Shown here in pieces: positions 1 to 64,000 of a stretch of 64,000 nucleotides of DNA. Within the stretch, counting starts at the first letter, position 1; every line of letters begins with the position of its first letter. A program made the position numbers and the translations under genes. The notes below the pieces were generated by a model that saw only the letters and a list, made by a program, of their open reading frames with translations, made no database searches and had not been told where the DNA came from. Source of the DNA: Candidatus Woesearchaeota archaeon (lineage in GTDB: Archaea > Nanobdellota > Nanobdellia > Woesearchaeales > JAHWIC01); NCBI GenBank assembly GCA_019322805.1, contig JAHWIC010000003.1, forward strand, positions 964-64,963. The letters are read 5' to 3'.

Positions 1-468
1 GAGATGTTGAATGAGAAAAAAGATCTAACTTTATCTTTGTTGTTGAAGTGGCATAAGGAGATATTCCAGGAATCAAAATCAGATATTGCAGGAAGGTTAA
101 GAGACTATAATGTAAGGGTGGGTGATTATAGATGTCCTGACTGGCAGGATGTTAAGAATCTAATTAGAGATTTCTTTATATGGTATAATAAGAATAAAGC
201 CAAAGAACATCCTGTTGAACTTGCAGCAATGGCTCATTACAAATTTGTAAAGATTCATCCATTTGGAGACGGCAATGGAAGAATCGCAAGGCTTATTGCT
301 AACTTTGTACTTAACAAACATAGATTTCCATTGATAGTTGTAGAATATAAGGATAGGAAATCATATTACCGGGCTTTGAGAAAGGCTGATAAGGAAGAAT
401 ATGAGTTTACTAAGTATTTTGTGAGGAGATATTTAAGTATGTATAAGGATTACTTAAAAAAGCTCTGA
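1..468 (+). CDS. Fic/DOC family protein, C-terminal part (5' end probably cut by window edge)
   Basis: ORF open to the window edge. Contains the Fic active-site motif HPFGDGNGRIARL (HxFx[D/E]GNGRxxR). Confidence 0.8.
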   Translation, partial: EMLNEKKDLTLSLLLKWHKEIFQESKSDIAGRLRDYNVRVGDYRCPDWQDVKNLIRDFFIWYNKNKAKEHPVELAAMAHYKFVKIHPFGDGNGRIARLIANFVLNKHRFPLIVVEYKDRKSYYRALRKADKEEYEFTKYFVRRYLSMYKDYLKKL

Positions 469-471
469 CGC

Positions 472-1107
472 CTACCTCTTTATTTCCTTGTACTCAAAAT
501 AAGAGTAGAAAATAGGATAGAGAGCAGCAAACAAAACAGGAATAAGGAAAATCCATATAGCATATTTTTGAATGAATATTCCTGATAAGGCAATTATTCC
601 AGCTGCCTTAAACAGCTTTGCAGCAAGTTTATGTGTTTTCTCCCAAACAAGATTGCTGCTTAAAGTCCATGGAGTTTTTATTCCAATGAACCAGTTTCTT
701 TTAGCGTGTTCTACAAGAATGCCAATATAATAAATTAATATTCCAAAGGCAGGAGTAATCATTAGAGTCATGTTAAATCTATAGTTAAGGTTCCAGAGGA
801 TTGTTAATAGGTAAATATAGAACATGAATGCAATAAAGATAACAATAAACCAATCATAGTATTTTCTGAACTTTTCAACATTCTTTTTCAACGGGTCTAT
901 CCTTGGAAGGAAAATAAAAAGCAGGAAACAAGCAGTAACTACTATAGGCATCAAAAACAAACCCCAGAACTTTGGCATATAGCCGTCAACTTCTCCTGCA
1001 GAGTTCCAGTGAGATGCCATTTTATCCGGCATTTGCGGGTAAAGGCAGATTGCTATAATGAAAGATATTATGATTATTGCTAAACCAAAAATTGTTGATT
1101 TTTTCAT
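472..1107 (-). CDS. SdpI/DUF1648-like integral membrane protein
   Basis: 211-aa ORF with several hydrophobic helices. The N-terminal MPDKMASHWNSAGEVDGY motif is typical of the DUF1648/SdpI family. Confidence 0.55.
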   Translation of the reverse strand: MKKSTIFGLAIIIISFIIAICLYPQMPDKMASHWNSAGEVDGYMPKFWGLFLMPIVVTACFLLFIFLPRIDPLKKNVEKFRKYYDWFIVIFIAFMFYIYLLTILWNLNYRFNMTLMITPAFGILIYYIGILVEHAKRNWFIGIKTPWTLSSNLVWEKTHKLAAKLFKAAGIIALSGIFIQKYAIWIFLIPVLFAALYPIFYSYFEYKEIKR

Positions 1108-1143
1108 GTGATGTTTGTTTATTGATTAGTTTAAAAATCTTTT

Positions 1144-1157
1144 GCAAACCTTTAAAT
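1144..1157 (+). promoter_or_regulatory. Archaeal BRE/TATA-like promoter element (GCAAACCTTTAAAT)
   Basis: The TATA-like TTTAAAT begins 30 nt upstream of the ATG at 1181. The identical 14-mer recurs at 36911-36924, 31 nt upstream of another start codon. Confidence 0.5.
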
Positions 1158-1180
1158 CATCGAAGACGTTACCATAGAAC

Positions 1181-1699
1181 ATGGCAGATAACTATTTCAG
1201 ACCAATAAATGGTATGGAAAAGAAGATAATTGAGTCAGAGGAATTCAGGAAATGCTGTGAGTTTGGAGTAGCTAGAAAAGGCCATGCCGAAGGAAAGACA
1301 GAAGAGCACATAAGACTGATTCTGGAATATATTGAACAAAACTATAAGGAAGACCCGGATTACGAGAGATTAAGATTATTGGCGCTTTTGCATGACATGG
1401 GTAAGTTTGAAGAAGCGGACCAATCACATGCAGTCTTATCAGAACAAATATCTAAGAAATTCATTAAGGATAGAGGCTTATTGAGAATAATACGTATTCA
1501 TGATTTCCCTTGGGCATTTTACAGGATTTTTAAGAAGAAAAAACAGTTTGATAAATATAAGTTTATAGATATATTCAAAGAGATTGACTGGAGGCTCTTA
1601 GTCAAGTTCAGGTATTGTGATAACTGCAATAGGTCTCAGGAACCCTCTATATGGTTTGAGGAGAAATGCAAGGAACTCCTGAAACCATTAGAAAAATAA
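1181..1699 (+). CDS. HD-domain protein (putative phosphohydrolase)
   Basis: 172-aa ORF with H...HD signature (GHAEG ... LLALLHDMGK). Confidence 0.5.
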   Translation: MADNYFRPINGMEKKIIESEEFRKCCEFGVARKGHAEGKTEEHIRLILEYIEQNYKEDPDYERLRLLALLHDMGKFEEADQSHAVLSEQISKKFIKDRGLLRIIRIHDFPWAFYRIFKKKKQFDKYKFIDIFKEIDWRLLVKFRYCDNCNRSQEPSIWFEEKCKELLKPLEK

Positions 1700-1790
1700 A
1701 ATCCTTTTATTCCAATAAGAATATTCTTAACAAAAATATATTTAAATAGGACTTAAGAAGGATTCCTTAACAAATGAAAAGGTGGTATTT

Positions 1791-2999
1791 ATGAAGAAAG
1801 ATGGAAAGTATTTGTTTACTTCTGAGTCTGTTACAGAAGGACACCCTGACAAAGTCTGCGACCAGATATCTGACGGAATCCTGGATGCTATATACAAGGA
1901 TGATCCAAATGCGCGAGTTGCAGTTGAGGCTTTAACAACAACAGGCCTTGTTATTGTGTCTGGCGAAGTTACAACAAAATCTTATGTTGATGTACAGAAG
2001 ATTGTAAGAAATACAATAAAGAAGATTGGCTATACAAAGGCAGAGTATGGCTTTAATTCTGAGGATGTTGGTGTGTTAAGTTCAATCCATGAGCAAAGCC
2101 CTGATATTTCTTTAGGTGTAACACAGACTGAGTCACATGAGCAGGGTGCTGGTGACCAGGGAATGATGTTTGGTTATGCAACTAATGAAACTAAAGAGCT
2201 TATGCCTTTGCCTATATTGCTTGCGCATAAATTATGCATGAAATTAGCAGAAGTCAGGAAGAATAAAACCTTAAAGTATCTAAGGCCTGATGGAAAAAGC
2301 CAGGTTACTGTTGAGTATCACGATGGAACCCCAAAAAAAGTAACAACTGTTGTTATTGCAGCACAGCATGACCCTGATGCTACAGAAGACCAAGTTAAGA
2401 AAGATGTTACCGAGAAAGTAATCAAGCCAGTTTGTGGTAAATGGCTAACAGAAGATACAGTCATCCATGTTAATTCAACTGGAAGGTTTGTGATTGGCGG
2501 TCCTCCAGGAGACACAGGCTTGACAGGAAGAAAGATAATTGTTGATACTTATGGCGGCCATGGCTCTCATGGCGGCGGCTGTTTCTCTGGAAAAGACCCA
2601 AGCAAGGTAGATAGATCAGCATCTTATATGTGCAGGTATATAGCGAAGAACATTGTTGCAGCAGGCCTCGCTGATAAATGCGAGGTGCAGCTTGCGTATT
2701 CCATTGGAGTTGCAAAACCAGTTTCTGTTCTGGTGCACTGTTTTGGAACAAGCAGGATACCAGAAGATAAGATTGCAGAGCTTGTTGAGAATCATTTCCC
2801 ATTAAAGCCATCAGAGATTATTAACCACCTTGATTTGAGGAGACCGATCTACCAGAAAACAGCTGCTTACGGCCACTTTGGCAGAGATGACCCAGACTTT
2901 ACCTGGGAGAAAACAGACAAGGCTGAGCTGCTGAAAGAAGAAGCTGGTAAACTGCACAAGCCTGAGAAGACTGGGAAGGAAGTTCCGCTGGATGAGTAG
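1791..2999 (+). CDS. metK: S-adenosylmethionine synthetase, bacterial/eukaryal MetK type
   Basis: [29 protein letters not shown] and [21 protein letters not shown] motifs. The ATG at 1791 is preceded by the GGTGG SD-like sequence, so the ORF-track start at 1782 is less likely. Confidence 0.95.
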
Positions 3000-3023
3000 A
3001 TTTTTTATTTTTTCAATTAACTT

Positions 3024-3031
3024 TTTAAATA
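3024..3031 (+). promoter_or_regulatory. TATA-like box upstream of the sigma-70-like gene
   Basis: TTTAAATA begins 29 nt upstream of the ATG at 3053. This is the same spacing seen at many other genes in the window. Confidence 0.4.
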
Positions 3032-3052
3032 TAATTCTATATCTTCTTTTGT

Positions 3053-4720
3053 ATGAGGGAGCCAGCACTTAAATTAGATTATCCAGATTTGAACCCGATA
3101 GAGGGCAATAGTGTAAATCAAATTATTGAAGGGGCTAGAAATGATGGCGCTATTTCTTATGGGTTACTTAATGACAGATTACCTTCAAGCATTACTAGGC
3201 CAGGACAGATTGATGCGGTTCTTTCAAGGCTTGATGAAGAAGGCATTGATTTAGTAACCGAGATGGAGCTTAGAAAGAGGCGTTCAAGGCCTGATCCCGA
3301 GAGAATCATGGTTGATAAAGAGTCAAATCTATCAGATGCTGTGAGGATATATCTCGAACAGATGGGTGGCTATCGGCTGCTTACCCAAGATGAAGAAATA
3401 AGGTTGTCAAAAGGATTAGAAATATACTATAAGCACTTTGTCAGGGCTATCCTCCGGTCTTATGAAGGGCTCAAGGCACTTAACGAACATTACGAGAGAG
3501 TTATAGATCACTATATGGGTAGCGAATCTAGAAAATCACGAGAGCCAGAGGCTATAACCAAAATAAAGGAATACAATGAAGAAGTTAGAAAGAAACTTGA
3601 GTTGATCAGAGAAATTAATGCAGAGCTTTGTTTAAGGAGAACATCAGAGAGGAGAAAAAGAGAACTCAGGGAACTTAGAAGACAAATTATAAGAAAAGAA
3701 GCAGATTCACTTGAGGAATCGTTCTATTTGGATTATCAACCTGCCAGAGTCAAGGATTGGGTTTTGACTTCAGTGATGGAAAAATATGCTGAAGCTACTA
3801 CAAAGGTTGGGCATTATGAAGGTAGGTTAAAAGAAGAAAGGAGAACAAGAAATGATCCTAAGGAAGTCTCAAGGCTTGAAACAAGGATCGACAGATTAAA
3901 AAGACAGTATTCAGATGAATTTGGTGAGGATTGGAAGTATGTACAGATAAGACATGCATTGCTACAAAAAAGATCCAAAGCTACTGCAGCATTAGTGAAG
4001 AGACTTACGCAGGGAAACCTTCGGCTTGTTGTAAGTATTGCAAAAAAATATAGGAATAGGGGATTACCTTTCCTTGATTTGATCCAGGAAGGAAATGGCG
4101 GTTTAATGAAAGCTATTTGGAAATATGAATATAGGAGGGGCTATAAATTTTCAACATATGCAACATGGTGGATAAAGCAAGCTATAAGCAGAGCTATAAT
4201 TAATAATGCAAGAACAATAAGGATACCTGCACATATGATTGAAACGATGTCGCGCTTTCGCAAGACATCAAGGGACCTTATGCAAAGGATTGGGCATGAG
4301 CCTACAGTAGATGAGCTTGCTAAAGAGGCAGAACTTCCAATATCTGAAGTGCAGCGTCTCATGCAAATATCCAAGTACCCTGTAAGCCTTGATAGGCCTA
4401 TAGGAGATTCAAAAGATACATACTTTGGAGACTTTATTGAAGATAAAGATGTTGCAAGCCCTATAGTTGTAGCCTCTCACTACCAATTAGCAAATAAGAT
4501 CAATGAGGTATTAGATACGCTCACATACAGAGAAAGAGAAGTAGTAAAAATGAGATTTGGAGTTGGTTATGACCAAGACTTTACTTTAGACGCAGTTGGA
4601 AGAAGATTTAAGGTTACAAGAGAAAGGATAAGGCAGATTGTGGCAAAAGCTATGAGGAAATTGCAGCATCCAGTTAGGTCAAGAGAACTGGAAGGTTTCT
4701 TAGACGAAAGAGTTTCTTAG
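3053..4720 (+). CDS. rpoD: RpoD-like (group 1 type) sigma-70 factor
   Basis: Region 1.1-like N-terminus. Region 1.2: DAVRIYLEQMGGYRLLTQDEE. Region 2: NLRLVVSIAKKYRNRGLPFLDLIQEGNGGLMKAIWKYEYRRGYKFSTYATWWIKQAISRAI. Region 3 is present. Region 4.2: RFKVTRERIRQIVAKAMRKLQHP. Confidence 0.9.
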   Translation: MREPALKLDYPDLNPIEGNSVNQIIEGARNDGAISYGLLNDRLPSSITRPGQIDAVLSRLDEEGIDLVTEMELRKRRSRPDPERIMVDKESNLSDAVRIYLEQMGGYRLLTQDEEIRLSKGLEIYYKHFVRAILRSYEGLKALNEHYERVIDHYMGSESRKSREPEAITKIKEYNEEVRKKLELIREINAELCLRRTSERRKRELRELRRQIIRKEADSLEESFYLDYQPARVKDWVLTSVMEKYAEATTKVGHYEGRLKEERRTRNDPKEVSRLETRIDRLKRQYSDEFGEDWKYVQIRHALLQKRSKATAALVKRLTQGNLRLVVSIAKKYRNRGLPFLDLIQEGNGGLMKAIWKYEYRRGYKFSTYATWWIKQAISRAIINNARTIRIPAHMIETMSRFRKTSRDLMQRIGHEPTVDELAKEAELPISEVQRLMQISKYPVSLDRPIGDSKDTYFGDFIEDKDVASPIVVASHYQLANKINEVLDTLTYREREVVKMRFGVGYDQDFTLDAVGRRFKVTRERIRQIVAKAMRKLQHPVRSRELEGFLDERVS

Positions 4721-4756
4721 AAAATTATTTATAACCCAAGCTCTGTAAAATTAAGT

Positions 4757-5092
4757 ATGATAGAATCCTATTCATTCGGAACTATAAGAATTAATGGTAG
4801 GGCATATAGTAATGATGTTATAATAGCAGGAGATAAAATAATTAATTGGTTTCGGGAAGAGGGGCATAACGCAAGGATTATTGATTTTAAGAATATCCCC
4901 AATAATGATGAGGTTTTGGTTATTGGAACTGGTGCTAATGGTGTTATGAAGGTTTCTGAAGAGGTTGTTGATTATTTTAAGGATAAGAATGTTGAGTTAA
5001 TAATCAAGCCAACAGGAGAGGCAGTTAAAACTTTTAATCAATTAAAGAAACAAAATAAAAAAGTTGCTGGTGCATTTCATCTGACTTGTTAA
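4757..5092 (+). CDS. Mth938-like (DUF498) protein
   Basis: 111 aa. GTGANGVM and the C-terminal HLTC resemble the MTH938 family (HVTC). Confidence 0.6.
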   Translation: MIESYSFGTIRINGRAYSNDVIIAGDKIINWFREEGHNARIIDFKNIPNNDEVLVIGTGANGVMKVSEEVVDYFKDKNVELIIKPTGEAVKTFNQLKKQNKKVAGAFHLTC

Positions 5093-5164
5093 TCCATTGT
5101 AAACACATTGTAAAGATTATGAATATTCTCAATACCTTTATAAACTTTTGAGATATACTACTCT

Positions 5165-6286
5165 TTGGGGGTACAATTGTTAGATTCACCTAAGCTGATT
5201 TTGCCAAGCTCTGTTTCTGAAGAAAGAAAACTAGCATTAGAACCAAAGATAATTACCTTAGCAGATATTATAGGAGAACATGAGCTCTCTCCTGTTATAG
5301 AACAGAGGGGTAGAGAATTAGCTGATATATTAGAAAGCCATAAGGAACAAGTAGCAGGAGAGTCAGGTCTTGTGGCGATCCCTAAGCTGAGACTTCAAAG
5401 ACTCTATGGTTATCTTGATAAACTATTTGGCCGCGATTCTGAGGAGGGCTCAATACACTGCAAGTTGATGTATGGCATAGTGGCTTATCTTGCTGCTGAA
5501 CTTGGTATAAAGGGTGCTGGTAAATTGCATAGGGCTGGTTATGCCGCTGTTCTGCATGATATAGGCAAGGCTGCACTTCCAGCTACTGTAATGGAAGCAG
5601 TTGAGCATGGTGATGATTTCACCCCACAATTGCGTGAGCTTATGAAGGTGCATGTATTGACTGGTTATATTATTGCTGAGATGGCAACCAGGAATGTTCC
5701 TGGTTTGAGGGGGATTGCTTCTCTGATTTTATGCCATCATGAGGAGTTTGAGGGGCTTGGTTATGTTGGTCTGACAGGAAAAGGAGATAAAGTGCCTTTA
5801 GGAAATGAAGATGAGATACCCTTAGTGAGCATGATTATTTCTGTTGTGGATTCTTATTTAGCTGTAGTCCGTAAAAGAGATTATGACCCAAGGAGTCCGC
5901 CAGAAGCAACTCTGCAAGAGCTGCTTAGGGGCGCTTACCTACCGTTTAATGAAGATGTATTGAGAGAATTTAATAAAGATAAATTAGAGGAATTAAAGGC
6001 TCGTTATAAAGAGAAATATAGAGAAGGTTGGGAAACTGCATATAAAGGAGTATTAGTAACGAAGCTGGAAGGTAACACAAGAGAAGGTAGACGTATTCCT
6101 GGCGGATTTAGGTGGAACTATCAAGAATTGATCCTTAGAGGTTCTGTTGAAGAGCTTGAGAGGGCTTATACGCAGGTAAGGCTTTCTCGTGAGAGAAAAT
6201 ATTATCCTATAGTTGTTAACACTTTCATAAAACTAGTGAGGGAGCATCCTGAGATATTAAGGAAAGTGGTAGAACAAGCGCAATAG
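5165..6286 (+). CDS. HD-GYP-like HD-domain protein
   Basis: VLHDIGKAALP plus CHHEEFEGLGYVG (a degenerate HHExxDGxGYP). The start is uncertain: TTG at 5165, or the in-frame TTG at 5177, which lies 30 nt from the TATA-like TTTATAAA at 5147. Confidence 0.6.
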   Translation: MGVQLLDSPKLILPSSVSEERKLALEPKIITLADIIGEHELSPVIEQRGRELADILESHKEQVAGESGLVAIPKLRLQRLYGYLDKLFGRDSEEGSIHCKLMYGIVAYLAAELGIKGAGKLHRAGYAAVLHDIGKAALPATVMEAVEHGDDFTPQLRELMKVHVLTGYIIAEMATRNVPGLRGIASLILCHHEEFEGLGYVGLTGKGDKVPLGNEDEIPLVSMIISVVDSYLAVVRKRDYDPRSPPEATLQELLRGAYLPFNEDVLREFNKDKLEELKARYKEKYREGWETAYKGVLVTKLEGNTREGRRIPGGFRWNYQELILRGSVEELERAYTQVRLSRERKYYPIVVNTFIKLVREHPEILRKVVEQAQ

Positions 6287-6288
6287 AA

Positions 6289-6807
6289 CTATAACTTACT
6301 CTTCTCAGCTTTATCAGATATAATGGCAGAATTCCCGCTGGGATCTTCAATTATGAGCTTCATCTTTTCCTGCCCCCACATTACCTTCATGAGTTTCTTT
6401 AATTGATTCTTTGCTTTTTTCTTTGCAGAATCATCCTCTTCTGCATCACGAAGTTTTTCAATCTGCTCTTTAATCCTGGTTAAAACACCTTCAATATTTG
6501 TAACATAACCGTTTGATGCAGGCCCTGGCGTGACAGTTGCCATATGGGGAATTTTAATAGTTGCTTCAGAGGATTTTACAACTCGAACCTTCATATCTTC
6601 TTCAGAGCTGATCTCGAATGTGTATCTGCATGGTTCTTTGCGCTCAGCCGCTTCAACATCAGCTTTATTGAAGCTGCAGTTTGAGCAGCTCATTGAGAAA
6701 ACAAATACCTTACCAAAGTACGGCACCTCTGTTTCTTCTTCCATTAGCGTCAGTGTCTTCTGCCTGCACATTGGGCACGTTTCTTTCTCGACCGTCTCTT
6801 TAGCCAT
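6289..6807 (-). CDS. ZPR1-type zinc-finger protein
   Basis: CPMCRQKT ... EVPYFGKVFVFSMSCSNCSF, a typical archaeal ZPR1 module. Confidence 0.75.
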   Translation of the reverse strand: MAKETVEKETCPMCRQKTLTLMEEETEVPYFGKVFVFSMSCSNCSFNKADVEAAERKEPCRYTFEISSEEDMKVRVVKSSEATIKIPHMATVTPGPASNGYVTNIEGVLTRIKEQIEKLRDAEEDDSAKKKAKNQLKKLMKVMWGQEKMKLIIEDPSGNSAIISDKAEKSKL

Positions 6808-6874
6808 AAAACGCGAAGAAATAAGTTGATATTTATAGTTTTCTATTTGTTAAGTTGATTTCAATTTTGAATAT

Positions 6875-7015
6875 AATCATTAGAAAAATCATCAATAGGA
6901 AAAAAATCAATAAACGAAAAAAATAATTCTGATTTTTGCTTTATTCCTTTACTTAAAGCAAATCAGAATTATTTTTTTAATGATATTTCTTTTTAATGAT
7001 TTAATTTTTCTATTG
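6875..7015 (+). repeat. R-element copy R1 (minimal form: A/T-rich arms plus a single hairpin)
   Basis: AATCAATAAAC-type words, then the hairpin AATTCTGATTTTTGC ... GCAAATCAGAATT (6925-6970), then an inverted A/T-rich right arm. Confidence 0.85.
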
Positions 7016-7049
7016 TTTAAAACCTAAAAAAGAATTATTATTGCGGCTT

Positions 7050-7502
7050 CTATTCTTCAGGAACTTCAGTACTGTACTCAGTCACTTCTGTAACGCCTTC
7101 AACTGGCTCAGATTCTTCTTTCTTCTCTCCGCTTCCTTCTTTTGGACCTCTATGAATCTTTGCAAAGGAAGGGACAGCAGCAATCCAGTCTTCACCAAAG
7201 CCAGCGATATCTCCTTCGATAGCATCGCAGGTTTTCTTCAGTTTGTTTATTGCACGCTTTAACTCAACAATATCCTTGTCCTTTAATGGCTTGATATTGA
7301 TTAATGCAATTGTGTGCCCTTCCCTTAGAACATCAAGAATCGGCTTTATGTGCTCAAAATTTTCAATGACAAAAGGTCTGACAGTAATCTTGGCTTTTTC
7401 CATGCTAGGCTCAGCACCAAGCTCAACATAGCCTTCTTCCTCTTCTTCAGAACCCTCTGGTTTCTTGAGTTTTGAAAAAAATCCCATATTTTTCACCTTC
7501 AT
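7050..7502 (-). CDS. sepF: SepF-like cell-division protein
   Basis: The core ITVRPFVIENFEHIKPILDVLREGHTIALINIKPL ... AIEGDIAGFGEDW matches the SepF/DUF552 pattern, with an acidic C-terminal tail. Confidence 0.7.
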   Translation of the reverse strand: MKVKNMGFFSKLKKPEGSEEEEEGYVELGAEPSMEKAKITVRPFVIENFEHIKPILDVLREGHTIALINIKPLKDKDIVELKRAINKLKKTCDAIEGDIAGFGEDWIAAVPSFAKIHRGPKEGSGEKKEESEPVEGVTEVTEYSTEVPEE

Positions 7503-7621
7503 AAAAATAACTATTTTAGAATTGTAATAACTCCAATTTATATATAAATCTTTTGTTTCTAGAATACTACTTCAAAAGAAAAGCTTTTTAAATCAAACTT
7601 AAATCTCCTATCCTGGTTTTT

Positions 7622-7912
7622 ATGGCTAAAAGACTTGGTTCAATAAGGAGAAAAACAAGGCATAAGCTGAGTAAATCCTTCAGGAGAAGAGGGAAAATAA
7701 GCATCTCAAGCTATTTCCAGAACTTTAGTGCAGGTGACAAGGTCATTTTGTCTGCTGAATCTGCGTACCAAAAAGGCATGTATCATCCTAAATATATGGG
7801 CAAAAGTGGAGTAGTAAAAAATAAGAAAGGCAAATGCTTTGAAGTAGCTATAAGTGATAAAGGAAAAGAAAAGACTTTAATAGTACATCCAATACACCTA
7901 AAGAGGGTATAA
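7622..7912 (+). CDS. rpl21e: 50S ribosomal protein L21e
   Basis: 96 aa, basic. RRKTRHKLSK ... GDKV ... YHPKYMGKSGVV matches the L21e pattern. It is followed directly by rpoF, as in other archaea. Confidence 0.9.
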   Translation: MAKRLGSIRRKTRHKLSKSFRRRGKISISSYFQNFSAGDKVILSAESAYQKGMYHPKYMGKSGVVKNKKGKCFEVAISDKGKEKTLIVHPIHLKRV

Positions 7913-7914
7913 AA

Positions 7915-8262
7915 ATGGATACCAGCGAAATATTAAACGAGGCTCCTATGAGCATGGTTCAGCTAAAGGAAGAGCTTGAGAGAATAAAGAAACGGGATAA
8001 AGAGCTGAACTTCAGGGCAACAAAGACAGAGGAGTACCTAAGCCAGGTCATCACTCTGAAGGGTGCTGAGGGGCTTTTTAAGAAGCTAGTTGCCTTGAAT
8101 GTGCCAAGGCTTAAGGAGCAGCATATATGCAAGATAATTGATGTACTTCCGAAAACAGCTGATGATCTTAAAGTACTTCTGCAAGGTTATACACTAACAG
8201 TAAACAATCAGAATCTAAAAAAGATTATTGATGCAATCAATGAATTTTTAGCGAAACAATAA
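7915..8262 (+). CDS. rpoF: DNA-directed RNA polymerase subunit Rpo4/RpoF
   Basis: 115 aa, 2 nt downstream of L21e, in the conserved L21e-RpoF-DUF655 order. It shows the helical Rpo4-like pattern. Confidence 0.7.
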   Translation: MDTSEILNEAPMSMVQLKEELERIKKRDKELNFRATKTEEYLSQVITLKGAEGLFKKLVALNVPRLKEQHICKIIDVLPKTADDLKVLLQGYTLTVNNQNLKKIIDAINEFLAKQ

Positions 8263-8328
8263 GGGGGTGCTGATAGTTTCTAATTTTTCATCACAATATT
8301 TATAAATACTATTCAATATTTTATTAAA

Positions 8329-9255
8329 ATGGCGGTGGGGATTGAGCACGGTCATCTCAAGATTTGTGATGACTTTGCAAAAGAGGTGAACAGACTTATT
8401 GGAAGATTTAGTCCTAAGAGCTATAGGATTAACTCCGGCAAATATGAAAGCTTGTTAAGGAAAAAGAATCTGACGATTGAATCCAAAAAGAAGAAACTAC
8501 TGAAAGCATTGCATGAGGTCGTTTTACACGCACTGAGTGTTGATATCCATAATGTAAAACCAGGTAAGATAGTTGATGACCTTAGGATAAACATCAGGAT
8601 TATAAGGGCCATCATCACTAAACTGCGCGACATAAATTATTACCTTGAAGATGTGTTTTTGCATGAGCTTGGCCTTAAAGCAAAGCCGGAAAGCTGGGCA
8701 AAGACAATAAAGAAAGGCGCAAAAAAGCTTAAGGAGAAAAGCGCGCTTGGAAAGCAGGAGCTGGAAAAACTGGAGCATGCTGTTCATAAGATGATTACTA
8801 GGGTAATAACCCTTGATGAAAGATTGCTTAAGACTTACAAAAGAAGGGAAACAAAAGTCGTCAAAGATGAGCATGTACGTATAAATGATTTGGAAAAGCT
8901 CCTTGGAAAACAATCAGAGCTTTTGATGCATTTGCAGGCAAAGTTCCCGCCGCCAAATAAGGTGAAGGCAGATTTATTCGAGCCTGACAGGTTTAACCAC
9001 TGGATGCTTAGGATATTAACCGCATTATCAGCTTTGGAGCACGCTTCCCAAAAGGAAGTGGCAATTTTCCAGAGATTAAAACAAAGCAGAAAGCTCAGAA
9101 GAAAGATTGAATCCAGGATTGATTATGTGCTCAAGGAGAAATTTGAACTTATGCAAATAAAGGAGCAGCGCGTTTTGTCGTGGGAGAACATAGGAAGGAT
9201 TGATGATGCGCTGCACGAGGCAGCGCACAAATACCTTGCTGCTTCACAACTGTAA
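8329..9255 (+). CDS. Hypothetical coiled-coil protein
   Basis: 308-aa ORF, K/E/L-rich, with no motif I recognise. The TATA-like TTTATAAATA lies 30 nt upstream of the ATG. Confidence 0.6.
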   Translation: MAVGIEHGHLKICDDFAKEVNRLIGRFSPKSYRINSGKYESLLRKKNLTIESKKKKLLKALHEVVLHALSVDIHNVKPGKIVDDLRINIRIIRAIITKLRDINYYLEDVFLHELGLKAKPESWAKTIKKGAKKLKEKSALGKQELEKLEHAVHKMITRVITLDERLLKTYKRRETKVVKDEHVRINDLEKLLGKQSELLMHLQAKFPPPNKVKADLFEPDRFNHWMLRILTALSALEHASQKEVAIFQRLKQSRKLRRKIESRIDYVLKEKFELMQIKEQRVLSWENIGRIDDALHEAAHKYLAASQL

Positions 9256-9261
9256 AACAAC

Positions 9262-9360
9262 AAAATTCCGAAGGAATTTTGTGTCGCGAGAAACGCATAG
9301 CGTTTCTGTGTGCCAGAAATGCGGAGCATTTCTGAGCAGCTCAAAAAACCGAAGGTTTTT
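9262..9360 (+). other. Array of four consecutive triloop hairpins
   Basis: AAAATTCC-gaa-GGAATTTT (9262-9280). AGAAACGC-ata-GCGTTTCT (9289-9307). CAGAAATGC-gga-GCATTTCTG (9314-9334). AAAAACC-gaa-GGTTTTT (9344-9360). Confidence 0.85.
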
Positions 9361-9364
9361 CGAC

Positions 9365-9922
9365 ATGGAACGGACAAAGGAAGAAACAGTAGTTGTACTG
9401 GACTTTTTGCCGAATGGCTACCCATTTGACACAAGGCCTATCTACCAGAAAACTGCGATAGCGCAAGCTATAGGCAAGGAGCACTTTGTTTTACTGGAAC
9501 TAGCCCCTAAGAAGGATATCCATTTACAGCCTTATGAGGAGGTTTATATCGGAGAGGGCAAGCGTGACAAGGTGCATCACATAGTTGGAAAGCTTCCTAT
9601 AGATAAACTTACTGCAACAGCAAAGTCTGAGCTGGAATATGTCATAAAGGATATTGTAAATAAAGACGAAAAAAGGTTTGTTGACTTTTTCAATAAGGCA
9701 CAGCCCTTAAGCACAAGAATGCACCAGATAGAGCTTTTGCCAGGCGTTGGAAAGAAGCATATGTGGCAGATAATAGATGCAAGAAAGGAAAAGCAGTTTG
9801 AGAGTTTTAAGGACATAAAGAAGCGCGTTAAGCTTATGCCTGATCCGGAGAAGGCAATCATAAGAAGGATACTTCTGGAACTTCAAGGCAAAGAGAAACA
9901 CAGGTTGTTTGTTGACGTATAA
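9365..9922 (+). CDS. DUF655 (HhH-containing) protein
   Basis: MERTKEETVVVLDFLPNGYP ... LLPGVGKKHMWQIIDAR. The start is set at the ATG at 9365, because the upstream part of the ORF-track frame runs through the hairpin array. Confidence 0.8.
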   Translation: MERTKEETVVVLDFLPNGYPFDTRPIYQKTAIAQAIGKEHFVLLELAPKKDIHLQPYEEVYIGEGKRDKVHHIVGKLPIDKLTATAKSELEYVIKDIVNKDEKRFVDFFNKAQPLSTRMHQIELLPGVGKKHMWQIIDARKEKQFESFKDIKKRVKLMPDPEKAIIRRILLELQGKEKHRLFVDV

Positions 9923-9964
9923 CAAAGGAGTAAATTATCAATAAATAATTCCTTTGTTATGCCG

Positions 9965-9983
9965 GGAGGCACGAAGTGTCTCC
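9965..9983 (+). terminator. GAA-triloop hairpin between convergent genes
   Basis: GGAGGCAC-gaa-GTGTCTCC, 8 bp including one G-T (G-U) pair on the + strand. It lies between the DUF655 stop and the stop of the minus-strand ORF. Confidence 0.4.
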
Positions 9984-9991
9984 GTGTCTAA

Positions 9992-10204
9992 TCATTCTTC
10001 TTCAGACATTTCTTCATCATCAGAGACTCCTTCCTCCATAGCGTCTGCAATCAGGCTGACCACTTTCTTTGACTGCTTTTCTATCCTCTGAAGGTAATCC
10101 ACATCTTGGAACTGCTCTACAGCACATTCCTTACAATAGGATTCAGAACTCCCTTTAATGCAATATTCAGCCTCTTTCTCGCACAGTATGCACTTTTTTG
10201 GCAT
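9992..10204 (-). CDS. Small zinc-ribbon protein with acidic tail
   Basis: 70 aa. CILCEKEA ... CKEC (CxxC...CxxC) and a D/E-rich C-terminus. Confidence 0.5.
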   Translation of the reverse strand: MPKKCILCEKEAEYCIKGSSESYCKECAVEQFQDVDYLQRIEKQSKKVVSLIADAMEEGVSDDEEMSEEE

Positions 10205-10334
10205 TTAGAGGAGAGATGTCAAATGCATTTATAAATATTGCTGAAAATTGGTAGTAGGCGGCAGTAGTAACTTATACTCTAATCTGTAAACCAAACAAAA
10301 ATCTTTAATAACCACGCGGATTTGAGGCCTTACT

Positions 10335-10958
10335 ATGTACTTCAGACCCACCAGCAAGAAAAAGTTTCTAGGAATAAACACCTCAGATACAGAGCTAAGG
10401 GATATTTCAAAGGCATGGTTTGTCATATCACTTGCTTTTGGGATTGTGCTTACAAGAAGGTCTCCATTGCCGATTGGTTATGGATTCATTCTTGCTGCTT
10501 TAACAGTCGGCGTTGGTTTTGTTTTCCACGAGATGGTTCATAAGTTAGTTGCACAAAGGTTTGGATGCTTTGCTGAGTTCAGGGCATTCAACCATATGCT
10601 GGTGCTGGCTTTGCTCATGTCCTTGTTTGGATTTATATTTGCTGCTCCTGGCGCAGTGATGATAGCAGGCCCTGTTGGCAGGAGAAGAAATGGAATGATA
10701 TCTGCAGCAGGAATAGCAGCAAGCCTTGCAATAGCTTTATTGTTCCTTTTTGTGTTTTTGACTGCTCCGTTTGCTTTTGTTAAAAATATAGGGCTTTATG
10801 GCTTTGTGATTAACAGCTGGCTTGCTCTGTTCAATCTTATCCCTCTTGGAAATTTTGATGGCGTGAAGGTGCTTCATTGGAACAGAATAATTTATATAGT
10901 AATGGTCATAATGGCACTTATGCTGATGTTTTTGCAGGGAGTGCTAGGGGGTATTTAG
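10335..10958 (+). CDS. M50 (site-2 protease) family metalloprotease, minimal form
   Basis: HEMVHKLVAQ (HExxH) and NLIPLGNFDG motifs within a multi-TM protein. Confidence 0.75.
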   Translation: MYFRPTSKKKFLGINTSDTELRDISKAWFVISLAFGIVLTRRSPLPIGYGFILAALTVGVGFVFHEMVHKLVAQRFGCFAEFRAFNHMLVLALLMSLFGFIFAAPGAVMIAGPVGRRRNGMISAAGIAASLAIALLFLFVFLTAPFAFVKNIGLYGFVINSWLALFNLIPLGNFDGVKVLHWNRIIYIVMVIMALMLMFLQGVLGGI

Positions 10959-10975
10959 CTTCGCTAAATACTTAA

Positions 10976-11089
10976 ATCCTCCCCATTAGTGCACAAGGAG
11001 AACGCCATAAATTGCTGACGCAATTTAATTTCACAGTGTCCCTCCCCTAACAGGCTATGCACAACAGAACATACAACTAAATATGCAAG
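10976..11089 (+). repeat. B-element copy 1 (77-nt conserved block plus tail ending in ATGCAAG)
   Basis: 10976-11052 matches 45106-45182 with 2 mismatches. It has an internal hairpin AAATTGC-tgac-GCAATTT (11009-11026). The tail CAACTAAAT-ATGCAAG provides the ATG of the next ORF. Confidence 0.9.
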
Positions 11090-11463
11090 GTGTTTTGATG
11101 GACGATGATATAAAGTTTAGATGTCCTTACTGCGGGAAATTAACCAGGCCTCATGAGAGGTATTGTGATTTCTGTGAGCAGGACTTATCAAAGGTCAGGG
11201 ATAAGTTAGAGGCAGAAGGAAGAGAAAAAGCCTGCTTTATAGCAACTGCAGCTTATGGGACTCCTTTTGCAAGAGAGATTGATGTTTTGAGGGACTGGAG
11301 GGATAACAGTTTGAATACAAATTTTTTTGGTTCTTTGTTTGTTAAGGTTTATTATAAAGTGAGCCCTCCTATTGCGAGATTTATAGCAAAGAGGAAAAAA
11401 TTAAGGAAGTTGGTTAGGATTATCTTAAAACCAATAATCAGTATCATTAGAAAAAATCAATAG
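11083..11463 (+). CDS. Zinc-ribbon protein with CFIATAAYG...LRDWRD motif domain
   Basis: CPYCG...CDFC zinc ribbon, then CFIATAAYGTPFAREIDVLRDWRD and a hydrophobic tail. The last codons and the stop lie inside R-element R2. Confidence 0.6.
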   Translation: MQGVLMDDDIKFRCPYCGKLTRPHERYCDFCEQDLSKVRDKLEAEGREKACFIATAAYGTPFAREIDVLRDWRDNSLNTNFFGSLFVKVYYKVSPPIARFIAKRKKLRKLVRIILKPIISIIRKNQ

Positions 11464-11629
11464 AAAAAAATAAATCTGATTTTTGCCTTAAGTCTACTAT
11501 AAAGCAAAAATCATCTGCAGTGTTTCTTAAAGAACCAAACTAAGATGAAAATTCCTTTATACCAGTTGTGAAAGGAATTTTCAGAATTATTTTTTTAATG
11601 AATTTCTCTATTGATTTTTTTTATTGATT
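11443..11629 (+). repeat. R-element copy R2 (canonical short form with four-way-junction core 11475-11585)
   Basis: TCTGA|TTTTTGC-17nt-GCAAAAA|TCATCT-26nt-AGATGA|AAAATTCCTTT-12nt-AAAGGAATTTT|TCAGA, flanked by imperfect inverted AATCAATAG/AAAAA words. Confidence 0.9.
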
Positions 11630-11634
11630 ACTTC

Positions 11635-12012
11635 CTATCTCTTTTCCAAAACCTGAGCATTGCCTTCCACTTCAATAAAAGTCACTTCATCTCCCTCGTT
11701 AAGCTCATTAAGCAGCTCTTCATCGACATCAGCATCCATGGTTTGATAAGAATGCATATCCATGATCTGAACTTTATCAGCTAGCTTTGAGATAACCTGT
11801 GCTGATTTTCTTATGATGTCAAGCTCTTCTACATTATCATGATGATTGAGGTTTATTGATTTCTCGCCCTTGCTAATCAGGCCCTGGACAAACAGCTTTG
11901 TCTTTGAATGAGAATGGGTTCCGTAAGCAACTGTCTCTTTTCTTACAACCCTAAGAACCTCATTGTTATATTTGATATAGCTTCCTTTTCGCAAGTCTTT
12001 TGCTTCTGTCAT
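11635..12012 (-). CDS. eif5a: Translation initiation factor 5A (aIF-5A)
   Basis: 125 aa. LRKGSYIKYNNEVLRVV ... GTHSHSKTKLFVQGL and the C-terminal OB-like half match the eIF5A/EF-P fold pattern. Confidence 0.8.
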   Translation of the reverse strand: MTEAKDLRKGSYIKYNNEVLRVVRKETVAYGTHSHSKTKLFVQGLISKGEKSINLNHHDNVEELDIIRKSAQVISKLADKVQIMDMHSYQTMDADVDEELLNELNEGDEVTFIEVEGNAQVLEKR

Positions 12013-12065
12013 AATGACACCCCTAGAGAAAAACTATCCTTAACTTATTTAAATATTTCTAAGGA

Positions 12066-13181
12066 TTATTCCTTTATGCCTATAGCGTATTTATACCATC
12101 CAAAATCTCTTAGGATTCTTTCATCCTCAAATCTGACAATCTTTTCAAAGGATTCCCACCGCTTCATACTCAATTCTATAGAAGGAGGAGGAGCGTCTTT
12201 TTCAATACGCCCATCATATATCTGAACTGCGGCTTTGGTGCAAAAAGCTTTATTAACAACAGATGGTGCAAGGGATACTCCGCTATATTCTATTACATGA
12301 AGACCAGCATGCTCAAAAAGCGCTGGAAGGTCAACGTTATCTTTATATGGGTCAGGATAAAGGAATGGGAGAATCATCTTGTACCAGGGTGTCTCTTGTT
12401 CAGCTTCTCTTGAAGCTTGATATAATGGACTATCAAAATTAGGAACAGCTACTACAACCATGCCTCCTTTGCCTGTTTGTTCTACCATAATCTCAATTAG
12501 CCTTTTTTGCTCCTCTGTGGTTAAGTGTTCAAAAACACCGCTGTTCATTGCTATTGTATATTCACCTCCGCTTTTATACCTTAGTATGTCTTTTTTGTGA
12601 GGGGTAACACGGTCTTTTGCTTCAAATTGATGTTCTGCAAGGAACGAAGCATAGCGTAGGGCACCCATGGATAAGTCAACAATATCTGCTAGAAATCCAT
12701 GATAAGCTAGCATATTTGAGAGAGTAGCACTTCCACAGCCTAGCTCAACACTTCTAGGCGGCCATGAACCTAATGTTTTCTTATTCCAATGTTTTAGAAT
12801 TCTATCCACAAGCCGCATATACATGTATGCTCTTCCAGGCAGGAATTCGTGGTACCCTTTGTCCAGGTGCAGGAAATGATGGTAAGAGGCTTTTTGAGCT
12901 GCCCAATGTTGGTCCATATTTCTTTGCCGCTCTCTAGCTTGGTCACTCTTATATAGGGGTGAGATAACGTCATCTAGCCATTCTCTTGTACTGGACTGCA
13001 CTGCTAATAGGATAGGATGAGGTCCTTTTTCAGCATCAGCTGCGTCATTCCCTCCACTAGCGATAACAATCTCAGAACTTTTTCTTGGCAATACTAGGGG
13101 TCTTAGTATCTCTTCTAATTCCTCAGGGCTTCTTTTCTCATTATGGCCCCCCAACAATTTTGTTAGCCCTCTAACTGTCAT
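12066..13181 (-). CDS. Class I SAM-dependent methyltransferase
   Basis: VELGCGSATLS (motif I) and downstream motifs, with a long N-terminal extension of unknown function. Confidence 0.7.
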   Translation of the reverse strand: MTVRGLTKLLGGHNEKRSPEELEEILRPLVLPRKSSEIVIASGGNDAADAEKGPHPILLAVQSSTREWLDDVISPLYKSDQARERQRNMDQHWAAQKASYHHFLHLDKGYHEFLPGRAYMYMRLVDRILKHWNKKTLGSWPPRSVELGCGSATLSNMLAYHGFLADIVDLSMGALRYASFLAEHQFEAKDRVTPHKKDILRYKSGGEYTIAMNSGVFEHLTTEEQKRLIEIMVEQTGKGGMVVVAVPNFDSPLYQASREAEQETPWYKMILPFLYPDPYKDNVDLPALFEHAGLHVIEYSGVSLAPSVVNKAFCTKAAVQIYDGRIEKDAPPPSIELSMKRWESFEKIVRFEDERILRDFGWYKYAIGIKE

Positions 13182-13290
13182 ATGTTGATAGGTAGTGATT
13201 GTGCATTTAAAAATCTTTCTATTTATCTATTATTATGTAGTAGTAAAAAAAGGAAAAAGTTTAATAATAACAATGCATTCACTTTTGTAG

Positions 13291-13971
13291 ATGCTAAGAT
13301 TAATTAAAACCCGGCATGGAGAAACCCAGTATAACATAGAAAATCGTATTCAGGGAGGTATTGACACGGAGTTAACACCTCATGGCATAAGGCAAGCTGA
13401 AATGTTAGCAGACCACTTTAGGGATACTCCTATTGATTATGTTGTCTCAGGCACCTTAAAAAGGCAGGCCCAAACAGCAGGGGTTATAGCTAGGCCGCGA
13501 GGAATTAGTGTTGTACATGATGAAGGACTGAATGAAAGGGATTGGGGCAGATTCAATGGACGTTATGAACATGAGGTTGATACAGGAGGCATCCCCCTTA
13601 CCCGTTATCTTTTTTATATGGTAGATCCTAATGATGATAGTAACCCAAAAATAGAGAAAGGCCCTGAACATAAAGGAGAAACAATTGAAGAAATGATGCG
13701 TAGGATAGGACTATTTTATGATAGGCTTGTCGATAGATATGTAGACGCTACGATGTTGATTGTTGGAAGTCAGTTCTCAAATGCTTACCTCTTGAATCAT
13801 GTTCTTGGAATTCCGCCGGAATGTCCTGTTTTATTTGCCCAAGAAAATATGTGCATAAACGAGATAAGGGTTTATCCTAAAAAAGATGCCGGAAGACCTG
13901 TAGAGGTTGTTGATATAAATTTTATGGAGCATGTCCATTACAGGGATGGGTCAGTGCAAGGTACAGATTAG
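13291..13971 (+). CDS. Histidine phosphatase (phosphoglycerate mutase-like) family protein
   Basis: N-terminal RHGETQYN catalytic motif. The TATA-like TTTAATAA lies 31 nt upstream. Confidence 0.8.
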   Translation: MLRLIKTRHGETQYNIENRIQGGIDTELTPHGIRQAEMLADHFRDTPIDYVVSGTLKRQAQTAGVIARPRGISVVHDEGLNERDWGRFNGRYEHEVDTGGIPLTRYLFYMVDPNDDSNPKIEKGPEHKGETIEEMMRRIGLFYDRLVDRYVDATMLIVGSQFSNAYLLNHVLGIPPECPVLFAQENMCINEIRVYPKKDAGRPVEVVDINFMEHVHYRDGSVQGTD

Positions 13972-14918
13972 TATTCTAAACCAATTCTTGAGACGGTAAG
14001 ATGGATCAATACCTCCAGGATCTGTTCCATATTTGATAGGATAAAAAGGTTATTTGCAGGCACCTTTTTCACTAATGACCCCACTTTGTCAAATATTATG
14101 GACCTATCTTTGCTTAACTTCTCTGCCTTTTTAAGGTCAAAATTATAGAAAAAGTCATGATACAAAGAAAGAGTTTCCTGTACATCTGATATGATTGATA
14201 TAGCATCTTTTGCTAACTTTATCTTATGTGCCGTTACAAACCTAGAGCAGTATTTGATTATATCTATTATTTCATCAAGAGAAGAGATAATATGGTATAG
14301 AGTATTTGTTTTTTTATCATCAGTATAACCAAACTTATTTAAAAGTCTTAGGTTATATGCTGCAAATTTAGTTATGGTGTCATGTTTTTCATTTATGGTG
14401 TCTAGTAGCATATGATTGTTTTCTTTTGAACCTTTAACTAAATCCTTGCTTGCGTCAATCAAGAGCAGGAATATACGCCGCAGGATAGTATCAAGTTCCT
14501 TGATCACACCTTCAGATATATCTTTGATAAAGCAGGAATTTTCCTTTTGCTGTATGATCTCGATTCCATTTAATCTGTTGACCTCCTCTTTTATTGATGA
14601 AATAACTGTTACATCCTTCCCTATTTTGTGGTGTTTGGTAGTAACGTCATCAAATCTTAATTTCATTTCATCATAGCCTTTTATGTATAAGCATCTGATA
14701 AGGAACATCAAAGAATCTCTATCCAGGTTGCTTATATCAACTTCGACACGTCCTAAAGACTGTCCTTGCTCTGTACTAACAATAATCTTACTACCTTCCT
14801 CCTTAATATCGAGTTCATCTCCTTTCTTAACCTCATGCTTTTGCGCCCACTTCCTTGGCAAAGAAATCAGCTGTGTAGAATCTGCAATCTGTATAACTTT
14901 TCTTTTCAGTTTAACCAC
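13968..14918 (-). CDS. AbrB/SpoVT-domain plus PhoU-like regulator
   Basis: The N-terminal VIQIADSTQLISLPRKWAQKHEVKKGDELDI is an AbrB/MazE-type swapped hairpin, followed by a helical PhoU-like repeat region. Confidence 0.7.
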   Translation of the reverse strand: MVKLKRKVIQIADSTQLISLPRKWAQKHEVKKGDELDIKEEGSKIIVSTEQGQSLGRVEVDISNLDRDSLMFLIRCLYIKGYDEMKLRFDDVTTKHHKIGKDVTVISSIKEEVNRLNGIEIIQQKENSCFIKDISEGVIKELDTILRRIFLLLIDASKDLVKGSKENNHMLLDTINEKHDTITKFAAYNLRLLNKFGYTDDKKTNTLYHIISSLDEIIDIIKYCSRFVTAHKIKLAKDAISIISDVQETLSLYHDFFYNFDLKKAEKLSKDRSIIFDKVGSLVKKVPANNLFILSNMEQILEVLIHLTVSRIGLEY

Positions 14919-15099
14919 CCTTATAATTTAATAGTTTTATATAATCGGATTAGGAATCTATTAAACTATATAAATCTTTTCATTTTCTATAAAATTGGCT
15001 GTTTTATATAACTTTTATAAAATCTAAGGCATAACTATATAAAAAATGAGCTATTATATAGGTATATCCCGTAAACCTTACGGGATAATAAGGGGGGTG

Positions 15100-15279
15100 T
15101 TGGTAGAGTTCGAAAATAATGATTAAATCTATGCTATGAAAATAGCAAAAGATGAATCATTAAAAATTTAATGACAAATCAATGCTGGAAACAGCAAAGA
15201 CGAATCATTAAAAAAATGATTAAATCTATGTTGGAAACAACAAAAGATGAATCATAAAAAAAACAAAAAACTCTACCAA
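15100..15279 (+). other. Structured domain: 11-bp closing helix enclosing three tandem GAAA-tetraloop hairpins (candidate ncRNA)
   Basis: TTGGTAGAGTT (15100-15110) pairs with AACTCTACCAA (15269-15279). The hairpins at 15119-15160, 15171-15208 and 15216-15255 have apical stems TGCTAT/ATAGCA, TGCTG/CAGCA and TGTTG/CAACA. A separate 10-bp hairpin lies at 15065-15087. Confidence 0.7.
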
Positions 15280-15696
15280 GAACCCTTATCAAATGATGCA
15301 CAGAGGATGTTTAGATGATCAAGAAGGTGAAAAAGAAAATGGAAAAAGAAGAAAGTTTGGAGGACATTGGCATATCTTTATCTTCAGACCCTTTAGATAA
15401 GATGGGTGAGTTCAGAGCTAAATAATGGAGGCAAAGGAATAAAAAAACCGATCTGAAAAACATAAAATTCCATAATCATTGGGTCTAGTCTCAACTCAAT
15501 GATGCAAAAATCCTACCAAGGGATTTTTGTTTTAAAAACTAGTGGCCTAAAAAACCATAAATGGAATTTTAATGCACCAAGATTCAATTTTGAGGAGCTC
15601 AAAAAAACAAAAAATTTTGGCAAACTCAAAAAAATCTTTAGGAGCGGTTTTCCTTTCCCCCACTTAATGCTGAATGAAAAGGAGGAGGCAATAAAA

Positions 15697-15849
15697 ATGG
15701 GAGACCCGGGTGGTGAGCAGATCATACTTGACCCTCTTAAGCCAATCTTCTACTGCTGGGCTTGCCAGCATGAAATGATAAGCAAGGACAGTGTAACATA
15801 TGAATGTCCTGTATGTCATAACCATACTGAAAGAAAACTGGCTTATTAA
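15697..15849 (+). CDS. Small zinc-ribbon protein
   Basis: 50 aa. CWACQHEM ... CPVCHNH. The ATG is preceded by AAGGAGGAGG 9 nt upstream. The longer ORF-track version (15499) has no such signal. Confidence 0.45.
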   Translation: MGDPGGEQIILDPLKPIFYCWACQHEMISKDSVTYECPVCHNHTERKLAY

Positions 15850-15901
15850 ACAAATCAGAAATCCTTAAGATTTATAAGAATAACCGATATTCTACCTTTC
15901 T

Positions 15902-16561
15902 ATGGCTCTATACATTGTTGCAACACCAATTGGGAATCTGGAGGATATTAGCTTTAGGGCAATTAAGGTATTAAATGAGGTAGACTTGATTCTAGCAGAA
16001 GATACAAGAAGAACATCAATATTACTAAATCATTATAAGGTTAAGAATAAAATTGAATCATTTAATGATTTTAATAAAGAGAAGAAAACACCGTCGATAA
16101 TTGAGCAATTAAAAAATAATAAAAGAATAGCTATTGTTTCTGATTCTGGAACTCCTGGAATATCTGATCCTGGGTTTTATTTGGTAAGAGAAGCTGTTAA
16201 GGAAGGAATTGATATAGTTCCTATTCCAGGTGCAAACGCAGCTATAACAGCTTTGGTCAGCTCTGGTTTTGCTACAGATAAATTTATGTTTTTGGGCTTT
16301 TTACCAAAGAAAGAGAATCGGTTGAAAAAATCATTAATGGAGATTAAAAAAAATAATATCACGACGATATTCTATGAGTCTCCTTATAGGATAGAAAAAA
16401 CTCTGAGATTAATGAGTGAAATAATTCCTGATAAAAAAATATGCATTGCTCGCGAACTAACAAAGAAATTTGAGGAGTTTATTCGAGGAACTGCTTCTGA
16501 AATTCTTAAGAAAAAGCCAAAGTTTAAAGGAGAGATTACTGTTGTGGTTGGGAAGGGTTAG
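15902..16561 (+). CDS. rsmI: 16S rRNA (cytidine-2'-O)-methyltransferase RsmI-like
   Basis: LYIVATPIGNLEDISFRAIKVLNEVDLILAEDTRRT, SDSGTPGISDPG and FYESPYR motifs of the RsmI/tetrapyrrole-methylase fold. Confidence 0.85.
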   Translation: MALYIVATPIGNLEDISFRAIKVLNEVDLILAEDTRRTSILLNHYKVKNKIESFNDFNKEKKTPSIIEQLKNNKRIAIVSDSGTPGISDPGFYLVREAVKEGIDIVPIPGANAAITALVSSGFATDKFMFLGFLPKKENRLKKSLMEIKKNNITTIFYESPYRIEKTLRLMSEIIPDKKICIARELTKKFEEFIRGTASEILKKKPKFKGEITVVVGKG

Positions 16562-16636
16562 TTCTTAAAAAACGAAAGCTTTATAAACAAATTAGTAACT
16601 TAATAGTAGTAACGATAGAATAGGGAGCAAACAAAT

Positions 16637-17671
16637 TTGGTAACTCTTACACAAGTAGTAACTAGCGAATTCCTGGATCGTGCAACACGTTCCTATAGAA
16701 TAGGCCCTTATATTCTTCATAGATGCATTGCTTATGGGGGCCATAGTGTAGTCTATGAAGTAACCCATCCAGATAAACAAGGACCACTAGCACTAAAATT
16801 AGCGGGTGTGGGGAAATCCATTACATCAGTAAAGCCTGAGGACCCAAGCAAAGGTTCTGATAAAGAATCTACATGGATTGCTACTGTAGAAAAACCAAAA
16901 CGCACGTATACTCGTGATGATATTCCTACTGTAACTGATAAAAAGGAAAAGGCCCGTGTAGAAATGATGATGAATGAACGCAGGATTCTGGGAATCCTGG
17001 GTGAGCATGAGAACATAGCAAGTCTTGAAGGTCAAGGAGAATATATATTAAATATCAAAACAAGAAAAGGAGAAGAAAAAGCTTTCTTGATGTATGCTGT
17101 TTACCCACGTGTTAAGGCAATCCAAACAGAACGTCTTGAGTCAGGTGCATTAAGCATAGAAGAAGTCTTAGAGATTATGCTAGGTGTTGCAAATGCAGGC
17201 GCGTATTGCCATGAACATGAAGTAATACACTGCGATATCAAGCCTGCCAATATTCTTGTTGACAGGCGTACTTATAAACCAAAGCTTACAGATTTTGGGA
17301 TAGCGCTTTATGTTCCTGATGGAAAACTACAAGGAATGTTGGGAAGTCCAGTTTATATGAGTCCAGAACATGTTATTGGTGCAGTGGAGTATAAATCTGA
17401 TGTGTTTTCGCTAGGCTCTACTTCATTCCATTTGTTAACAGGCATTCAGCCTATAGATAGTGATGAAGCGGATACCAACAAAGCAACGTTTGATATAGCT
17501 TTAAAGATAGCTCATGGAGAGATGGATGCATATAACATTCCTATCAGATCTGTTAGACCTGAGGCTCCTAAGAGACTTGTGAAATTAATTAATGGAATGA
17601 TGGCTAAGAAAATCCAGGACAGACCTGGTATGAAAGAAGTAGCAAGTGAGGTTGCTGCAACAAAGGGTTAA
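16637..17671 (+). CDS. Ser/Thr protein kinase
   Basis: HCDIKPANILV, DFGIA and SPEH motifs. TTG start as given in the ORF track. Confidence 0.85.
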   Translation: MVTLTQVVTSEFLDRATRSYRIGPYILHRCIAYGGHSVVYEVTHPDKQGPLALKLAGVGKSITSVKPEDPSKGSDKESTWIATVEKPKRTYTRDDIPTVTDKKEKARVEMMMNERRILGILGEHENIASLEGQGEYILNIKTRKGEEKAFLMYAVYPRVKAIQTERLESGALSIEEVLEIMLGVANAGAYCHEHEVIHCDIKPANILVDRRTYKPKLTDFGIALYVPDGKLQGMLGSPVYMSPEHVIGAVEYKSDVFSLGSTSFHLLTGIQPIDSDEADTNKATFDIALKIAHGEMDAYNIPIRSVRPEAPKRLVKLINGMMAKKIQDRPGMKEVASEVAATKG

Positions 17672-18653
17672 TAGTAACAGAAAAAATTATATACTTTCAT
17701 TTCTATTATCCATTAAAACGAAAAAAACAATCTTTTTTAGGGGAGTGGTCTGGTTAATCAGCTTGTTTTTGCTAGCTTCTTTTGTTTCTGCCAGGCCTTA
17801 TGATTCCTATACAGCTGATTTTACAATAGTTGAAAGAAATGTTGTTGTGAACATAGTCCTTGATTTTCTGAACGAAGAAACAGGTGTTTTTTATTTCTCA
17901 TTGCCAGAAGATGCCAGAACAATAGACCTTTATATTGATAATTCTGCAGCAGAGCCTGTTATAGAAGAAGGCAGGTTAAAGATAGAGCTTAGATCATCAA
18001 AGAGGGTAAGAATAAGTTATGTTACAGGTGACTTTCTGGATAAAAATAACTTTTTAGTAAACCTCAAAGCACCAGATGATATCAATAACCTTACACTTCA
18101 GGTAAGCCTTCCTGAGAAAGCAGTACTCAGGAAACAGATAATAGAAGGAGATATTACATCTGGCTCAATTCATCCAAATCCAGAGCTAGCATTAACTGAT
18201 GGAAGAAGCATGATATTTATTTGGAAAAGGAATGATTTAAGCAAGGATGATGAGCTTTCAGTATTTGTGCAGTACAAGCCAGGAGGACCTTCTATATGGC
18301 CCATATTCTGGGTTCTGCTGATAGCAGCTATGCTTGCCTATTTAGGATATAATTATATGAAAGAATGGCGCTATAAGGGGCTGATAAAAAGGCCAAAAAA
18401 AGAGGCAAAAGTGCCTCAACCTCGCAAACCTAAAAAGGAATTAGGCATCTTAAAACATCTAAAGGAAGAAGAACAGCAGATAATAAGGGTTTTACAGCAA
18501 AAAGAAGGTAAATGTGAGCAAGGAACTCTACGAATTATTACTGATTTTTCAAAAGCACACCTTTCTAGACTTCTTATGGAATTAGAAGCTAGAAAAATCA
18601 TCCATAAAGAGAAAAAAGGCAAAAAAAACATTGTTTACTTAAAAAAAGGCTAG
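17646..18653 (+). CDS. Membrane-anchored winged-helix (wHTH) protein
   Basis: N-terminal signal/anchor, an extracytoplasmic domain, one TM helix (IWPIFWVLLIAAMLAYLGY), and a C-terminal wHTH-like segment (QGTLRIITDFSKAHLSRLLMELEARKIIHKEKKGKKNIV). The start (GTG at 17646) is uncertain. Confidence 0.6.
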   Translation: MRLLQQRVNSNRKNYILSFLLSIKTKKTIFFRGVVWLISLFLLASFVSARPYDSYTADFTIVERNVVVNIVLDFLNEETGVFYFSLPEDARTIDLYIDNSAAEPVIEEGRLKIELRSSKRVRISYVTGDFLDKNNFLVNLKAPDDINNLTLQVSLPEKAVLRKQIIEGDITSGSIHPNPELALTDGRSMIFIWKRNDLSKDDELSVFVQYKPGGPSIWPIFWVLLIAAMLAYLGYNYMKEWRYKGLIKRPKKEAKVPQPRKPKKELGILKHLKEEEQQIIRVLQQKEGKCEQGTLRIITDFSKAHLSRLLMELEARKIIHKEKKGKKNIVYLKKG

Positions 18654-18760
18654 TGGAACATATTGGAACAATTAGAGCTTATTCTGGGCTTTTTGGAACC
18701 ATTTAAAGCCACTGTTTCATGAACAGAATATAAGTAGAATGCCGCTATATAATTCATTAT

Positions 18761-19921
18761 ATGGCAGGACCTAAATATAGAGGGATGGACTACCTAAGAC
18801 CTGAAATTGAGAGTGCTTTTGACGCTACTTTAGCAAAGGCAATACAAACAGAAGACCCAAGCAAATATAGGCCTACTCCCTTAAATAAAGACAGGCCTTT
18901 TCTTTTTGAATTTAATGGAAGCCTTTCTCTTGATATGGTTATAAGGGATACGCTAACAAAGATTAAAGGGGCTCTTTCTAAAGGTCAGGCTAATGGTTTG
19001 GAGGATATCCCTGAATCACTTAAAAAGCAGATTAGTGATGCAGGAGATATTGGAAATAAGGATCTTCTTAGATTAGTCATAGAAGGGTATAGGTGCAGGG
19101 TGCATTATGAGGTTCCTGTAGGGTATTCTACTAGGGGAGAAGAGCTCTTGTTGGAAGTGCCTCTACAACCCCATATACAACAGCTCTGCGAAATACAGAG
19201 AGATGGTGAGGAAGGCAAATTGGATGCAGTGCCTTATGAAGTAGCAAATGATGGGAGAAATGGCTCTGAATATCCTATTGGAAGGTTTTTAGGGCTGAAC
19301 ATAGGTAGAGGCTCATCTAAAACACTTAGTAAACTTTGTGAGTGGTTTGGATTAGAACCAAATAAAGCACAAAATAATTTAGTTTATCAATTTGTGGTTT
19401 ACGTTAGGATAGGAGAGTATGCAAAAGATTCCAAGAGGCCTGATGATCCAGCTAGAACAAGGATCATATTAGGAACTGAACATAGTAGTTATAGTGCAGG
19501 CAATGGCGATAAACCGCTGAATCTTGCGGATATCAAGCAAGATGAGGATTGGGATCTTGGCAAAAGTCTGCTAGAAGATACGCAACGTATTACAAATCCA
19601 ACAGCAAGTGAGACGCCTACACCCCCTGCAAATCCAACAGCTAATGGAGCCGCAACTGTGGATCCAGGAGCAGAAACAAACTATGCTGCTTCGCCTGCCA
19701 CAAAACCTACATCAACTAGAAGGCATGACAGCACTAGGACAACAAGATTTGAATTAAACCCTGATAGTTCAAAAACACCCCCCTCAACAAGAAAGCCGTC
19801 CAGCACCAGGATAACAAGAAGATTCGAAAGAACTCCAGATGATAAGCCAAGAACATCCACAGAAATCAAGATTCCTAAAGGAAAAACATCAAGGTGGGAA
19901 AGTTTCCAATTAGGTACATAA
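18761..19921 (+). CDS. Hypothetical protein with P/T/S/R-rich repetitive C-terminus
   Basis: 386-aa ORF. The C-terminal region contains two STR...STR.TR.FE repeats. No motif recognised. Confidence 0.55.
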   Translation: MAGPKYRGMDYLRPEIESAFDATLAKAIQTEDPSKYRPTPLNKDRPFLFEFNGSLSLDMVIRDTLTKIKGALSKGQANGLEDIPESLKKQISDAGDIGNKDLLRLVIEGYRCRVHYEVPVGYSTRGEELLLEVPLQPHIQQLCEIQRDGEEGKLDAVPYEVANDGRNGSEYPIGRFLGLNIGRGSSKTLSKLCEWFGLEPNKAQNNLVYQFVVYVRIGEYAKDSKRPDDPARTRIILGTEHSSYSAGNGDKPLNLADIKQDEDWDLGKSLLEDTQRITNPTASETPTPPANPTANGAATVDPGAETNYAASPATKPTSTRRHDSTRTTRFELNPDSSKTPPSTRKPSSTRITRRFERTPDDKPRTSTEIKIPKGKTSRWESFQLGT

Positions 19922-20111
19922 TAAAAAATGCAAAACACAATAATCATTTATGAGCCAATTGAATCGCAGGATAATTTTTCAATTGATAATTTAGACTTAT
20001 ACAAAAAGTTGGGGGGTGATGCTACGGTAAAGAACCTTGAGTTTTATGTTAGTTTTTATGAGGATTTTGGATAAATTATAAGTATAGAAAACCCAACAGG
20101 AGGTGGGAAAC

Positions 20112-21092
20112 ATGAAAAAAACAATAGCATTGGTCTTGGCAATGCTGATGGTATTCTCAGTAGTGCCGCTGGCATTTGCACAAGAAGAGCCAGGAACAGG
20201 AGATCCGCCTGAGTGTGTTGCAGATGAAGACTGTGAAGAAGGCGAAGTATGCACAGATGGTGAATGCGAAGCAGCAGAACCACCACCAGAGTGTGTTGCA
20301 GATGAAGACTGTGAAGAAGGCGAAGTATGCACAGATGGTGAATGCGAAGCAGCAGTACCACCACCACCAGAAGACCCAGGAGTTACACCAGACAGTCCTT
20401 TGTATGGACTTGACAGAGCAATAGAAAGAGTAGAGTTGGCTTTAACCCTAGGTAAGTCAGCTAAGGCAAAGAAAGGACTTGCACATGCAAGAGAGAGGCT
20501 AATGGAAGTCCAGGCAATGATTGCTGCAAAGAAAATGGGTGCAGCTGCAAGAGCACAGGGAGAGCACGACGACATAATGGACGATGTCGAGGACGCTATA
20601 GATGACCTTGGTGATGGAGACGCTGGAGATGAGTTTAGCGACGAAATTGAGATAGAGCAGGCACTTAACCAGCACAGAATGCTTGTACAGCAACTAAACA
20701 ATGTTAAGGTAATGGCTAAGGGCTTGACAGCTGAGCAGCAGGCACAGCTTGATGCAGTAGTTGCTTCACTAGAAGGAGCAACAGAGAGCGCTAAGGTAAA
20801 GGTTCAGGTTAAGAAGGACAGGACAAAGATAAAGATAAAGGCTGCAGCAGGCTTAACTGATGAAGAGTTAGCTTCATTGGAAGAGCAGGCACAGGCAATT
20901 GCAGGCCAGGGAAAGGAAGTAAAGATAAACCTTAAGCCAAAGAAAGGCAGAGGAACGCCTGGTGCTGAAGAGCCTGAAGAACCGGCTGAAGGCGAAGAGC
21001 CTGAAGAGCCTGAGGAAGGAGAAGAAGGTGCAGGTGCAGCTTCTGCAGCAGCAAAAGGCAAAGACAAAAGCTCAAAAGGAAAGAATAAATAA
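20112..21092 (+). CDS. Secreted protein with duplicated Cys-rich module and DUF5667-like helical region
   Basis: The ATG at 20112 is preceded by CAGGAGGTGGG. Signal peptide MKKTIALVLAMLMVFSVVPLAFA. Two copies of ECVADEDCEEGEVCTDGECEAA. PDSPLYGLDRAIERVELAL is DUF5667-like. Confidence 0.65.
   Translation: MKKTIALVLAMLMVFSVVPLAFAQEEPGTGDPPECVADEDCEEGEVCTDGECEAAEPPPECVADEDCEEGEVCTDGECEAAVPPPPEDPGVTPDSPLYGLDRAIERVELALTLGKSAKAKKGLAHARERLMEVQAMIAAKKMGAAARAQGEHDDIMDDVEDAIDDLGDGDAGDEFSDEIEIEQALNQHRMLVQQLNNVKVMAKGLTAEQQAQLDAVVASLEGATESAKVKVQVKKDRTKIKIKAAAGLTDEELASLEEQAQAIAGQGKEVKINLKPKKGRGTPGAEEPEEPAEGEEPEEPEEGEEGAGAASAAAKGKDKSSKGKNK
20211..20355 (+). repeat. In-frame 78-bp tandem duplication (67 nt identical per copy)
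   Basis: GAGTGTGTTGCAGATGAAGACTGTGAAGAAGGCGAAGTATGCACAGATGGTGAATGCGAAGCAGCAG occurs at 20211-20277 and again at 20289-20355. Confidence 0.9.
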
Positions 21093-21110
21093 ATAGTTTT
21101 TTTATTTTTT

Positions 21111-21806
21111 TTATTTTACTTGCAGAGTTCTCTTACTATACACCCTTCCAGTCATCCATCTTACTCCAAGGTATACGAAAGGGGTATCGAACAAAGCTAC
21201 GAGCATCTTTAAGGTCCAATAAGGCATTATCAAAACAAACATATAGCCTACAGTGAACTTTGGAGATGTGTTTAGTGTTGCAGGAACCCATGAGAATGGC
21301 AGATAGTACAACGCAATGAACATGAATATGACTGTATCAATAAACTGGCTTACTATTGTAGAAGCATTATTTCTCAACCACAGGAATCTGCCTTTTGTCT
21401 TCTTTTTCCAGAAATTAAATGCCCAGATATCATGGAACTGGCTCAATAAGAATGCTGTGATGCTTGCTATGAAGAATCTTATGCTGATTCCAAATACTCT
21501 GCCATACTGCTCAGCCTGCACATAGCTTCTTTCCGCATACGGGAGGATTACAGACAGAGCAGTCATCAGCAAAACAACAACCATACAGATGAATCCGACC
21601 CAAACAAATTCCTTTGTTTTTGTTCTTCCATGAACTTCTTCAATAACATCTGTAATCATGAATGTTATTGGATAAGCAAATATTCCAACAGAGAAATTGA
21701 TGATGCTTAACTGGGCTATCTTTGAGCCAATCAGGTTAGCTGCTACAAGGCAGGCTACAAACAACCCTAAGAACAGGTTTGTTTTGGTCTTTAGCTTCCA
21801 TTCCAT
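21111..21806 (-). CDS. VUT/YhhQ-family (queuosine precursor) transporter
   Basis: AYPITFMITDVIEEVHGR, LWLRNNASTIVSQFIDTVIF and LFDTPFVY resemble YhhQ/DUF165. Confidence 0.75.
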   Translation of the reverse strand: MEWKLKTKTNLFLGLFVACLVAANLIGSKIAQLSIINFSVGIFAYPITFMITDVIEEVHGRTKTKEFVWVGFICMVVVLLMTALSVILPYAERSYVQAEQYGRVFGISIRFFIASITAFLLSQFHDIWAFNFWKKKTKGRFLWLRNNASTIVSQFIDTVIFMFIALYYLPFSWVPATLNTSPKFTVGYMFVLIMPYWTLKMLVALFDTPFVYLGVRWMTGRVYSKRTLQVK

Positions 21807-21910
21807 TGTATCACCTTGGCAGTAGAAAAAGAAGGTTATTTTTAAGTCTTTGCTCTAAACCATTACCTTTAAATAATATTCGTAATTGGCAATAGCAACG
21901 AGGGGTAAGA

Positions 21911-22696
21911 ATGGAATTAGATGAAGCAAAGATTTCAAAAGCAATTATAGATAGCTATCATAAAAAACTTACAAAAATCCTAGATGCAGATGTAGCAATT
22001 GCAGGAGCAGGTCCTGCTGGCCTGACAGCAGCCTATTATCTTGCTAAGAAAGGAATAAAGGTAGTTGTTTTCGAGAAGAAGCTGTCCCCTGGAGGAGGGA
22101 TGTGGGGCGGCGGAATGCTGTTTAATGAGATTGTTGTGCAGGAAGACGGCAAAAAGATGCTGGACGAGTTTGGAATAAAATATGAAAAATATTCTGAACA
22201 TTACTATACTGCAGATTCAGTAGAAACAATATCAACAATCTGCTCAAAAGCTGTGAAAGCAGGAGCTTTGCTCTTTAATTGCATCTCTGTAGAGGATGTG
22301 ATCTTAAAGCAGGGCAAGATTCATGGCTTAGTTATTAACTGGACACCAGTTGATATGGCTAAGCTGCATGTAGACCCGCTTGCAATTAAAAGCAAATATG
22401 TTATAGAAGCAACAGGGCATCCTTTGGAGGTTCTTACAGTGATAGAGAAGAAGTGCGGCGGAAAGATGTTTACTGAAACCGGTAAGATAATCTGGGAGAA
22501 ATCAATGGACGCTACTCAGGGTGAGAAAGACTGCGTTGAGTATACTAAAGAGGTTTTTCCTAATGTTTTTGTCGCAGGGATGGCAGCAAATGCAGCTTTT
22601 GGAAGGCCAAGGATGGGTCCTATTTTTGGCGGAATGCTGCTTTCCGGGAAAAAGGTTGCTGAAATGTTGATAGAAAGATTGAAGGGAAAGGAATAA
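21911..22696 (+). CDS. thi4: Thiazole synthase Thi4 (archaeal/eukaryal type)
   Basis: [22 protein letters not shown] ... [17 protein letters not shown] is present at the position of the yeast active-site Cys region. Confidence 0.9.
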
Positions 22697-23080
22697 TCAA
22701 TTCAAAAATTCAATAAAAAAATCATCATTAGGAGAATAATCAATAGAAGAAAAATAAACGGAAATCAGGATTTCCTAGTTGCGCTCGCTTCGCTCGGCAA
22801 CAATCTGATTTTTGCTTTCTTCTCTTCGTTAAGGCAAAAATCGTCTTAAGTGGTTCTTTAAGAAACAGAATAAGACGAAAATTCCTTTATCGCGATGAAG
22901 AAAGGAATTTTCAGATTGTGTATAAATTATGAAATAATTTACTACACTAGAAAAATGTGTTAGCATTTTTCGTTGATTAATTGTTATTAAATAAAACTAA
23001 AGGGCATCAACCGAAACAAACGCACAACTGATTGTGATGGATGAAATTTAACCTAATGATAAATTAAATTGATAGTTAAA
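22695..23080 (+). repeat. R-element copy R3 (long form; core 22804-22915)
   Basis: The same module order as R2, plus three additions: a 5' hairpin module GGAAATC/GATTTCC, an extra hairpin GAAAAATG/CATTTTTC, and a right-hand module ending at the thiE ATG. Confidence 0.9.
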
Positions 23081-23713
23081 ATGAAAAAAGAGAAACTGCA
23101 AGACATTGACCTTTATTTTATAACAGACAGCGAACTCACCAAGAAAACTGTTCTTGACGATGTTAAGGCAGCTATAGCTGGTGGAGTGAAGATAGTCCAA
23201 TACCGCGAGAAAGAGAAATCAACAAAAGAGATGATTGAGGAAGCGCAGAAAATCAAAGAGATTTGCGGCGATGATGTAATATTCCTGATTGATGACAGAG
23301 TCGATGTTGCACTTGCAGTTGGCGCTGATGGTGTTCATCTTGGCCCTGATGATATGCCTTATGGAGCTGCAAGGAAATTGCTTGGAGACGATAAGATAAT
23401 TGGTTTAACTGCTCGTGATGTCGAAGGAGCAGTTAAAGCAGAAAAACTGGGTGCAGATTATGTTGGTATTGGCCCGATATATGAAACAGCAACAAAGCTG
23501 AGTGCTGGAGAGCCTGTTGGTATAGAGATGATAGAAAAGGTTAAGAATGCAATAAGTATCCCTTTTGTAGCTATTGGCGGGATTAATTACAGGGACCTTG
23601 ATAGTGTGTTAGAGGCAGGAGCAACCAAGGTTGCTGCAATATCTGCAATTGTTGCAGCAGATGATGTTGAAAAAAAGGTTAAGAGGTTTATTGACAGATT
23701 ATCTTTCCACTAG
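23081..23713 (+). CDS. thiE: Thiamine-phosphate synthase
   Basis: LYFITD, VHLGPDD and IGPIYETATK motifs. The start is taken at the ATG at 23081. Confidence 0.9.
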   Translation: MKKEKLQDIDLYFITDSELTKKTVLDDVKAAIAGGVKIVQYREKEKSTKEMIEEAQKIKEICGDDVIFLIDDRVDVALAVGADGVHLGPDDMPYGAARKLLGDDKIIGLTARDVEGAVKAEKLGADYVGIGPIYETATKLSAGEPVGIEMIEKVKNAISIPFVAIGGINYRDLDSVLEAGATKVAAISAIVAADDVEKKVKRFIDRLSFH

Positions 23714-23791
23714 AATAAGGCCATATGAATCATGGAAAGACTAATCTGGAAAAAATACAAGCCTAAGCGAGGATTTTGACAAGATCAGAAA

Positions 23792-25057
23792 ATGACTACT
23801 CAATTACATAATGCTAAGGTCTCAGACGTGACTCCTGAGATGGAAGCAGTTGCGAAGGACGAAGCTATTCCTGTTAAAAAGCTGATGAAGAAGATAGAAT
23901 CCGGCTTAGTTGTAATTCCTGCAAACAAGCTTCACAAAAAACTAAAGCCGATTGGAATAGGTGACGGCTTAAGGACAAAGGTTAATGCAAATATCGGCTC
24001 TTCTCCGCAAAAAGCAGATGTTGAGTATGAGCTGAAAAAACTTGATATTGCAGTAAAAGCAGGAACTGATACAATTATGGATTTAAGCACAGGCGGCGAC
24101 ATAGATAAGATAAGGCAGGAGATAATAGCCCATTCAACAATCCCGGTTGGGACTGTTCCTATCTACCAGGCTGTTGTTAAAAAGGGAGATATTCTTGAGC
24201 TGACAGCGGATGACCTGCTCAGCGCTATAAGGAAACATGCCAAGGACGGTGTTGATTTTATTACAGTCCATTGCGGCTTGACAAGGGACGCACTGCCTTT
24301 GCTTAAGAAACGCCTGGCTGGTGTTGTGAGCAGGGGAGGGGCATTTCTGTTTAAATGGATGCTGCACAACAGGGCAGAGAATCCTTTGTATGAGAATTTT
24401 GATAAGATCCTTGACATCGCTGTTGATAATGATGTTACCCTTAGCTTAGGTGACGGCTTAAGGCCTGGCTGTTTGCATGATGCAACAGATAAAGCGCAGA
24501 TACATGAGTTGAAGGTTCTCGGCGAGTTGGCAAAAAAAGCTCATGAAAAAGATGTGCAGGTTATTATTGAAGGCCCTGGCCATGTTCCATTGGACCAGAT
24601 AGAGATGAATCTTAAACTGCAGAAGGAATGCTGCAATAATGCTCCTTTTTATGTTCTTGGCCCCTTGGTTACAGATGTTGCGCCTGGCTATGATCATATA
24701 ACAGCAGCTATTGGCGGCGCTTTAGCTGCTTACCATGGAGCTGCATTCCTTTGTTATGTAAGCCCCAAAGAGCATCTTGGCCTGCCAAATCCAGAGGATG
24801 TCAAGGAAGGTGTTATTGCCTCAAGGATAGCTGCGCATGCAGCAGATATTGCTAAAGGGGTTAAAGGCGCACGCTGGTGGGATGATGAGATTTCAGAAGC
24901 AAGGGCAAGGCTTGACTGGGATAAAGTATTAAAACTTTCAATTGACCCTGAGAAGGCAACAAAGATCAGGAAAGAGTGCAGCAATGTGGATGAAGAGGTC
25001 TGCTCAATGTGCGGGAAGTTCTGTTCTGTTAAGATAAGTAAAGAGATGAAAAAGTAA
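23792..25057 (+). CDS. thiC: Phosphomethylpyrimidine synthase
   Basis: Long conserved ThiC core and the C-terminal radical-SAM-type cluster motif CSMCGKFCS. Confidence 0.95.
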   Translation: MTTQLHNAKVSDVTPEMEAVAKDEAIPVKKLMKKIESGLVVIPANKLHKKLKPIGIGDGLRTKVNANIGSSPQKADVEYELKKLDIAVKAGTDTIMDLSTGGDIDKIRQEIIAHSTIPVGTVPIYQAVVKKGDILELTADDLLSAIRKHAKDGVDFITVHCGLTRDALPLLKKRLAGVVSRGGAFLFKWMLHNRAENPLYENFDKILDIAVDNDVTLSLGDGLRPGCLHDATDKAQIHELKVLGELAKKAHEKDVQVIIEGPGHVPLDQIEMNLKLQKECCNNAPFYVLGPLVTDVAPGYDHITAAIGGALAAYHGAAFLCYVSPKEHLGLPNPEDVKEGVIASRIAAHAADIAKGVKGARWWDDEISEARARLDWDKVLKLSIDPEKATKIRKECSNVDEEVCSMCGKFCSVKISKEMKK

Positions 25058-25194
25058 GTTATTAGTTCTAAATTTTTTTGTTAATTGAGAGGAGTTTACT
25101 ACCATTTCCAAACTATAAAAAAGGGAAAAAGTTAAATAAAATATAACCAATGGTTAGTTAAAATGCCAGAAGTCATAGGATTTGGAGGGGAAAT

Positions 25195-26142
25195 ATGCAT
25201 TGCTTCGCGGCTTCGCGCGTGAATGGAGAAAACGATACTGGGACTGGCTACAGCCTCGATGCGGTTGCAGAACTCATACAATACGAGGCCTATCCTAATG
25301 ATAGCAGCAGGCTCAAAGCCGTCAACATTATGGGAGTATTTCTCGTGGGTTGCGAAGATGATGGAACATATATCGGAATTACACACACTGGGCAGCTAGC
25401 CAATGCCGAATCTGTCCCTCTGGGCACGGATGACTTCACAACAGAACCCCCAAGGCACTTATTCACGGGGCGTGGCACACTTGATCTTCTCATGAGAGAA
25501 TCACCTCTTTACTTTGCCGACGGTAGCCCGGAAGATGGTATTCTATACGCACCAGCTGGCGCCTTCTTGGCTACTAGAGATAAGGTCATCTCTACACGCT
25601 TTCGACCAGCGCATGTAGGCATCGAGCAGGAACCCGCAAGGCTACATGGTAAGGATATTCCCCCACTAAGATGGTCTGGCCTGGTGCCGCTGACCTCATA
25701 CCGCATGGGACCGTTCAAGAAGGGACACTACTATGCTGCTATCAGAGCGGAGCTGCCTGTGAGCAATATTATGGAGTGGTATAACATATCCAGGGAGCGG
25801 TTGTGGGTCGATAACCCCGAATCGCTTCCGAAGAGTTTGTGTGACGGGCTCTCATTGGAGAATAACCCTGAGGCCGGAGCATGGCGCCGATGGATTGGGG
25901 GATGGAAGCAACGGGCAGTGCCTGCGGAGAGCTATTTCATCTTCATGCTGCCGCGGGAGTGGAAGGAAGAAGCACCTACCAGTCATATTGTTGACTGCGG
26001 ACTGGTGCCCCATTGGGAGGAAAGTAGCAGGAAAGATCTGAATGCATACGTACGCTACAGGTCAAATAATTCTTTCAGACTCTTGGTAGACCCCCACGCA
26101 CGCTTTGAGGAAAGAAAGCTGCATTTCCGCCAATGTAATTGA
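25195..26142 (+). CDS. Hypothetical protein, compositionally foreign (GC-rich)
   Basis: 315-aa ORF. The ATG is preceded by GGAGGGG. Two 60-nt lines inside it count 52% and 57% G+C, against 30% and 42% in flanking lines. No motif recognised. Confidence 0.6.
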   Translation: MHCFAASRVNGENDTGTGYSLDAVAELIQYEAYPNDSSRLKAVNIMGVFLVGCEDDGTYIGITHTGQLANAESVPLGTDDFTTEPPRHLFTGRGTLDLLMRESPLYFADGSPEDGILYAPAGAFLATRDKVISTRFRPAHVGIEQEPARLHGKDIPPLRWSGLVPLTSYRMGPFKKGHYYAAIRAELPVSNIMEWYNISRERLWVDNPESLPKSLCDGLSLENNPEAGAWRRWIGGWKQRAVPAESYFIFMLPREWKEEAPTSHIVDCGLVPHWEESSRKDLNAYVRYRSNNSFRLLVDPHARFEERKLHFRQCN

Positions 26143-26241
26143 GATAGGAATCCCTACTGCTGAAGAAGCAAGATAAAAAAACACCTCTTTTTTCTTAAAA
26201 AACAAAAACTATTAAAATAGAGAAAATAAATTAAATCTAAG

Positions 26242-27210
26242 ATGAACATCAAAGACATTGGCGGAGAATTTGCCTTGATAAAACGTATTGCAGCCAAGCC
26301 CAAAGACAAATCAATAATCAAAGGAATTGGCGATGATGCTGCTGTTCTTAAGCTTGGTGGTAAGCTGTTTGTTATAACCACAGACACCTTAGTTGAGAAC
26401 GATCACTTTTCCTTGAAATGGTTCAGTCCTAAGCAGGTTGGAATGAAAGCTATTGAGATTAATGCAAGCGATGTTGGTGCTATGGGCGGCAAACCAAGGT
26501 ATGCGCTTGTTTCACTTGTTCTAAAGCCGGATACTCCTGTTGAGTTTGTTGATGGTTTGTATAAAGGAATGCGTGAAGCTGGAGAGAAACATGGTATAGA
26601 GATAATTGGAGGGAATGTAACCCACGGTAAAGAGCTTGTAATTGATATTGATATGATTGGTGAGGTTGAAAAACAAAATCTTTGCCTGCGTTCAAATGCA
26701 AAGCCAGGTGATTTTATCCTGGTTAGCGGTGATGCTGGAAAGTCAACAGCTGCTTTGCATTTATTCAGGAAGAGTAAGCTCAATAAAAAGAATAAAAATA
26801 ATTTTAAAAAAATAATTGAAGCGCATACAGAGCCAAAAGCCAGATTTGATAAGGTAAAGAAGTTCATAAAATACATTAATGCAATGATTGATGTTTCTGA
26901 TGGTATTGCTTCTGATATAACAAGGCTCTGTGAGCAGAGCAATGTAGGGGCTGTTATTTACGCTGATAATATTCCTATAGCTGATGAAACAAAGAAAGCT
27001 GCAAAACTGCTTGGAGAGAATGCGTTGGATTATGCTTTATATGGCGGAGAGGATTTTGAGCTAGTCTTTACTGTTTCTGAGAAGAATCTAAGGAATGTAA
27101 AAGGATTTCTCATTGGAGAGATTACAAAGAAGAAGGGCGTTCGCTTATATCAGCACGGAAAAGAAAAGCTGATTACAAAGCATGGCTATGACCATTTTAT
27201 TGGCCCTTAA
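26242..27210 (+). CDS. thiL: Thiamine-monophosphate kinase
   Basis: IGGEFALIKRI ... GIGDDAAVL and an AIR-synthase-like fold pattern. Confidence 0.85.
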   Translation: MNIKDIGGEFALIKRIAAKPKDKSIIKGIGDDAAVLKLGGKLFVITTDTLVENDHFSLKWFSPKQVGMKAIEINASDVGAMGGKPRYALVSLVLKPDTPVEFVDGLYKGMREAGEKHGIEIIGGNVTHGKELVIDIDMIGEVEKQNLCLRSNAKPGDFILVSGDAGKSTAALHLFRKSKLNKKNKNNFKKIIEAHTEPKARFDKVKKFIKYINAMIDVSDGIASDITRLCEQSNVGAVIYADNIPIADETKKAAKLLGENALDYALYGGEDFELVFTVSEKNLRNVKGFLIGEITKKKGVRLYQHGKEKLITKHGYDHFIGP

Positions 27211-27614
27211 ATCGCAGATAAAATCAAAGCAGCCTGGAATAATCCGATAAGCATGCCTATAATTCCTCCCAAGATTTCAATGAATCTTAATTCTCTTTTC
27301 GCAACATTTCTGACTATTTGTTCTAATTCTTTATCAGACATTTTAGCGATTTCTTTACCTACAGATTTTTTAAAGACTAATTGCATCTTTTTACCAACAA
27401 AAGGGATTTTCAGCATTTTCTTAAATGATTGAGGCATAACTAAGTGGGCATTTTCACCAATTTTCTCCCCTATGTCTTCTTTATATCTCGGAATCAATCC
27501 CTGAAAACCAAAAATCTTTTTTCTTGGCCTAAATAAAGAAAGAATAGCTAACCAATTAGTCAAAAATCCAATTATAAATCCAGCGCTCATATTTATCAAA
27601 TATATTTTCATCAT
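27207..27614 (-). CDS. DUF445-like small membrane protein
   Basis: GFLTNWLAILSLFRP ... GLIPRYKEDIG pattern and a C-terminal TM helix. Confidence 0.5.
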   Translation of the reverse strand: MMKIYLINMSAGFIIGFLTNWLAILSLFRPRKKIFGFQGLIPRYKEDIGEKIGENAHLVMPQSFKKMLKIPFVGKKMQLVFKKSVGKEIAKMSDKELEQIVRNVAKRELRFIEILGGIIGMLIGLFQAALILSAI

Positions 27615-27791
27615 TTTTTTCTTTCCTTCTTTTAGCCCTTCTTCCCCCTAAATAGACTAATTAGTCGCTCTGGTATATAAATGTTTTTTAGAATAGGCTG
27701 GCATGTTCTAAGAAATTGAAATTTTATTTAGTCTAACAATGTTATACGCCTTTTCCCATCGCTTCTAAATTTCTTTGTTAAAACCGAAACC

Positions 27792-27839
27792 TTTATATAC
27801 TTTATATGAATCATATTTCATATGAAATGCAAATCATAT
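27792..27839 (+). promoter_or_regulatory. TATA-like box plus palindromic candidate operator overlapping the arsR-family start codon
   Basis: TTTATATA at 27792-27799, 30 nt from the ATG at 27822. Inverted repeat ATATGAA-N6-TTCATAT at 27804-27823. AATCATAT is repeated at 27809-27816 and 27832-27839. Confidence 0.4.
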
Positions 27840-28127
27840 AATCTATTCTTTGAAACTATATCAAATAAAACTAGATTGAAGATTCTTGAATTATTGCAGT
27901 CAAAACCAATGAGTGTAACTGAGATTTGTAAAAAGCTTAGTGAAGAGCAAAGTAAGGTCTCCCACAATTTAAAGAAACTGGCAGATTGTCATTTTTTAGA
28001 AGTTGAGCAAAAAGGAAAACAGAGGATTTATTCTCTAAATAAGGATACAATAGTCCCTTTAATGAATCTTGTTTCAAAGCATGTTGAAAAATACTGCACT
28101 AAACCATGTGTAAGAGGTGGAAAATGA
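27822..28127 (+). CDS. ArsR-family transcriptional regulator
   Basis: ISNKTRLKILELLQSKPMSVTEICKKLSEEQSKVSHNLKKL is a wHTH of ArsR/SmtB type. Confidence 0.8.
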   Translation: MKCKSYNLFFETISNKTRLKILELLQSKPMSVTEICKKLSEEQSKVSHNLKKLADCHFLEVEQKGKQRIYSLNKDTIVPLMNLVSKHVEKYCTKPCVRGGK

Positions 28128-29281
28128 AACGAATCTATATGGACCATGCTGCTACAACTCAGACAGATCCTGAAGTAGTTAAGGCTATGGAGCCGTGTTT
28201 TACCAAAAAATTCGGGAATGCTTCCTCACTGCATCAATTTGGTGTTGAAGCAAAAGAGGCTTTAGAAGAATCAAGGGAAAAGATTGCTAAATTAATAAAC
28301 GCAAAACCATCTGAAATAATTTTTACTTCATGCGGCTCTGAATCAAATAATCTTGCTCTAAAAGGCATTATGTATGCTAATAAAAAGAAGGGAAACCACA
28401 TCATAACAAGCAGGATAGAGCATCATGCTATAATTGAAACATGCAAATATTTAGAAAAGCAGGGCTTTACAGTGACTTATCTTCCTGTTGATAAATATGG
28501 CATGGTTGATCCAGGTGCAGTGGAAAAAGCAATAACAAATGATACTGTTTTGGTTTCAATTATGCACGCTAATAATGAGATTGGAACTATTGAGCCAATA
28601 GAGGAAATAGGAAAGCTCTGCAGGGAAAAGAAGGTTTATTTCCATACAGATGCTGTCCAGACAGTTGGAAAGATTCCAGTTGACGTTAAAAAGCTGAATG
28701 TTGATCTATTGAGCAGCTCCGCACATAAGCTTTATGGCCCAAAGGGAGTTGGATTCCTGTATAAGAAAGAAGGAATCAACCTAGTTCCACTAATACATGG
28801 CGGCGGCCATGAAGCTGGCTTTAGGTCAGGAACAGAGAATGTTGCCGGAATAGTTGGTTTTGCAAAGGCTTGCGAGTTAGCAGAGAAAAGAATGGATAAA
28901 GAAATAACCCACTTAAGAAAATTAAGCAAAAAGCTTGTTGATGGAGTGCTTAAGATAGAAAATTCCTATCTAAACGGCCATCCTGAGAAAAGGCTGCCAG
29001 GAACAAATAACTTTAGGTTTGATTTTATTGAAGGAGAATCATTAATCTTAAGATTGGATATGAAAGGAATTGCAGCTTCAACAGGCTCAGCATGCTCTAC
29101 AAAATCATTAGAGCCAAGCCATGTTTTAACTGCTATTGGCTTAAAGCATGTGCAGGCTCATGGAAGCTTAAGGTTATCTTTAGGCAAGGATAATACTGAG
29201 GCTCAAGTCGATTATCTGTTGGGGGTATTGCCAAATATCGTGAAGGAACTTAGGAAAATGAGCCCTCTGGCGGGGAAATAA
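28124..29281 (+). CDS. iscS: Cysteine desulfurase (IscS/NifS type)
   Basis: The start is in an ATGA overlap with the arsR stop. PLP-lysine motif SSAHKLYGPKG and active-site STGSACS. Confidence 0.9.
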   Translation: MKRIYMDHAATTQTDPEVVKAMEPCFTKKFGNASSLHQFGVEAKEALEESREKIAKLINAKPSEIIFTSCGSESNNLALKGIMYANKKKGNHIITSRIEHHAIIETCKYLEKQGFTVTYLPVDKYGMVDPGAVEKAITNDTVLVSIMHANNEIGTIEPIEEIGKLCREKKVYFHTDAVQTVGKIPVDVKKLNVDLLSSSAHKLYGPKGVGFLYKKEGINLVPLIHGGGHEAGFRSGTENVAGIVGFAKACELAEKRMDKEITHLRKLSKKLVDGVLKIENSYLNGHPEKRLPGTNNFRFDFIEGESLILRLDMKGIAASTGSACSTKSLEPSHVLTAIGLKHVQAHGSLRLSLGKDNTEAQVDYLLGVLPNIVKELRKMSPLAGK

Positions 29282-29282
29282 A

Positions 29283-29672
29283 ATGCAGTACAGCAAAAAG
29301 GTCGTAGAACACTTTAGGAATCCGCACAACATGGGTGAGATAAAGAACCCAGATGGTATAGGTAAGGTAGGCAATCCTATATGCGGCGATGTCATGTGGA
29401 TTTATATAAAGGTGGGAAAGAATAAAAAAGGACAAGAGATAGTCAAAGACATTAAGTTCAAAACCTTTGGCTGTGCAGCTGCAATTGCAACCTCTTCTAT
29501 GACTACTGATTTAGCTAAAGGGAAGACTCTAGATGAAGCAATGAAGCTGACAAGGGATGATGTAAAGAATGCTCTTGAAGGTTTGCCTCCTATCAAAATC
29601 CATTGCAGCAACTTAGCAGCAGATGGTTTGCATAAGGCAATTGAAGATTACAGAAAGAAATCAAAGAAATAA
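29283..29672 (+). CDS. iscU: Fe-S cluster scaffold IscU/NifU-like
   Basis: GNPICGD, FKTFGCAAAIA and HCSNLA motifs (three cluster-ligand cysteines). Confidence 0.9.
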   Translation: MQYSKKVVEHFRNPHNMGEIKNPDGIGKVGNPICGDVMWIYIKVGKNKKGQEIVKDIKFKTFGCAAAIATSSMTTDLAKGKTLDEAMKLTRDDVKNALEGLPPIKIHCSNLAADGLHKAIEDYRKKSKK

Positions 29673-30022
29673 TCCAATAAAAGAAATCATTTTAAAAAAT
29701 CAATAAAAACAAAAAATAAATCTGATTTTTGCCTTAAGTCTACTATAAAGCAAAAATCATCCGCTTCTGTTTCTTAAGAAACAGAACAAGATGAAAATTT
29801 AGTAAACGCAACTATTTTATGAAAGATTGCGTTTACTATTTAGTAAGCGAAACTATTGATTATATAATTTCGCTTACTATAACCTTTACAGTGGTTCTGA
29901 AAGGAATTTTCGGAATGATTAATTGTTTTAAAATTTAAATTAAAGTGATGAAAAACAACCATATGCACGACTAATTGTAATAGATGAAATTTAACCTAGT
30001 GATAAAATAAATTGATGATAAA
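29671..30022 (+). repeat. R-element copy R4 (long form; core 29721-29914 with nested twin-hairpin insertion 29799-29882)
   Basis: The same modules as R2. Arm 3 is interrupted by TAGTAAACGCAA...TTGCGTTTACTA and TAGTAAGCGAAA...TTTCGCTTACTA. The right-hand module ends at the ATG at 30023. Confidence 0.9.
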
Positions 30023-30883
30023 ATGACGGCAAGAAACCAATTCATAAGATCCTTTGAAACTAAAATAAAGAACACTATAAAAAAATACAGTCTAATCAAC
30101 AAAAAAGATAAAATCCTGGTTGCTTGCTCTGGCGGAAAAGACTCAACAACTGCTTTATACCTGTTAAACAAGTTTGGCTATAAAGTTGAAGCGATTGCAA
30201 TTGATATGCTGATAGGAAATTATTCAAAAGAAAATATGAAGAATATAGAGAGGTTCTGCGGCGACAATAAAATAAAACTCCATAAGATATCTTTTAGGGA
30301 TGAGTTCGGCCATTCTTTATGTTACTTAACCTCTGTTCTAAAATCAAAAGGCTCCAGACTGGAATCATGCACTGTATGCGGAATCTTAAGAAGGCATCTT
30401 TTGAACAGAAAGGTAAGAGAGCTAAAAGCAGCAAAAGTAGCAACAGGCCATAATCTTGACGATGAAGCGCAAACAATCCTTATGAATATCTTAAAAGGAA
30501 ATCCAGGCTTAAATGCTAAACTTGGCCCTGAGACAGGGGTTGTCAAGGACAAGAAATTTGTTCCCAGGATAAAGCCTTTGTTCTTTTGCCTAGAAAAAGA
30601 TGTTGAAAAATACTCTAGATTGATGAAATTTCCAGTTAAGTATGGCCGTTGCCCATGCTCAGTTGGTGTTTTTAGGGCTTCTGTAAGAGAAGAGCTAAGA
30701 AAATTAAGGAATACCGATAAAATAAAACTAAATATTGTTAATGATTTTTTAAAACAACTGCCAAAATTAAGAGCCAAATACAAAACGAATGAAAAAATCA
30801 GTTACTGCACTGAATGTGGTGAGCCAAGCAAGGGAAAAGTCTGCAGTGCCTGTAGGATACTGCAGCTTTTGAATTCAAACTAA
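30023..30883 (+). CDS. PP-loop ATPase, tRNA 2-thiolation family (TtuA/TtcA/Ncs6-like)
   Basis: ACSGGKDS PP-loop, CTVCGILRR, and the C-terminal CTECG...CSAC zinc/Fe-S motifs. Confidence 0.8.
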   Translation: MTARNQFIRSFETKIKNTIKKYSLINKKDKILVACSGGKDSTTALYLLNKFGYKVEAIAIDMLIGNYSKENMKNIERFCGDNKIKLHKISFRDEFGHSLCYLTSVLKSKGSRLESCTVCGILRRHLLNRKVRELKAAKVATGHNLDDEAQTILMNILKGNPGLNAKLGPETGVVKDKKFVPRIKPLFFCLEKDVEKYSRLMKFPVKYGRCPCSVGVFRASVREELRKLRNTDKIKLNIVNDFLKQLPKLRAKYKTNEKISYCTECGEPSKGKVCSACRILQLLNSN

Positions 30884-30889
30884 GTCAGC

Positions 30890-30995
30890 ATTCGGGGCTA
30901 TCATGATATCTTTTCGCCTCGCAGTGCGACTTTATGTCGCACATTGCGTGTCAATTTGCTTGCGAGTCCACGAGCAAGCTCGCGGACAAATCGCG
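30890..30995 (+). other. GC-rich hairpin-rich intergenic segment (candidate small RNA or terminator)
   Basis: GTGCGAC-tttat-GTCGCAC (30924-30942). GTCC-a-CGAG-caag-CTCG-c-GGAC (30966-30987). A mutually exclusive alternative pairs GCTTGC (30958-63) with GCAAGC (30974-79). Confidence 0.3.
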
Positions 30996-31063
30996 CGTAA
31001 CCAGTCGAAACAAAACATTTTTAAATAGAGCCTTAATCAGCTTAATAAAACAAGGGTGGTATA

Positions 31064-32077
31064 ATGACTGATGAAAAACACGAAAGTACACACGAGCATA
31101 CGCATGAGCCTGTGCATGAGCATAAAGCACATGCCCATAAGAAGAAATTAAAGAAAATACAGGTGTGGCAGATTGCCAGCGGTATACTGGGTATATTGTT
31201 AGTAGTATCTGTTCTTACTCATGGTTTTGGTCCAGGCTGTGCTGGAAATGCTGGTGCTGAATTGACAGCTGACGAAGTAGCTGATAAGGTAGTAACTTAT
31301 ATAGAGGGTCAGGGAGGAACTGCAACTGTGGAATCAATTGAAGAAATGGGAAACCTTTACAGCCTGAACCTGATAGTAGCGGGTAGATCTTATAATTCTT
31401 ATACGACAAAGGATGGAAATCTATTATTCCCTTCAGGCGTAGACCTGAGTGAGGCTCCTGAAGTGCCTTCTGTTCCGGAATCAAGCCAGGATCTCCCGAA
31501 AACAGCAAAGCCAAGGGTTGACCTGTTCATTATGTCATACTGCCCATATGGCATCCAGGCTCAGCAGGGATTATATCCTGTAATGAGGCTGTTGGGGGAT
31601 GATGCAGAATTTAATGTAAAATGGGTTCCATATATAATGCACGGCAAGCAGGAGATTGATGAAAATACAAGGCAGTACTGCATACAAAAAGAGCAGAGAG
31701 ACAAATATGTTGATTATGTAGAATGCTTTGTTTCTTCAAAAAATGCTGCAGTTTGTGGAGTACAGGCAGGAATCGATGAAGATATGGTAGACGCATGCAT
31801 TGAAGAGGCAGATGAGGAATTCCAGATAACTGAAGATTTTGAGGCTGAGGATACCTGGCTGAGCGGAAGATTCCCTATCTACAGGGTTGATAAGGTAGAG
31901 GCTGACTCTTTAGGTGTAAGAGGCTCCCCGTCAATGTTCATTAACGGAGTCCAATACAGCGGAGCAAGAACACCAGAGGCATACAAAACTGCTATCTGCA
32001 ATGCCTTTGAAGAGCCTCCTGAAGAATGCGAGGAAGCATTGAGCACATCCGGCGGCTCAGCTGAAGGAAGCTGTTAA
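31064..32077 (+). CDS. Membrane-anchored thioredoxin-fold (DsbA-like) protein with His-rich N-terminus
   Basis: N-terminal HESTHEHTHEPVHEHKAHAH, one TM helix, then a DsbA-like domain with SYCPYG in place of CxxC. Confidence 0.5.
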   Translation: MTDEKHESTHEHTHEPVHEHKAHAHKKKLKKIQVWQIASGILGILLVVSVLTHGFGPGCAGNAGAELTADEVADKVVTYIEGQGGTATVESIEEMGNLYSLNLIVAGRSYNSYTTKDGNLLFPSGVDLSEAPEVPSVPESSQDLPKTAKPRVDLFIMSYCPYGIQAQQGLYPVMRLLGDDAEFNVKWVPYIMHGKQEIDENTRQYCIQKEQRDKYVDYVECFVSSKNAAVCGVQAGIDEDMVDACIEEADEEFQITEDFEAEDTWLSGRFPIYRVDKVEADSLGVRGSPSMFINGVQYSGARTPEAYKTAICNAFEEPPEECEEALSTSGGSAEGSC

Positions 32078-32093
32078 ACAAAAGAGGTAAATC

Positions 32094-33437
32094 ATGAGGA
32101 AATTACTTTTTTTCTTTTTTTTAATCTTATTAGCTTCTTCTGTATATGCAGAGCCATGTGAGGTTTATTTTTTCTACTCATCAACATGCCCTTATTGTGC
32201 AAAGGAGAGGCCTTTTCTTCAAAAGCTGGAAAAAACAAACCCCTTACTTAAAGTAAACTATATTATTGCTTCAGATGATTATGGGCTGTTTGAGAAGATG
32301 TGCAATGAACATGGCTCTATTCCTGTTGGGGTGCCAAGGACTTTTGTCGGTGACAAGGTTTTCGTCGGTTTTGACGAAGAAGATGGTCAGCTAAAGTATA
32401 GCCAGGGGTATCAGGCTTACATAGGCTACAAAAACCAGATAGAATCTGCTATCTATGACTGTATTGGCGAGGCTAAGCCATATACTGCAAATGAAACTGG
32501 GATTTATCCTGGAGAAGAGCAAAAAAGCATACTACTGGTTCCATTTCTTTTGCTTTTGGTTTACTTCATCTTTCTTTTTGTCTTCAACAGGAAGATAGAG
32601 AAAAGATACTTGATTGGAACTTTCTTTGGTGTTTTTATAGTGATCCTCTTTTATATTATTCATAATATCCCCAAAGAATCGGTCTTATCCTTTGCAAAAC
32701 AGTTTAGTTTCCCTGTTTTTACTTTTATCATTGCTTTGTTAGATGGTTTTAACCCATGCGCATTTGCCGTTCTTGCAATTCTGCTTTCTCTCCTGGTTTA
32801 TGCAAAGTCAAGAGCGAAGATGGCTTTGATTGGAGTGATATTCATACTTACTTCTGGTGTTATGTATTTCCTGTTTATAATAATCCTTATGCTGCTTAGG
32901 GCAGAGATTCTTGGAGCCTATAAAGAGCCGATAAGGATTGGCATTGGCATTATAGCAATAACAGCTGGTGCTATTAACCTTAAGGATTTCTTCTTTTTTA
33001 AGAAAGGATTATCATTGACAATTTCTTCAGAGAAGATGGGCAGGCTTGTTGCGAAGATGAGAAATGTTGTTGATGAAGTTAAGAACGCAACAACAAAAAA
33101 GGCCTTGTTCATAGCTATCTTAGGAACAATACTTTTGGCAGTTTTTGTGAATATAATAGAGCTTGGATGCACGCTTATACTCCCTATAGAGTATATTGAG
33201 GTGTTGATAACAAATTATGGCACTCAGCTTGAAGCACTGCATTATGGCTATACTGCCTTTTACTCTTGCATATACATTATTCCGCTCCTTGCAATATTAG
33301 GAACTTTCCTGTATTCATTAAAATCAATGAGGGTAAGGGAACTCCAAGGGAAAGTTTTAAAACTAATAGGCGGGTTAGTGATGCTTGGCTTAGGCCTTAT
33401 ACTGATATTTAAGCCAGAGCTTTTGGTGTTTGGATAG
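32094..33437 (+). CDS. Thioredoxin-like domain fused to a CcdA/DsbD-type membrane thiol-disulfide transporter
   Basis: Signal sequence, FYSSTCPYCAKE (CPYC), then a multi-TM region with LLDGFNPCAFAVL typical of the DsbD/CcdA family. Confidence 0.65.
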   Translation: MRKLLFFFFLILLASSVYAEPCEVYFFYSSTCPYCAKERPFLQKLEKTNPLLKVNYIIASDDYGLFEKMCNEHGSIPVGVPRTFVGDKVFVGFDEEDGQLKYSQGYQAYIGYKNQIESAIYDCIGEAKPYTANETGIYPGEEQKSILLVPFLLLLVYFIFLFVFNRKIEKRYLIGTFFGVFIVILFYIIHNIPKESVLSFAKQFSFPVFTFIIALLDGFNPCAFAVLAILLSLLVYAKSRAKMALIGVIFILTSGVMYFLFIIILMLLRAEILGAYKEPIRIGIGIIAITAGAINLKDFFFFKKGLSLTISSEKMGRLVAKMRNVVDEVKNATTKKALFIAILGTILLAVFVNIIELGCTLILPIEYIEVLITNYGTQLEALHYGYTAFYSCIYIIPLLAILGTFLYSLKSMRVRELQGKVLKLIGGLVMLGLGLILIFKPELLVFG

Positions 33438-34212
33438 AATGAAGGTTAAAAAATATATTAAGCTGCTGAAGAAAGGAATATTCTTAGAAGCCTTTAATCT
33501 GATTAAGAAAAAGCCAAAACTATATCTCTTTATGCTCCTGATGGATGTTTGTTTTATATTGGGCATTCTTCTTATTGGCAAGATGGGGAATTTAGCTGTC
33601 CAGCATCTGCTCAGGATGAACCCTATAGATGTGTTGATTAGTATGTTCTTCTATATCTTACTTATGATGGTGGTTTATTCCTTTACAAAATTCTTTGCAC
33701 TTCATTTTGTCAAAAATATGCTGAAGAAAACAGGATTAAAATTATCACAAGTAGGCATGTTCTTTCTGCTGAACATGGTGTGTATTGCTTTTGCGCTTGC
33801 TCTATTCCTTGTTTTGAACAGCATCATCCTGGCAAGCGTTAAAGAAGCCTATGTTAGGTCAGCAGCCAGGTTTATTTTGTTTGTCCTGTCTTTATTCACT
33901 TTTGCATTTATCAGCATTGCACACTCGCTATTTGCACTTGGTCTTAGCTTTAAGGATGTTTTGAAGAAGTGCTTTAAATTGACCTTTAACAGGATTAATG
34001 CATATTATGGTGTTTTTGCTGTCAATGCCCTGGTTTTTGGAGTATTTTTTGGGCTTTATTCCGGGTTAGGCGGCTTTCTTGATGCTTTTCTTACCCTGAA
34101 TTTTGAGAGGTATAACGCGCTCTTTATCTGGTTTGGAACAATATTGTTATATCTTATACAGGCTTATAATAGGGTGTATTTTTACCTTATTGTAAAACGC
34201 ATTAGCAGATAA
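33430..34212 (+). CDS. Polytopic membrane protein, unknown function
   Basis: 260-aa ORF with about 6 hydrophobic helices. It overlaps the upstream gene by 8 nt and ends 1 nt before lgt. Confidence 0.5.
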   Translation: MDRMKVKKYIKLLKKGIFLEAFNLIKKKPKLYLFMLLMDVCFILGILLIGKMGNLAVQHLLRMNPIDVLISMFFYILLMMVVYSFTKFFALHFVKNMLKKTGLKLSQVGMFFLLNMVCIAFALALFLVLNSIILASVKEAYVRSAARFILFVLSLFTFAFISIAHSLFALGLSFKDVLKKCFKLTFNRINAYYGVFAVNALVFGVFFGLYSGLGGFLDAFLTLNFERYNALFIWFGTILLYLIQAYNRVYFYLIVKRISR

Positions 34213-34213
34213 A

Positions 34214-34984
34214 ATGTTTTATAATAATATCGACCCAGTTCTGTTAAGGATAGGTTATCTTGAGATAAGGTATTACGGCATTATCTATGCTTTGGGCTTT
34301 GTGATTGCATATTATTTCCTTCTTTATTTTGTTAAGAACAAGAAATTGAAGCTTAGCAGTGAGGAGATTGCTGATTTGCTCTTTTATCTGCTTATCGGCA
34401 TTGTTATTGGCGCCAGGCTGTTTGAGGTTTTGTTCTACAACCTTCCTTATTTTATTCAGAATCCTGTTGAGATATTCAAGGTATGGCACGGCGGCCTTAG
34501 CTTTCATGGTGGCCTAGTAGGAGCAGTCGTTGCAGCTCTTATATTCTGCAGGAAGAAAAAGCTCAAATTCTATGCGCTTGCAGATGCTGTTGTTTTTCCT
34601 CTTTCTTTGGCATTGGCTTTAGGCAGGATTGGCAATTTTATCAATGGAGAGCTTTATGGAACAGTTACCTCAGTTCCCTGGTGTGTCAAGTTCAGGGGCA
34701 TACCAAGCTGCAGGCACCCTTCCCAGCTTTACGAGTCTTTTAAGAACCTGCTGATATTTGGCATCTTATGGTTTATCAAGGACGACAGGATTGAAGGAAA
34801 AAAGCTTCCGCCAGGATTCCTGTTCTGGACATTTGTTGTTCTTTATGCCCTGTTCAGGTTTGCTATTGAATCCTTTAAAGAGCCTATTGTACAGCTTGGA
34901 TTTTTTTCAATGGGAGAGCTGTTGTGCATTGTTATGTTTGGTGTGGGGGTAGTGTTTATGTGGAAATTGTTTAAGAAGCCATGA
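34214..34984 (+). CDS. lgt: Prolipoprotein diacylglyceryl transferase
   Basis: YGIIYALGFVIAY and the signature GRIGNFINGELYG, plus HPSQLYES. Confidence 0.85.
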   Translation: MFYNNIDPVLLRIGYLEIRYYGIIYALGFVIAYYFLLYFVKNKKLKLSSEEIADLLFYLLIGIVIGARLFEVLFYNLPYFIQNPVEIFKVWHGGLSFHGGLVGAVVAALIFCRKKKLKFYALADAVVFPLSLALALGRIGNFINGELYGTVTSVPWCVKFRGIPSCRHPSQLYESFKNLLIFGILWFIKDDRIEGKKLPPGFLFWTFVVLYALFRFAIESFKEPIVQLGFFSMGELLCIVMFGVGVVFMWKLFKKP

Positions 34985-34993
34985 ATTTTTAAT

Positions 34994-36043
34994 GTGTGCT
35001 TTAAGAAAATGCCAAAAAAAAGATTGCCTGGTAAAGAAAACATCTCCTTCCATTATCATGTTATGAGTACTAGACCACCCATCATTCTAGCTCCTTTCAG
35101 TCAATGGGCTCCTATACAGGTTAATGAATATTTTTGTGAAATCTTAAAGGGGAGAAGAGCATATTTTATCCTTTTTTTATATTGGACACATGATACACAA
35201 GATATGGCAATGAGTAGAAGGGACTGGTACGTGAAACTTAAAGAGAAGTACCCCGAACATGAATTTATTTTTTTATGTAATTCTCCTACTGAGTATTACT
35301 TATTTAAAGAATTTAATTTGCCAAGTGTTTTTTGCAACCACAATGCTTTGCTTGATGAGAAAATATTCACAATTTTGCCTGGAGTAAGGAAGAGATATGA
35401 TGCAATATACAATGCACAAATGCAAAGATTTAAACGCCATCACTTAGCATGCGAAGTAAAGAATTTAGCATTAATATCCTTTATTAATACTCTCAAGAGT
35501 CAAATATCGGATTCTAAAAAATATTTTAATGAAACAAAGAAGCTTCTGCCAAAAGCAACTTGGCTGAATGACCCATTAAAGAAAAATAGTAAGAGATGCT
35601 TCAAACCTGAAGAAGTTAACAAATATCTAAACCAAGCTAAAGTAGGTTTGTGCTTATCGGCTCAGGAAGGCGCTATGTATGCTAGTGCAGAGTATTTATT
35701 GTGCGGATTACCTGTTGTTTCTACCAGAAGCAGAGGCGGCAGGAGTGTCTTTTTTGATAAAGAGTATGTAAAAATAGTAGATGGTACTCCAAATGATGTA
35801 AGTGCTGGAGTTAAAGAAATGATTAAACGGAATATCCCTCCGGACTACATTAGAAAGAAAACATTGGAAAAGATGAAGCCTCACAGGGAACGATTTATCA
35901 AATTGATTCAAATGATATATGACAGAGAAGGAATTGATAAAGATTTTAGGAAAGAATGGAAAAAGGTTTTTATTAATAAGATGGTGCGTTATCAGAGAGT
36001 GAGTTTGATAGGGGGTTTATATTATTTGAAACCTACTCAGTAA
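34994..36043 (+). CDS. Hypothetical protein (possible GT-B type glycosyltransferase C-terminal motif)
   Basis: VGLCLSAQEGAMYASAEYLLCGLPVVSTRSRGG resembles the E..G....E....G.PVV motif of GT4-like enzymes. The start is uncertain. Confidence 0.4.
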   Translation: MCFKKMPKKRLPGKENISFHYHVMSTRPPIILAPFSQWAPIQVNEYFCEILKGRRAYFILFLYWTHDTQDMAMSRRDWYVKLKEKYPEHEFIFLCNSPTEYYLFKEFNLPSVFCNHNALLDEKIFTILPGVRKRYDAIYNAQMQRFKRHHLACEVKNLALISFINTLKSQISDSKKYFNETKKLLPKATWLNDPLKKNSKRCFKPEEVNKYLNQAKVGLCLSAQEGAMYASAEYLLCGLPVVSTRSRGGRSVFFDKEYVKIVDGTPNDVSAGVKEMIKRNIPPDYIRKKTLEKMKPHRERFIKLIQMIYDREGIDKDFRKEWKKVFINKMVRYQRVSLIGGLYYLKPTQ

Positions 36044-36689
36044 AAGGCTCGTCAAACTCTTCTAACCATTCCTTCATTTCATCATGTAATAATAATGAGC
36101 TAAATCCAAACTTAGAAGCAGGTGTCAGTAAATCTATTTTCTTATCGAATTCTTTTAAAGCATAATACGCTATTAGCTTGAACTCAGGGCTTTTGCATTC
36201 CCTTATGGCTTTTAAGTTATAATGCACTTCTACCATCTTTACCTTTTTGTCATACTCCAGGTATATTGTATTTGAGCCGCTTTCAGCTTCATAATAAGAG
36301 ATGTATAACTTCTCTTTTGCCCTGCCTAATTCATCTGAGAATTTTGCAGTTTCCGAAACATCAGCAACGCCAAAGCCTTTTGCTCCTACTGACTTGAGGC
36401 CGGCTATTTTACAAGCCACTTTATTGAATACGTCAACTACACTCTTTTCCCTGATAAAGATGCGCAGCTTTAATTCTTCTTCAGTTCTTTTCAGCTTTAG
36501 ATTCAGGTTTTTGTATTTCTTGTCAAACCTTTTGATTAACCTGTCATATTTTGGCTTGTAGAAATCAAAATCGCGATGTACCTCTCCATAGATCTTGTCC
36601 ATTCCAAAGGCTATTCTAATGATTTCCCTGAAGTCTTTCTTGAATAATTTCAAGTCTCTTGCGCTTACAGTGTCCAGTATATCTGCCAT
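36033..36689 (-). CDS. Hypothetical protein
   Basis: 218-aa ORF with no recognisable motif. It overlaps the 3' end of the convergent gene by 11 nt. Confidence 0.5.
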   Translation of the reverse strand: MADILDTVSARDLKLFKKDFREIIRIAFGMDKIYGEVHRDFDFYKPKYDRLIKRFDKKYKNLNLKLKRTEEELKLRIFIREKSVVDVFNKVACKIAGLKSVGAKGFGVADVSETAKFSDELGRAKEKLYISYYEAESGSNTIYLEYDKKVKMVEVHYNLKAIRECKSPEFKLIAYYALKEFDKKIDLLTPASKFGFSSLLLHDEMKEWLEEFDEPFTE

Positions 36690-36714
36690 AATCCAATTTA
36701 GAAACAGCCTTTAT

Positions 36715-36849
36715 TTAAACTTTTTGACTTTGATGCATTTCATAGCATAGCTTGCAGTAGGTATGGATTATTTTTCCATCATTAGTTGACAGCCTGCAGT
36801 CTTCAGCACTGTCAATGTTCTTGCCGCAGGATTCGCATCTGTTGAACAT
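36715..36849 (-). CDS. Small four-cysteine zinc-ribbon ORF (44 aa, below ORF-track cutoff)
   Basis: My translation is MFNRCESCGKNIDSAEDCRLSTNDGKIIHTYCKLCYEMHQSQKV. It has CxxC...CxxC and GGGGAG 7 nt upstream of the ATG. Confidence 0.4.
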   Translation of the reverse strand: MFNRCESCGKNIDSAEDCRLSTNDGKIIHTYCKLCYEMHQSQKV

Positions 36850-36910
36850 ACAACCACTCCCCAAAGAAGATATTATCCTTGATGTATTTAAAATTTTCTT
36901 ATTTATTCAT

Positions 36911-36924
36911 GCAAACCTTTAAAT
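36911..36924 (+). promoter_or_regulatory. BRE/TATA-like promoter element (GCAAACCTTTAAAT)
   Basis: Identical to the 14-mer at 1144-1157. The TATA-like part begins 31 nt upstream of the ATG at 36949. Confidence 0.5.
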
Positions 36925-36948
36925 ATTGACTATATTTTTCTATTCGTA

Positions 36949-37050
36949 ATGAAACGAAGCTCAAGACGCTGGAAGAAGAAAGGCCAGATGCGCTGGAAGT
37001 GGCAGCGCAAGAGAATGAAGAAAGAGAAAAGAAAGAGAGCAAAGGTCTAA
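36949..37050 (+). CDS. rpl41e: Ribosomal protein L41e-like micro-ORF (33 aa)
   Basis: My translation is MKRSSRRWKKKGQMRWKWQRKRMKKEKRKRAKV. It is extremely basic and matches my recollection of archaeal L41e (KRSSRRWKKKGRMRWKW...). Confidence 0.5.
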   Translation: MKRSSRRWKKKGQMRWKWQRKRMKKEKRKRAKV

Positions 37051-37054
37051 ACAG

Positions 37055-38716
37055 CTAAATCTTTAATTCTTTTTTCCAATGTTCACATGCAATATCTACT
37101 TTCTTTGCACAAATTCCTGTGTATTTTTCAGGGTCTTTTAAAATCTCTATCTGTGCTTTTGTGAATTTCTTTATGTATGGCTTTAACTCATCTTCTTTGA
37201 AGAACAAGTCAGTGAATTTTTTTCTTTTCATCTGGCTTTTTAGTGTTAACTTCCTAACAACCTCATGCGCGTCAGGATGATTGTGTGCAGCTAAAAGAAT
37301 ATAAGCTGGCTCTGCTGCAATCATATCCTTGTTCATGTCAAAGTTCTTCTTTAAGCTAGCTTTATCAACAACTAAATTACCCATAATTTTGTTTAGCCTT
37401 GCAACACTTACATAAAGGCCAGCTAAAATCTCAGGAACAAACCTTGATGATGCAGAATTTGTTAAGTCTCTTTGATGCTCACAGATTTGGTCCATATAGA
37501 CTGTGTCCATGCGAGGCATGAACTCTTTCCACATTGACTTTACATTCTCAAAGTTTATTGGGTTGCGTTTGTGAGGCATTGTTGAGGAGCCAACCTGCTT
37601 TTTGCCAAATGCTTCTGCAACCTCACCTATTTCTGAACGCTGCAAATGCCTCATATCATCTGCCAGGTTGGCTATAACTCCAAAAACAGATATGATCGAG
37701 TGCACAAAATCAGCCATATACTCTCCTTCTACTACCTGAGTTGACATTGGCGATGGTTTAATGCCAAGCTCTGCAAGAACTTCCTGTTCAAACTTTATAG
37801 GGTCTTTAATGAATAAAGAAGATGCATTATAAGCTCCAACAGCACCTGCTATTTTTCCTCTTAGGTTGTTAGCTGCTTTTTTTATTCTAATAATTGCAGT
37901 TCCTATTCTTGAAACATACTGTGCAATTGCAAACCCAAATGTAATTGGCTCTGCATGCTGGCCATGGGTTCTTCCAATCTGTATTGTATTCTTCTCTCTT
38001 TTAGCAAGCTCGATTAATGTTTTTTCAAACTCAATTAGTTTAGGAATTAAAACTTCATTTGCACAGTCTTTTAGCCTTGCTGCATCTCCTGAACATATGA
38101 TATCATGCGATGTAGTTGTAAAATGAACATATGGCTTTGCTTTGTCTGAGACTCTTCTTCTTATACAATTAGCTAAAGCCCTAATGTTGTGCTTTATGTT
38201 ATCTTCCTCAACATAAACCTCTTGAGCAGTAACCTGTTTTGTTGCTCTTTCAACCTCTTTTGCGATCTCTTTTGAGCACACACCCATATTTGCTAAGGTA
38301 GTTGTTAAGGCAGCCTCAACCTTTGCTAAGTATCTTATAAAGCCTTCTTCAGAAAGAAATGGCTTTAGTTTTTCCTTTATTCTTTCTTTTCTTCCATAGT
38401 ATCTAAAATCAAGAGGAGAGATATTTTCGAATAAACCAATGACTTCTTCTTTAGATTCTTCCTTTTTCTCCAGATTAATCAATGATTCAATATTTTTCAG
38501 TAAATCACTTTTTTTATTTAATCTAATAACAATCCTGTTTTTTTCTTTTTGCTCAATAATCAAATCGTTTTTCTTAAAGATTTGAATTGTATTGTGCACC
38601 TTTGCTGGAGAGCATTTTAGCCTGTCAGCAATATCTCTTATATGCAGGCTTTCTTTTTCCAATAACCTTAGAATTTCGATGTTTTTCTTTGTAAATATCT
38701 TTGAAATTTCCATCAA
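37055..38716 (-). CDS. purB: Adenylosuccinate lyase with N-terminal wHTH extension
   Basis: The PurB core runs from ISPLDFRYYGRKE onward, with the signature GSSTMPHKRNP. The first 100 aa or so (IEILRLLEKESLHIRDIADRLKCSPAKVHNTIQIF) look like a MarR/ArsR-type wHTH. Confidence 0.9.
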   Translation of the reverse strand: MMEISKIFTKKNIEILRLLEKESLHIRDIADRLKCSPAKVHNTIQIFKKNDLIIEQKEKNRIVIRLNKKSDLLKNIESLINLEKKEESKEEVIGLFENISPLDFRYYGRKERIKEKLKPFLSEEGFIRYLAKVEAALTTTLANMGVCSKEIAKEVERATKQVTAQEVYVEEDNIKHNIRALANCIRRRVSDKAKPYVHFTTTSHDIICSGDAARLKDCANEVLIPKLIEFEKTLIELAKREKNTIQIGRTHGQHAEPITFGFAIAQYVSRIGTAIIRIKKAANNLRGKIAGAVGAYNASSLFIKDPIKFEQEVLAELGIKPSPMSTQVVEGEYMADFVHSIISVFGVIANLADDMRHLQRSEIGEVAEAFGKKQVGSSTMPHKRNPINFENVKSMWKEFMPRMDTVYMDQICEHQRDLTNSASSRFVPEILAGLYVSVARLNKIMGNLVVDKASLKKNFDMNKDMIAAEPAYILLAAHNHPDAHEVVRKLTLKSQMKRKKFTDLFFKEDELKPYIKKFTKAQIEILKDPEKYTGICAKKVDIACEHWKKELKI

Positions 38717-38802
38717 ATCACCTCGATAAAATAAAAGTGTTCAGTATTTATAAACCTTTCTGTTTATTTTTTAGAATTCATTATTTTTTAATGAACGACC
38801 AT

Positions 38803-39174
38803 TTAACTTTCGTTCTCTCGATTCTCAATGATTTCCTCTTCATGCCCCTGCGCTGCTGCTAGATAATAGCCTTGTATTGTGCCGTACATAACCAAGGGTG
38901 CCCAACCACAACTGGTTGCTCCGTTTTTCACAACACTCCTTAAAAAGCTGTACATCCCTTTTTCAGCATCTTCCTTGGTCCAATAAGCGCTTGCATCCAT
39001 TAATATATCTATAATCCTATCAGTTGAGAATGCTCCAGTAACAGGCATTCTTTCAAGACGCCTTTTTTTCAATCTGCTTAGGCTTATATCCGGCTCTGCA
39101 TCCAGGAATATGTCTAGACTTATGCTTTTTCTAAGAGCAGATGTTTCAGATGAATATACAGGCCTTCTTGGCAT
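38803..39174 (-). CDS. Hypothetical protein
   Basis: 123-aa ORF, no motif recognised. Confidence 0.45.
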   Translation of the reverse strand: MPRRPVYSSETSALRKSISLDIFLDAEPDISLSRLKKRRLERMPVTGAFSTDRIIDILMDASAYWTKEDAEKGMYSFLRSVVKNGATSCGWAPLVMYGTIQGYYLAAAQGHEEEIIENRENES

Positions 39175-39260
39175 TCCATACTTGGTTATTGAGAATAGTA
39201 TTTAACTTTTTGTCTTAATTATAGAAAACTTATTAAATGATATTTCTAAGACTAGGTGTT

Positions 39261-39716
39261 ATGAAAAAAAATCAACTCTTTTGGCTTGTAGTTCTGATAG
39301 TACTAATCCTAGACCAACTAATCAAACTAATTATAAAAACAAAACTTATAGTTAACCAATCAGTCCCAGTAATAAAGAACATCTTCCATATAACCTATAT
39401 CCAGAACACAGGAGCTGGCTTTGGAATTCTTAAAGGCCAGCAGACAGCACTTATATGGTTTGCAGTATTTATCATAGGTGTTATCTTATATAATTATGAT
39501 AAAATACCCAAGGATTGGCTTGGTAACAGCTCTATAGCTTTGATCCTTGCAGGCGCGATTGGAAACCTTATCGATAGGCTCTTCCTTAGATATGTCATAG
39601 ATTTCCTTGATTTTAGGATATGGCCTGCTTTTAATATTGCTGATAGTGCCTTGACCTTAGGGGTAATCGGGTTTATCATATACTCATTTAGGCAAGAGAA
39701 AAAATCTAAGAAATAA
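39261..39716 (+). CDS. lspA: Lipoprotein signal peptidase (signal peptidase II)
   Basis: NTGAGFG, AGAIGNLIDR, VIDFLDF and FNIADS motifs. The start is taken at the ATG at 39261. Confidence 0.85.
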   Translation: MKKNQLFWLVVLIVLILDQLIKLIIKTKLIVNQSVPVIKNIFHITYIQNTGAGFGILKGQQTALIWFAVFIIGVILYNYDKIPKDWLGNSSIALILAGAIGNLIDRLFLRYVIDFLDFRIWPAFNIADSALTLGVIGFIIYSFRQEKKSKK

Positions 39717-40415
39717 TTATTCTTCTTCCATGCATGTATGGGGATTTAAGCCGTCTTCTTCTGCTTCTGCTTTAGTATTATATTCAACTCTGTTTTCCTC
39801 TTTTATAAGCTCTACCCAGTCGCACTTAGGTGAGTGGTAAAGCTTGCCTGCTGCACTTGCGACTACCGGGCCTGATACAAATACGTTTTCTTCTTCAGGC
39901 TCTTCCTCCGCTTCTTCCACCTTTTCAGGCTCCTCAACTTCAGGCTCTTCCTCCACTTCTTCAGGCTCTTCAACCTTAGGCTCTTCCTCCGCTTCTTCCA
40001 CCTTTTCAGGCTCCTCAATCTTTTCTTCAACCTCTTTGGGCTCCTCAAACTCTTCAACAACGTCTTCTTTCTTTTCTTCGCCCAGGTTAACTACAGCCAT
40101 TACAAAGCCGATTGAGCTGGACACGATTGTTGCTAAATGTGCTAAATCCATTGGTTTGGTTTTGGAATACATGAAAAGCAGGTTTAGCAATACTAAGCCA
40201 AACATTAATGAAAGGAACTTAAAGCCAAAGTTCAAACCATTGTAGATGGCTGCGAGGCTGAGTAGCGCTATTGACATAAAGAAAATAAGCAGAATAAACT
40301 CTCCAATAAAGAAGAATGTGTGCAACCTGAATACTAATTTTATAAGGCCAAGTATGGCTATCGAAGTAAATAAGCCTGCCCACAAGAAAAGCTTAGCGTC
40401 TCTTTTTTCCCCCAT
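39717..40415 (-). CDS. Membrane protein with acidic E/P/K/V repeat linker and C-terminal YH..C...NP..C module
   Basis: Four N-terminal TM helices, a repeated EPEKVEEAEEEP region, and a C-terminal KLYHSPKCDWV...AEAEEDGLNPHTC that resembles small bacterial metal-binding (sunset/Ada-like) modules. Confidence 0.5.
   Translation of the reverse strand: MGEKRDAKLFLWAGLFTSIAILGLIKLVFRLHTFFFIGEFILLIFFMSIALLSLAAIYNGLNFGFKFLSLMFGLVLLNLLFMYSKTKPMDLAHLATIVSSSIGFVMAVVNLGEEKKEDVVEEFEEPKEVEEKIEEPEKVEEAEEEPKVEEPEEVEEEPEVEEPEKVEEAEEEPEEENVFVSGPVVASAAGKLYHSPKCDWVELIKEENRVEYNTKAEAEEDGLNPHTCMEEE
39898..40018 (+). repeat. In-frame 81-bp period repeat inside the acidic linker
   Basis: GGCTCTTCCTCCGCTTCTTCCACCTTTTCAGGCTCCTCAA occurs at 39898-39937 and 39979-40018. 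Confidence 0.85.
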
Positions 40416-40494
40416 AGTCAGAATAGAAACTAACCTTTTATTTAAATATTTCTATTCTAGAGTAGTAATAAGTATAGTCACCAACCTGGGACAT

Positions 40495-40551
40495 CAAAAA
40501 ATCTTGCTACGCAAGATTATTCTGGAGTTATAAAGTTTTGAACTTTATAAC
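40495..40551 (-). terminator. Two hairpins downstream of aIF-1A, the second followed by a T-run
   Basis: GTTATAAAGTT-ttg-AACTTTATAAC (40527-40551) begins 3 nt after the stop. ATCTTGC-tac-GCAAGAT (40501-40517) is followed on the minus strand by TTTTT. Confidence 0.45.
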
Positions 40552-40553
40552 CA

Positions 40554-40895
40554 TTAAAACTCTTCAAAATCCTCTGCTTTCAAATGACCCTTTCTCTTTA
40601 GAAATTGTATCTGTGATTTAGTATATTTATAGAGGATATCTCCTTTATCATCACCACCGAATTCCCATGGCTCAACAATAATGACGTCACCAGCTCTAAC
40701 CCAGAGCCTTCTCTTAAGCCTTCCAGGTATTCTGCAGATCCTAGATTTGCCATCCAGGCATCTCACTCTCATACGTGAAGCACCTAAGCGCTGCTCTAAT
40801 ATACCAAGAACCTGTCTTCCGCGAGGAAGCTTAATCCTACTAATCTCCATCTGGATTTTTTCCTGTAATGCTTCTTCTTCTTTTTTCTTGCCCAT
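40554..40895 (-). CDS. eif1a: Translation initiation factor 1A (aIF-1A)
   Basis: [49 protein letters not shown] is an S1-like OB fold of eIF1A. Confidence 0.9.
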
Positions 40896-41010
40896 TCACC
40901 TAAGAAAGTAGTGAATGGTTTATAAATGTTTATTTTTTAGCAAGGATAAACTATTTAAATCTACCATAATAAACTGATTTATAACTAAATTCCAAAGGGG
41001 GGAAGTAACT

Positions 41011-42297
41011 ATGAAGAATGAATTGTTTGAGATGGTAGAGGGCTATGATTCTATCTCCAGGTCAATAAAGATGATTAATAAGGCTGCCGGGATAATTGGT
41101 CTGGATGAGGGCCAGATGCTGGACATTATTCAGCCGCATGACATAAGGGTATATAAGTTGCACCTTAAGCTCTTTGGCAAGAGTTTCGACATCTGGGGGT
41201 GCACTTCACTCCATAATAAGTCAAGAGGCTTATATAAGGGAGGAGTAAGGATTGCGCCTGACGTAAATATCTTTGAGGTTGTTGAGCTGAGCAGACTCAT
41301 GACTATAAAAACTGCCTGCGTCGATTTAGAATTTGGTGGCGCTAAGACAGGAATACGATTTGATATGAAAGGTGCATACAAAACATTTGGTATAGACAAG
41401 TATGACCCTGACTTTGAGACTAATATTAAACGTGAGATTCTGCACGAGTTTGCGCATCATTTCAGTAATCTTCTTAGGTCAAATGAGTATGTCCCTGCAC
41501 CAGATATAGGGACAAATCCATTGGATATGGCAGCTATATTTAACGAAACAAACAACCCTTCAACAGTAACTGGTAAACCTGAAGGTATGCCTGGTTGGCT
41601 TCCGGGAAGGAACGAAGCTACAGGTTATGGAGTTACTGAGTGTACAATAGACTTGCTCAATGATTTATCTATAGAGCCTAAGAATGCCACAGCCGCAGTT
41701 CAGGGTTTTGGAAATGTAGGTATGCATACAGCCAAATTCTTATCAGAAAAAGGGGTAAAAGTGGTGGCAATAGCTGACATAGGCGGGGCACTATACAACC
41801 CAGAAGGATTTAACATTGGGAAATTAGCAGAATATGCTGCAAAAAACGGCACAATAAAAGGATTCCCAGCAAAGGATATAACCAATGAAGAATTCTTTGC
41901 ACTGGATGTTGATGTTTTGATTCCTGCGGCAATAGGCAATGTAATCAGAGAGGACAATGTTGAATCAATAAGAGCTAAAGGGATTGTAGAAGCAGCTAAC
42001 ATGCCTGTTCATTACAAGGCTGAAAGGATCTTAGCGCAGAAAGGCGTGAAGATGATACCTGATATAATAGCTAATGCTGGGGGTGTGATTGCTTCTGGTG
42101 AAGAATACTCTAAATCTTTGTCGGCTAAATATATGAAAAAAGAAGAGACTTATTCAATGATAACCCAAAGAATTATAAATAATCTGAATTTGGCAAAAGA
42201 TATTGCAAAGGAGCATGATGCCACTCTGAACCTGGCATGTTATATTCTTGCATTAAGGAGGATTTGCCATGCGCATAGTATAAGGGGATGGAGATAG
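41011..42297 (+). CDS. Glu/Leu/Phe/Val dehydrogenase family protein (glutamate dehydrogenase-like)
   Basis: KGGVRIAP, GGAKTGI and QGFGNVG (Rossmann) motifs. Confidence 0.8.
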   Translation: MKNELFEMVEGYDSISRSIKMINKAAGIIGLDEGQMLDIIQPHDIRVYKLHLKLFGKSFDIWGCTSLHNKSRGLYKGGVRIAPDVNIFEVVELSRLMTIKTACVDLEFGGAKTGIRFDMKGAYKTFGIDKYDPDFETNIKREILHEFAHHFSNLLRSNEYVPAPDIGTNPLDMAAIFNETNNPSTVTGKPEGMPGWLPGRNEATGYGVTECTIDLLNDLSIEPKNATAAVQGFGNVGMHTAKFLSEKGVKVVAIADIGGALYNPEGFNIGKLAEYAAKNGTIKGFPAKDITNEEFFALDVDVLIPAAIGNVIREDNVESIRAKGIVEAANMPVHYKAERILAQKGVKMIPDIIANAGGVIASGEEYSKSLSAKYMKKEETYSMITQRIINNLNLAKDIAKEHDATLNLACYILALRRICHAHSIRGWR

Positions 42298-42618
42298 ATG
42301 AGCACAAAAACACTAGAAAAACTAAGAGGTTTTGAGAAAGAGCAAGAGCAAAGGTTAGAGCAGATACAAGCTGATTCTTTAAATGAAATAGAAAAGGCAA
42401 GGAAGGATATCGATAAAAAACTAAAGGAAGAGGAGGAAAAACTCCAAAAAAAGAAAGAAGCCTCAGTAGCAAAAGCAAAGGAAGAAGCAAATAGGGAATC
42501 CAGGGAAATCACTAAGGAATATAAGAAAAAGGCGGAACAACTGGAGAAGAAATCTTCTAAGAATTTCAAAAAAGCGGTTGATAAGCTTTTTTCAATAGTT
42601 CTAGAGAAAAATGTTTAG
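42298..42618 (+). CDS. atpH: A-type ATP synthase subunit H
   Basis: 106-aa charged coiled coil at the first position of the HIKECFABD order. It overlaps atpI by 8 nt. Confidence 0.6.
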   Translation: MSTKTLEKLRGFEKEQEQRLEQIQADSLNEIEKARKDIDKKLKEEEEKLQKKKEASVAKAKEEANRESREITKEYKKKAEQLEKKSSKNFKKAVDKLFSIVLEKNV

Positions 42619-44533
42619 GCCGGCTAAAATACACCACACAATAGTCCTGTTGAGGGAAGACAGCGTAAATGAACTTATAACTCTACTTTATGAGCTGGGG
42701 ATATGCGAACTAAAGAAAACTAATGTTGATCTTCCTTCGAAATACTCTTATGAGCTGGTAAAGAATGTTGATGAAATCCAGACAAGGCTGAATTTTATTA
42801 TTGATTCTTTAGAGGAATATAAAGAGATCATCCAGCCAGGAAGCAGGATAAAGGAATTATTTTCACCACAGCCGTTAAAAAAACAAAAGAGCATTCTTTA
42901 TTCGGCAGAAAGGATAATAGAAGAGGTAACCTATCATCTTGACCTGATAGAGCCAAAGATTCGAGAGAGACTGGACAAACTGCAGGAAATAAAGGAGAGG
43001 CTTGAAAATAACAATTTCCTGATCTCAAATCTTTCATTAATACCTGATATAGGGACAAATATTTTTGAATCATCAGATACTGTTAAGTGCTTTCTGGGAT
43101 TAATCAACACAGCTTCTGTGAACAAGATAAAAGGCCCTTTAAAAGACAAAACAGTTATCGGTGTAAAAGAGAAGGATAAAAATCAGTCACTCATAGCTAT
43201 CTTTTCCTTCTTCGAAGACTCCTCATCTGTTGAAAGAGCCCTGCACGAAGTCGGTTTCCAGGAAATAGAGATTCCATTTGAGGATAAGAGACCAATGCAG
43301 ATAATTAACAGCCTGAAAAAAGAAAATGACGAGTTAAACAAAGAAGAGATGAAGATAGGGAATTTCTTAAAGAAAATACAGAAGATTTATGAAAAAAAAT
43401 TAGTTGTATTGGAAGAAGAGCTCAATATTACCAAACAAAAAATAGTTACTTTGGAGAATTTTAAAGCAACAAAGGCATTTTCTGTTGTAGAAGCATGGGT
43501 TCCTGAAAAAGACCTAAAAAAGTTTTGTAACTCAGTAAAAAAGGTTTCAACACAACATTATATTGAGATTGATGAAAAGGATGATGCTCCTACTTTATTC
43601 AGGAATCATAGGCTGGTAAGACCGTTTGAGATGATTACAGAGCTTTATTCTCCTCCAAGGTATAAGGGGTTTGACCCGACACCAATTCTAGCAATCACCT
43701 TTACATTATTTTTTGGTTTTATGCTAACAGACGCTGTTTATGGTCTTATGGTATTAGCATTAGGATGGATGATGTACAAAGGTATTGGTAAAATCAATGA
43801 AGCCATGAAAAGGTTTGCTATAATCCTTGTCGCTTTTGGCATTTCTACAACAATAATGGGTGTTATCTTTGGCTCTTATTTCGGGGATTTCTTCCAGAAA
43901 ATAGGAATACCTATCCCAGTGCCGATTGATTCAATGAGGCAGGTAATGCTAACCTTATCAATAGCATTAGCACTAGGCTCTTTACATCTTATGATTGGCT
44001 TAGTTTCAGGATTCTACGACAATATACACCAGGGAAGCTTTAAGGATGCAATGGCAAAACAGGGTGTTTGGCTTATATTTCTGATAGGCTTGTTCCTGCT
44101 TTTATTAAGGCTAAATACGCCTGGCTTAGTTGCTGTAGGGCTTGCAATCTTACTGCAGATGTTCTTTAATTTTTTAGAGGGTGGCGCTGTTTCATCTTTG
44201 CTCTCTGTATTCGGATTTAGTGGTTTTATAGGTGATTTATTCTCTTATGCAAGGCTGATGGCATTAGCAATTGGTACAGCAGGTATTTCATTGGCTGTTA
44301 ACTTTATGGTTTTCATGGTTATTGACCTGATTCCCTGGATAGGGATTCCGATAGCAATGGTCATCTTTGTGATTGGACATCTATTTAATGTACTAATGAA
44401 TGGTCTTGGAGCATTTATCCATTCAACCAGGCTTCATTTTTTAGAGTTTTTTACAAAGTTTTATGAAGGCGGCGGAAGGACCTACAAGCCTTTCCTCGCT
44501 GAAAGAAAGAATACAATTGTTAAATTAGAGTAA
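42611..44533 (+). CDS. atpI: A-type ATP synthase subunit I (stator a-subunit homologue)
   Basis: 640 aa. A soluble N-terminal half and a polytopic C-terminal half containing the FSYARLMALA arginine motif. Confidence 0.9.
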   Translation: MFRPAKIHHTIVLLREDSVNELITLLYELGICELKKTNVDLPSKYSYELVKNVDEIQTRLNFIIDSLEEYKEIIQPGSRIKELFSPQPLKKQKSILYSAERIIEEVTYHLDLIEPKIRERLDKLQEIKERLENNNFLISNLSLIPDIGTNIFESSDTVKCFLGLINTASVNKIKGPLKDKTVIGVKEKDKNQSLIAIFSFFEDSSSVERALHEVGFQEIEIPFEDKRPMQIINSLKKENDELNKEEMKIGNFLKKIQKIYEKKLVVLEEELNITKQKIVTLENFKATKAFSVVEAWVPEKDLKKFCNSVKKVSTQHYIEIDEKDDAPTLFRNHRLVRPFEMITELYSPPRYKGFDPTPILAITFTLFFGFMLTDAVYGLMVLALGWMMYKGIGKINEAMKRFAIILVAFGISTTIMGVIFGSYFGDFFQKIGIPIPVPIDSMRQVMLTLSIALALGSLHLMIGLVSGFYDNIHQGSFKDAMAKQGVWLIFLIGLFLLLLRLNTPGLVAVGLAILLQMFFNFLEGGAVSSLLSVFGFSGFIGDLFSYARLMALAIGTAGISLAVNFMVFMVIDLIPWIGIPIAMVIFVIGHLFNVLMNGLGAFIHSTRLHFLEFFTKFYEGGGRTYKPFLAERKNTIVKLE

Positions 44534-44556
44534 ACTAGAAGGAGGTAAATAAGAAA

Positions 44557-45042
44557 ATGACTGTAACCCTAGGAACTGTATATGCAGTAAGCGGAGCAGC
44601 GCTTGCATTAGGCGTTGCTGGACTAAGTACAGCATTTGGTGTTAAGGCAGCAGGAGTAGCAGGAGCTGGAGCAGTAGCAGAAAAGAAGGAGCACTTTAAG
44701 AATGCATTAATCCTGCAGGCATTGCCGCAGACACAAACAGTCTATGCATTTATAACAGCACTGCTTATCTTGATGGGTGCTGGCTTATTAGGCGGCGGTG
44801 TAAAAGAGCTAAGTGATGCACAAGGCTTAGCAATGCTAGGAGCTGGAGTGGCTGTTGCAGTAACTGGAATATCTGCTGTAATGCAGGGATTAGTTGCCAG
44901 TGCAGGAATTGTATCGTGCACTAAGAATCCAGATGCATTTGCGCCAAGCATTGTATTTGCTGGACAGTGTGAGACACCTGCTATATTTGGTTTTATTGCA
45001 TCGTTGATATTACTGGTGGTTGGACTTGGAGTGCTAGGATAA
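44557..45042 (+). CDS. atpK: A-type ATP synthase subunit K (proteolipid), duplicated four-helix form
   Basis: 161 aa with two hairpin repeats. Helix 2 has LPQTQTVYAF (Gln at the carboxylate position). Helix 4 has GQCETPAIFGF (Glu retained). Strong SD AAGGAGGT. Confidence 0.9.
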   Translation: MTVTLGTVYAVSGAALALGVAGLSTAFGVKAAGVAGAGAVAEKKEHFKNALILQALPQTQTVYAFITALLILMGAGLLGGGVKELSDAQGLAMLGAGVAVAVTGISAVMQGLVASAGIVSCTKNPDAFAPSIVFAGQCETPAIFGFIASLILLVVGLGVLG

Positions 45043-45058
45043 AATTTTTCAGTGACAT

Positions 45059-45077
45059 TAAATCTCGAAGAGATTTA
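45059..45077 (+). terminator. GAA-triloop hairpin just after atpK
   Basis: TAAATCTC-gaa-GAGATTTA starts 17 nt after the atpK stop. Confidence 0.35.
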
Positions 45078-45105
45078 TGGCGCTCAAAGAAAAATTTTAT
45101 CTTTG

Positions 45106-45229
45106 ATCCTCCCCACTAGTGCACAAGGAGAACGCCATAAATTGCTGACGCAATTTAATTTCACAGTGCCCCTCCCCTAACAAATCTGTTAGAGGTACGC
45201 AACTAAATTAGAGGAATGGAAAATGCAAG
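45106..45229 (+). repeat. B-element copy 2
   Basis: 45106-45182 matches 10976-11052 with 2 mismatches. The tail is GCAACTAAAT, then a 14-nt insert, then ATGCAAG. Confidence 0.9.
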
Positions 45230-45359
45230 CATACTCACTAGCGTTCGTAGCTTACATTTTTTAACATAAGAAAAGGTGAAGTAAAAAATGCAAGCATACT
45301 CACTAGCGTTCGTAGCTTACATTTTTTAACATAAGAAAAGGTGAAGTAAAAAATGCAAG
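45223..45359 (+). repeat. Perfect 65-bp tandem duplication (2 full copies plus first 7 nt of a third, which is the atpE start)
   Basis: 45223-45287 is identical to 45288-45352. Each copy carries ATGCAAGC..., a 13-codon ORF (MQAYSLAFVAYIF) and the AAAAGGTGAAGTAAAAA SD region. The third ATGCAAG at 45353 starts atpE. Confidence 0.95.
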
Positions 45360-45892
45360 TATTCGGTAACGTTGAGGCTTTGAAAAAGGCTATCGAGAAG
45401 AGATACTCTTCGATGGTTAAGGATGTAGAGAAGGATAAGGAAAACCAATTAGCAGAGATAAATGAAGAGCTAAAGGAAAAAATAGGATTGTTAAAGGCCC
45501 ATATGAAGACAAATATTGATGCAGAGGTTAAAAAGACGCATTCAATGATATTGAGTGCTGCGAGGTTAAATGCAAAAAAGGAATTTGAGGAAAAGAGAGA
45601 AGCAATAATTGAATCTGTTTTTAGGGAAGCAGAGAAAGGAGCAAAGGACATTGCGCATACAGCTGAATACATAGGTTTTGTCAAGAAGAATATATCAAAA
45701 ACAAAAGGCTTGACAGTTATAGGGGATAGTGATTATTATAAGGACTCCTTTCCTGGCCTGAAAATTGATAAGGGTATCATAGGATTGAAATTCAAATCAG
45801 AGGAAGTTGTTTATGATTTTGCACTGGATAATATAATTGCTTCAAAAAAAGATGTGTTAAGGCATGAGGTAAGTAAAGTACTCTTTAGTTAA
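45353..45892 (+). CDS. atpE: A-type ATP synthase subunit E
   Basis: 179 aa, with a charged helical N-terminus and a globular C-terminus, in the operon position after K. Confidence 0.8.
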   Translation: MQVFGNVEALKKAIEKRYSSMVKDVEKDKENQLAEINEELKEKIGLLKAHMKTNIDAEVKKTHSMILSAARLNAKKEFEEKREAIIESVFREAEKGAKDIAHTAEYIGFVKKNISKTKGLTVIGDSDYYKDSFPGLKIDKGIIGLKFKSEEVVYDFALDNIIASKKDVLRHEVSKVLFS

Positions 45893-45893
45893 A

Positions 45894-47078
45894 ATGATTA
45901 ATAATACAATAATAAATGCAACAAATGCATTGATTAACTTAACTAATGCTTCTGCAGAGCCTGCTCCATCTAAGCTGGCTTTTTTGGCAAATCCTGGTTT
46001 GTTGGTGTTTGCCTTTTCAGCCTTGTTGGTTGCAGTTTTAATCCTGTTTGTAATTAAGCACGTAACACCTGTAAGTCACTTCCTCTATGCGAATGCAAGG
46101 ATACAGGCAAGAACCAATTTTATGGTTTCAGATGCTTTATCCTTAGAGCTTGCAGAAGCAAAGTCACTCAAGGAATTTAGAAGCTTGTTAAGGGACACAG
46201 AACATGGTGAAGAGCTTGAAAAAAGTGAAGAAGGCTTAAGGCCGTTCCATGTCGCTTTAGAAAAGGGATTTATCAGCTCTATCCTTGAATTGGTTGAATT
46301 AAGCCCTGCTAAATCAAAACCTTTGCTTAAGGCTTATCTGATGTTTTTAGAGGCAAAGATACTGAAAATAATCTACAGAGCAAGGCTGATGAATGCAGAG
46401 ATTGATGAAAGCCTTGTTTACCCTATTGGAAAAATAACTGAGAATTTATTAAGGCATCTTCTAGACACAGAGACTATTGCAGATATTGGCGTTGTTATGG
46501 CTCCTACTGCATATGCGAGGATATTTGAAAAAAAATATGAGAGCCTTGAGGAATTTGAGACAGCAATTGACGAGTTTGTCTTTAACAATTTTGTTGGTGT
46601 TATTGAAAAGACAAAGATGTACGATGGAAAGTACATCATAGATATACTAAATAAGAAAATCGATATATCAAATATATTAGCCCTTTTGAAATTCAGGATA
46701 AGAGGTACAGAAAAAGAACAACAAAGAGACCTTTTGGTTGATAATAAATCAGATCTTTGTTTAAGATTTGATGAATTGATAAAGGCTGAAACACTAAAAG
46801 ATTTTGTAGAGGTGTTTAAAGGCCTTCCTTATCATGAGCCGTTAACAAAAGCATTTGAAAGGTATGAAAAAGACAGCTCTTTATCACATCTTGAAAATGA
46901 ACTTTACAGATTTTTTAAGGAATTTGTGGTAAGCAATGATTTAGGCCACACACTTGGGCCTTATCCTTTGATTTCATATTTAATTAAGAAGGAGTTAGAG
47001 CAGCGTAATCTGTTCATAATAAGCAGGGGTATAGATGCAGGTTTCCCTCCTGAAAGGATAAAGGGGATGTTAGTATGA
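45894..47078 (+). CDS. atpC: A-type ATP synthase subunit C (d-subunit homologue) with N-terminal hydrophobic extension
   Basis: The conserved part starts at FLYANARIQAR. About 60 residues precede it, including LLVFAFSALLVAVLILFVI. Confidence 0.8.
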   Translation: MINNTIINATNALINLTNASAEPAPSKLAFLANPGLLVFAFSALLVAVLILFVIKHVTPVSHFLYANARIQARTNFMVSDALSLELAEAKSLKEFRSLLRDTEHGEELEKSEEGLRPFHVALEKGFISSILELVELSPAKSKPLLKAYLMFLEAKILKIIYRARLMNAEIDESLVYPIGKITENLLRHLLDTETIADIGVVMAPTAYARIFEKKYESLEEFETAIDEFVFNNFVGVIEKTKMYDGKYIIDILNKKIDISNILALLKFRIRGTEKEQQRDLLVDNKSDLCLRFDELIKAETLKDFVEVFKGLPYHEPLTKAFERYEKDSSLSHLENELYRFFKEFVVSNDLGHTLGPYPLISYLIKKELEQRNLFIISRGIDAGFPPERIKGMLV

Positions 47079-47353
47079 TTGTTTTAGGAAATCCAGAGTT
47101 TGTAACAGGGATGAAGTTAGCAGGCATTAAAGACAGCTATGTGATAAGAAAAAGGGAAGAAGCATTAGAGCTGCTAAGAAAGACTGGCAAAAAGGAGTTC
47201 ATTTTAGCTAATGTCAGTGTTATTAAGCTTGTTCCTGAGCTAGAGGGGTTTAGGAATGTTGTCAGTGTTCCGGATGATGCTAAGGAATTTTCAAGCACAG
47301 ATGATTTAAAGGATATTATTAAGTCGGCAGTGGGCATCGAGTTGAATATTTAG
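47075..47353 (+). CDS. atpF: A-type ATP synthase subunit F
   Basis: 92 aa with a 4-nt overlap with atpC. MIVLGNPEFVTGMKLAGI is typical of subunit F. Confidence 0.8.
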   Translation: MIVLGNPEFVTGMKLAGIKDSYVIRKREEALELLRKTGKKEFILANVSVIKLVPELEGFRNVVSVPDDAKEFSSTDDLKDIIKSAVGIELNI

Positions 47354-47665
47354 AAATAAATCAATAAGAAAGAATCAATGGGAAAAATCAATAAACACAA
47401 AAAAATAATCTGATTTTTGCTTTATAATCCACATTAAGGCAAAAATCATCATCCGTCTTTCCTTTAAGTATACATTAAAGGAAGGGAAGAGGATGAAAAT
47501 TCCTTGAGCGTGGTTGTGAAAGGAATTTTCAGAATGATTAGTTGCCATTAAATGATTAATTTGATATGATAAAAACAAACAAATGCGCAACAAATTGTGC
47601 ATGCATATCAACACCCAATGATCAAAATCAATGATGATAATTAAAAACAAATCAATGGTGATATT
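47354..47665 (+). repeat. R-element copy R5 (long form; core 47409-47533) between atpF and atpA
   Basis: It fills the whole 312-nt atpF-atpA spacer. The right-hand module contains the hairpin GCGCAA-caaa-TTGTGC (47585-47600) and ends with AATGGTGATATT-ATG. Confidence 0.9.
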
Positions 47666-49438
47666 ATGGGAAAGATTGTGAAGATCGCAGGACCGGTTGT
47701 GGTAGCCAAGGAAATGAAAGGCAGCAAGATGTATGATGTTGTCAGGGTTGGAGAGGAAAAATTAATCGGAGAGATTATCCAGCTTAATGGGGATAAAGCA
47801 ACAATCCAGGTTTATGAAGACACAACAGGCGTTAAGCCAGGTGAAGAGGTTACATCAACAGGAGCTCCTTTGAGTATAGAGCTAGGGCCTGGTTTGTTAA
47901 GAAGCATCTATGATGGAATTGCAAGGCCTCTGCCTGATATTGCAGAGATTTCTGGTGATTTTATCTCTCGCGGTATAGAGGTTCCTTCATTAGACAGGAA
48001 AAAGAAATACAATTTTATCAGCAGGGTAAAGCCTGGACAAGAGCTAACAGGCGGGCAGATAATAGGAACTGTCAAAGAGACAGATGTTATTGATCACCAG
48101 GTGTTATTGCCGCCAAATCTTTCTGGTAAGGTTACGAACATCAATGAAGGAGAGAAAACAATTGAAGAGCCGGTCATAACCTTAGAGACAAAAGAGGGCA
48201 GCATTGATGTTAAGATGTATCAAAAGTGGCCGGTAAGGATACCAAGGCTTTCTAAAGAAAAGCTAGACCCAACTATCCCGTTGATTACAGGACAAAGGGT
48301 CTTTGATACGTTCTTTCCAATTGCTAAGGGTGGAACAGCAGCTATTCCCGGGCCGTTTGGAGCCGGTAAAACTGTTTCGCAGCAGCAGCTTGCTAAATGG
48401 GTTGATGCAAATGTTATCGTCTATATTGGCTGCGGTGAAAGAGGAAACGAAATGACAGAGGTATTGGATGAATTTCCTAAGCTTACTGACCCGAAATCAG
48501 GAAAGCCATTGATGGAAAGGACTGTTTTGATTGCAAACACATCAAATATGCCAGTTGCAGCAAGAGAGGCCTCTGTTTATACTGGTGTTACAATAGCTGA
48601 GTACTTTAGAGACATGGGTTATGATGTTGCTTTGATGGCAGACTCAACATCGAGATGGGCAGAAGCAATGAGAGAAATCTCCTCAAGACTTGAAGAAATG
48701 CCTGGTGAGGAAGGCTATCCTGCTTATCTCGCATCAAGGTTGGCACAATTCTATGAAAGAGCTGGCAGGGTTGTTACACTAAATGAGCAAAATGGAAGTG
48801 TATCAATTATTGGAGCTGTTAGCCCGCCTGGTGGTGATTTTTCTGAGCCAGTTACACAAAATACCTTAAGAATGACAAAGGTGTTCTGGGCATTGGATGC
48901 TCCATTAGCATATAGAAGGCACTTCCCTGCAATTAACTGGCTGACTTCTTATTCATTATATACCGGCAAGGTCGCACATTATTTCGATGATATTGCAGCT
49001 GATTTTTCTTCTTTAAGGGCAAAAGCAATGAGCTTACTGCAGAAAGAAGCAGAGTTAAGGGAGATTGTTCAGTTAGTGGGGCCTGATGCACTGCCTGAAG
49101 AGGACAAGCTTGTTTTGGATACAGCAAAGTCATTAAGGGAGGATTTCTTGCAGCAGAATGCCTATCACGAGGTTGATACCTTTTGTGCTATTGAGAAGCA
49201 GCATTTGATGCTAAAGACAATCCTTGATTTCCATAATACGGCTTTAGAGACAATAAGGAAAGGGGTAAAGGTAAGGGATATCATAGGATTTGAGGTAAAG
49301 GAGAAGATAGCCAGGATGAAGTACATCAAGGATATTAAAAAAGAGGTTGAAGGAATTACAAAAGAGGTTAGTGCGCAAATGAAAAAACTGCAAAGCACAG
49401 TATCAGAGCTCTCTGCTGCAGCAGAGGGAGGGCAGTAA
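47666..49438 (+). CDS. atpA: A-type ATP synthase catalytic subunit A
   Basis: Walker [21 protein letters not shown] and [10 protein letters not shown]. No intein. Confidence 0.97.
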
Positions 49439-49439
49439 A

Positions 49440-50939
49440 ATGCTGAAAGAATACACTTCAGTAAGCGAGGTTTCTGGCCCTTTAATGATTGTTGAAAATG
49501 TAAAGGATGTAGCTTATGCTGAATTGGTCCAAATAACAACACCTGCAGGAGAAAAACGGCTTGGCCAGGTTTTAGAGATTAGGGAAGACAAGGCAGTTGT
49601 TCAGATTTTTGAAGGAACATCTGGGATTGATACCAAGAATACAAAGGTGCGCTTTATAGGGGAAACAATGAAGTTGGGAGTAAGTGAGGAGATGCTGGGA
49701 AGGGTCTTTAACGGCGCTGGCAAGCCAATAGATAAGCTGCCAGAGATAATCCCAGAAAAAAGGCTTGATATTAATGGGAATGCCATCAATCCATACAAGA
49801 GAATGCACCCTGCAGAATTCATACAAACAGGAATCTCCACTATAGATTTGAATAATACCCTGGTAAGAGGACAAAAACTGCCTATTTTCTCAGGCTCTGG
49901 ATTGCCGCATAACCAGTTAGCTGCACAGATTGCAAGACAAGCTGTTGTACTTGGAGAAAAAGAGAAGTTTGCAGTTGTGTTTGCGGCAATGGGCATAACA
50001 AACGAGGAAGCATTATTCTTTAGGCAGGAGTTTGAAAGAACCGGAAGCTTAGGGAATGTAATCATGTTTTTGAATTTAGCTGATGACCCTGCAATTGAAA
50101 GAATAATCACTCCAAGGATTGCTTTAACAGCAGCAGAGTATCTTGCTTATGACAAGGATATGCATGTCTTGATTATACTGACAGATATGACTAATTACTG
50201 CGAAGCATTGAGGGAGATCTCTGCAGCAAGAAGCGAGGTTCCTGGAAGAAGAGGATATCCTGGGTATATGTACACAGACCTAGCAACAGTCTATGAAAGA
50301 GCAGGGAGAATAAAAGGAAGAAAGGGCAGTTTAACTCAAATGCCAATATTAACAATGCCTGATGATGACATCACTCATCCAATTGCAGACTTAACCGGAT
50401 ATATAACAGAAGGGCAGTTTGTTCAGAGCAGGGACTTGCACAGAAAAGGCATTTACCCTCCAGTTAATGTGCTGCCTTCCCTTTCAAGATTAATGAAGAA
50501 TGGAATTGGGCCAGGAAAGACCAGGGAAGACCATGCAAATGTATCTGACCAGCTATATGCTGCGTATGCTCATGGCATTGAATTAAGAGACCTGGTTGCA
50601 GTTATTGGGAAAGAGTCTTTGTCAGAATTGGATCTGAAGTATTTAGAGTTTGCTGATAAGTTTGAGGATAAATTTGTAAGGCAGGGCTATGAGGAAAACA
50701 GGGCAATAGAGGTAACACTGTCCATAGCATGGAAGCTGTTATCTGATTTGCCAGAAGCAGAGCTTAAGAGGATAAAGAAAGAGTTCATTGATAAGTATCA
50801 TCCTGAAAGAAAGACAGGCAAAGTAAAAGGAAAGGTCTCTTCTGACATAGAGATTTCAGGTTATACAGATGCAGATGCAACCTTAGGCACAGGTCTGGAT
50901 GTAACACCTACAAAGGCTAAGAAGAAGAAAAAGCTTTAA
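49440..50939 (+). CDS. atpB: A-type ATP synthase subunit B
   Basis: SGSGLPHN and [15 protein letters not shown], with a Lys-rich C-terminal extension of about 40 aa. Confidence 0.97.
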
Positions 50940-50953
50940 GATAGGGACTCAAG

Positions 50954-51562
50954 ATGAAGATCAAACCAACCCGGATGGGTTTGCTGTTAACGAGAAAGAA
51001 GTTAAAGATAGCAAAAAAAGGGCACAAATTACTGAAGCAAAAGAGGGATGTTCTTATTTTGGAATTCTTTCAGGTACTGAAGGAAATAAAACAGCTGAGA
51101 AAACAAATCTCTGGAAATCTGATAAAGGCTCAGGGCTCACTTTATAATGCGCAGGCAATTGAGGGCGAGCTGAATATAGAAAGAACAGCCTTGGGCTTGT
51201 CTTCAGGAGCTGCAATAGACCTTTCATCAAGGTCTATAATGGGTGTTGAGGTTCCTGTGATAAGGAATATTGAAGTAGAGCACCAATGGCATGGCTATTT
51301 TGGGCAGACTGTTGAGCTTGATAATGCAGTAAAACAATTCAGGGATATATTTCCTGAACTGATAAGACTGATGGAAAAGCAGCTGATGCTTAAACATCTT
51401 GCAGAGGAGATAAAGAAGACAAAAAGAAGGGTTAATAGCCTGGAGTATCTGACGATACCTGGGTTGGAAGATATAAAAAAGATTATCACGTTTAAATTAG
51501 AAGAACTTGAAAGAGAGAATTTCAGCAGGCTAAAGAAGATAAAGAAGACAACAGCAAAATGA
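50954..51562 (+). CDS. atpD: A-type ATP synthase subunit D
   Basis: MKIKPTRMGLLLTRKKLKIAKKGHKLLKQKRDVL is a typical subunit D N-terminal helix. Confidence 0.9.
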   Translation: MKIKPTRMGLLLTRKKLKIAKKGHKLLKQKRDVLILEFFQVLKEIKQLRKQISGNLIKAQGSLYNAQAIEGELNIERTALGLSSGAAIDLSSRSIMGVEVPVIRNIEVEHQWHGYFGQTVELDNAVKQFRDIFPELIRLMEKQLMLKHLAEEIKKTKRRVNSLEYLTIPGLEDIKKIITFKLEELERENFSRLKKIKKTTAK

Positions 51563-51699
51563 GGCCAAAACAGAAAAAAGAGGCAGAGAAAAGGGCCAGA
51601 CAATTCCTTTTGCTGACAACTGCAAGGATTGTTGCTGAGATTACAATCATTATTGGGTTTTTTATTGTCATATATTTTTTGATTAGAAAATATGTGTAA
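51559..51699 (+). CDS. Small hydrophobic ORF (46 aa) translationally coupled to atpD
   Basis: ATGA overlap with the atpD stop. My translation is MRPKQKKEAEKRARQFLLLTTARIVAEITIIIGFFIVIYFLIRKYV: a basic N-terminus plus one TM helix. Confidence 0.35.
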   Translation: MRPKQKKEAEKRARQFLLLTTARIVAEITIIIGFFIVIYFLIRKYV

Positions 51700-51753
51700 G
51701 TTAGTATATTAACATAAGATTAATAATCAATTTTTGTTTTAGGGGGTGTTAAG

Positions 51754-52179
51754 ATGAAAATCAGAGAGATAATGACTTCGATAAAAAAGACCTCTGCAGA
51801 TACCACTGTTTCTGATGCTGCTAAGCTCATGGATGCAAAAATCATTGGCGGACTGCTTATTGAAGAAGAAGGCAAGGTTATTGGAATAGTAACTGAGAGG
51901 GATGTCTTAAGAAAGATTGTTGCAAAAGGCAGGGATCCTACTACAACACTTGTTAAAGATATCATGAGCACTCCACTTATCACAATAGACCCTGAGAAAA
52001 GCCTTGAAGAAGCAAATGAGATCATGGCTCAGAAGAATATAAGAAGGCTTCCTGTAGAAAGCAATGGCAGCATTGTTGGAATGATTACTATAAGAGATAT
52101 TTCTGATAATTTGAGGTACACCCTAGGGAAAAGTTTGTTAAAGCACAGAGAGAACGATTTTGTTAGGAATCATTTTTGA
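51754..52179 (+). CDS. CBS-domain pair protein
   Basis: 141 aa with two CBS repeats (GGLLIEEEGKVIGIVTERDV and RRLPVESNGSIVGMITIRDI). Confidence 0.8.
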   Translation: MKIREIMTSIKKTSADTTVSDAAKLMDAKIIGGLLIEEEGKVIGIVTERDVLRKIVAKGRDPTTTLVKDIMSTPLITIDPEKSLEEANEIMAQKNIRRLPVESNGSIVGMITIRDISDNLRYTLGKSLLKHRENDFVRNHF

Positions 52180-52188
52180 GAAAAAATA

Positions 52189-52337
52189 TCCCGCGGGAGG
52201 GACATCCGAACTTCTTTGTTTATCGAACCCCCAACACTACGGTAACAGCTGCCTTATTTTCATCCTTAGCAATTAGCTATGTCGATAAGTGGCTATATCA
52301 CCTACAGCCGTATGCTCTACCGTTGAGCTACCGCGGG
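52189..52337 (-). tRNA. tRNA-Tyr(GUA) with two intervening sequences (58 nt at 37/38; about 19 nt in the T-loop)
   Basis: Minus strand: CCCGCGG-UA-GCUC-AACGGUA-GAGC-A-UACGG-CUGUAG[58 nt]A-CCGUA-GUGUU-GGGGG-UUCGA[19 nt]GU-CCCUC-CCGCGGG-A. All stems pair. The loop CUGUAGA equals that of archaeal tRNA-Tyr, and C1-G72 is present. No CCA is encoded, and a T-run follows. Confidence 0.85.
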
Positions 52338-52386
52338 TTTAGTATTAAGAAAACAACATCTCTTTTTAAATTTATCTCTAAAATAT

Positions 52387-52758
52387 AAATCAATAAAAAC
52401 AATTATCATTAAAAAATCAATAAAAACAAAAAATAAACGGGAATCAAAGATTCCTTAGTAGGGCTTGTTTCACTCGGCAACAATCTGATTTTTGCCCCAA
52501 ATCAATTTGAAAAAATTCAATAAACGAAAAATAATAAATAGGATTTTTGCTTGATATTCAACAGTAAAGCAAAAATCATCTACAGTGTTTCTAAAGAACC
52601 AAACTAAGATGAAAATTCCTTGAGCGTGGTTGTGAAAGGAATTTTCGGATTTATTAATTGTTATTTAATAAAAATTAAAGAAATAAAAACACAACCAAGT
52701 GCGCAACTAATTGTGCATACATTCCAGCACCCAGTGATAATATCAATAAAACCCTTAA
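52387..52758 (+). repeat. R-element locus R6 (truncated copy interrupted by a complete copy; core 52540-52649)
   Basis: A 5' module as in R3 and TCTGATTTTTGC (52484-52495) are followed by a new left arm (AATCAATTTG...AATAAACGAAAAA) and then a full core and right-hand module. Confidence 0.9.
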
Positions 52759-54204
52759 TCAAGAATTAATATAAAGCCTGTTTGAATGACTTCTTATCTG
52801 CCTGCCCATATAACCGAATTTTGCCTTCATTGGAGGCAGCATAAACTCACCTAGAATAGAAAGCTTTGCCTTTACCCTGTATGTTATAACCCTCTCTTCC
52901 TCAGGCTCCAGCTCGTTTATGCTCCACTTTAACAGCATTCCTTTCTTTTCATGTTTTAGAACCTTGTTTGGCTGCAAAGAGCCGATTGATAATTCCTGCT
53001 CAACCTCAACAAGATCAGGAACCTTGTCAGTTAGTTCAAGATCCTTTATATTGTTCTTGCCCCTGTTCGTGACGTTTAAAATGACTTTTACTGCATCTAT
53101 TCCTCCTTCATGCTTATGAATATCTGCAACTGATTTTTTGATAATTAAGGGGCTTCTGAACTGGTAATAAAGACCTAATGCAATAGCAGCTAGGATAATG
53201 ATAAGCAGCAATGGCCTGTAGTTAATCACGACCCTCGCTTCGTACTGCTCTCCAGGTCCAAGAGAAACCTCCCAGCTTAGATATCTAATCCCCTCCACTT
53301 TTATGGTCTGGGCAGTTGGCTCTGTTGAGGTAAACATATTCCTTAAGAACGATGTTTCAACCTTAACTGGACCATCATAACCAACATTTCCATCATTTGT
53401 AAATACTATTATACTGTCTATTTTTAGGAATACCTTTGTTGGCTTAATCTCAGGAACAATCTCTGAATATTTGACAATCTCAATGTTCTTCTTCAAAGGA
53501 CCAGTAATTGTTTCATTTCCCCGCATAAGGCTGATATAAAGAATATCTGGCTGTGGCGGTGTCATGGAATCAAGTGTTTCAGTGATATCAACTGTTTTCT
53601 GCTCTTTTGGTTCTATACCGGTTACGACAGTTTTCTGGATAAGCCAGTTTTCACTTTCTATCTTGATTGCTAGGTCAGGTATATCCAGAGGATTCTGGTT
53701 TGTTAATTCTACTTTTATGGGTATAGGATCTCTTGGGTTAATCTCTTTAGGCATTATGACATCCATCATAACTGTGGGTACATACTGTTTTGTTCCAGCT
53801 GGATGCCTTAGAGTGACTGTAGCAGGCACAGTAACAAGCTTGTCTGTCCTTCCTGACCTTACATTTATGTTAACAGCATGTACTCCTGGCTGGGCACTGA
53901 CAGGCTCAACAAATACGGTTATTGTTTCGCTTGATTTACTCTCAACGACAGCGCTGACAGAATATTCGCCAGGCGCAGAATAAATGCTCCATAAAGGATA
54001 ATCCAGGGTGTATATCCTATATACGTCACTTATCCCCAGGTTATTTATTATCCTGAGATAAAAGCTTGCTGCTGTGCCTTCATCTATGTATATCTTATCG
54101 TTTATTGGATTTAACTCAACATAGAACTGTTCTGCACTATAAACTACAGGAATTAATGCAAATATAGCAATAAATAGCGACAGTAAACGCTTATTCCAAA
54201 ACAT
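52759..54204 (-). CDS. Exported protein with C-terminal-proximal membrane anchor, unknown function
   Basis: N-terminal signal MFWNKRLLSLFIAIFALIPVVYSA, a beta-rich body, and a TM helix LLLIIILAAIALGLYYQF. Confidence 0.6.
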   Translation of the reverse strand: MFWNKRLLSLFIAIFALIPVVYSAEQFYVELNPINDKIYIDEGTAASFYLRIINNLGISDVYRIYTLDYPLWSIYSAPGEYSVSAVVESKSSETITVFVEPVSAQPGVHAVNINVRSGRTDKLVTVPATVTLRHPAGTKQYVPTVMMDVIMPKEINPRDPIPIKVELTNQNPLDIPDLAIKIESENWLIQKTVVTGIEPKEQKTVDITETLDSMTPPQPDILYISLMRGNETITGPLKKNIEIVKYSEIVPEIKPTKVFLKIDSIIVFTNDGNVGYDGPVKVETSFLRNMFTSTEPTAQTIKVEGIRYLSWEVSLGPGEQYEARVVINYRPLLLIIILAAIALGLYYQFRSPLIIKKSVADIHKHEGGIDAVKVILNVTNRGKNNIKDLELTDKVPDLVEVEQELSIGSLQPNKVLKHEKKGMLLKWSINELEPEEERVITYRVKAKLSILGEFMLPPMKAKFGYMGRQIRSHSNRLYINS

Positions 54205-54284
54205 AATACACCTCTTCTATTTTTTATACTGGACTAATATATAAATGTTACGCTAAAATGGTAAATAGAACAGTAGTGAAAAAA

Positions 54285-54425
54285 TGGGGCCGCCGTGACT
54301 TTCATGCCATAATTCCTTTCAGGGATTAACGGCGTTCGAACACGGGTTGGAAGCTATCCTGAGCAAAAGGAAACGCCTTAAGCAGTCCCCGAGCTCCAGT
54401 CATAGCCAAACTAGACCACGGCCCC
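54285..54425 (-). tRNA. tRNA (Pro-like acceptor/T arm) with a 36-nt T-loop insert and an unresolved 38-nt anticodon region
   Basis: Minus strand: GGGGCCG-UG-GUCU-AGUUUGGCUA-UGAC-U-GGAGC-[38 nt]-GCUUC-CAAC-CCGUG-UUCGAA[36 nt]U-CACGG-CGGCCCC-A. The acceptor, D, anticodon and T stems pair. UCGGGGA follows the anticodon stem. A T-run follows the 3' end. Confidence 0.6.
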
Positions 54426-54530
54426 AAGTAAAGCAAAAATAACCCTATCCTGCTTATTAATTTTTTTATTTTACATACCGAAAATTATATATAATGCTTT
54501 ACAAGGTATATGCACTAAAAGAGGATTAAC

Positions 54531-55160
54531 ATGGCTTGGTGGACAAAGGAAAAGAAAGAAGAGAAAAAGGGACCAGAAAAGGAAAAATATTCAGAAGCAG
54601 TACAAAGAAAACGCCTTGGGGGTCTTAATGAGGATCTAAGGCTGACTGAAGCTGAGTTAACAAGATATGCTGATTTGAAGAGAAAGGTAAGTGATTTTAG
54701 AAAAGAACTGGCTTTTGTTGGAAGTTATTCGCCTATGTACCAAAGCGTGAATCGTTCTAAAGAAAGGCTGGCTCGATTAGAAGAGCAGGCAAAGAGCTTA
54801 TTTAGAGAGGTTAAAGGATTGGAAAGGCTCCAGGAAAAACTTAGAGCATTAAAGAACGAGGAATTAGTTGATTATATAGTTGGGCTGAAAGGCATTGTAC
54901 TGCCCAGGCTTAAGGCAAGATTCAGGAGAGACTTAAGAGTAGAGCACTGGATTGAAGAAGGCACATTCACTCTTGAAAAACTGTTGAGGAGAGCTATAAC
55001 TGCTTTTAAGCTAAGGACTGAAACAAGACGGCCAAATGTACAGCCATTAATGCATTTCTTTGCTGGAGTAGAGTCCTTGATTGATAGGGGGCTGAAAGAA
55101 CTTGCAATAAGAGTAGCAGACATTAATGACCTGAGAGCATCTATTGGAAAAGCTGCTTAA
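54531..55160 (+). CDS. Hypothetical coiled-coil protein
   Basis: 209-aa K/E/R/L-rich ORF, no motif recognised. Confidence 0.5.
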   Translation: MAWWTKEKKEEKKGPEKEKYSEAVQRKRLGGLNEDLRLTEAELTRYADLKRKVSDFRKELAFVGSYSPMYQSVNRSKERLARLEEQAKSLFREVKGLERLQEKLRALKNEELVDYIVGLKGIVLPRLKARFRRDLRVEHWIEEGTFTLEKLLRRAITAFKLRTETRRPNVQPLMHFFAGVESLIDRGLKELAIRVADINDLRASIGKAA

Positions 55161-55240
55161 GCCCGGGAAAAGCTGATTTGATTCTTCTTTTACTTATAAA
55201 CAAATAATTTTATATACTGGTTTATCAAAAATAAATATAG

Positions 55241-56962
55241 ATGAAATTTTTAGACCTAGTTAAGGTGTATGAACAACTAGAAGCAACCAGTTCTGGCAAT
55301 AAATTACGGGAAATCCTCTCAAATTTCTTTAAAAAGGCTCCTAAACAGGAGATAGAGCAGGTTGTTTACTTAACCTTAGGCCAGATAGCTTCTGATTTTG
55401 AGGATATTAACATAGGCATGGCAGATAAGATGGTTGTTAGGGCTATAGCTAATGCTGTTGATAAGGACATTTCAGAAATAAAGCAGATATTCAAAACAGA
55501 AGGAGATGTTGGAAAGACAGCAGAAAAGACTGTTGCAGGAAAAACAGCGAAGCTGCAGATAAATGGGGTTTTTGAAAGCTTACATAAGATAGCAGAAGCA
55601 TCTGGTGCGGGAAGCCAGGATGTTAAAATAAGCACTTTAGCAGGTTTATTAAAAAAAGCAACACCAAAAGAAGCAAGATATTTGGCAAGAATTGTTTTAG
55701 GCACTTTAAGAATGGGTGTTGGCGATATGACTGTTCTTGATTCTTTATCCATTACCTTTACTGGAACAAAAGCGAACAAGAAATTCCTGGAGCATGCATT
55801 CAATATCTGCCCTGATGTTGGGATCATTGCAAAGACAATCGCAGATAAGGGGCTTAAAGGCATTGATAAGATTGGTGTTGCTGTTGGAAGACCAATAAAG
55901 ATGATGTTAGCTCAGAGAGTTACTGATATAGAGACAATAAGGGAAAAGATGCCGGAAGGTATAGCTGCTGAGGAAAAATATGATGGTGAAAGAATACAAG
56001 CGCATTTCAGCAAAGGAAAACTGGTTCTTTTTTCGAGAAGAATGGAAGCTATAACTAACCAGTTCCCGGATGTTTGCCAGCAAATAAAGAAAAATCTCAA
56101 AGCAAAAGGGTTTGTTGTTGAAGGAGAGGCAGTTGCTATTGACGAAAAAGGAAATTTACTTCCTTTTCAAAGATTAATGCAGAGAAGAAGGAAGTATGAT
56201 GTTGAGGCTTATGTAAAGAAAATCCCTGTTTGCATTTATTTATTTGATTTATTATACCTAAACGGAAAGAGTTACATTAGAGAGGACTATCCTAAAAGAC
56301 ACAAGGCATTAGAAAAGATAGTAAAAAAAGAGACAAAAAACCTGCAGATTGCAAAAAGAATTATTTGTGATGATATCGAATGCATTGAAGAATTTTTTAA
56401 CAAATCCCTGCAAAGAGGATGCGAGGGAATTATAGCAAAATCAACTGCAAAAGGCTCTATCTATAAGCCTGGAACCAGAGGCTGGTTATGGATTAAATGG
56501 AAAAGAGAATACTCAACTGAGTTAGCAGATACCTTTGACTTAGTTGTTGTTGGCGCTTTTGCTGGCAGAGGCAAGAGAAGCGGCACTTATGGCTCTTTGC
56601 TTTGTGCAGCCTATAACCATAAAAAGGATTTTTTTGAAACAGTTTGCAAATTAGGCTCTGGTTTTACTGATGAGCAATTAGCAGAATTACCCAAAAGGTT
56701 TAAAAAGTATCGGGTAAATAAAAAACCTGCAAGATTAGTTATAAATAAGGCTATGAAACCTGATTTTTGGTTTGAGCCAAAAATAGTTGTTGAGGTTTTA
56801 GGGGCTGAATTAACAAGAAGCCCTATACATTCAAGCTCTGAAAAGCAGGGAAAAGGCCTGGCTTTAAGATTTCCAAGATTTAAGCGCTATAGAGAAGACA
56901 AGAAACCAGAGCAGGCAACAACTTCAAAGGAAATATTAGACTTATACGAAAAAAAGAGGTAA
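55241..56962 (+). CDS. lig: ATP-dependent DNA ligase
   Basis: Adenylation motif I EEKYDGERIQAH, EGIIAKS and WIKWK motifs. The TATA-like box lies 32 nt upstream. Confidence 0.95.
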   Translation: MKFLDLVKVYEQLEATSSGNKLREILSNFFKKAPKQEIEQVVYLTLGQIASDFEDINIGMADKMVVRAIANAVDKDISEIKQIFKTEGDVGKTAEKTVAGKTAKLQINGVFESLHKIAEASGAGSQDVKISTLAGLLKKATPKEARYLARIVLGTLRMGVGDMTVLDSLSITFTGTKANKKFLEHAFNICPDVGIIAKTIADKGLKGIDKIGVAVGRPIKMMLAQRVTDIETIREKMPEGIAAEEKYDGERIQAHFSKGKLVLFSRRMEAITNQFPDVCQQIKKNLKAKGFVVEGEAVAIDEKGNLLPFQRLMQRRRKYDVEAYVKKIPVCIYLFDLLYLNGKSYIREDYPKRHKALEKIVKKETKNLQIAKRIICDDIECIEEFFNKSLQRGCEGIIAKSTAKGSIYKPGTRGWLWIKWKREYSTELADTFDLVVVGAFAGRGKRSGTYGSLLCAAYNHKKDFFETVCKLGSGFTDEQLAELPKRFKKYRVNKKPARLVINKAMKPDFWFEPKIVVEVLGAELTRSPIHSSSEKQGKGLALRFPRFKRYREDKKPEQATTSKEILDLYEKKR

Positions 56963-56963
56963 A

Positions 56964-58070
56964 ATGGTTCATCTAGGTTCATCACATAAAGTAGCAAGGG
57001 TCTTTGGTATTGATATAAAGCTCCACATAAGCTGGTTTTTCATCTTTTTCTTATTAGCCTGGTCTTTGGCAACATGGTATTTTCCTACAAACTATGAGTT
57101 TAGCACTGCTGTTAACTGGGTTTTAGGCTATATAGCCGCTGCATTATTGTTTGTTTCTGTTGCAGCGCACGAATTAGCTCATTCAGTTGTTGGGCAGCAC
57201 CATGGAATAAAGGTTTATTCAATAACCCTCTTCTTTTTTGGAGGAATAGCAAATATATCTGACCAGAAGATCAGCCCGGAGACAGAGCTTAAGGTTAGTT
57301 TAGCAGGGCCGATATTAAGTTTGGTTCTTGCAGCCGGGTTTTTTCTCCTTACAAAGGTTCCTTTGATACCCCAGATTACTGCGGTCTTTAAGTACCTTGC
57401 AATTCTAAACACGTTTTTGGCATGCTTCAACCTTCTTCCAGGCTACCCATTGGATGGGGGCAGGGTATTAAGGGCAATTATCTGGAAAGCTACAGGAAAT
57501 ATAAAAAAAGCAACAAAGTACGCATCAGACGGAGGAAAGACAATTGGCTATGCGCTGGTCTTTGTTGGTGTTGTCAGTATATTCTTTGGCTATGGCGGCC
57601 TCTGGTATATTCTGCTTGGCTTATTCATTGTGTTCCTAGCTGATGCCGGCTTCCAGCAGGTTCTGCTTAAGCAAAAACTTTCAAGGGTTGAGATAGGCAA
57701 GCATCTTGAAAAGAAGTTTTTAGTGCTGAGCCCAAGACAGACTTTGAAAGACTTCGTAAAAAAATGCATAGAGCTTGACCACCATAGTTTTATTGTTAAG
57801 GACAAGAATATATACGCAGTAATAAACCTGGATGAATTGGCAGAGATACCCAAGAAATTCTGGTCAAGGGTAAAGGTTGGCGAAGTTGCAAAGATTGTAG
57901 CTCCTTTATCTTACGATGAGGATGCTTACAGCGCATTAAGAAAGATGCAGAACCTTGATGTTGATATAGTGCCTGTCAGGAAAGGCAGCAAGGTTATTGG
58001 TGTCCTTCATCAGTCAGCTATCATGAATATTGCGAGGGTAAGATTGTTAGAAGAAAAACTTGAAGGATAA
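56964..58070 (+). CDS. M50 site-2 protease with C-terminal CBS pair
   Basis: HELAHSV (HExxH) and NLLPGYPLDGG, then two CBS-like repeats. Confidence 0.85.
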   Translation: MVHLGSSHKVARVFGIDIKLHISWFFIFFLLAWSLATWYFPTNYEFSTAVNWVLGYIAAALLFVSVAAHELAHSVVGQHHGIKVYSITLFFFGGIANISDQKISPETELKVSLAGPILSLVLAAGFFLLTKVPLIPQITAVFKYLAILNTFLACFNLLPGYPLDGGRVLRAIIWKATGNIKKATKYASDGGKTIGYALVFVGVVSIFFGYGGLWYILLGLFIVFLADAGFQQVLLKQKLSRVEIGKHLEKKFLVLSPRQTLKDFVKKCIELDHHSFIVKDKNIYAVINLDELAEIPKKFWSRVKVGEVAKIVAPLSYDEDAYSALRKMQNLDVDIVPVRKGSKVIGVLHQSAIMNIARVRLLEEKLEG

Positions 58071-58073
58071 TTC

Positions 58074-58448
58074 TTGGATAAAATGGGCATATTTGTTGTT
58101 CAAAAACATAAAGCAACTCACTTGCACTGGGACTTTCGTTTAGAGCTTGATGGCGTCTTAAAATCTTGGGCTGTTCCGAAAGAGCCGCCTAAAGCAAAAG
58201 GAATAAAGAGGCTGGCTATAAAAGTAGAAGACCATGAGCTTGATTATGCAGGGTTTGAAGGAACAATCCCAGAAGGAATGTATGGTGCAGGAACTGTTAA
58301 GATCTGGGATAAAGGAACTTACGAATTAAAGGAAAAAGCCAAAGATAGGCTTGTTTTTGAGCTAAAAGGGAAAAAATTAAAAGGAAGTTATTGCTTAATA
58401 AGGTTTAAGAAGGCTGGAGCAAAGAATTGGTTACTATTCAAGATGTAA
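58074..58448 (+). CDS. LigD-type 3'-phosphoesterase domain protein
   Basis: FVVQKHKATHLHWDFRLELDGVLKSWAVPKEPP ... DYAGFEGTIPEGMYGAGTVKIWDKGTY. The start may be the ATG at 58083. Confidence 0.8.
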   Translation: MDKMGIFVVQKHKATHLHWDFRLELDGVLKSWAVPKEPPKAKGIKRLAIKVEDHELDYAGFEGTIPEGMYGAGTVKIWDKGTYELKEKAKDRLVFELKGKKLKGSYCLIRFKKAGAKNWLLFKM

Positions 58449-58747
58449 TCAATAAAAAGAAACCAATTTGGAAAAATCAATAAAAACAAAAAATCAATCC
58501 GATTTTTGCTTAATGCTCCACATTAAGGCAAAAATCGTTGAAAACCACCTTCGGTGGTTTTTAACGTGCTCAGAAATCATACCTAATGAAATGGATAAGT
58601 ATGATTTCCGACACATCCGCTGTCATTGCTAAAGGAAAAGAAGAGGATGAAAATTCCCTTATGGTGGTTGTGAAAGGAATTTTCAGATTAAATTTTTATT
58701 GTTTTTTTGTTTATTGATTTCAGATTAAGGAATGATGGTGATAAAAT
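58447..58747 (+). repeat. R-element copy R7 (short TIR-bounded form with expanded arm 2; core 58498-58687)
   Basis: Arm 2 carries CGTTGAAAACCACC-ttcg-GGTGGTTTTTAACG (a UUCG loop) and GAAATCATAC...GTATGATTTC. The right arm TTTTATTGTTTTTTTGTTTATTGATT is an inverted copy of the left words. Confidence 0.9.
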
Positions 58748-58903
58748 ATGATTGATGAAGAAATAGAAAAAATGAAGAAAAAGATAAAAAAGGAAATTGA
58801 AAAACATATAGAAATAGACGAAAGCGATATACCTGTTCATGAAAGATACGTCAAAGAAGAGGATATAAAGCAGATAAAGAAAAAGAAGCGAAAAGATTTA
58901 TAA
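58748..58903 (+). CDS. Small K/E-rich ORF (51 aa, below ORF-track cutoff)
   Basis: My translation is MIDEEIEKMKKKIKKEIEKHIEIDESDIPVHERYVKEEDIKQIKKKKRKDL. GGTGAT lies 6 nt upstream of the ATG. Confidence 0.3.
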   Translation: MIDEEIEKMKKKIKKEIEKHIEIDESDIPVHERYVKEEDIKQIKKKKRKDL

Positions 58904-58937
58904 ATTCCTTTAATGATAATCAAACCGAGGTGATTTG

Positions 58938-60119
58938 ATGGTTAAGGCAATTGTTGTTTCAGATATTCTGTCCACCCAGTTTAGCACAATAGATGAGAAT
59001 GAACCTGTTTCAAAAGCGCTTGGCAAGTTTACATCACTAAGACCAAAGCCTTACCTTCTTATTGTTCTTGATAAAAGGAAAAGATACAAGGGATTAATTA
59101 CAGAGCGAGACATTGTACGCACAAATTTCCAGCCTAAAGCAAAGGTGAGTGAGCTCATAGCTAGGTTAATGCGAAGATTCCCAATTGTATCCCCTGACCG
59201 TACAATAACAGAGGCAACAAGGCTGATGCTTGAGAATGAATTAAAGTATCTTCCTATCATAGAGAAAGGCAAGGTTAAGGGAATCATAAGGGATATAGAT
59301 ATCTTAGATAAGGTTGTTAAGACAAACTTTGGCAATGAGCCAGTTGAGAAGTATGTTACAAGAGAGCCTTATGTCCTGGCTCCTGATGATACAGTTGGCA
59401 AGGCGTTGAACCTTTTCAGGGAGAACAATATTTCAAGAGCTCCTGTTGTTGAGAGGGGGAAGATACTTGGCATACTTACAATGCACAACATTGCAGTTAA
59501 GTTTCTGCAGCCTAAGGTAAAGGAAGGAAGAGGAGAGCTTGCAGGAGAAAGCATGAAGTATATAAGATTCCCTGTCAAAGGAATAATGACCTCATTAGTT
59601 ATAACCTGCTCGATGAAGGAGAAGGTGAAAGCTGTTGTAAAGAAGATGCTGAGGCATGATATAACTGCTGTTGTTGCTGTTGACAACAAAGGAAGATTGG
59701 AAGGGATTGTTGCAAAAAAGGATTTGCTTGAATCAATTGCTTCCTTAGTTAAGCCTCCTGTGCAGAAGTTCTTTATACAGGTTGCAGGCGAGCTTGGCGC
59801 ATTGGATAGTTTTGATAAGGAGTCTGTTTCAAATGATCTGCAGGCCTTTGTAAACCAGTATGATCCAAAGTTCAATGAAGGGCATCTGTATGTCTATATA
59901 CAGCTGCAGAGAGAGAAGACACGCAATAAAAGACAGTTCTACTGCAAGGTTAACTTTACAACAGATAAAGGAAGGTTTCATTCTGGAGAAAAAGGCTGGG
60001 GCGTAGAGCAGGCCTTAAGCAAGTCATTAAGGGAAATAGAAAGGCAGATAGAAAAAAAGCTTGGAAAGCAGATACATAGAACACCAAGAAAGGGTTTGTA
60101 TCCGAGCAGGATAAAGTAA
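58938..60119 (+). CDS. Four-CBS-domain protein with C-terminal HPF/RaiA-like domain
   Basis: GAGGTGAT SD before the ATG at 58938. Four CBS repeats. The C-terminal FIQVAGE...HLYVYIQLQ...FYCKVNFTTDKGRFHSGEKGWGVEQALSKSLREIERQIEKK fits the beta-alpha-beta-beta-beta-alpha pattern of ribosome hibernation factors. Confidence 0.6.
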   Translation: MVKAIVVSDILSTQFSTIDENEPVSKALGKFTSLRPKPYLLIVLDKRKRYKGLITERDIVRTNFQPKAKVSELIARLMRRFPIVSPDRTITEATRLMLENELKYLPIIEKGKVKGIIRDIDILDKVVKTNFGNEPVEKYVTREPYVLAPDDTVGKALNLFRENNISRAPVVERGKILGILTMHNIAVKFLQPKVKEGRGELAGESMKYIRFPVKGIMTSLVITCSMKEKVKAVVKKMLRHDITAVVAVDNKGRLEGIVAKKDLLESIASLVKPPVQKFFIQVAGELGALDSFDKESVSNDLQAFVNQYDPKFNEGHLYVYIQLQREKTRNKRQFYCKVNFTTDKGRFHSGEKGWGVEQALSKSLREIERQIEKKLGKQIHRTPRKGLYPSRIK

Positions 60120-60167
60120 GCACCCTTCTCGTATTTATCACTGTTTGATAGTTAAATCAGGTAAAGG

Positions 60168-60177
60168 TTTATAAATA
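60168..60177 (+). promoter_or_regulatory. TATA-like box upstream of the NTPase locus
   Basis: TTTATAAATA begins 29 nt upstream of the TTG start at 60197. Confidence 0.4.
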
Positions 60178-60196
60178 ATGTTCTATTATATAGTCG

Positions 60197-62365
60197 TTGG
60201 GGGTTAAAACGACAAGCTTTGGTAAGGTTGAATTGGATATAGTGGATTATCTTGATTTCTTGTTAGGTAAAACTAGTGAAGGTTATATACCTCCAGTTAG
60301 AAAAGACGCAATCCACGTTGCTTCTGAATTACCTCCTTTTTTTGAAAGGGCTCAAAGAGCATTAGAGGTTTTGCTTCCAGAGCCTGAAGAAAAAGGAACA
60401 CCGATTGTTATTTCTGACAGAGAAGAGATAATGCATGAGTTTCATCTTTTGGGTCATGGCAAGACTGGAACAAATAAAGAAGGGAGACTAACTGGATGGT
60501 CAGGGGACTTGCCATGCTCTTCATATAGGAAAGATGGCAAGGAAGAGCTTGGCGGAATAGAATTAGCAAGAGCACAGGCTGGAATAGAGCCTGATGGTGA
60601 GCTTAGTAGAACATTAGTAAAAAAAGTAGGTGTAAAAAAACTTAATCTTAATGACTTCTACTACCGATTTAGTGGGGATTTGCCAAGACAACTAGCCCAT
60701 ACTCTGTTATTAACAGGAGATCAAAGCCTATTCGAGGATGTGATGGGACTATCCGCAGTTATTTCAGCTGAGATTGCTGAAAAAGGCAATTTATATGATA
60801 TAGAGAAATATCATCGTTTAATTAAACTTGCGGCTGAAGCTGGTTTCATACCAACTCCTTTGTTAAGAGCCCAGTATTATGGTCCAATGGAGCTTTGTCC
60901 TGAAAAATTAAAGAAAGATGACCGAGACAGCTTCGTTGAACAAAGAGTCAGAGAAGTTGAACAAGAATTTGAAAGTGCACAGAAACAAGGGAGAATAGAT
61001 CCTAAGCTAGAATTTAACAAAAAAATAGCGCAAGCAGAAGCAGAAGACTTGGCTGATGCTTTGATTCACAGAAAAGATCTTTTGTTTGCGCATAGGGATG
61101 AAGGAGGTTATTATATAACTGAAAATAGGCTTGGTTTGGTTACAAGACTTGGTTATTTCTTTGATACTGTAAGAAACGTATTGCCTGAAGGAGAAAAGGT
61201 TTTAGCAGTAACTTCAAGCGGGTGCATAGATGTAAGCTCTATTCATTTTAGATATCTTGAACAAAAAGGAGATTTAGATATAAGGAATCCTAGCAAGAAA
61301 GTCAGAGGCAAGGTAGTTGTCATTAGATATGGCAGATTTAAAGGAAAAGAGTGCTATCTAAATGACCCTGGAAAATTAGAGCCATTAAGACAAAAAGCAA
61401 GGGACCAAATAAATCATCTCAGAAGCTTATCAATAGATTCTTTGATAAGGGATGAGGGAAAAGGCCTGTTGAGAACTCCTTTGCTGGGTTTTGCTGAAGA
61501 TGGGGAGCATAAGCCTTACTCTGAAAAACTTGAGGATGCCATTCGATCACCAAATCCAGTTATTATATTTGGACATGGCGGCCAGGGAAAGAGTATGTTA
61601 GTTACTATGATTGCAGACATGTTCTTAACTGACTCAAGATATTCCGGTGTTGTGCCTGTCTTGATGAATGCTGAAGACGTAAATAAAGGAGCGAGACTAG
61701 CATTAGAAGCTGGCAAGGATATGTATTCTTACTTAAAAGAAGAAGCAGGTATTCCATCACTTCCATCAGAACTTCAATCCGAATGCAAGGCTGCTTTTAT
61801 TATAGATGACCACCAAAAGCTTCATTCCGAGTATAGGCCTGAGCTGGATGAAGCAATACATAAATTAAGGAAAGAAGGTCATTATGTTGTGCTTTTATCC
61901 AGGATGGAAAGGACAGATGTACACCCGCCTTTCAACGAAGGTTATAAGACTATGCAGATCGATAGGGATGGCATTGCACGCCAAACAGACGAATTCATAA
62001 AAGGCAGGATTAAAGAAGGTGATGCTGAAAGGTTTAGGGAATATGCTGCGCAATACGATGCTAGTGTTACAGGCCATTACCTTACAAAATTGTTCCTTAC
62101 AATGATATCTCCAATGGGCCAGGGTGTGAGTGATAGAGTTTTGGAATATATGACCAATCCTCCAATAAGAAGTGCGATAGAACAAGGCATACCATTGACA
62201 AAAACACAACTTTACCAAGCTCAGACAGATTATATAACAGCCTGCGATATTCTTAGAGGAGGTTTTGAATATTCTGCACCTGATCAGTTAAGGGCTGAGA
62301 TTAACAGATGGAAGGATATATTGGCTGAGAAGGCATTTACAGATGCCCCAGCACCAAGAAGTTGA
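60197..62365 (+). CDS. STAND/NACHT-like P-loop NTPase with a large N-terminal domain of unknown function
   Basis: Walker A IIFGHGGQGKSMLV and Walker B AAFIIDDHQ in the C-terminal third. About 470 N-terminal residues have no motif I recognise. Confidence 0.65.
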   Translation: MGVKTTSFGKVELDIVDYLDFLLGKTSEGYIPPVRKDAIHVASELPPFFERAQRALEVLLPEPEEKGTPIVISDREEIMHEFHLLGHGKTGTNKEGRLTGWSGDLPCSSYRKDGKEELGGIELARAQAGIEPDGELSRTLVKKVGVKKLNLNDFYYRFSGDLPRQLAHTLLLTGDQSLFEDVMGLSAVISAEIAEKGNLYDIEKYHRLIKLAAEAGFIPTPLLRAQYYGPMELCPEKLKKDDRDSFVEQRVREVEQEFESAQKQGRIDPKLEFNKKIAQAEAEDLADALIHRKDLLFAHRDEGGYYITENRLGLVTRLGYFFDTVRNVLPEGEKVLAVTSSGCIDVSSIHFRYLEQKGDLDIRNPSKKVRGKVVVIRYGRFKGKECYLNDPGKLEPLRQKARDQINHLRSLSIDSLIRDEGKGLLRTPLLGFAEDGEHKPYSEKLEDAIRSPNPVIIFGHGGQGKSMLVTMIADMFLTDSRYSGVVPVLMNAEDVNKGARLALEAGKDMYSYLKEEAGIPSLPSELQSECKAAFIIDDHQKLHSEYRPELDEAIHKLRKEGHYVVLLSRMERTDVHPPFNEGYKTMQIDRDGIARQTDEFIKGRIKEGDAERFREYAAQYDASVTGHYLTKLFLTMISPMGQGVSDRVLEYMTNPPIRSAIEQGIPLTKTQLYQAQTDYITACDILRGGFEYSAPDQLRAEINRWKDILAEKAFTDAPAPRS

Positions 62366-62373
62366 AATGAAAA

Positions 62374-63099
62374 ATGCGACAGGCAATAGATTCATCATTT
62401 CTCTACACAAGAGGAGACGGAAGCCAGGAATTTGTTCATGATACTTATAGAGATTTCTTTTTAGCTAGAGCTATTGCAGCTAGACTGTCTTCTGGAAGGA
62501 TTCCTTTTGACGAGGCTCATGAATTATGTTCTCGATATGAGAGTTCAAAATCGGATAAGTTTAGAAAAGCTTACGAAAGCCTGGGAGAAGCTCACCTCTT
62601 TCGTTTGCATTCTTCTGGAGAGAATCTAGACACTTTGCATCACCTTGTTGCAGAGATATCGGGTGATGATTTTATCCTTAGCATAAACGCGTTGGAGTTA
62701 AGCAGATTAAGAGACCTTATAGGCAAAAGAATAGAACTTAGATACTACGAGACAGACGATGATGATGAGGGGTTTAGACATGATTACGAGACTAAATATG
62801 GGCTTGTCCTTGAAGGAATTGTTGGAGGCAATGGAAGATTCTATTTTGTAGGTCATAGTGGAAATTTTTATTATGTTCTTTCTCCAGGATTTAAGCCTGT
62901 GCCTGAATATGTTGATGGAGGCATATTAAGGCACATATTTCACGCTGGAAGATCCATAAATGTAGAGCCTTTATTCAGGCCTGCAGATTATGTGCAGGGT
63001 TCCCAGATTAAAGCTATGGCTGAGAAAGGAGAATCTGAAACTAATCCATTTTTAGAGCCAGAGTACCTAAGAGAAAATGGATTGAGGTGGTTGTTTTGA
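62374..63099 (+). CDS. NACHT winged-helix-like module plus unknown C-terminal domain (possibly the severed C-terminus of the preceding ORF)
   Basis: It starts 9 nt after the NTPase stop in another frame. SSFLYTRGDGSQEFVHDTYRDFFLARAIA resembles the F.H.s.QE[FY]LAA motif that follows NACHT NTPase domains. Confidence 0.55.
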   Translation: MRQAIDSSFLYTRGDGSQEFVHDTYRDFFLARAIAARLSSGRIPFDEAHELCSRYESSKSDKFRKAYESLGEAHLFRLHSSGENLDTLHHLVAEISGDDFILSINALELSRLRDLIGKRIELRYYETDDDDEGFRHDYETKYGLVLEGIVGGNGRFYFVGHSGNFYYVLSPGFKPVPEYVDGGILRHIFHAGRSINVEPLFRPADYVQGSQIKAMAEKGESETNPFLEPEYLRENGLRWLF

Positions 63100-63105
63100 T
63101 TAAAA

Positions 63106-64000
63106 TGCCACAAGAAGCACCTGCAATTGAATCAAGCTTTCTCTTTGTAAGAGAAGTGCCACAGGATGATGGAAGTGTTAATTTTGAAGAAGGCTTTACC
63201 CATGATACCTATAGGGATTTCTTTAGAGCTAGAGCTATTGCTAATAGGATTAATGATGGGCAAGCAACTGTTGATACGTATTTTGAAGAGCAGTGGTCTC
63301 GTGAAGCTTATTGGTCATCTGATGATAAGAGAAGAATCATAGACCCTGCGTCCCAGGATATAGTTTTGTTTGTATCAGAAATGTTAGAACCTTCTCATGC
63401 AAGACAGTTAGTTCATCTTTTGAGCAGAGACCAGCTGCAAAGATTTGAGGCAGGTTGGCGCGGTCTAGGTAGATTTTCCAAGAGTATGTATACTGCCTTA
63501 AGGATTATGGGTACTCGCGATATAGGAGATGATGGACTGGAAGGGAAGATTTATAACACCTTTCTCGAGGCAGATATGGATAGTGATTTGCGTGAACTAT
63601 TGGATTCGAGACACTCTATCCCGTTATTGATAAGGATGGTTGAGTCAAATAGCAGGCATGCAGCATTTGCTGTTCCTTTGCTTAGGAGATATAAAGTAAA
63701 AGAAGCAAAGCAAGCTTTAATCTCTTTTATGGACTCAGGTCATGATGAAAGTTGGAAGGCTGCTAATTTGCTTCTAGATTGGGGGTTTGAGGAAGGAGTG
63801 CCTTTTCTTCGTAGATGCGCTATAGATACAGAACATCCAGAGCATGTACAAATTGCTTATGCTCTTCATGAGGCAGGATATAAGGATGTAGTAACTTCTC
63901 TCCGTAATTATGCTTCAGATACAAATCATCCAAAGCATGTAGATGTAGCTTATCACCTTTATAGGTGGGGCTATAAGGATATTGTTGAACATCTCCGTAA
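63106..64000 (+). CDS. Paralogous winged-helix-like module fused to HEAT-like repeats (3' end beyond window)
   Basis: My translation has no stop to the window edge. SSFLFVREVPQDDGSVNFEEGFTHDTYRDFFRARAIA is paralogous to the previous ORF. Later repeats include HPEHVQIAYALHEAGYKDVVTSLR and HPKHVDVAYHLYRWGYKDIVEHLR. Confidence 0.6.

Follow-up and report, generated by a model that had tools for sequence, protein, structure and literature searches.

A structured multi-copy repeat between atpF and atpA of a woesearchaeal ATP synthase operon appears to be a tolerated mobile-element insertion

The 64-kb stretch of DNA analysed here (the window; 38% GC) carries the A-type ATP synthase operon atpHIKECFABD, with gdh lying immediately upstream. 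In a protein search the closest named relatives of the AtpA encoded in the window were from MAGs of "Candidatus Woesearchaeota" and Nanoarchaeota (DPANN). Subunits I, K, C, F, A, B and D were identified via Pfam, while atpH (42298–42618) and atpE (45353–45892) were without a Pfam match and were assigned from their position and the conserved gene order. The eight junction sizes listed in an initial annotation of this DNA were all reproduced from the ORF coordinates (Table 1). We concentrated on the F/A junction, where the spacer between atpF and atpA holds a repeat element designated R5. No gene was called inside this spacer in the other assemblies, in which the gene callers placed the atpA start at a GTG (47678), giving a protein of 586 residues. 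An ORF on its minus strand (47375–47650, 91 aa) was rejected as spurious, as it consists of repeat sequence and is not conserved in the shorter copy of a related genome (L081).

Table 1. Features of the atp operon, of the F/A spacer and of the further repeat copies in the window
Feature	Position	Strand	Remarks
probable atp operon promoter	42163..42181	+	BRE/TATA-like; inside the gdh 3' end, about 125 nt before atpH
H/I junction			8-nt overlap (ORF coordinates)
I/K junction			23 nt (ORF coordinates)
K/E junction			310 nt (ORF coordinates)
E/C junction			1 nt (ORF coordinates)
C/F junction			4-nt overlap (ORF coordinates)
F/A junction	47354–47665		312 nt (ORF coordinates)
A/B junction			1 nt (ORF coordinates)
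B/D junction			14 nt (ORF coordinates)
atpF	47075..47353	+	92 aa; stop TAG 47351–47353; ORF list, Pfam ATP-synt_F
atpA	47666..49438	+	590 aa; ORF list, Pfam
atpF/atpA spacer	47354..47665	+	312 nt; R5 element plus residual native spacer
5' array of three AATCAAT boxes	47359..47392	+	boxes at 47359, 47373 and 47386; 13–14-nt period
four-helix-junction core	47406..47540	+	MFE structure equals centroid; covariance model match 116.6 bits
P1	47406–47410/47536–47540	+	R5 core fold
P2	47411–47424/47435–47448	+	R5 core fold
P3	47451–47494	+	R5 core fold
P4	47495–47530	+	R5 core fold
long-form 3' module	47541..47623	+	from alignment of 19+ long-form copies
probable residual native F/A spacer	47637..47665	+	SD GGTGAT 47657–47662, 3 nt before ATG
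truncated palindromic copy	about 6870..7000	+	boxes and P2 only; blastn, nhmmer, covariance model
short-form copy	11428..11640	+	between convergent genes; terminal inverted repeats 11429–11468/11590–11629 (40-nt arms, 75% complementarity)
long-form copy	22688..23081	+	lies between thi4 and thiE; has additional modules at both its 5' and its 3' end
long-form copy	29667..30022	+	between iscU and the PP-loop ATPase gene; P4 interrupted by a ~87-nt palindromic insert (29800–29886)
long-form copy	52385..52747	+	a partial older copy (52385–52500) precedes it; situated behind the CBS-domain gene that follows the atp operon, and convergent with a minus-strand gene
short-form copy	58446..58722	+	enlarged P3; first box overlaps the upstream TAA stop; terminal inverted repeats 58474–58492/58702–58720 (19-nt arms, 89% complementarity)

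The R5 insertion at F/A is not an assembly artefact; the spacer is identical over its full length in two ENA assemblies (L207 and L209), and a Logan contig (L208) matches it identically as far as the point within R5 where the contig stops. Two Logan contigs break off within R5, as is expected of a repeat. In agreement with the initial annotation, R5 directly follows the atpF stop codon, its first AATCAAT box lying 6 nt after the TAG, the spacer ends in AAATCAATGGTGATATT-ATG, and R5 belongs to a repeat family with further copies in the window, found by blastn, nhmmer and a covariance model. The proposal that R5 fills the junction entirely was borne out as to the presence of the copy, but the last ~29–42 nt resemble native spacer, and comparison with empty F/A spacers of relatives places the end of the element proper upstream of the Shine–Dalgarno (SD) sequence, at about 47623–47636. 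The box array of R5 is followed by an A7 run, i.e., an oligo-T tract on the antisense strand. Across the window the AATCAAT motif has 45 matches against 26 ± 4.8 expected, with the excess sitting in the repeat copies. Conserved parts of the long-form 3' module include stretches beginning AATTGTT and ATTAAAG and a GCRCAAC-AATTGTG hairpin (47583–47602 in R5), and close to its end CCCAATGAT (47614–47622) pairs over a long range in the minimum free energy (MFE) structure with ATCAATGGG (47374–47382) of box 2, the two forming the 9-nt terminal inverted repeat of R5. We also considered the sequence ATGGGAAAAAT in box 2, which resembles the start of atpA in relatives, as a candidate target duplication, and rejected it, as copy 7 has the same variant (CCAATTTGGAAAAATCAAT); the recurrence of this box variant marks it as family sequence and its likeness to the atpA start as coincidental.

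The MFE structure of the R5 core is a four-way junction (−48.5 kcal/mol, z −6.5), and the sequence downstream of the core folds into a further hairpin beyond the four helices. Over the whole spacer the predicted fold is far better on the plus strand (z −5.6) than on the minus strand (z −2.9), and the covariance model scores 45–50 bits higher on the plus strand. Read from the sequences, GA/UC dinucleotides at the junction would allow either P1 and P3 or P2 and P4 to be extended by 2 bp. In an alignment of 47 cores, from among the matches listed, 94.4% of the cells in the helices are paired, compared with 36–64% in controls with slid partners. Changes on both sides of a pair affect eight pairs, a number reached in 12 of 500 shuffles, and 31 cells, a number reached in none of 500; examples are a change from U-A to G-C in P2 of five copies and a pair in P3 that is U-A in 17 copies and C-G in 13. 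Most stem positions are invariant among the aligned cores, nine base pairs of P4 having been fixed by the search pattern with which the cores were collected. There was no clear excess of G.U over A.C mismatches in the aligned cores, the two being about equally common; this gives no RNA-strand signature and is what copies decaying from a structured master sequence should show. Two other structural readings were set aside: a kissing interaction of the P4 loop (GUGGUUGUG) with CACAACC of the 3' module has 7–10 nt of complementarity in a few copies and is absent from R5 and most long forms, and a C/D-box reading, suggested by ATGATGA and CTGA strings, has Rfam scores far below threshold and is disfavoured by the pairing data, which support the four-helix fold.

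Searches with blastn, nhmmer and covariance model R1 identified six full copies and one truncated copy of the family in the 64 kb, R5 included, all on the plus strand; in the nhmmer and covariance model searches the full cores start at 11468, 22797, 29714, 47402, 52532 and 58491 and the truncated copy at 6921. The family occupies about one in five intergenic spacers of the window, and the 10 genes adjoining these copies include no transposase. A metagenome scan with the P4 hairpin pattern added at least 114 loci, at least 59 of which (at least 51 distinct) have the full architecture from P2 to P4. The cores listed come mostly from JGI2171J19970, Ga0209427, Ga0209636 and SMTZ1, and two of the listed contigs are 99–100% identical to the window, indicating that much of the core set derives from the same population or close relatives. 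Copies span 120–390 nt, with a core of 120–200 nt (27–36% GC), and P3 falls, among the matches listed, into length classes of about 30, 34, 40, 47, 110 and 177 nt. Family-wide, the 5' flank has two to four boxes of (A)ATCA(A/T)T...AAAAA, and the 3' end has T runs followed by inverted boxes in the short forms and a module terminating in inverted box variants (CTAATGAT, AAATTGAT) in the long forms. Nested, truncated and interrupted copies are all present, and some copies begin directly after the stop codons of upstream genes. Among the matches listed, copies in tandem gene contexts are in sense orientation in 19 cases and antisense in three (two-sided binomial test, about 9e-4), nine lie between divergent genes and seven between convergent genes. 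Runs of six or more T, again among the matches listed, are found in the long forms on the sense strand of 11% of copies and the antisense strand of 89%, and in the short forms on both strands (61% and 77%).

We found no description of this family in the resources that we searched. The whole window had no match in Rfam 15 at the gathering threshold, and at E ≤ 10 the best score in 47300–47720 was 18.8 bits (E = 2.4), far below the thresholds. Nothing on the R5 family was found in the literature on repeats or non-coding RNAs of DPANN archaea and Woesearchaeota. A search of phage DNA with R5 gave no match; a pattern scan of viral contigs gave a single one (L089), a hairpin (28 bits) standing alone, with all other parts of the element missing, which we consider a chance match for that reason. 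In these resources the R5 family thus appears to be undescribed, as do its four-helix core and the abundance of the family in a DPANN lineage.

A scan of genome contigs with AtpA gave only relatives of 58–67% identity (Methanobacteriota and Firmicutes), which were unusable for the junction, and relatives were instead collected through an AtpA protein search and the contigs encoding its matches. The F/A spacer is empty in L204 (AtpA 89% identical, spacer of 24 nt), L082 (87%, 30 nt) and L085 (84%, 29 nt). In L081 (91%) it comprises 240 nt and holds a short-form copy of the family, a second copy filling the B/D spacer, which is empty in the window. L084 (85%) has a 147-nt spacer with a different element, of the CCTCCCCACTAG...CCCACCCC type, that is also present at K/E, and L087/L088 (87%) have a 221-nt spacer with a third, unrelated long hairpin; the presence of unrelated elements at F/A in L084 and L087 fits recurrent insertion into a permissive spacer. 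The family itself is patchy, being present in the window and L081 and absent at the loci of relatives with 84–89% identity, and the covariance model found no copies in the ~10-kb flanks of L082–L088 or in L204. For the initial annotation, absence of the family from operons of related genomes would have counted against its reading; the copies at F/A and B/D of L081 show that the family does enter them.

The empty sites of L082, L085 and L204 all read ...TAA-(AT-rich)-AATGGTG(A/G)T-N3-7-ATG, and in alignment with them both the window and L081 retain AATGGTGATATTATG before atpA. GGTGAT is the sole SD-like hexamer within the F/A gap, and it had been suggested that R5 supplies it. This can no longer be maintained, since AATGGTG(A/G)T already stands before the ATG in the relatives with empty spacers, making GGTGAT the ancestral SD of atpA. 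Judged by these alignments, R5 was inserted behind the atpF stop codon and ahead of the native spacer. No consistent target-site duplication was found, either at several copies with inverted repeats or between filled and empty F/A and B/D sites, which include no near-identical allele pair; a duplication of TA or TTAA is possible. The window and L081 share about 78% identity in coding DNA and 57% at 4-fold sites, which are saturated; their F/A cores agree at 64% of positions, the stems being conserved while the loops are randomised. In similarity to R5 the L081 F/A copy ranks 36th of the 46 listed, many paralogs being closer (78–79%), and with neutral sites saturated the two F/A copies may go back to one insertion or to two.

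These comparisons bear on the possibility that R5 is an exapted intercistronic RNA, that is, a co-transcribed four-helix junction with a host function, which could be that of a protein-binding platform, or of a 3'-exonuclease barrier or processing site through which atpHIKECF would be uncoupled from atpABD in stability and stoichiometry. REP/BIME elements in mRNAs can stabilise the upstream segment, and those of the E. coli malEFG mRNA are what we take to be a parallel. Consistent with such a role, P1, P2 and P4 are nearly invariant and the loops saturated across genomes as diverged as the window and L081, the F/A junction is occupied in two lineages, copies start right behind upstream stop codons with a strong sense bias in tandem contexts, and it is the plus strand that has the better fold and covariance score. 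However, the close relatives L204, L082 and L085 do without the element at F/A and L084 and L087 carry unrelated inserts there, the family also lies between divergent and convergent genes, G.U pairs are not in excess, random paralogs resemble R5 at least as closely as the F/A copy of L081 does, and the conservation of the stems is explicable by the needs of the element's own propagation. We consider an exapted RNA unlikely.

The initial annotation had offered two alternatives, namely that a long structured RNA forms a co-transcribed part of the ATPase mRNA or that the element splits the operon and re-drives atpABD, and we looked for promoter and terminator signals that bear on them. A local promoter matrix was built from 16 BRE/TATA sites of the window, mostly in divergent spacers, and would miss non-canonical promoters. 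Its consensus is (R)AAAC(C)-TTTAAATA, about 25–60 nt before start codons; the seeds score 8.5–18.5 bits (n = 16), and the matrix recovers about 10 non-seed sites (9–16 bits), correctly placed before the first genes of transcription units. Within 40900–52800 its only matches on the plus strand are the gdh promoter (40954) and a site in the gdh 3' end (42172, 9.4 bits), and from atpH to the end of atpD this strand has no site of 8 bits or more. The homologous position in L081 scores 13.0 bits, and the site at 42172 is likely to be the promoter of the atp operon. For R5 the best score is 6.3 bits, below all 16 seeds, and the copies at F/A and B/D of L081 score only 2.0 and 3.6 bits; the genes downstream of these two L081 copies, atpA, atpB and atpD, are indispensable. 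Copies in the window also sit between thi4 and thiE and between iscU and the PP-loop ATPase gene, pairs whose members are functionally linked, and no promoter-like sites were found before thiE or the PP-loop gene, which follow long-form copies. As to terminators, the only T5 of R5 is an arm of P2 (47414–47418), the longest T run in its flanks is 3, and there is no run of four or more downstream of the core; T5–T6 runs occur about 17 times within the atp coding sequence. The L081 copies have T5 and T7 runs on the sense strand, and being T-poor because of a location inside an operon is thus no general rule.

If R5 split the operon, its core and a T-rich flank would terminate transcription after atpF and the long-form 3' module would act as promoter and leader for atpABD. 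Several long-form modules do end exactly at start codons (thiE, the PP-loop gene, and those in L092, L101 and L202), a conserved ATTAAAG/TTTAAATT stretch lies about 25 nt upstream of a conserved GTGCRCAAC, and T6–T8 runs are present after the core in many short forms. Against this, the R5 module scores as poorly as noted above, its TATA-like stretch is degenerate (CCATTAAATG) and T runs are wanting downstream of its core. Long-form modules also face convergent genes (at 52385–52747 of the window and in L152 and L146), where a promoter would be useless, and the short forms in the L081 operon have no such module, yet atpA, atpB and atpD must be expressed there. With no promoter-like sequence in R5 or in the two operon copies of L081, we consider a splitting of the operon decidedly improbable. 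Still less probable, to the point of being very unlikely, is a family of stand-alone sRNAs, in which each copy would encode a ~130-nt four-helix RNA with a promoter in the boxes and an oligo-T terminator after P1, the F/A copy being nested. The fold is compact, stable and conserved, as such a gene would have it, and some copies combine ATCAATTTAAAAAA about 28 nt upstream of P1 with T runs right after P1; however, the TATA-like box is not conserved (the R5 version is ATCAATGGGAAAAA), the box region of R5 scores at most 5.8 bits and a single weak match (9.4 bits) occurs among all the window copies, the T run is missing from R5 and other long forms, no Rfam family matches, and modular, nested and truncated copies with terminal inverted repeats are typical of repeats. 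Operon splitting and sRNA genes thus find little support. Co-transcription is the better supported of the two initial alternatives: its stable fold stands, as does the lack of BRE/TATA and long oligo-T sequences, and it is the read-through itself that we infer. Taken together, the signals and the orientation favour transcription through R5. The pattern of orientation and T runs suggests selection against antisense, terminator-bearing insertions in operons, and the orientation bias could equally come from replication-strand-specific insertion.

Bacteria and some archaea are known to carry small dispersed elements of the kind that the family resembles. The REPs of enterobacteria are GC-rich single palindromes of ~35 nt, which have a conserved GTAG head and are mobilised by RAYT transposases. 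Like REP/BIME elements, the R5 family consists of extragenic structured repeats after stop codons and between cistrons, with clustering and nesting, but it is AT-rich, 120–390 nt in length and built of four helices and box arrays, and a GTAG head is absent from its copies. BOX elements of Streptococcus pneumoniae and ERIC/IRU elements of enterobacteria, from bacterial hosts and often co-transcribed, share with it an intergenic location, a stable predicted structure and a modular build (conserved 5' part, variable internal part and conserved 3' part); their sequences are unrelated to it, and only the R5 family has a four-way junction and periodic box arrays. The MIRUs of Mycobacterium tuberculosis are also inserted between cistrons, abutting or overlapping the upstream stop codon, as are copies of the R5 family, and preserve downstream expression. 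MIRUs are 40–100-nt direct tandem repeats with tiny ORFs for translational coupling and have neither inverted repeats nor a complex fold, whereas the R5 family has both. PATEs, derived from IS200/IS605, have subterminal hairpins, no inverted repeats or target-site duplication, strand-specific insertion and a TnpA(Y1)/TnpB partner; in the R5 family a strand bias is present and no target-site duplication was seen, and clear inverted repeats exist. With prokaryotic MITEs, including the CREE/NEMIS (Correia) elements of Neisseria, the family has in common that it is small (100–300 nt in theirs), non-coding, AT-rich and multi-copy with terminal inverted repeats, is located in intergenic spacers and also inside operons, and varies in presence between close relatives. 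Correia elements and MITEs are co-transcribed as strongly folded RNA, and the R5 family is strongly folded and probably co-transcribed. In contrast to them, it shows no consistent target-site duplication in the flanks inspected and is not known to have a cognate transposase, its ends are arrays of two to four short AATCAAT boxes rather than one long inverted repeat, its core is a four-helix junction rather than a single long hairpin, its orientation is strongly biased and its host is a DPANN archaeon. The features usual for MITEs are nevertheless there, i.e., terminal inverted repeats, many small non-coding dispersed copies and insertion polymorphism between related genomes. Reviews of Correia elements and of prokaryotic MITEs more generally are available (PMC3184786, PMC2229807).

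We therefore favour, as a moderately probable reading, that R5 is a tolerated non-autonomous MITE- or REP-like repeat that is co-transcribed in the atp mRNA, with atpA using its native SD. On this reading a copy of a lineage-restricted, multi-copy, non-coding and modular family, with AATCAAT arrays around a four-helix core and optional modules, would have landed just after the atpF stop codon, 5' of an ancestral spacer of ~25–30 nt, the residue of which keeps atpA's own Shine–Dalgarno sequence. The operon would be transcribed from the promoter in the gdh 3' end straight through R5, giving an atp mRNA with a highly structured intercistronic insert of ~250 nt, from which atpA would be translated via the native SD. 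Such an insertion would be tolerated, and probably neutral or nearly so, because a long form in sense orientation brings neither a promoter nor a strong oligo-T terminator. Read-through (from the absence of signals), neutrality and mobility are all inferred, and two observations sit less easily with them. R5 has a terminal inverted repeat of only 9 nt, and the helices hardly vary between genomes that have reached saturation at 4-fold sites, which could mean host-level selection on RNA or DNA structure rather than neutrality. A more far-reaching reading of the same invariance, which we hold to be rather doubtful, would make the family an RNA module that controls transcript stability, processing or segmental expression from within mRNAs, the essential ATPase mRNA among them; its four-helix junction, near-perfect and able to branch-migrate over a 2-bp centre, would be flanked by AAUCAAU boxes that bind a protein or the ribosome. 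If true, structured RNAs of archaea would gain a new class, spread by a lineage of Woesearchaeota through about one-fifth of its spacers, with stem sequences kept invariant through host-level selection.

The genomes of DPANN archaea are among the smallest and most compact of any cells, and a structured repeat of 120–390 nt in so large a share of the spacers of the window is unexpected in them. Its copies inside essential operons (ATP synthase, and the thiamine and Fe-S/sulfur-relay gene pairs) imply that compact genomes tolerate or exploit proliferating non-coding elements. The family also has practical consequences, as it breaks short-read assemblies, with Logan contigs stopping inside it, inflates "intergenic" length, and could be mistaken by automated annotation for regulatory RNA or for operon boundaries. 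R5 itself appears to be a mobile-element insertion tolerated in an essential operon and not a new control switch. At the same time, the near-invariant stems across diverged genomes leave room for a functional RNA, acting in stability or processing, or for a role at the DNA level, and if the four-helix junction is selected as RNA, the family would add a new RNA motif to those of archaea, dozens of natural variants of which could be probed for structure.

Copies of the R family, a multi-copy structured repeat in which a four-helix-junction core (stems P1-P4) follows arrays of AATCAAT boxes, were found both nested and interrupted. In the nested arrangement, which recurs in the window and on seven other contigs, one copy contributes its P1 and P2 5' arms (…AATCTGATTTTTGCC(TT/CC)), and the AAATCAAT boxes of a second, complete copy begin straight after them; this suggests either preferential insertion into the P2 loop or recombination at that point. 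In the interrupted copy, a pair of related palindromes (TAGTAAACGCAAC...GTTGCGTTTACTA-like) makes up the insert and represents a further small repeat type. In addition, a tandem array of three small-hairpin units (TGCTATGAAAATAGCA, TGCTGGAAACAGCA and TGTTGGAAACAACA) has, after each unit, a GATGAATCATTAAAAA box similar to the R-family boxes, and may be a repeat related or ancestral to this family.

A GC-rich island with a closing stem (GGGGCCGCCG...CGGCCCC), in a genome that is otherwise 38% GC, looks like a candidate structured ncRNA gene; a search against Rfam returned no match to it even at E≤1. Elsewhere, a tiny ORF rich in arginine and lysine (MKRSSRRWKKKGQMRWKWQRKRMKKEKRKRAKV) lies downstream of a strong promoter-like site, which scores 17.9 bits. 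Its predicted product resembles ribosomal protein L41e, and the ORF is absent from the ORF lists because it is shorter than their 50-aa minimum.

Coordinates of the features in the window and on other contigs
Feature	Window	Other contigs	Location
Tandem hairpin array	~15110-15300		within 580-nt spacer 14919-15498
Insert in R copy, ~87 nt	29800-29886		R copy between iscU and PP-loop ATPase gene; splits P4 5' arm
Promoter-like site and tiny ORF	36900-37050 (site at 36918)
BRE/TATA-like site	42163-42181	L081 210-228	within gdh 3' end
K/E spacer with its element	45043-45352	L207 1034-1278; L081 3091-3222; L082 7703-7850	atpK/atpE
46-codon ORF	~51559-51699	L205 4056-4196; L082 13888-14028; L084 13820-13960; L085 13906-14046	overlaps end of atpD
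Nested R-family arrangement	52385-52500	L096, L143, L092, L173, L190, L196, L090
GC-rich island, about 180 nt	~54295-54470		326-nt divergent spacer
CCTCC(CC)ACTAG...CCCACCCC element type		L084 9463-9574; 9854-10000	atpC/atpF; atpF/atpA
Third types of structured element		L087 8533-8753; L082 13146-13279 (B/D)	ATPase spacers

The A-ATPase operon atpHIKECFABD is probably driven by a promoter of its own that lies within gdh, the gene before it, as judged from a BRE/TATA-like site ~125 nt upstream of atpH that is conserved between the window and the relative L081. The gene calls of the public assemblies start atpA at GTG 47678 (586 aa); ATG 47666, which gives a protein of 590 aa, is supported as the start by homologues 589–594 aa long and by the conserved ATGGGAAA, which has the SD before it. 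At the other end of the operon, a 46-codon ORF was called in all relatives examined; its first 4 nt overlap the 3' end of atpD. It had no Pfam match and may encode a small, conserved protein associated with the ATPase operon.

The atpK/atpE spacers of the window and of the relatives L081 and L082 all carry a conserved element unrelated to the R family, consisting of a hairpin followed by CCTCCCCACTAGTGC ... CCCCTCCCC ... CAACTAA. On its 3' side is a 65-nt unit edged by a 10-nt direct repeat, AAAATGCAAG, which is a second copy of the atpE start codon and first codons; each unit gives rise to a 13-codon decoy ORF with its own AAGGTGAAG SD. There are two such units in the window, one in L207 (an independent assembly of the same population) and none in L081 or L082. 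In the relative L084 (85% AtpA identity), the atpC/atpF and atpF/atpA spacers are both filled by one element type, CCTCC(CC)ACTAG...CCCACCCC, and further types lie in the ATPase spacers of L087 and L082. In this clade, therefore, structured elements of at least three different kinds have landed repeatedly in the ATPase spacers.

Follow-up and report, generated by a model that had tools for sequence, protein, structure and literature searches.

The window analyzed here, a stretch of 64,000 nucleotides from Candidatus Woesearchaeota archaeon (GCA_019322805.1, JAHWIC010000003.1:964-64963), ends in a locus that raises the question of how a nucleotide-dependent switch could work if its parts are encoded by separate genes. 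In the usual description of NLR and STAND immune switches, a single chain covalently links sensing, nucleotide switching, and output. Here, the gene for the NTPase (ORF1) stops short of the segment that normally completes a STAND module, and the two genes that follow it (ORF2 and ORF3) each open with a version of that segment. With a probability of roughly 0.7, we believe that the locus encodes a naturally split NLR-like switch (NACHT-clade STAND) made of separate polypeptides, in which the arms dock onto the core in trans, and that it most likely serves in conflict. ORF1 provides the chassis, in which a histidine-phosphatase-fold domain occupies the effector position and is followed by a P-loop nucleotide-binding domain (NBD) and a helical domain. 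The two arms, ORF2 and ORF3, are alternatives to each other: both carry the missing segment, but the putative sensor behind it differs, being an orphan domain in ORF2 and a series of HEAT-like repeats in ORF3.

An earlier note on this DNA had reported three open reading frames, with ORF2 in a frame other than that of ORF1. All three are indeed present at the positions listed in Table 1, each in a different frame; the gap between the ORF1 stop and the ORF2 start, which had been given as 9 nt, is 8 nt by sequence. The note had also recommended extending the contig, and doing so allowed us to read ORF3 at full length beyond the end of the window. The start of ORF3 is likely the ATG that begins MPQEAP..., which lies in the 'AAAATGCC' start context common to the arm genes of related loci.

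Table 1. Features of the split NTPase locus, in positions counted from the first nucleotide of the window.
Feature	Position	Strand	Description
Candidate archaeal TATA box TTTATAAATA	60169-60178	+	19-28 nt 5' of the ORF1 start; motif resemblance only
ORF1, core gene	60197-62365	+	722 aa, TTG start; effector-like domain, NTPase, helical domain
N-terminal domain, approximately residues 1-425	60197-61471	+	Predicted histidine-phosphatase (dPGM-like) fold with helical inserts
P-loop NTPase domain, approximately residues 429-588	61481-61960	+	Walker A GHGGQGKS (459-466), Walker B FIIDD (533-537), sensor-1 R569
Helical region, residues 589-722	61961-62362	+	Helical domain 1; ends ...RWKDILAEKAFTDAPAPRS
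Core/arm-1 junction	62363-62373	+	TGA stop of ORF1 at 62363-62365; TGA in the ORF2 frame at 62368-62370; ORF2 ATG at 62374
ORF2, arm 1	62374-63099	+	241 aa, ATG start
ORF3, arm 2	63105-64000 in the window, end at 64622	+	505 aa from the ATG at 63105

The sequence motifs of the ORF1 P-loop domain are those of a STAND-type NTPase: the Walker A box fits GxxxxGK[ST], the Walker B box fits hhhhD[DE], and a sensor-1 arginine is present. K465, D537, and R569 are conserved in 44, 43, and 45 of 45 family representatives, respectively. The earlier note had allowed that this domain might belong to an unrelated ATPase family. Instead, the top Foldseek matches of the C-terminal half of ORF1 are the NLR proteins NLRC4 (4kxf, E 6.5e-6), NOD2 (5irm and 5irn), and NAIP5 (7rav), with alignments that span 330-360 columns, and a profile of the family matches the NLRC4 NBD in the PDB (E 7e-4). 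Across the family, Pfam reports NACHT, nSTAND3, and NB-ARC, with NACHT matching 7 of 14 relatives (best E 6.6e-5); for ORF1 itself, AAA_22 (19.2 bits) and nSTAND3 (14.5 bits) are both under the cut-off. According to Kibby et al. (bioRxiv 10.1101/2022.07.19.500537), the NACHT clade has the signature D[GAS]hDE after Walker B, and STAND NTPases carry a helical domain and a winged-helix extension C-terminal to the NBD. The signature is absent from ORF1, which has DDHQK in its place, but it is present in 27 of the 45 representatives, which form another subtype. Thus, the family is NACHT-like and ORF1's own motif is derived. The helical region that follows the NTPase domain is predicted to consist of helices (pLDDT 85-93), and we infer both its domain boundaries and that it also holds the first helices of the winged-helix domain.

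A core that ends in this way could be a single STAND gene that was broken by a sequencing error or a frameshift, or one half of a gene whose expression uses a programmed frameshift to join ORF1 to ORF2; these options had been raised previously. The two genes lie close together in different frames, and in 6 of 9 loci the frame of the first arm is offset by -1 from that of the core, in keeping with such an event. However, the offset is 0 in loci L006 and L010 and +1 in L011. The TGA in the ORF2 frame at 62368-62370 follows the ORF1 stop, so a slippage site upstream of it is impossible, and neither one indel nor a -1/+1 shift would join ORF1 and ORF2. Furthermore, an independent assembly from a related strain (locus L015, approximately 90% DNA identity) has exactly the same junction, and the core is equally short in approximately 40 of the approximately 45 full-length family representatives. 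Comparison with L015 yields dN/dS values of 0.245 for ORF1, 0.306 for ORF2, and 0.322 for ORF3, all of them below 0.33, indicating that all three genes are under purifying selection. An artefact or decay is already contradicted by these data, and we see almost no chance that a frameshift of any kind, programmed or accidental, explains the locus. The option that gains support is the third one that had been raised, a multi-subunit STAND system with exchangeable sensor arms, as judged from the NLR matches in Foldseek, the Pfam matches of the family, and the NLRP3 motif and fused relatives described below.

The N-termini of ORF2 and ORF3 are 46% identical over 71 amino acids (E = 8e-11), which is well beyond chance and bears out the paralogy that had been proposed for them. 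Both arms open with a module that consists of a strand-turn-strand hairpin and a helix with the motif FxHxxx[RQ][DE]FF. In ORF2, this docking module comprises residues 1-45 (SSFLYTRGDGSQEFVHDTYRDFFLARAIA), of which F20 and H22 are invariant. The ORF3 module reads ESSFLFVRE...GFTHDTYRDFFRARAIA and is followed by 31-residue HEAT-like repeats. Each module contains a motif of the FxHxxxQEhxA type (F20-V-H22-D-T-Y-R-D-F-F-L-A in ORF2 and FTHDTYRDFFRA in ORF3), and its F and H do not vary among 19 type-A modules. In NACHT proteins, this motif is located in the winged-helix domain; its histidine contacts the beta-phosphate of ADP in Apaf-1 and NLRC4, and the H443L form of NLRC4 is constitutively active (reviewed in PMC7583971). 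When a profile of the module was compared to 177,635 PDB sequences, the 12 best matches were all to NLRP3, on SFIHMTFQEFFAA (E 0.009-0.04), and with a longer profile the NLRP3 alignment extends across the wing hairpin. At the sequence level, the FxHxxxQEhxA motif of NACHT proteins is therefore present in trans, in the arms.

The winged-helix motif that had been claimed for the arms is upheld by the match to the NLRP3 winged-helix histidine motif, but the module corresponds to the wing hairpin and the histidine helix and not to the whole domain. The assignment of the module to a winged helix is marginal, with an E value of 0.009 and the position of the module in its favor. Pfam winged-helix models gave no match, and the AF2 model of a fused relative (P0013) has pLDDT values below 50 exactly across the winged-helix region. 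It seems that part of the winged helix is encoded by ORF1 and the rest by the arms. In a second flavor of the module (HREFVPFNEE), the histidine is in another column, and in L006 it is a glutamine; a histidine lock would thus not be universal.

Residues from approximately 70 to 241 of ORF2 form a domain without detectable relatives outside the same locus in L015. Among 5.8 billion proteins, the sole relative of ORF2 is P0016, which is 88% identical and comes from that locus, and searches of Pfam, PADLOC, NCBIfam, and the PDB returned no match. ORF3 scores 19.7 bits with HEAT_2 (cut-off 27.7), its repeats are visible in the sequence, and in the PDB it matches a designed repeat protein weakly (E 9e-4); arms of related loci are strongly HEAT, with scores of up to 212 bits.

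At the other end of the core, the earlier note had seen about 470 residues of unknown function. The first 430 or so of these are predicted to adopt a histidine-phosphatase (dPGM-like) fold. ORF1 aligns with its relatives from residue 1, and its AF2 model has a pLDDT of 87 and a pTM of 0.80. Foldseek matches the N-terminal half of this model to PGM (1xq9) and BPGM (2f90, 2a9j, and 2h4z) with E values of 2e-5 to 1e-4 and a TM-score on the target of approximately 0.5. The family profile matches dPGM and CobC in the PDB (E down to 6e-7), and Pfam His_Phos_1 matches 4 of 14 relatives (best 5.5e-9). Taken together, the model and the profiles place the domain in branch 1 of the histidine phosphatase superfamily. 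In the profile alignment, the GHG of ORF1 (residues 86-88) is paired with RHG, SDLPRA (DLPR at 161-164) with SxLxRA, and TSSG (339-342) with HGNS. The nucleophile His87 is found in 43 of 43 representatives, and R164 and the acidic residue at position 232 (E/D) are each found in 45 of 45. ORF1 nevertheless lacks the complete branch 1 catalytic core (RHG, second Arg, acidic donor, and second His). The arginine of RHG is absent from all 45 representatives, which have G, S, or A instead, and the second catalytic histidine, present in 28 representatives and replaced by serine in 15, is Ser340 in ORF1. Given the loss of the RHG arginine throughout the family and the serine at the second histidine in this clade, the N-terminal domain may not be an active enzyme.

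A search for similar gene arrangements, which had been suggested, yielded ten further loci in which one core gene is followed by arm genes, in DPANN and Methanosarcinales-labelled MAGs and in metagenome contigs. Eight of them have two to six arms, one short contig has at least one, and another contig ends at the start of one; the loci listed with two to six arms are L003, L005, L006, L010, L011, L012, L013, L014, L015, and that of the window. The short contig (L026) pairs a TIR core with one arm, which has an FGE-sulfatase domain. In the fused relatives P0004, P0006, P0008, and P0013, F[IVT]H[DP][TS]FRE follows the core in frame. In 11 of 11 loci, the flavor of the arm module matches the subtype of the core, as defined by Walker A, Walker B, and the C-terminal helix. 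Overall, the layout is conserved, evolves under purifying selection, and co-varies with the core subtype. The same truncated NTPase also occurs with other N-terminal domains, namely TIR (P0040 and P0052), DUF4365 (P0055), and Pkinase (P0050). Since these domains replace the phosphatase-like domain in relatives, the earlier proposal that the N-terminal domain is a candidate effector is supported. The family is sporadic and rare: it numbers 54 representatives at E <= 1e-30 among 1.84 billion, and there is 1 distant match among 60 genomes of the same order.

Between strains, ORF3 is 61% identical as compared to 87-88% for ORF1 and ORF2, and its dS of 0.77 is approximately three times that of ORF1 and ORF2, suggesting exchange in ORF3. 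In L003 and L010, arms share their ends (180-230 nt at 84-96% identity at the 5' end and 42-57 nt at 95-98% at the 3' end), and L010 contains a junction remnant after its last arm. Along with the existence of natural fused versions, these features would suit an array in which the arms are a store of alternative cassettes, much like polymorphic-toxin or shufflon cassette arrays, and recombination at the conserved 5' and 3' ends brings one of them beside or into the core. Against this, all arms, even the first, begin at start codons of their own that lie in a conserved context, and the end of the core always precedes the module. Moreover, purifying selection acts along the entire length of both arms in the window, and they have just 41 nt in common at 90% identity. 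We regard a cassette store as highly improbable; recombination probably diversifies the arm array without replacing independent translation.

In the split NLR-like switch that we favor, the module of an arm would dock onto the core and complete its winged-helix domain, and the histidine of the arm would contact the beta-phosphate of bound ADP and keep the core closed and inactive. A ligand on the sensor of the arm would then free this lock, leading to ADP/ATP exchange, oligomerization, and activity of the N-terminal domains. One chassis could in this way answer several different triggers, as there are two arms in this locus and as many as six in related ones.

TIR and DUF4365 domains are typical effectors of conflict systems, and DUF4365 presumably has a nuclease-type fold. 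Given the swaps of the N-terminal domain (TIR, DUF4365, and kinase), the sporadic family, and the fast diversification of the arms, the most likely biological role would be in inter-genomic conflict, that is, in defense against viruses or mobile elements. The same architecture could instead be a housekeeping or regulatory signaling switch. Its core would be a MalT/AfsR-type signal-transduction ATPase, its arms would sense metabolites or phosphorelay states, its histidine-phosphatase-like domain would dephosphorylate a cellular target (cf. SixA and PGAM5-type enzymes), and an AbrB/PhoU-like regulator would belong to the circuit. A response-regulator receiver domain (E 6.9e-12) occurs in one arm of L012, and 7 of the 7 loci with downstream sequence have an AbrB/MazE-type plus PhoU-like gene that lies tail-to-tail with the arm array. 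Close orthologues of this gene (61-68% identical) are seen only beside the system, and the best matches in relatives that lack the system are at most 42% identical. Both features would fit signaling equally well, and the invariance of His87, R164, and E232 suggests a real phospho-substrate site.

The defense catalogues are also consistent with signaling. We found no obvious defense genes near the locus, and PADLOC matched no system model to it, reporting only a weak match to PDC-S60 (18.8 bits, 8e-5) at residues ~440-565 of the P-loop region. Likewise, NCBIfam matched ORF1 only in this region, to DS8 (17.7 bits against a cut-off of 790, 6e-4), and no curated defense model assigns the locus to Avs or to another catalogued anti-phage STAND system. 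On the other hand, a signaling switch is at odds with TIR and DUF4365 at the same position in relatives, with the sporadic distribution, and with tandem duplication and fast divergence of the arms, which are the usual signature of an arms race. A signaling role instead of defense is possible, albeit unlikely. The arms could also be detachable safety locks instead of simple receptors, supplying in trans the histidine that keeps the ADP-bound NTPase off. The removal, degradation, or sequestration of an arm, for example by a viral anti-defense protein acting on the sensor, would then release the core and trigger the effector. The remodelled phosphatase effector would then act on a phosphorylated metabolite or protein, with the AbrB/PhoU-like regulator as a fourth component. 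We consider this version quite doubtful; if true, it would amount to a built-in guard or decoy mechanism and a new kind of NLR effector.

With a regulatory module that is cut in two and one chassis for several alternative sensor halves, one switch could read several signals. Communication between sensor and NTPase would become testable, since each part could be mixed, titrated, or mutated on its own. Duplication of the sensor part alone could be an inexpensive way for a small genome, such as the 1.5 Mb one here, to enlarge its recognition repertoire, and the locus may show whether multi-subunit ancestors gave rise to fused NLRs or vice versa. The findings also extend NLR-like systems into DPANN archaea and place a histidine-phosphatase fold among the domains at an NLR-like effector position. 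In the literature that we searched, we found no report of such a fold at that position and no description of the present split layout of a core gene with arm genes.

With the branch 1 histidine phosphatases (dPGM, BPGM, CobC, SixA, and PGAM5), the N-terminal domain of ORF1 shares the fold, the nucleophile histidine (GHG on RHG), the SxLxRA arginine, and the acidic residue. It differs from them in its large helical inserts, its fusion to a STAND NTPase, the lack of the RHG arginine, and the serine in place of the second histidine. Avs proteins (Gao et al.; Nature 2026, PMC13581612) are likewise sporadic prokaryotic STAND proteins with an N-terminal effector and a C-terminal helical-repeat sensor, and some are 'split proteins' for which adjacent sequences were needed in the analysis (PMC13581612). 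However, the present locus has no Avs, PADLOC, or NCBIfam match beyond the weak P-loop ones, and PMC13581612 does not describe arrays of alternative sensor subunits. Single-chain NACHT NLRs (animal NLRC4, NLRP3, and NOD2, and bNACHT of Kibby et al.), which provide the best structural matches of ORF1, have the order of parts that is predicted here (effector, NBD, helical domain, winged helix, and repeat sensor), the FxHxxxQEhxA-type motif, swapped N-terminal effectors including TIR, and fast diversification of the sensor. Here, in contrast, the break in the chain falls within the STAND module and leaves the histidine segment and the sensor on a separate protein, such arm proteins occur in tandem, and ORF1 has DDHQK at Walker B. 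In NAIP/NLRC4 inflammasomes and in plant sensor/helper NLR networks, several sensors feed one executor, and all of the partners are complete NLRs, each with an NBD. Several different sensors would similarly converge on one executor in the present system, but its arms have no NBD and apparently complete the executor's own regulatory domain.

All three open reading frames of the proposed locus, an NTPase core gene (ORF1) followed by two arm genes (ORF2 and ORF3) that each join a docking module to a putative sensor, were found in the window (G000:C35:964-64963). The window is part of a 97-kb contig with archaeal-type neighbours, and the genome measures 1.52 Mb at 38% GC. The N-termini of ORF2 and ORF3 are paralogous as proposed, with 46% identity over 71 residues (E 8e-11), and no further paralogues were found in the genome. 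When the contig was read past the window end, ORF3 was found to end at 64622, and since a convergent gene lies 4 nt on, the three genes form a closed block. The probable ORF3 start (MPQEAP...) lies within the context 'AAAATGCC', which is common to arm genes elsewhere.

Coordinates of features in and beside the locus, in window numbering unless a contig is named
Feature	Coordinates	Strand	Remarks
Candidate TATA box TTTATAAATA	60169-60178		19-28 nt upstream of the ORF1 TTG
ORF1 (core)	60197-62365	+	722 aa, TTG start; Walker A GHGGQGKS 459-466, Walker B FIIDD 533-537
Core/arm-1 junction	ORF1 TGA 62363-65; TGA in ORF2 frame 62368-70; ATG 62374	+	read from sequence
ORF2 (arm 1)	62374-63099	+	241 aa
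ORF3 (arm 2)	probable ATG 63105 to 64622	+	runs past window end; stop read on contig
AbrB/MazE-type gene	64627-65571 (contig C35 65590-66534)	-	314 aa, 4 nt from ORF3, tail-to-tail
Predicted surface protein	65762-71860 (contig C35 66725-72823)		2032 aa, beyond the AbrB/PhoU-like gene

The earlier note had also considered that the split between ORF1 and ORF2 might be a sequencing error, a frameshifted pseudogene or a programmed frameshift. An error is contradicted by L015, an independently assembled ENA contig from a related strain, which has the same three genes at ~90% nucleotide identity to the window and in which the junction AGAAGTTGAAATGAAAAATGC is letter-identical. Comparison of the window with L015 yields dN/dS values of 0.245 for ORF1, 0.306 for ORF2 and 0.322 for ORF3, indicating that all three genes encode proteins under purifying selection, which speaks against a pseudogene. 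A single indel joining the two frames is ruled out by the TGA in the ORF2 frame, and no slip upstream of the ORF1 stop can join them. Because of this stop, and because the frame in which the first arm follows the core differs among loci (offset -1 in six, 0 in two, +1 in one), we rejected programmed frameshifting and readthrough; the mixed offsets exclude a conserved recoding event. Judged from these sequences, the split reflects neither an error nor a pseudogene, and it is no frameshift site. Upstream of ORF1, TTTATAAATA resembles an archaeal TATA box, and its position would fit a transcript with little or no leader, which would be an uncommon pairing with TTG initiation.

Direct searches of ORF1 against Pfam, PADLOC and NCBIfam gave weak matches confined to the P-loop, and the suggested check against defence models (PADLOC) returned no curated model for it. 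An AF2 model of ORF1 built from 14 relatives is confident, with a pLDDT of 87 and a pTM of 0.80. The best Foldseek match of its C-terminal half in the PDB is NLRC4 (4kxf, E 6.5e-6, ~330-360 aligned columns); NOD2, NAIP5 and the NLRC4 inflammasome were also matched, and RFC, ORC and Cdc6 rank lower. Together with a match of the family profile to the NLRC4 nucleotide-binding domain (NBD; E 7e-4), these results bear out the assignment of ORF1 as a STAND/NACHT-like NTPase. The N-terminal half had been described as of unknown function; it has no direct Pfam match, and Foldseek relates it to phosphoglycerate and bisphosphoglycerate mutases (TM on target ~0.5, E 2e-5 to 1e-4). The family profile matches dPGM and CobC in the PDB (lowest E 6e-7), and these alignments place GHG on RHG, SDLPRA on SxLxRA and TSSG on HGNS. 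Among the 14 relatives, Pfam detects NACHT in seven, His_Phos_1 in four (best 5.5e-9), nSTAND3 in two and NB-ARC in one.

We then took a census of residues in 45 family representatives, using ORF1 numbering. The nucleophile His87 is present in 43/43 representatives and both Arg164 and Glu/Asp232 in 45/45. The Arg of RHG (position 86) is absent from all, with Gly, Ser or Ala instead, and the second catalytic position (340) is His in 28 and Ser in 15, including the window. For the NTPase, the Walker A Lys is found in 44/45 and the sensor-1 Arg569 in 45/45; the NACHT signature D[GAS]hDE occurs in 27/45, and the ORF1 clade has DD[YH][QH]K. The Foldseek, profile and census results indicate that ORF1 is, as modelled, a remodelled histidine-phosphatase (phosphatase-like) fold joined to a NACHT-like NBD and a helical domain.

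Most relatives of ORF1 (~40 of ~45 full-length representatives, 636-783 aa) end where ORF1 ends, and a few are longer (1082-1323 aa). In the long relatives P0004, P0006, P0008 and P0013, the core runs on in frame into F[IVT]H[DP][TS]FRE and then into pentapeptide/beta-propeller or helical-repeat regions. The opening segment of ORF2 and ORF3 is therefore one that certain relatives have as part of the same chain. When 29 arm N-termini were aligned with 4 fused segments, this module read as strand (SSFLY), turn (DG), strand (xFVH) and helix (DTYRDFFLAKYFADEINSG); F20 and H22 (ORF2 numbering) are invariant in 19 type-A modules.

According to a review (PMC7583971), the winged-helix domains of NLRs conserve the motif FxHxxxQEhxA, whose His touches the ADP beta-phosphate (H438 in Apaf-1, H443 in NLRC4), and the H443L substitution renders NLRC4 constitutively active. 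Searched against 177,635 distinct PDB sequences, the module profile found NLRP3 in all 12 best matches (E 0.009-0.04), on SFIHMTFQEFFAA. With a longer profile of HD1 plus winged helix, the NLRP3 match weakened to E 0.7, although the alignment now covered the wing hairpin. Pfam winged-helix models at E <= 10 gave no relevant match to the ORF1 C-terminus, the arm N-termini, virtual core-arm joins or the fused relatives. The winged-helix motif claimed for the arms is thus upheld by its position and the NLRP3-only best PDB matches, but not by Pfam, and the E values are marginal. These comparisons support the arm module being the NLR winged-helix His-motif segment, the match being specific and statistically marginal. 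Based on secondary structure and spacing, we infer that the cut lies inside the winged-helix domain, with its first helices in ORF1 and the hairpin and His helix in the arm. An AF2 model of the fused relative P0013, taken as a stand-in for the core-arm complex and built on an alignment that omitted arm-only rows misaligned by MAFFT, is confident for the N-domain and NBD; residues 683-722, with the motif, fall below pLDDT 50, and the model neither confirms the winged-helix assignment nor bears on docking.

Each related locus that we fetched has one core followed by co-directional arm genes that are tightly spaced or overlapping and open with the module. The search for similar gene arrangements recovered cores followed by arms in the ten further loci tabulated below, and the preservation of this layout throughout favours the earlier proposal of a multi-subunit STAND system with exchangeable sensor arms.

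Arm genes following the core in the window and the related loci
Locus	Source	Arms
Window	source genome	2
L015	related strain, ENA contig	2
L003	JGI metagenome contig	3
L005	JGI metagenome contig	2
L006	JGI metagenome contig	at least 2 (contig ends)
L010	'Methanosarcinales' MAG	3
L011	Woesearchaeota MAG	6
L012	Nanoarchaeota MAG	6
L013	'Methanosarcinales' MAG	2
L014	Woesearchaeota MAG	3
L026	ENA metagenome contig, TIR core	at least 1 (short contig)

Two core subtypes occur. In type A, Walker A reads G[HA]GG[QE]GK, Walker B DD[YH][QH]K and the C-terminal helix ...LAE[KF]AF; in type B, these three features read GNCGLGKT, DGYDE and ...W[ST]L..., respectively. In 11/11 loci the arm flavour matches the core, F.H[DN][ST]Y arms accompanying type A and HREFVPF[ND]EE arms type B, as would be expected of a co-evolving interface, with a contribution from shared ancestry. 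Type-B modules have their His in another column, and Gln in L006, so a His lock could not be universal.

Many arms (in L010:10260-16825, L003:8268-13344, L005, L006, L011, L013 and L014) share the tail [LI][KR]P[KQR]GY[NI][PA]P..K.L, which ORF2 and ORF3 lack. Arms of one locus are 95-98% identical over their final 42-57 nt, and the bounding of L003 and L010 arms by near-identical heads and tails suggests unequal crossing-over. In L010, the junction TAAAATGCCAACTCT recurs past the last arm, like a remnant of another cassette. ORF3 (63105-64000 in the window, to 64622) is 61% identical to its counterpart at L015:3999-5435, versus 87-88% for ORF1 and ORF2, and its dS of 0.77 is about three-fold that of the other two (0.20-0.28), suggesting that this arm was exchanged or is a mosaic, and is not simply faster evolving. 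About 1.2 kb past the L005 arm array, another His_Phos_1-matching gene begins (L005:13285-13914) and extends beyond the retrieved sequence. This gene may be a further core, hence a second copy of the system.

The C-terminal ~170 residues of ORF2 have no Pfam, PADLOC, NCBIfam or PDB match, and the sole relative of ORF2 among 5.8 billion proteins is P0016, 88% identical, on L015. The HEAT-like repeats reported for ORF3 are visible with a 31-residue period, but their Pfam score is under the cut-off. Arm C-termini in related loci are mostly HEAT/ARM repeats; several have no known domain, and one carries an FGE-sulfatase domain. Another, in the Nanoarchaeota locus (L012:10369-11649), joins the module to a response-regulator receiver domain (E 6.9e-12) and HEAT repeats, which hints that a phosphorelay could feed the switch.

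The view of the N-terminal domain as the candidate effector gains from its replacement, on the same truncated NTPase, by TIR (P0040, P0052), DUF4365 (P0055) or protein kinase (P0050) domains. Two metagenome scans for the TIR-core neighbourhood returned nothing and generic TIR proteins only, respectively; we obtained it via homologous proteins and then their encoding contigs. The arm MRSTFLYTDSEGTPQFVHNTYRDFFIAREYA... begins 8 nt after the TIR core P0052 and is the one with the FGE-sulfatase domain. The family is rare: 54 representatives were found at E <= 1e-30 among 1.84 billion, and 60 same-order genomes gave one distant match, a pair of adjacent open frames of 748 and 1158 aa (G050:C33:16063-23061; L008, L009) that are 27% identical to the ORF1 NTPase region.

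A role in conflict is the most probable one, since conflict systems typically show effector swapping, rarity and rapid turnover such as that of the arms. Against it, no curated defence model matched, and no defence genes were found in the ORF1-ORF3 neighbourhood. A signalling role is possible instead, given the phosphatase fold of the core, the receiver domain on one arm and the convergent AbrB/MazE-type gene, whose product looks PhoU-like and which lies tail-to-tail with the array in 7/7 loci having downstream sequence; effector swapping, rarity and arm turnover count against such a role. Homologues of this gene occupy the same position in L003, L005, L011, L012, L013 and L014 (26-68% identity). 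The family is multi-copy in these archaea, and a relative's genome may hold as many as 11 members. Close orthologues (61-68% identical), however, turned up only adjacent to the system; in relatives without it the best match reached 42% at most, and the gene may be a fourth component. The predicted surface protein beyond it contains many Cys-rich and parallel beta-helix-like repeats.

Drawing on the gene layout, modelled folds, motif, conservation, selection and co-variation, we propose that an arm would dock to the core by its module, completing the regulatory domain, with type-A arms supplying the ADP-contacting His in trans. Ligand binding to the sensor would release this lock, and nucleotide exchange and oligomerisation, by analogy with NLRC4 and Apaf-1, would then activate the N-terminal domains.

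In the literature on split STAND proteins, His-phosphatase effectors and bNACHT operons, we found no description of the ORF1-ORF3 layout. Neither arrays of separately encoded winged-helix-plus-sensor subunits nor an effector position occupied by a histidine-phosphatase fold came up in the papers searched. A 2026 STAND survey mentions 'split proteins' in passing only (PMC13581612), and bNACHT genes are reported to be seldom in operons (Kibby et al., 10.1101/2022.07.19.500537). The nearest known systems are bNACHT, NLRC4 and NLRP3, together with the Avs proteins; unlike the core and arms described here, the first three are single-chain NACHT NLR-like proteins.
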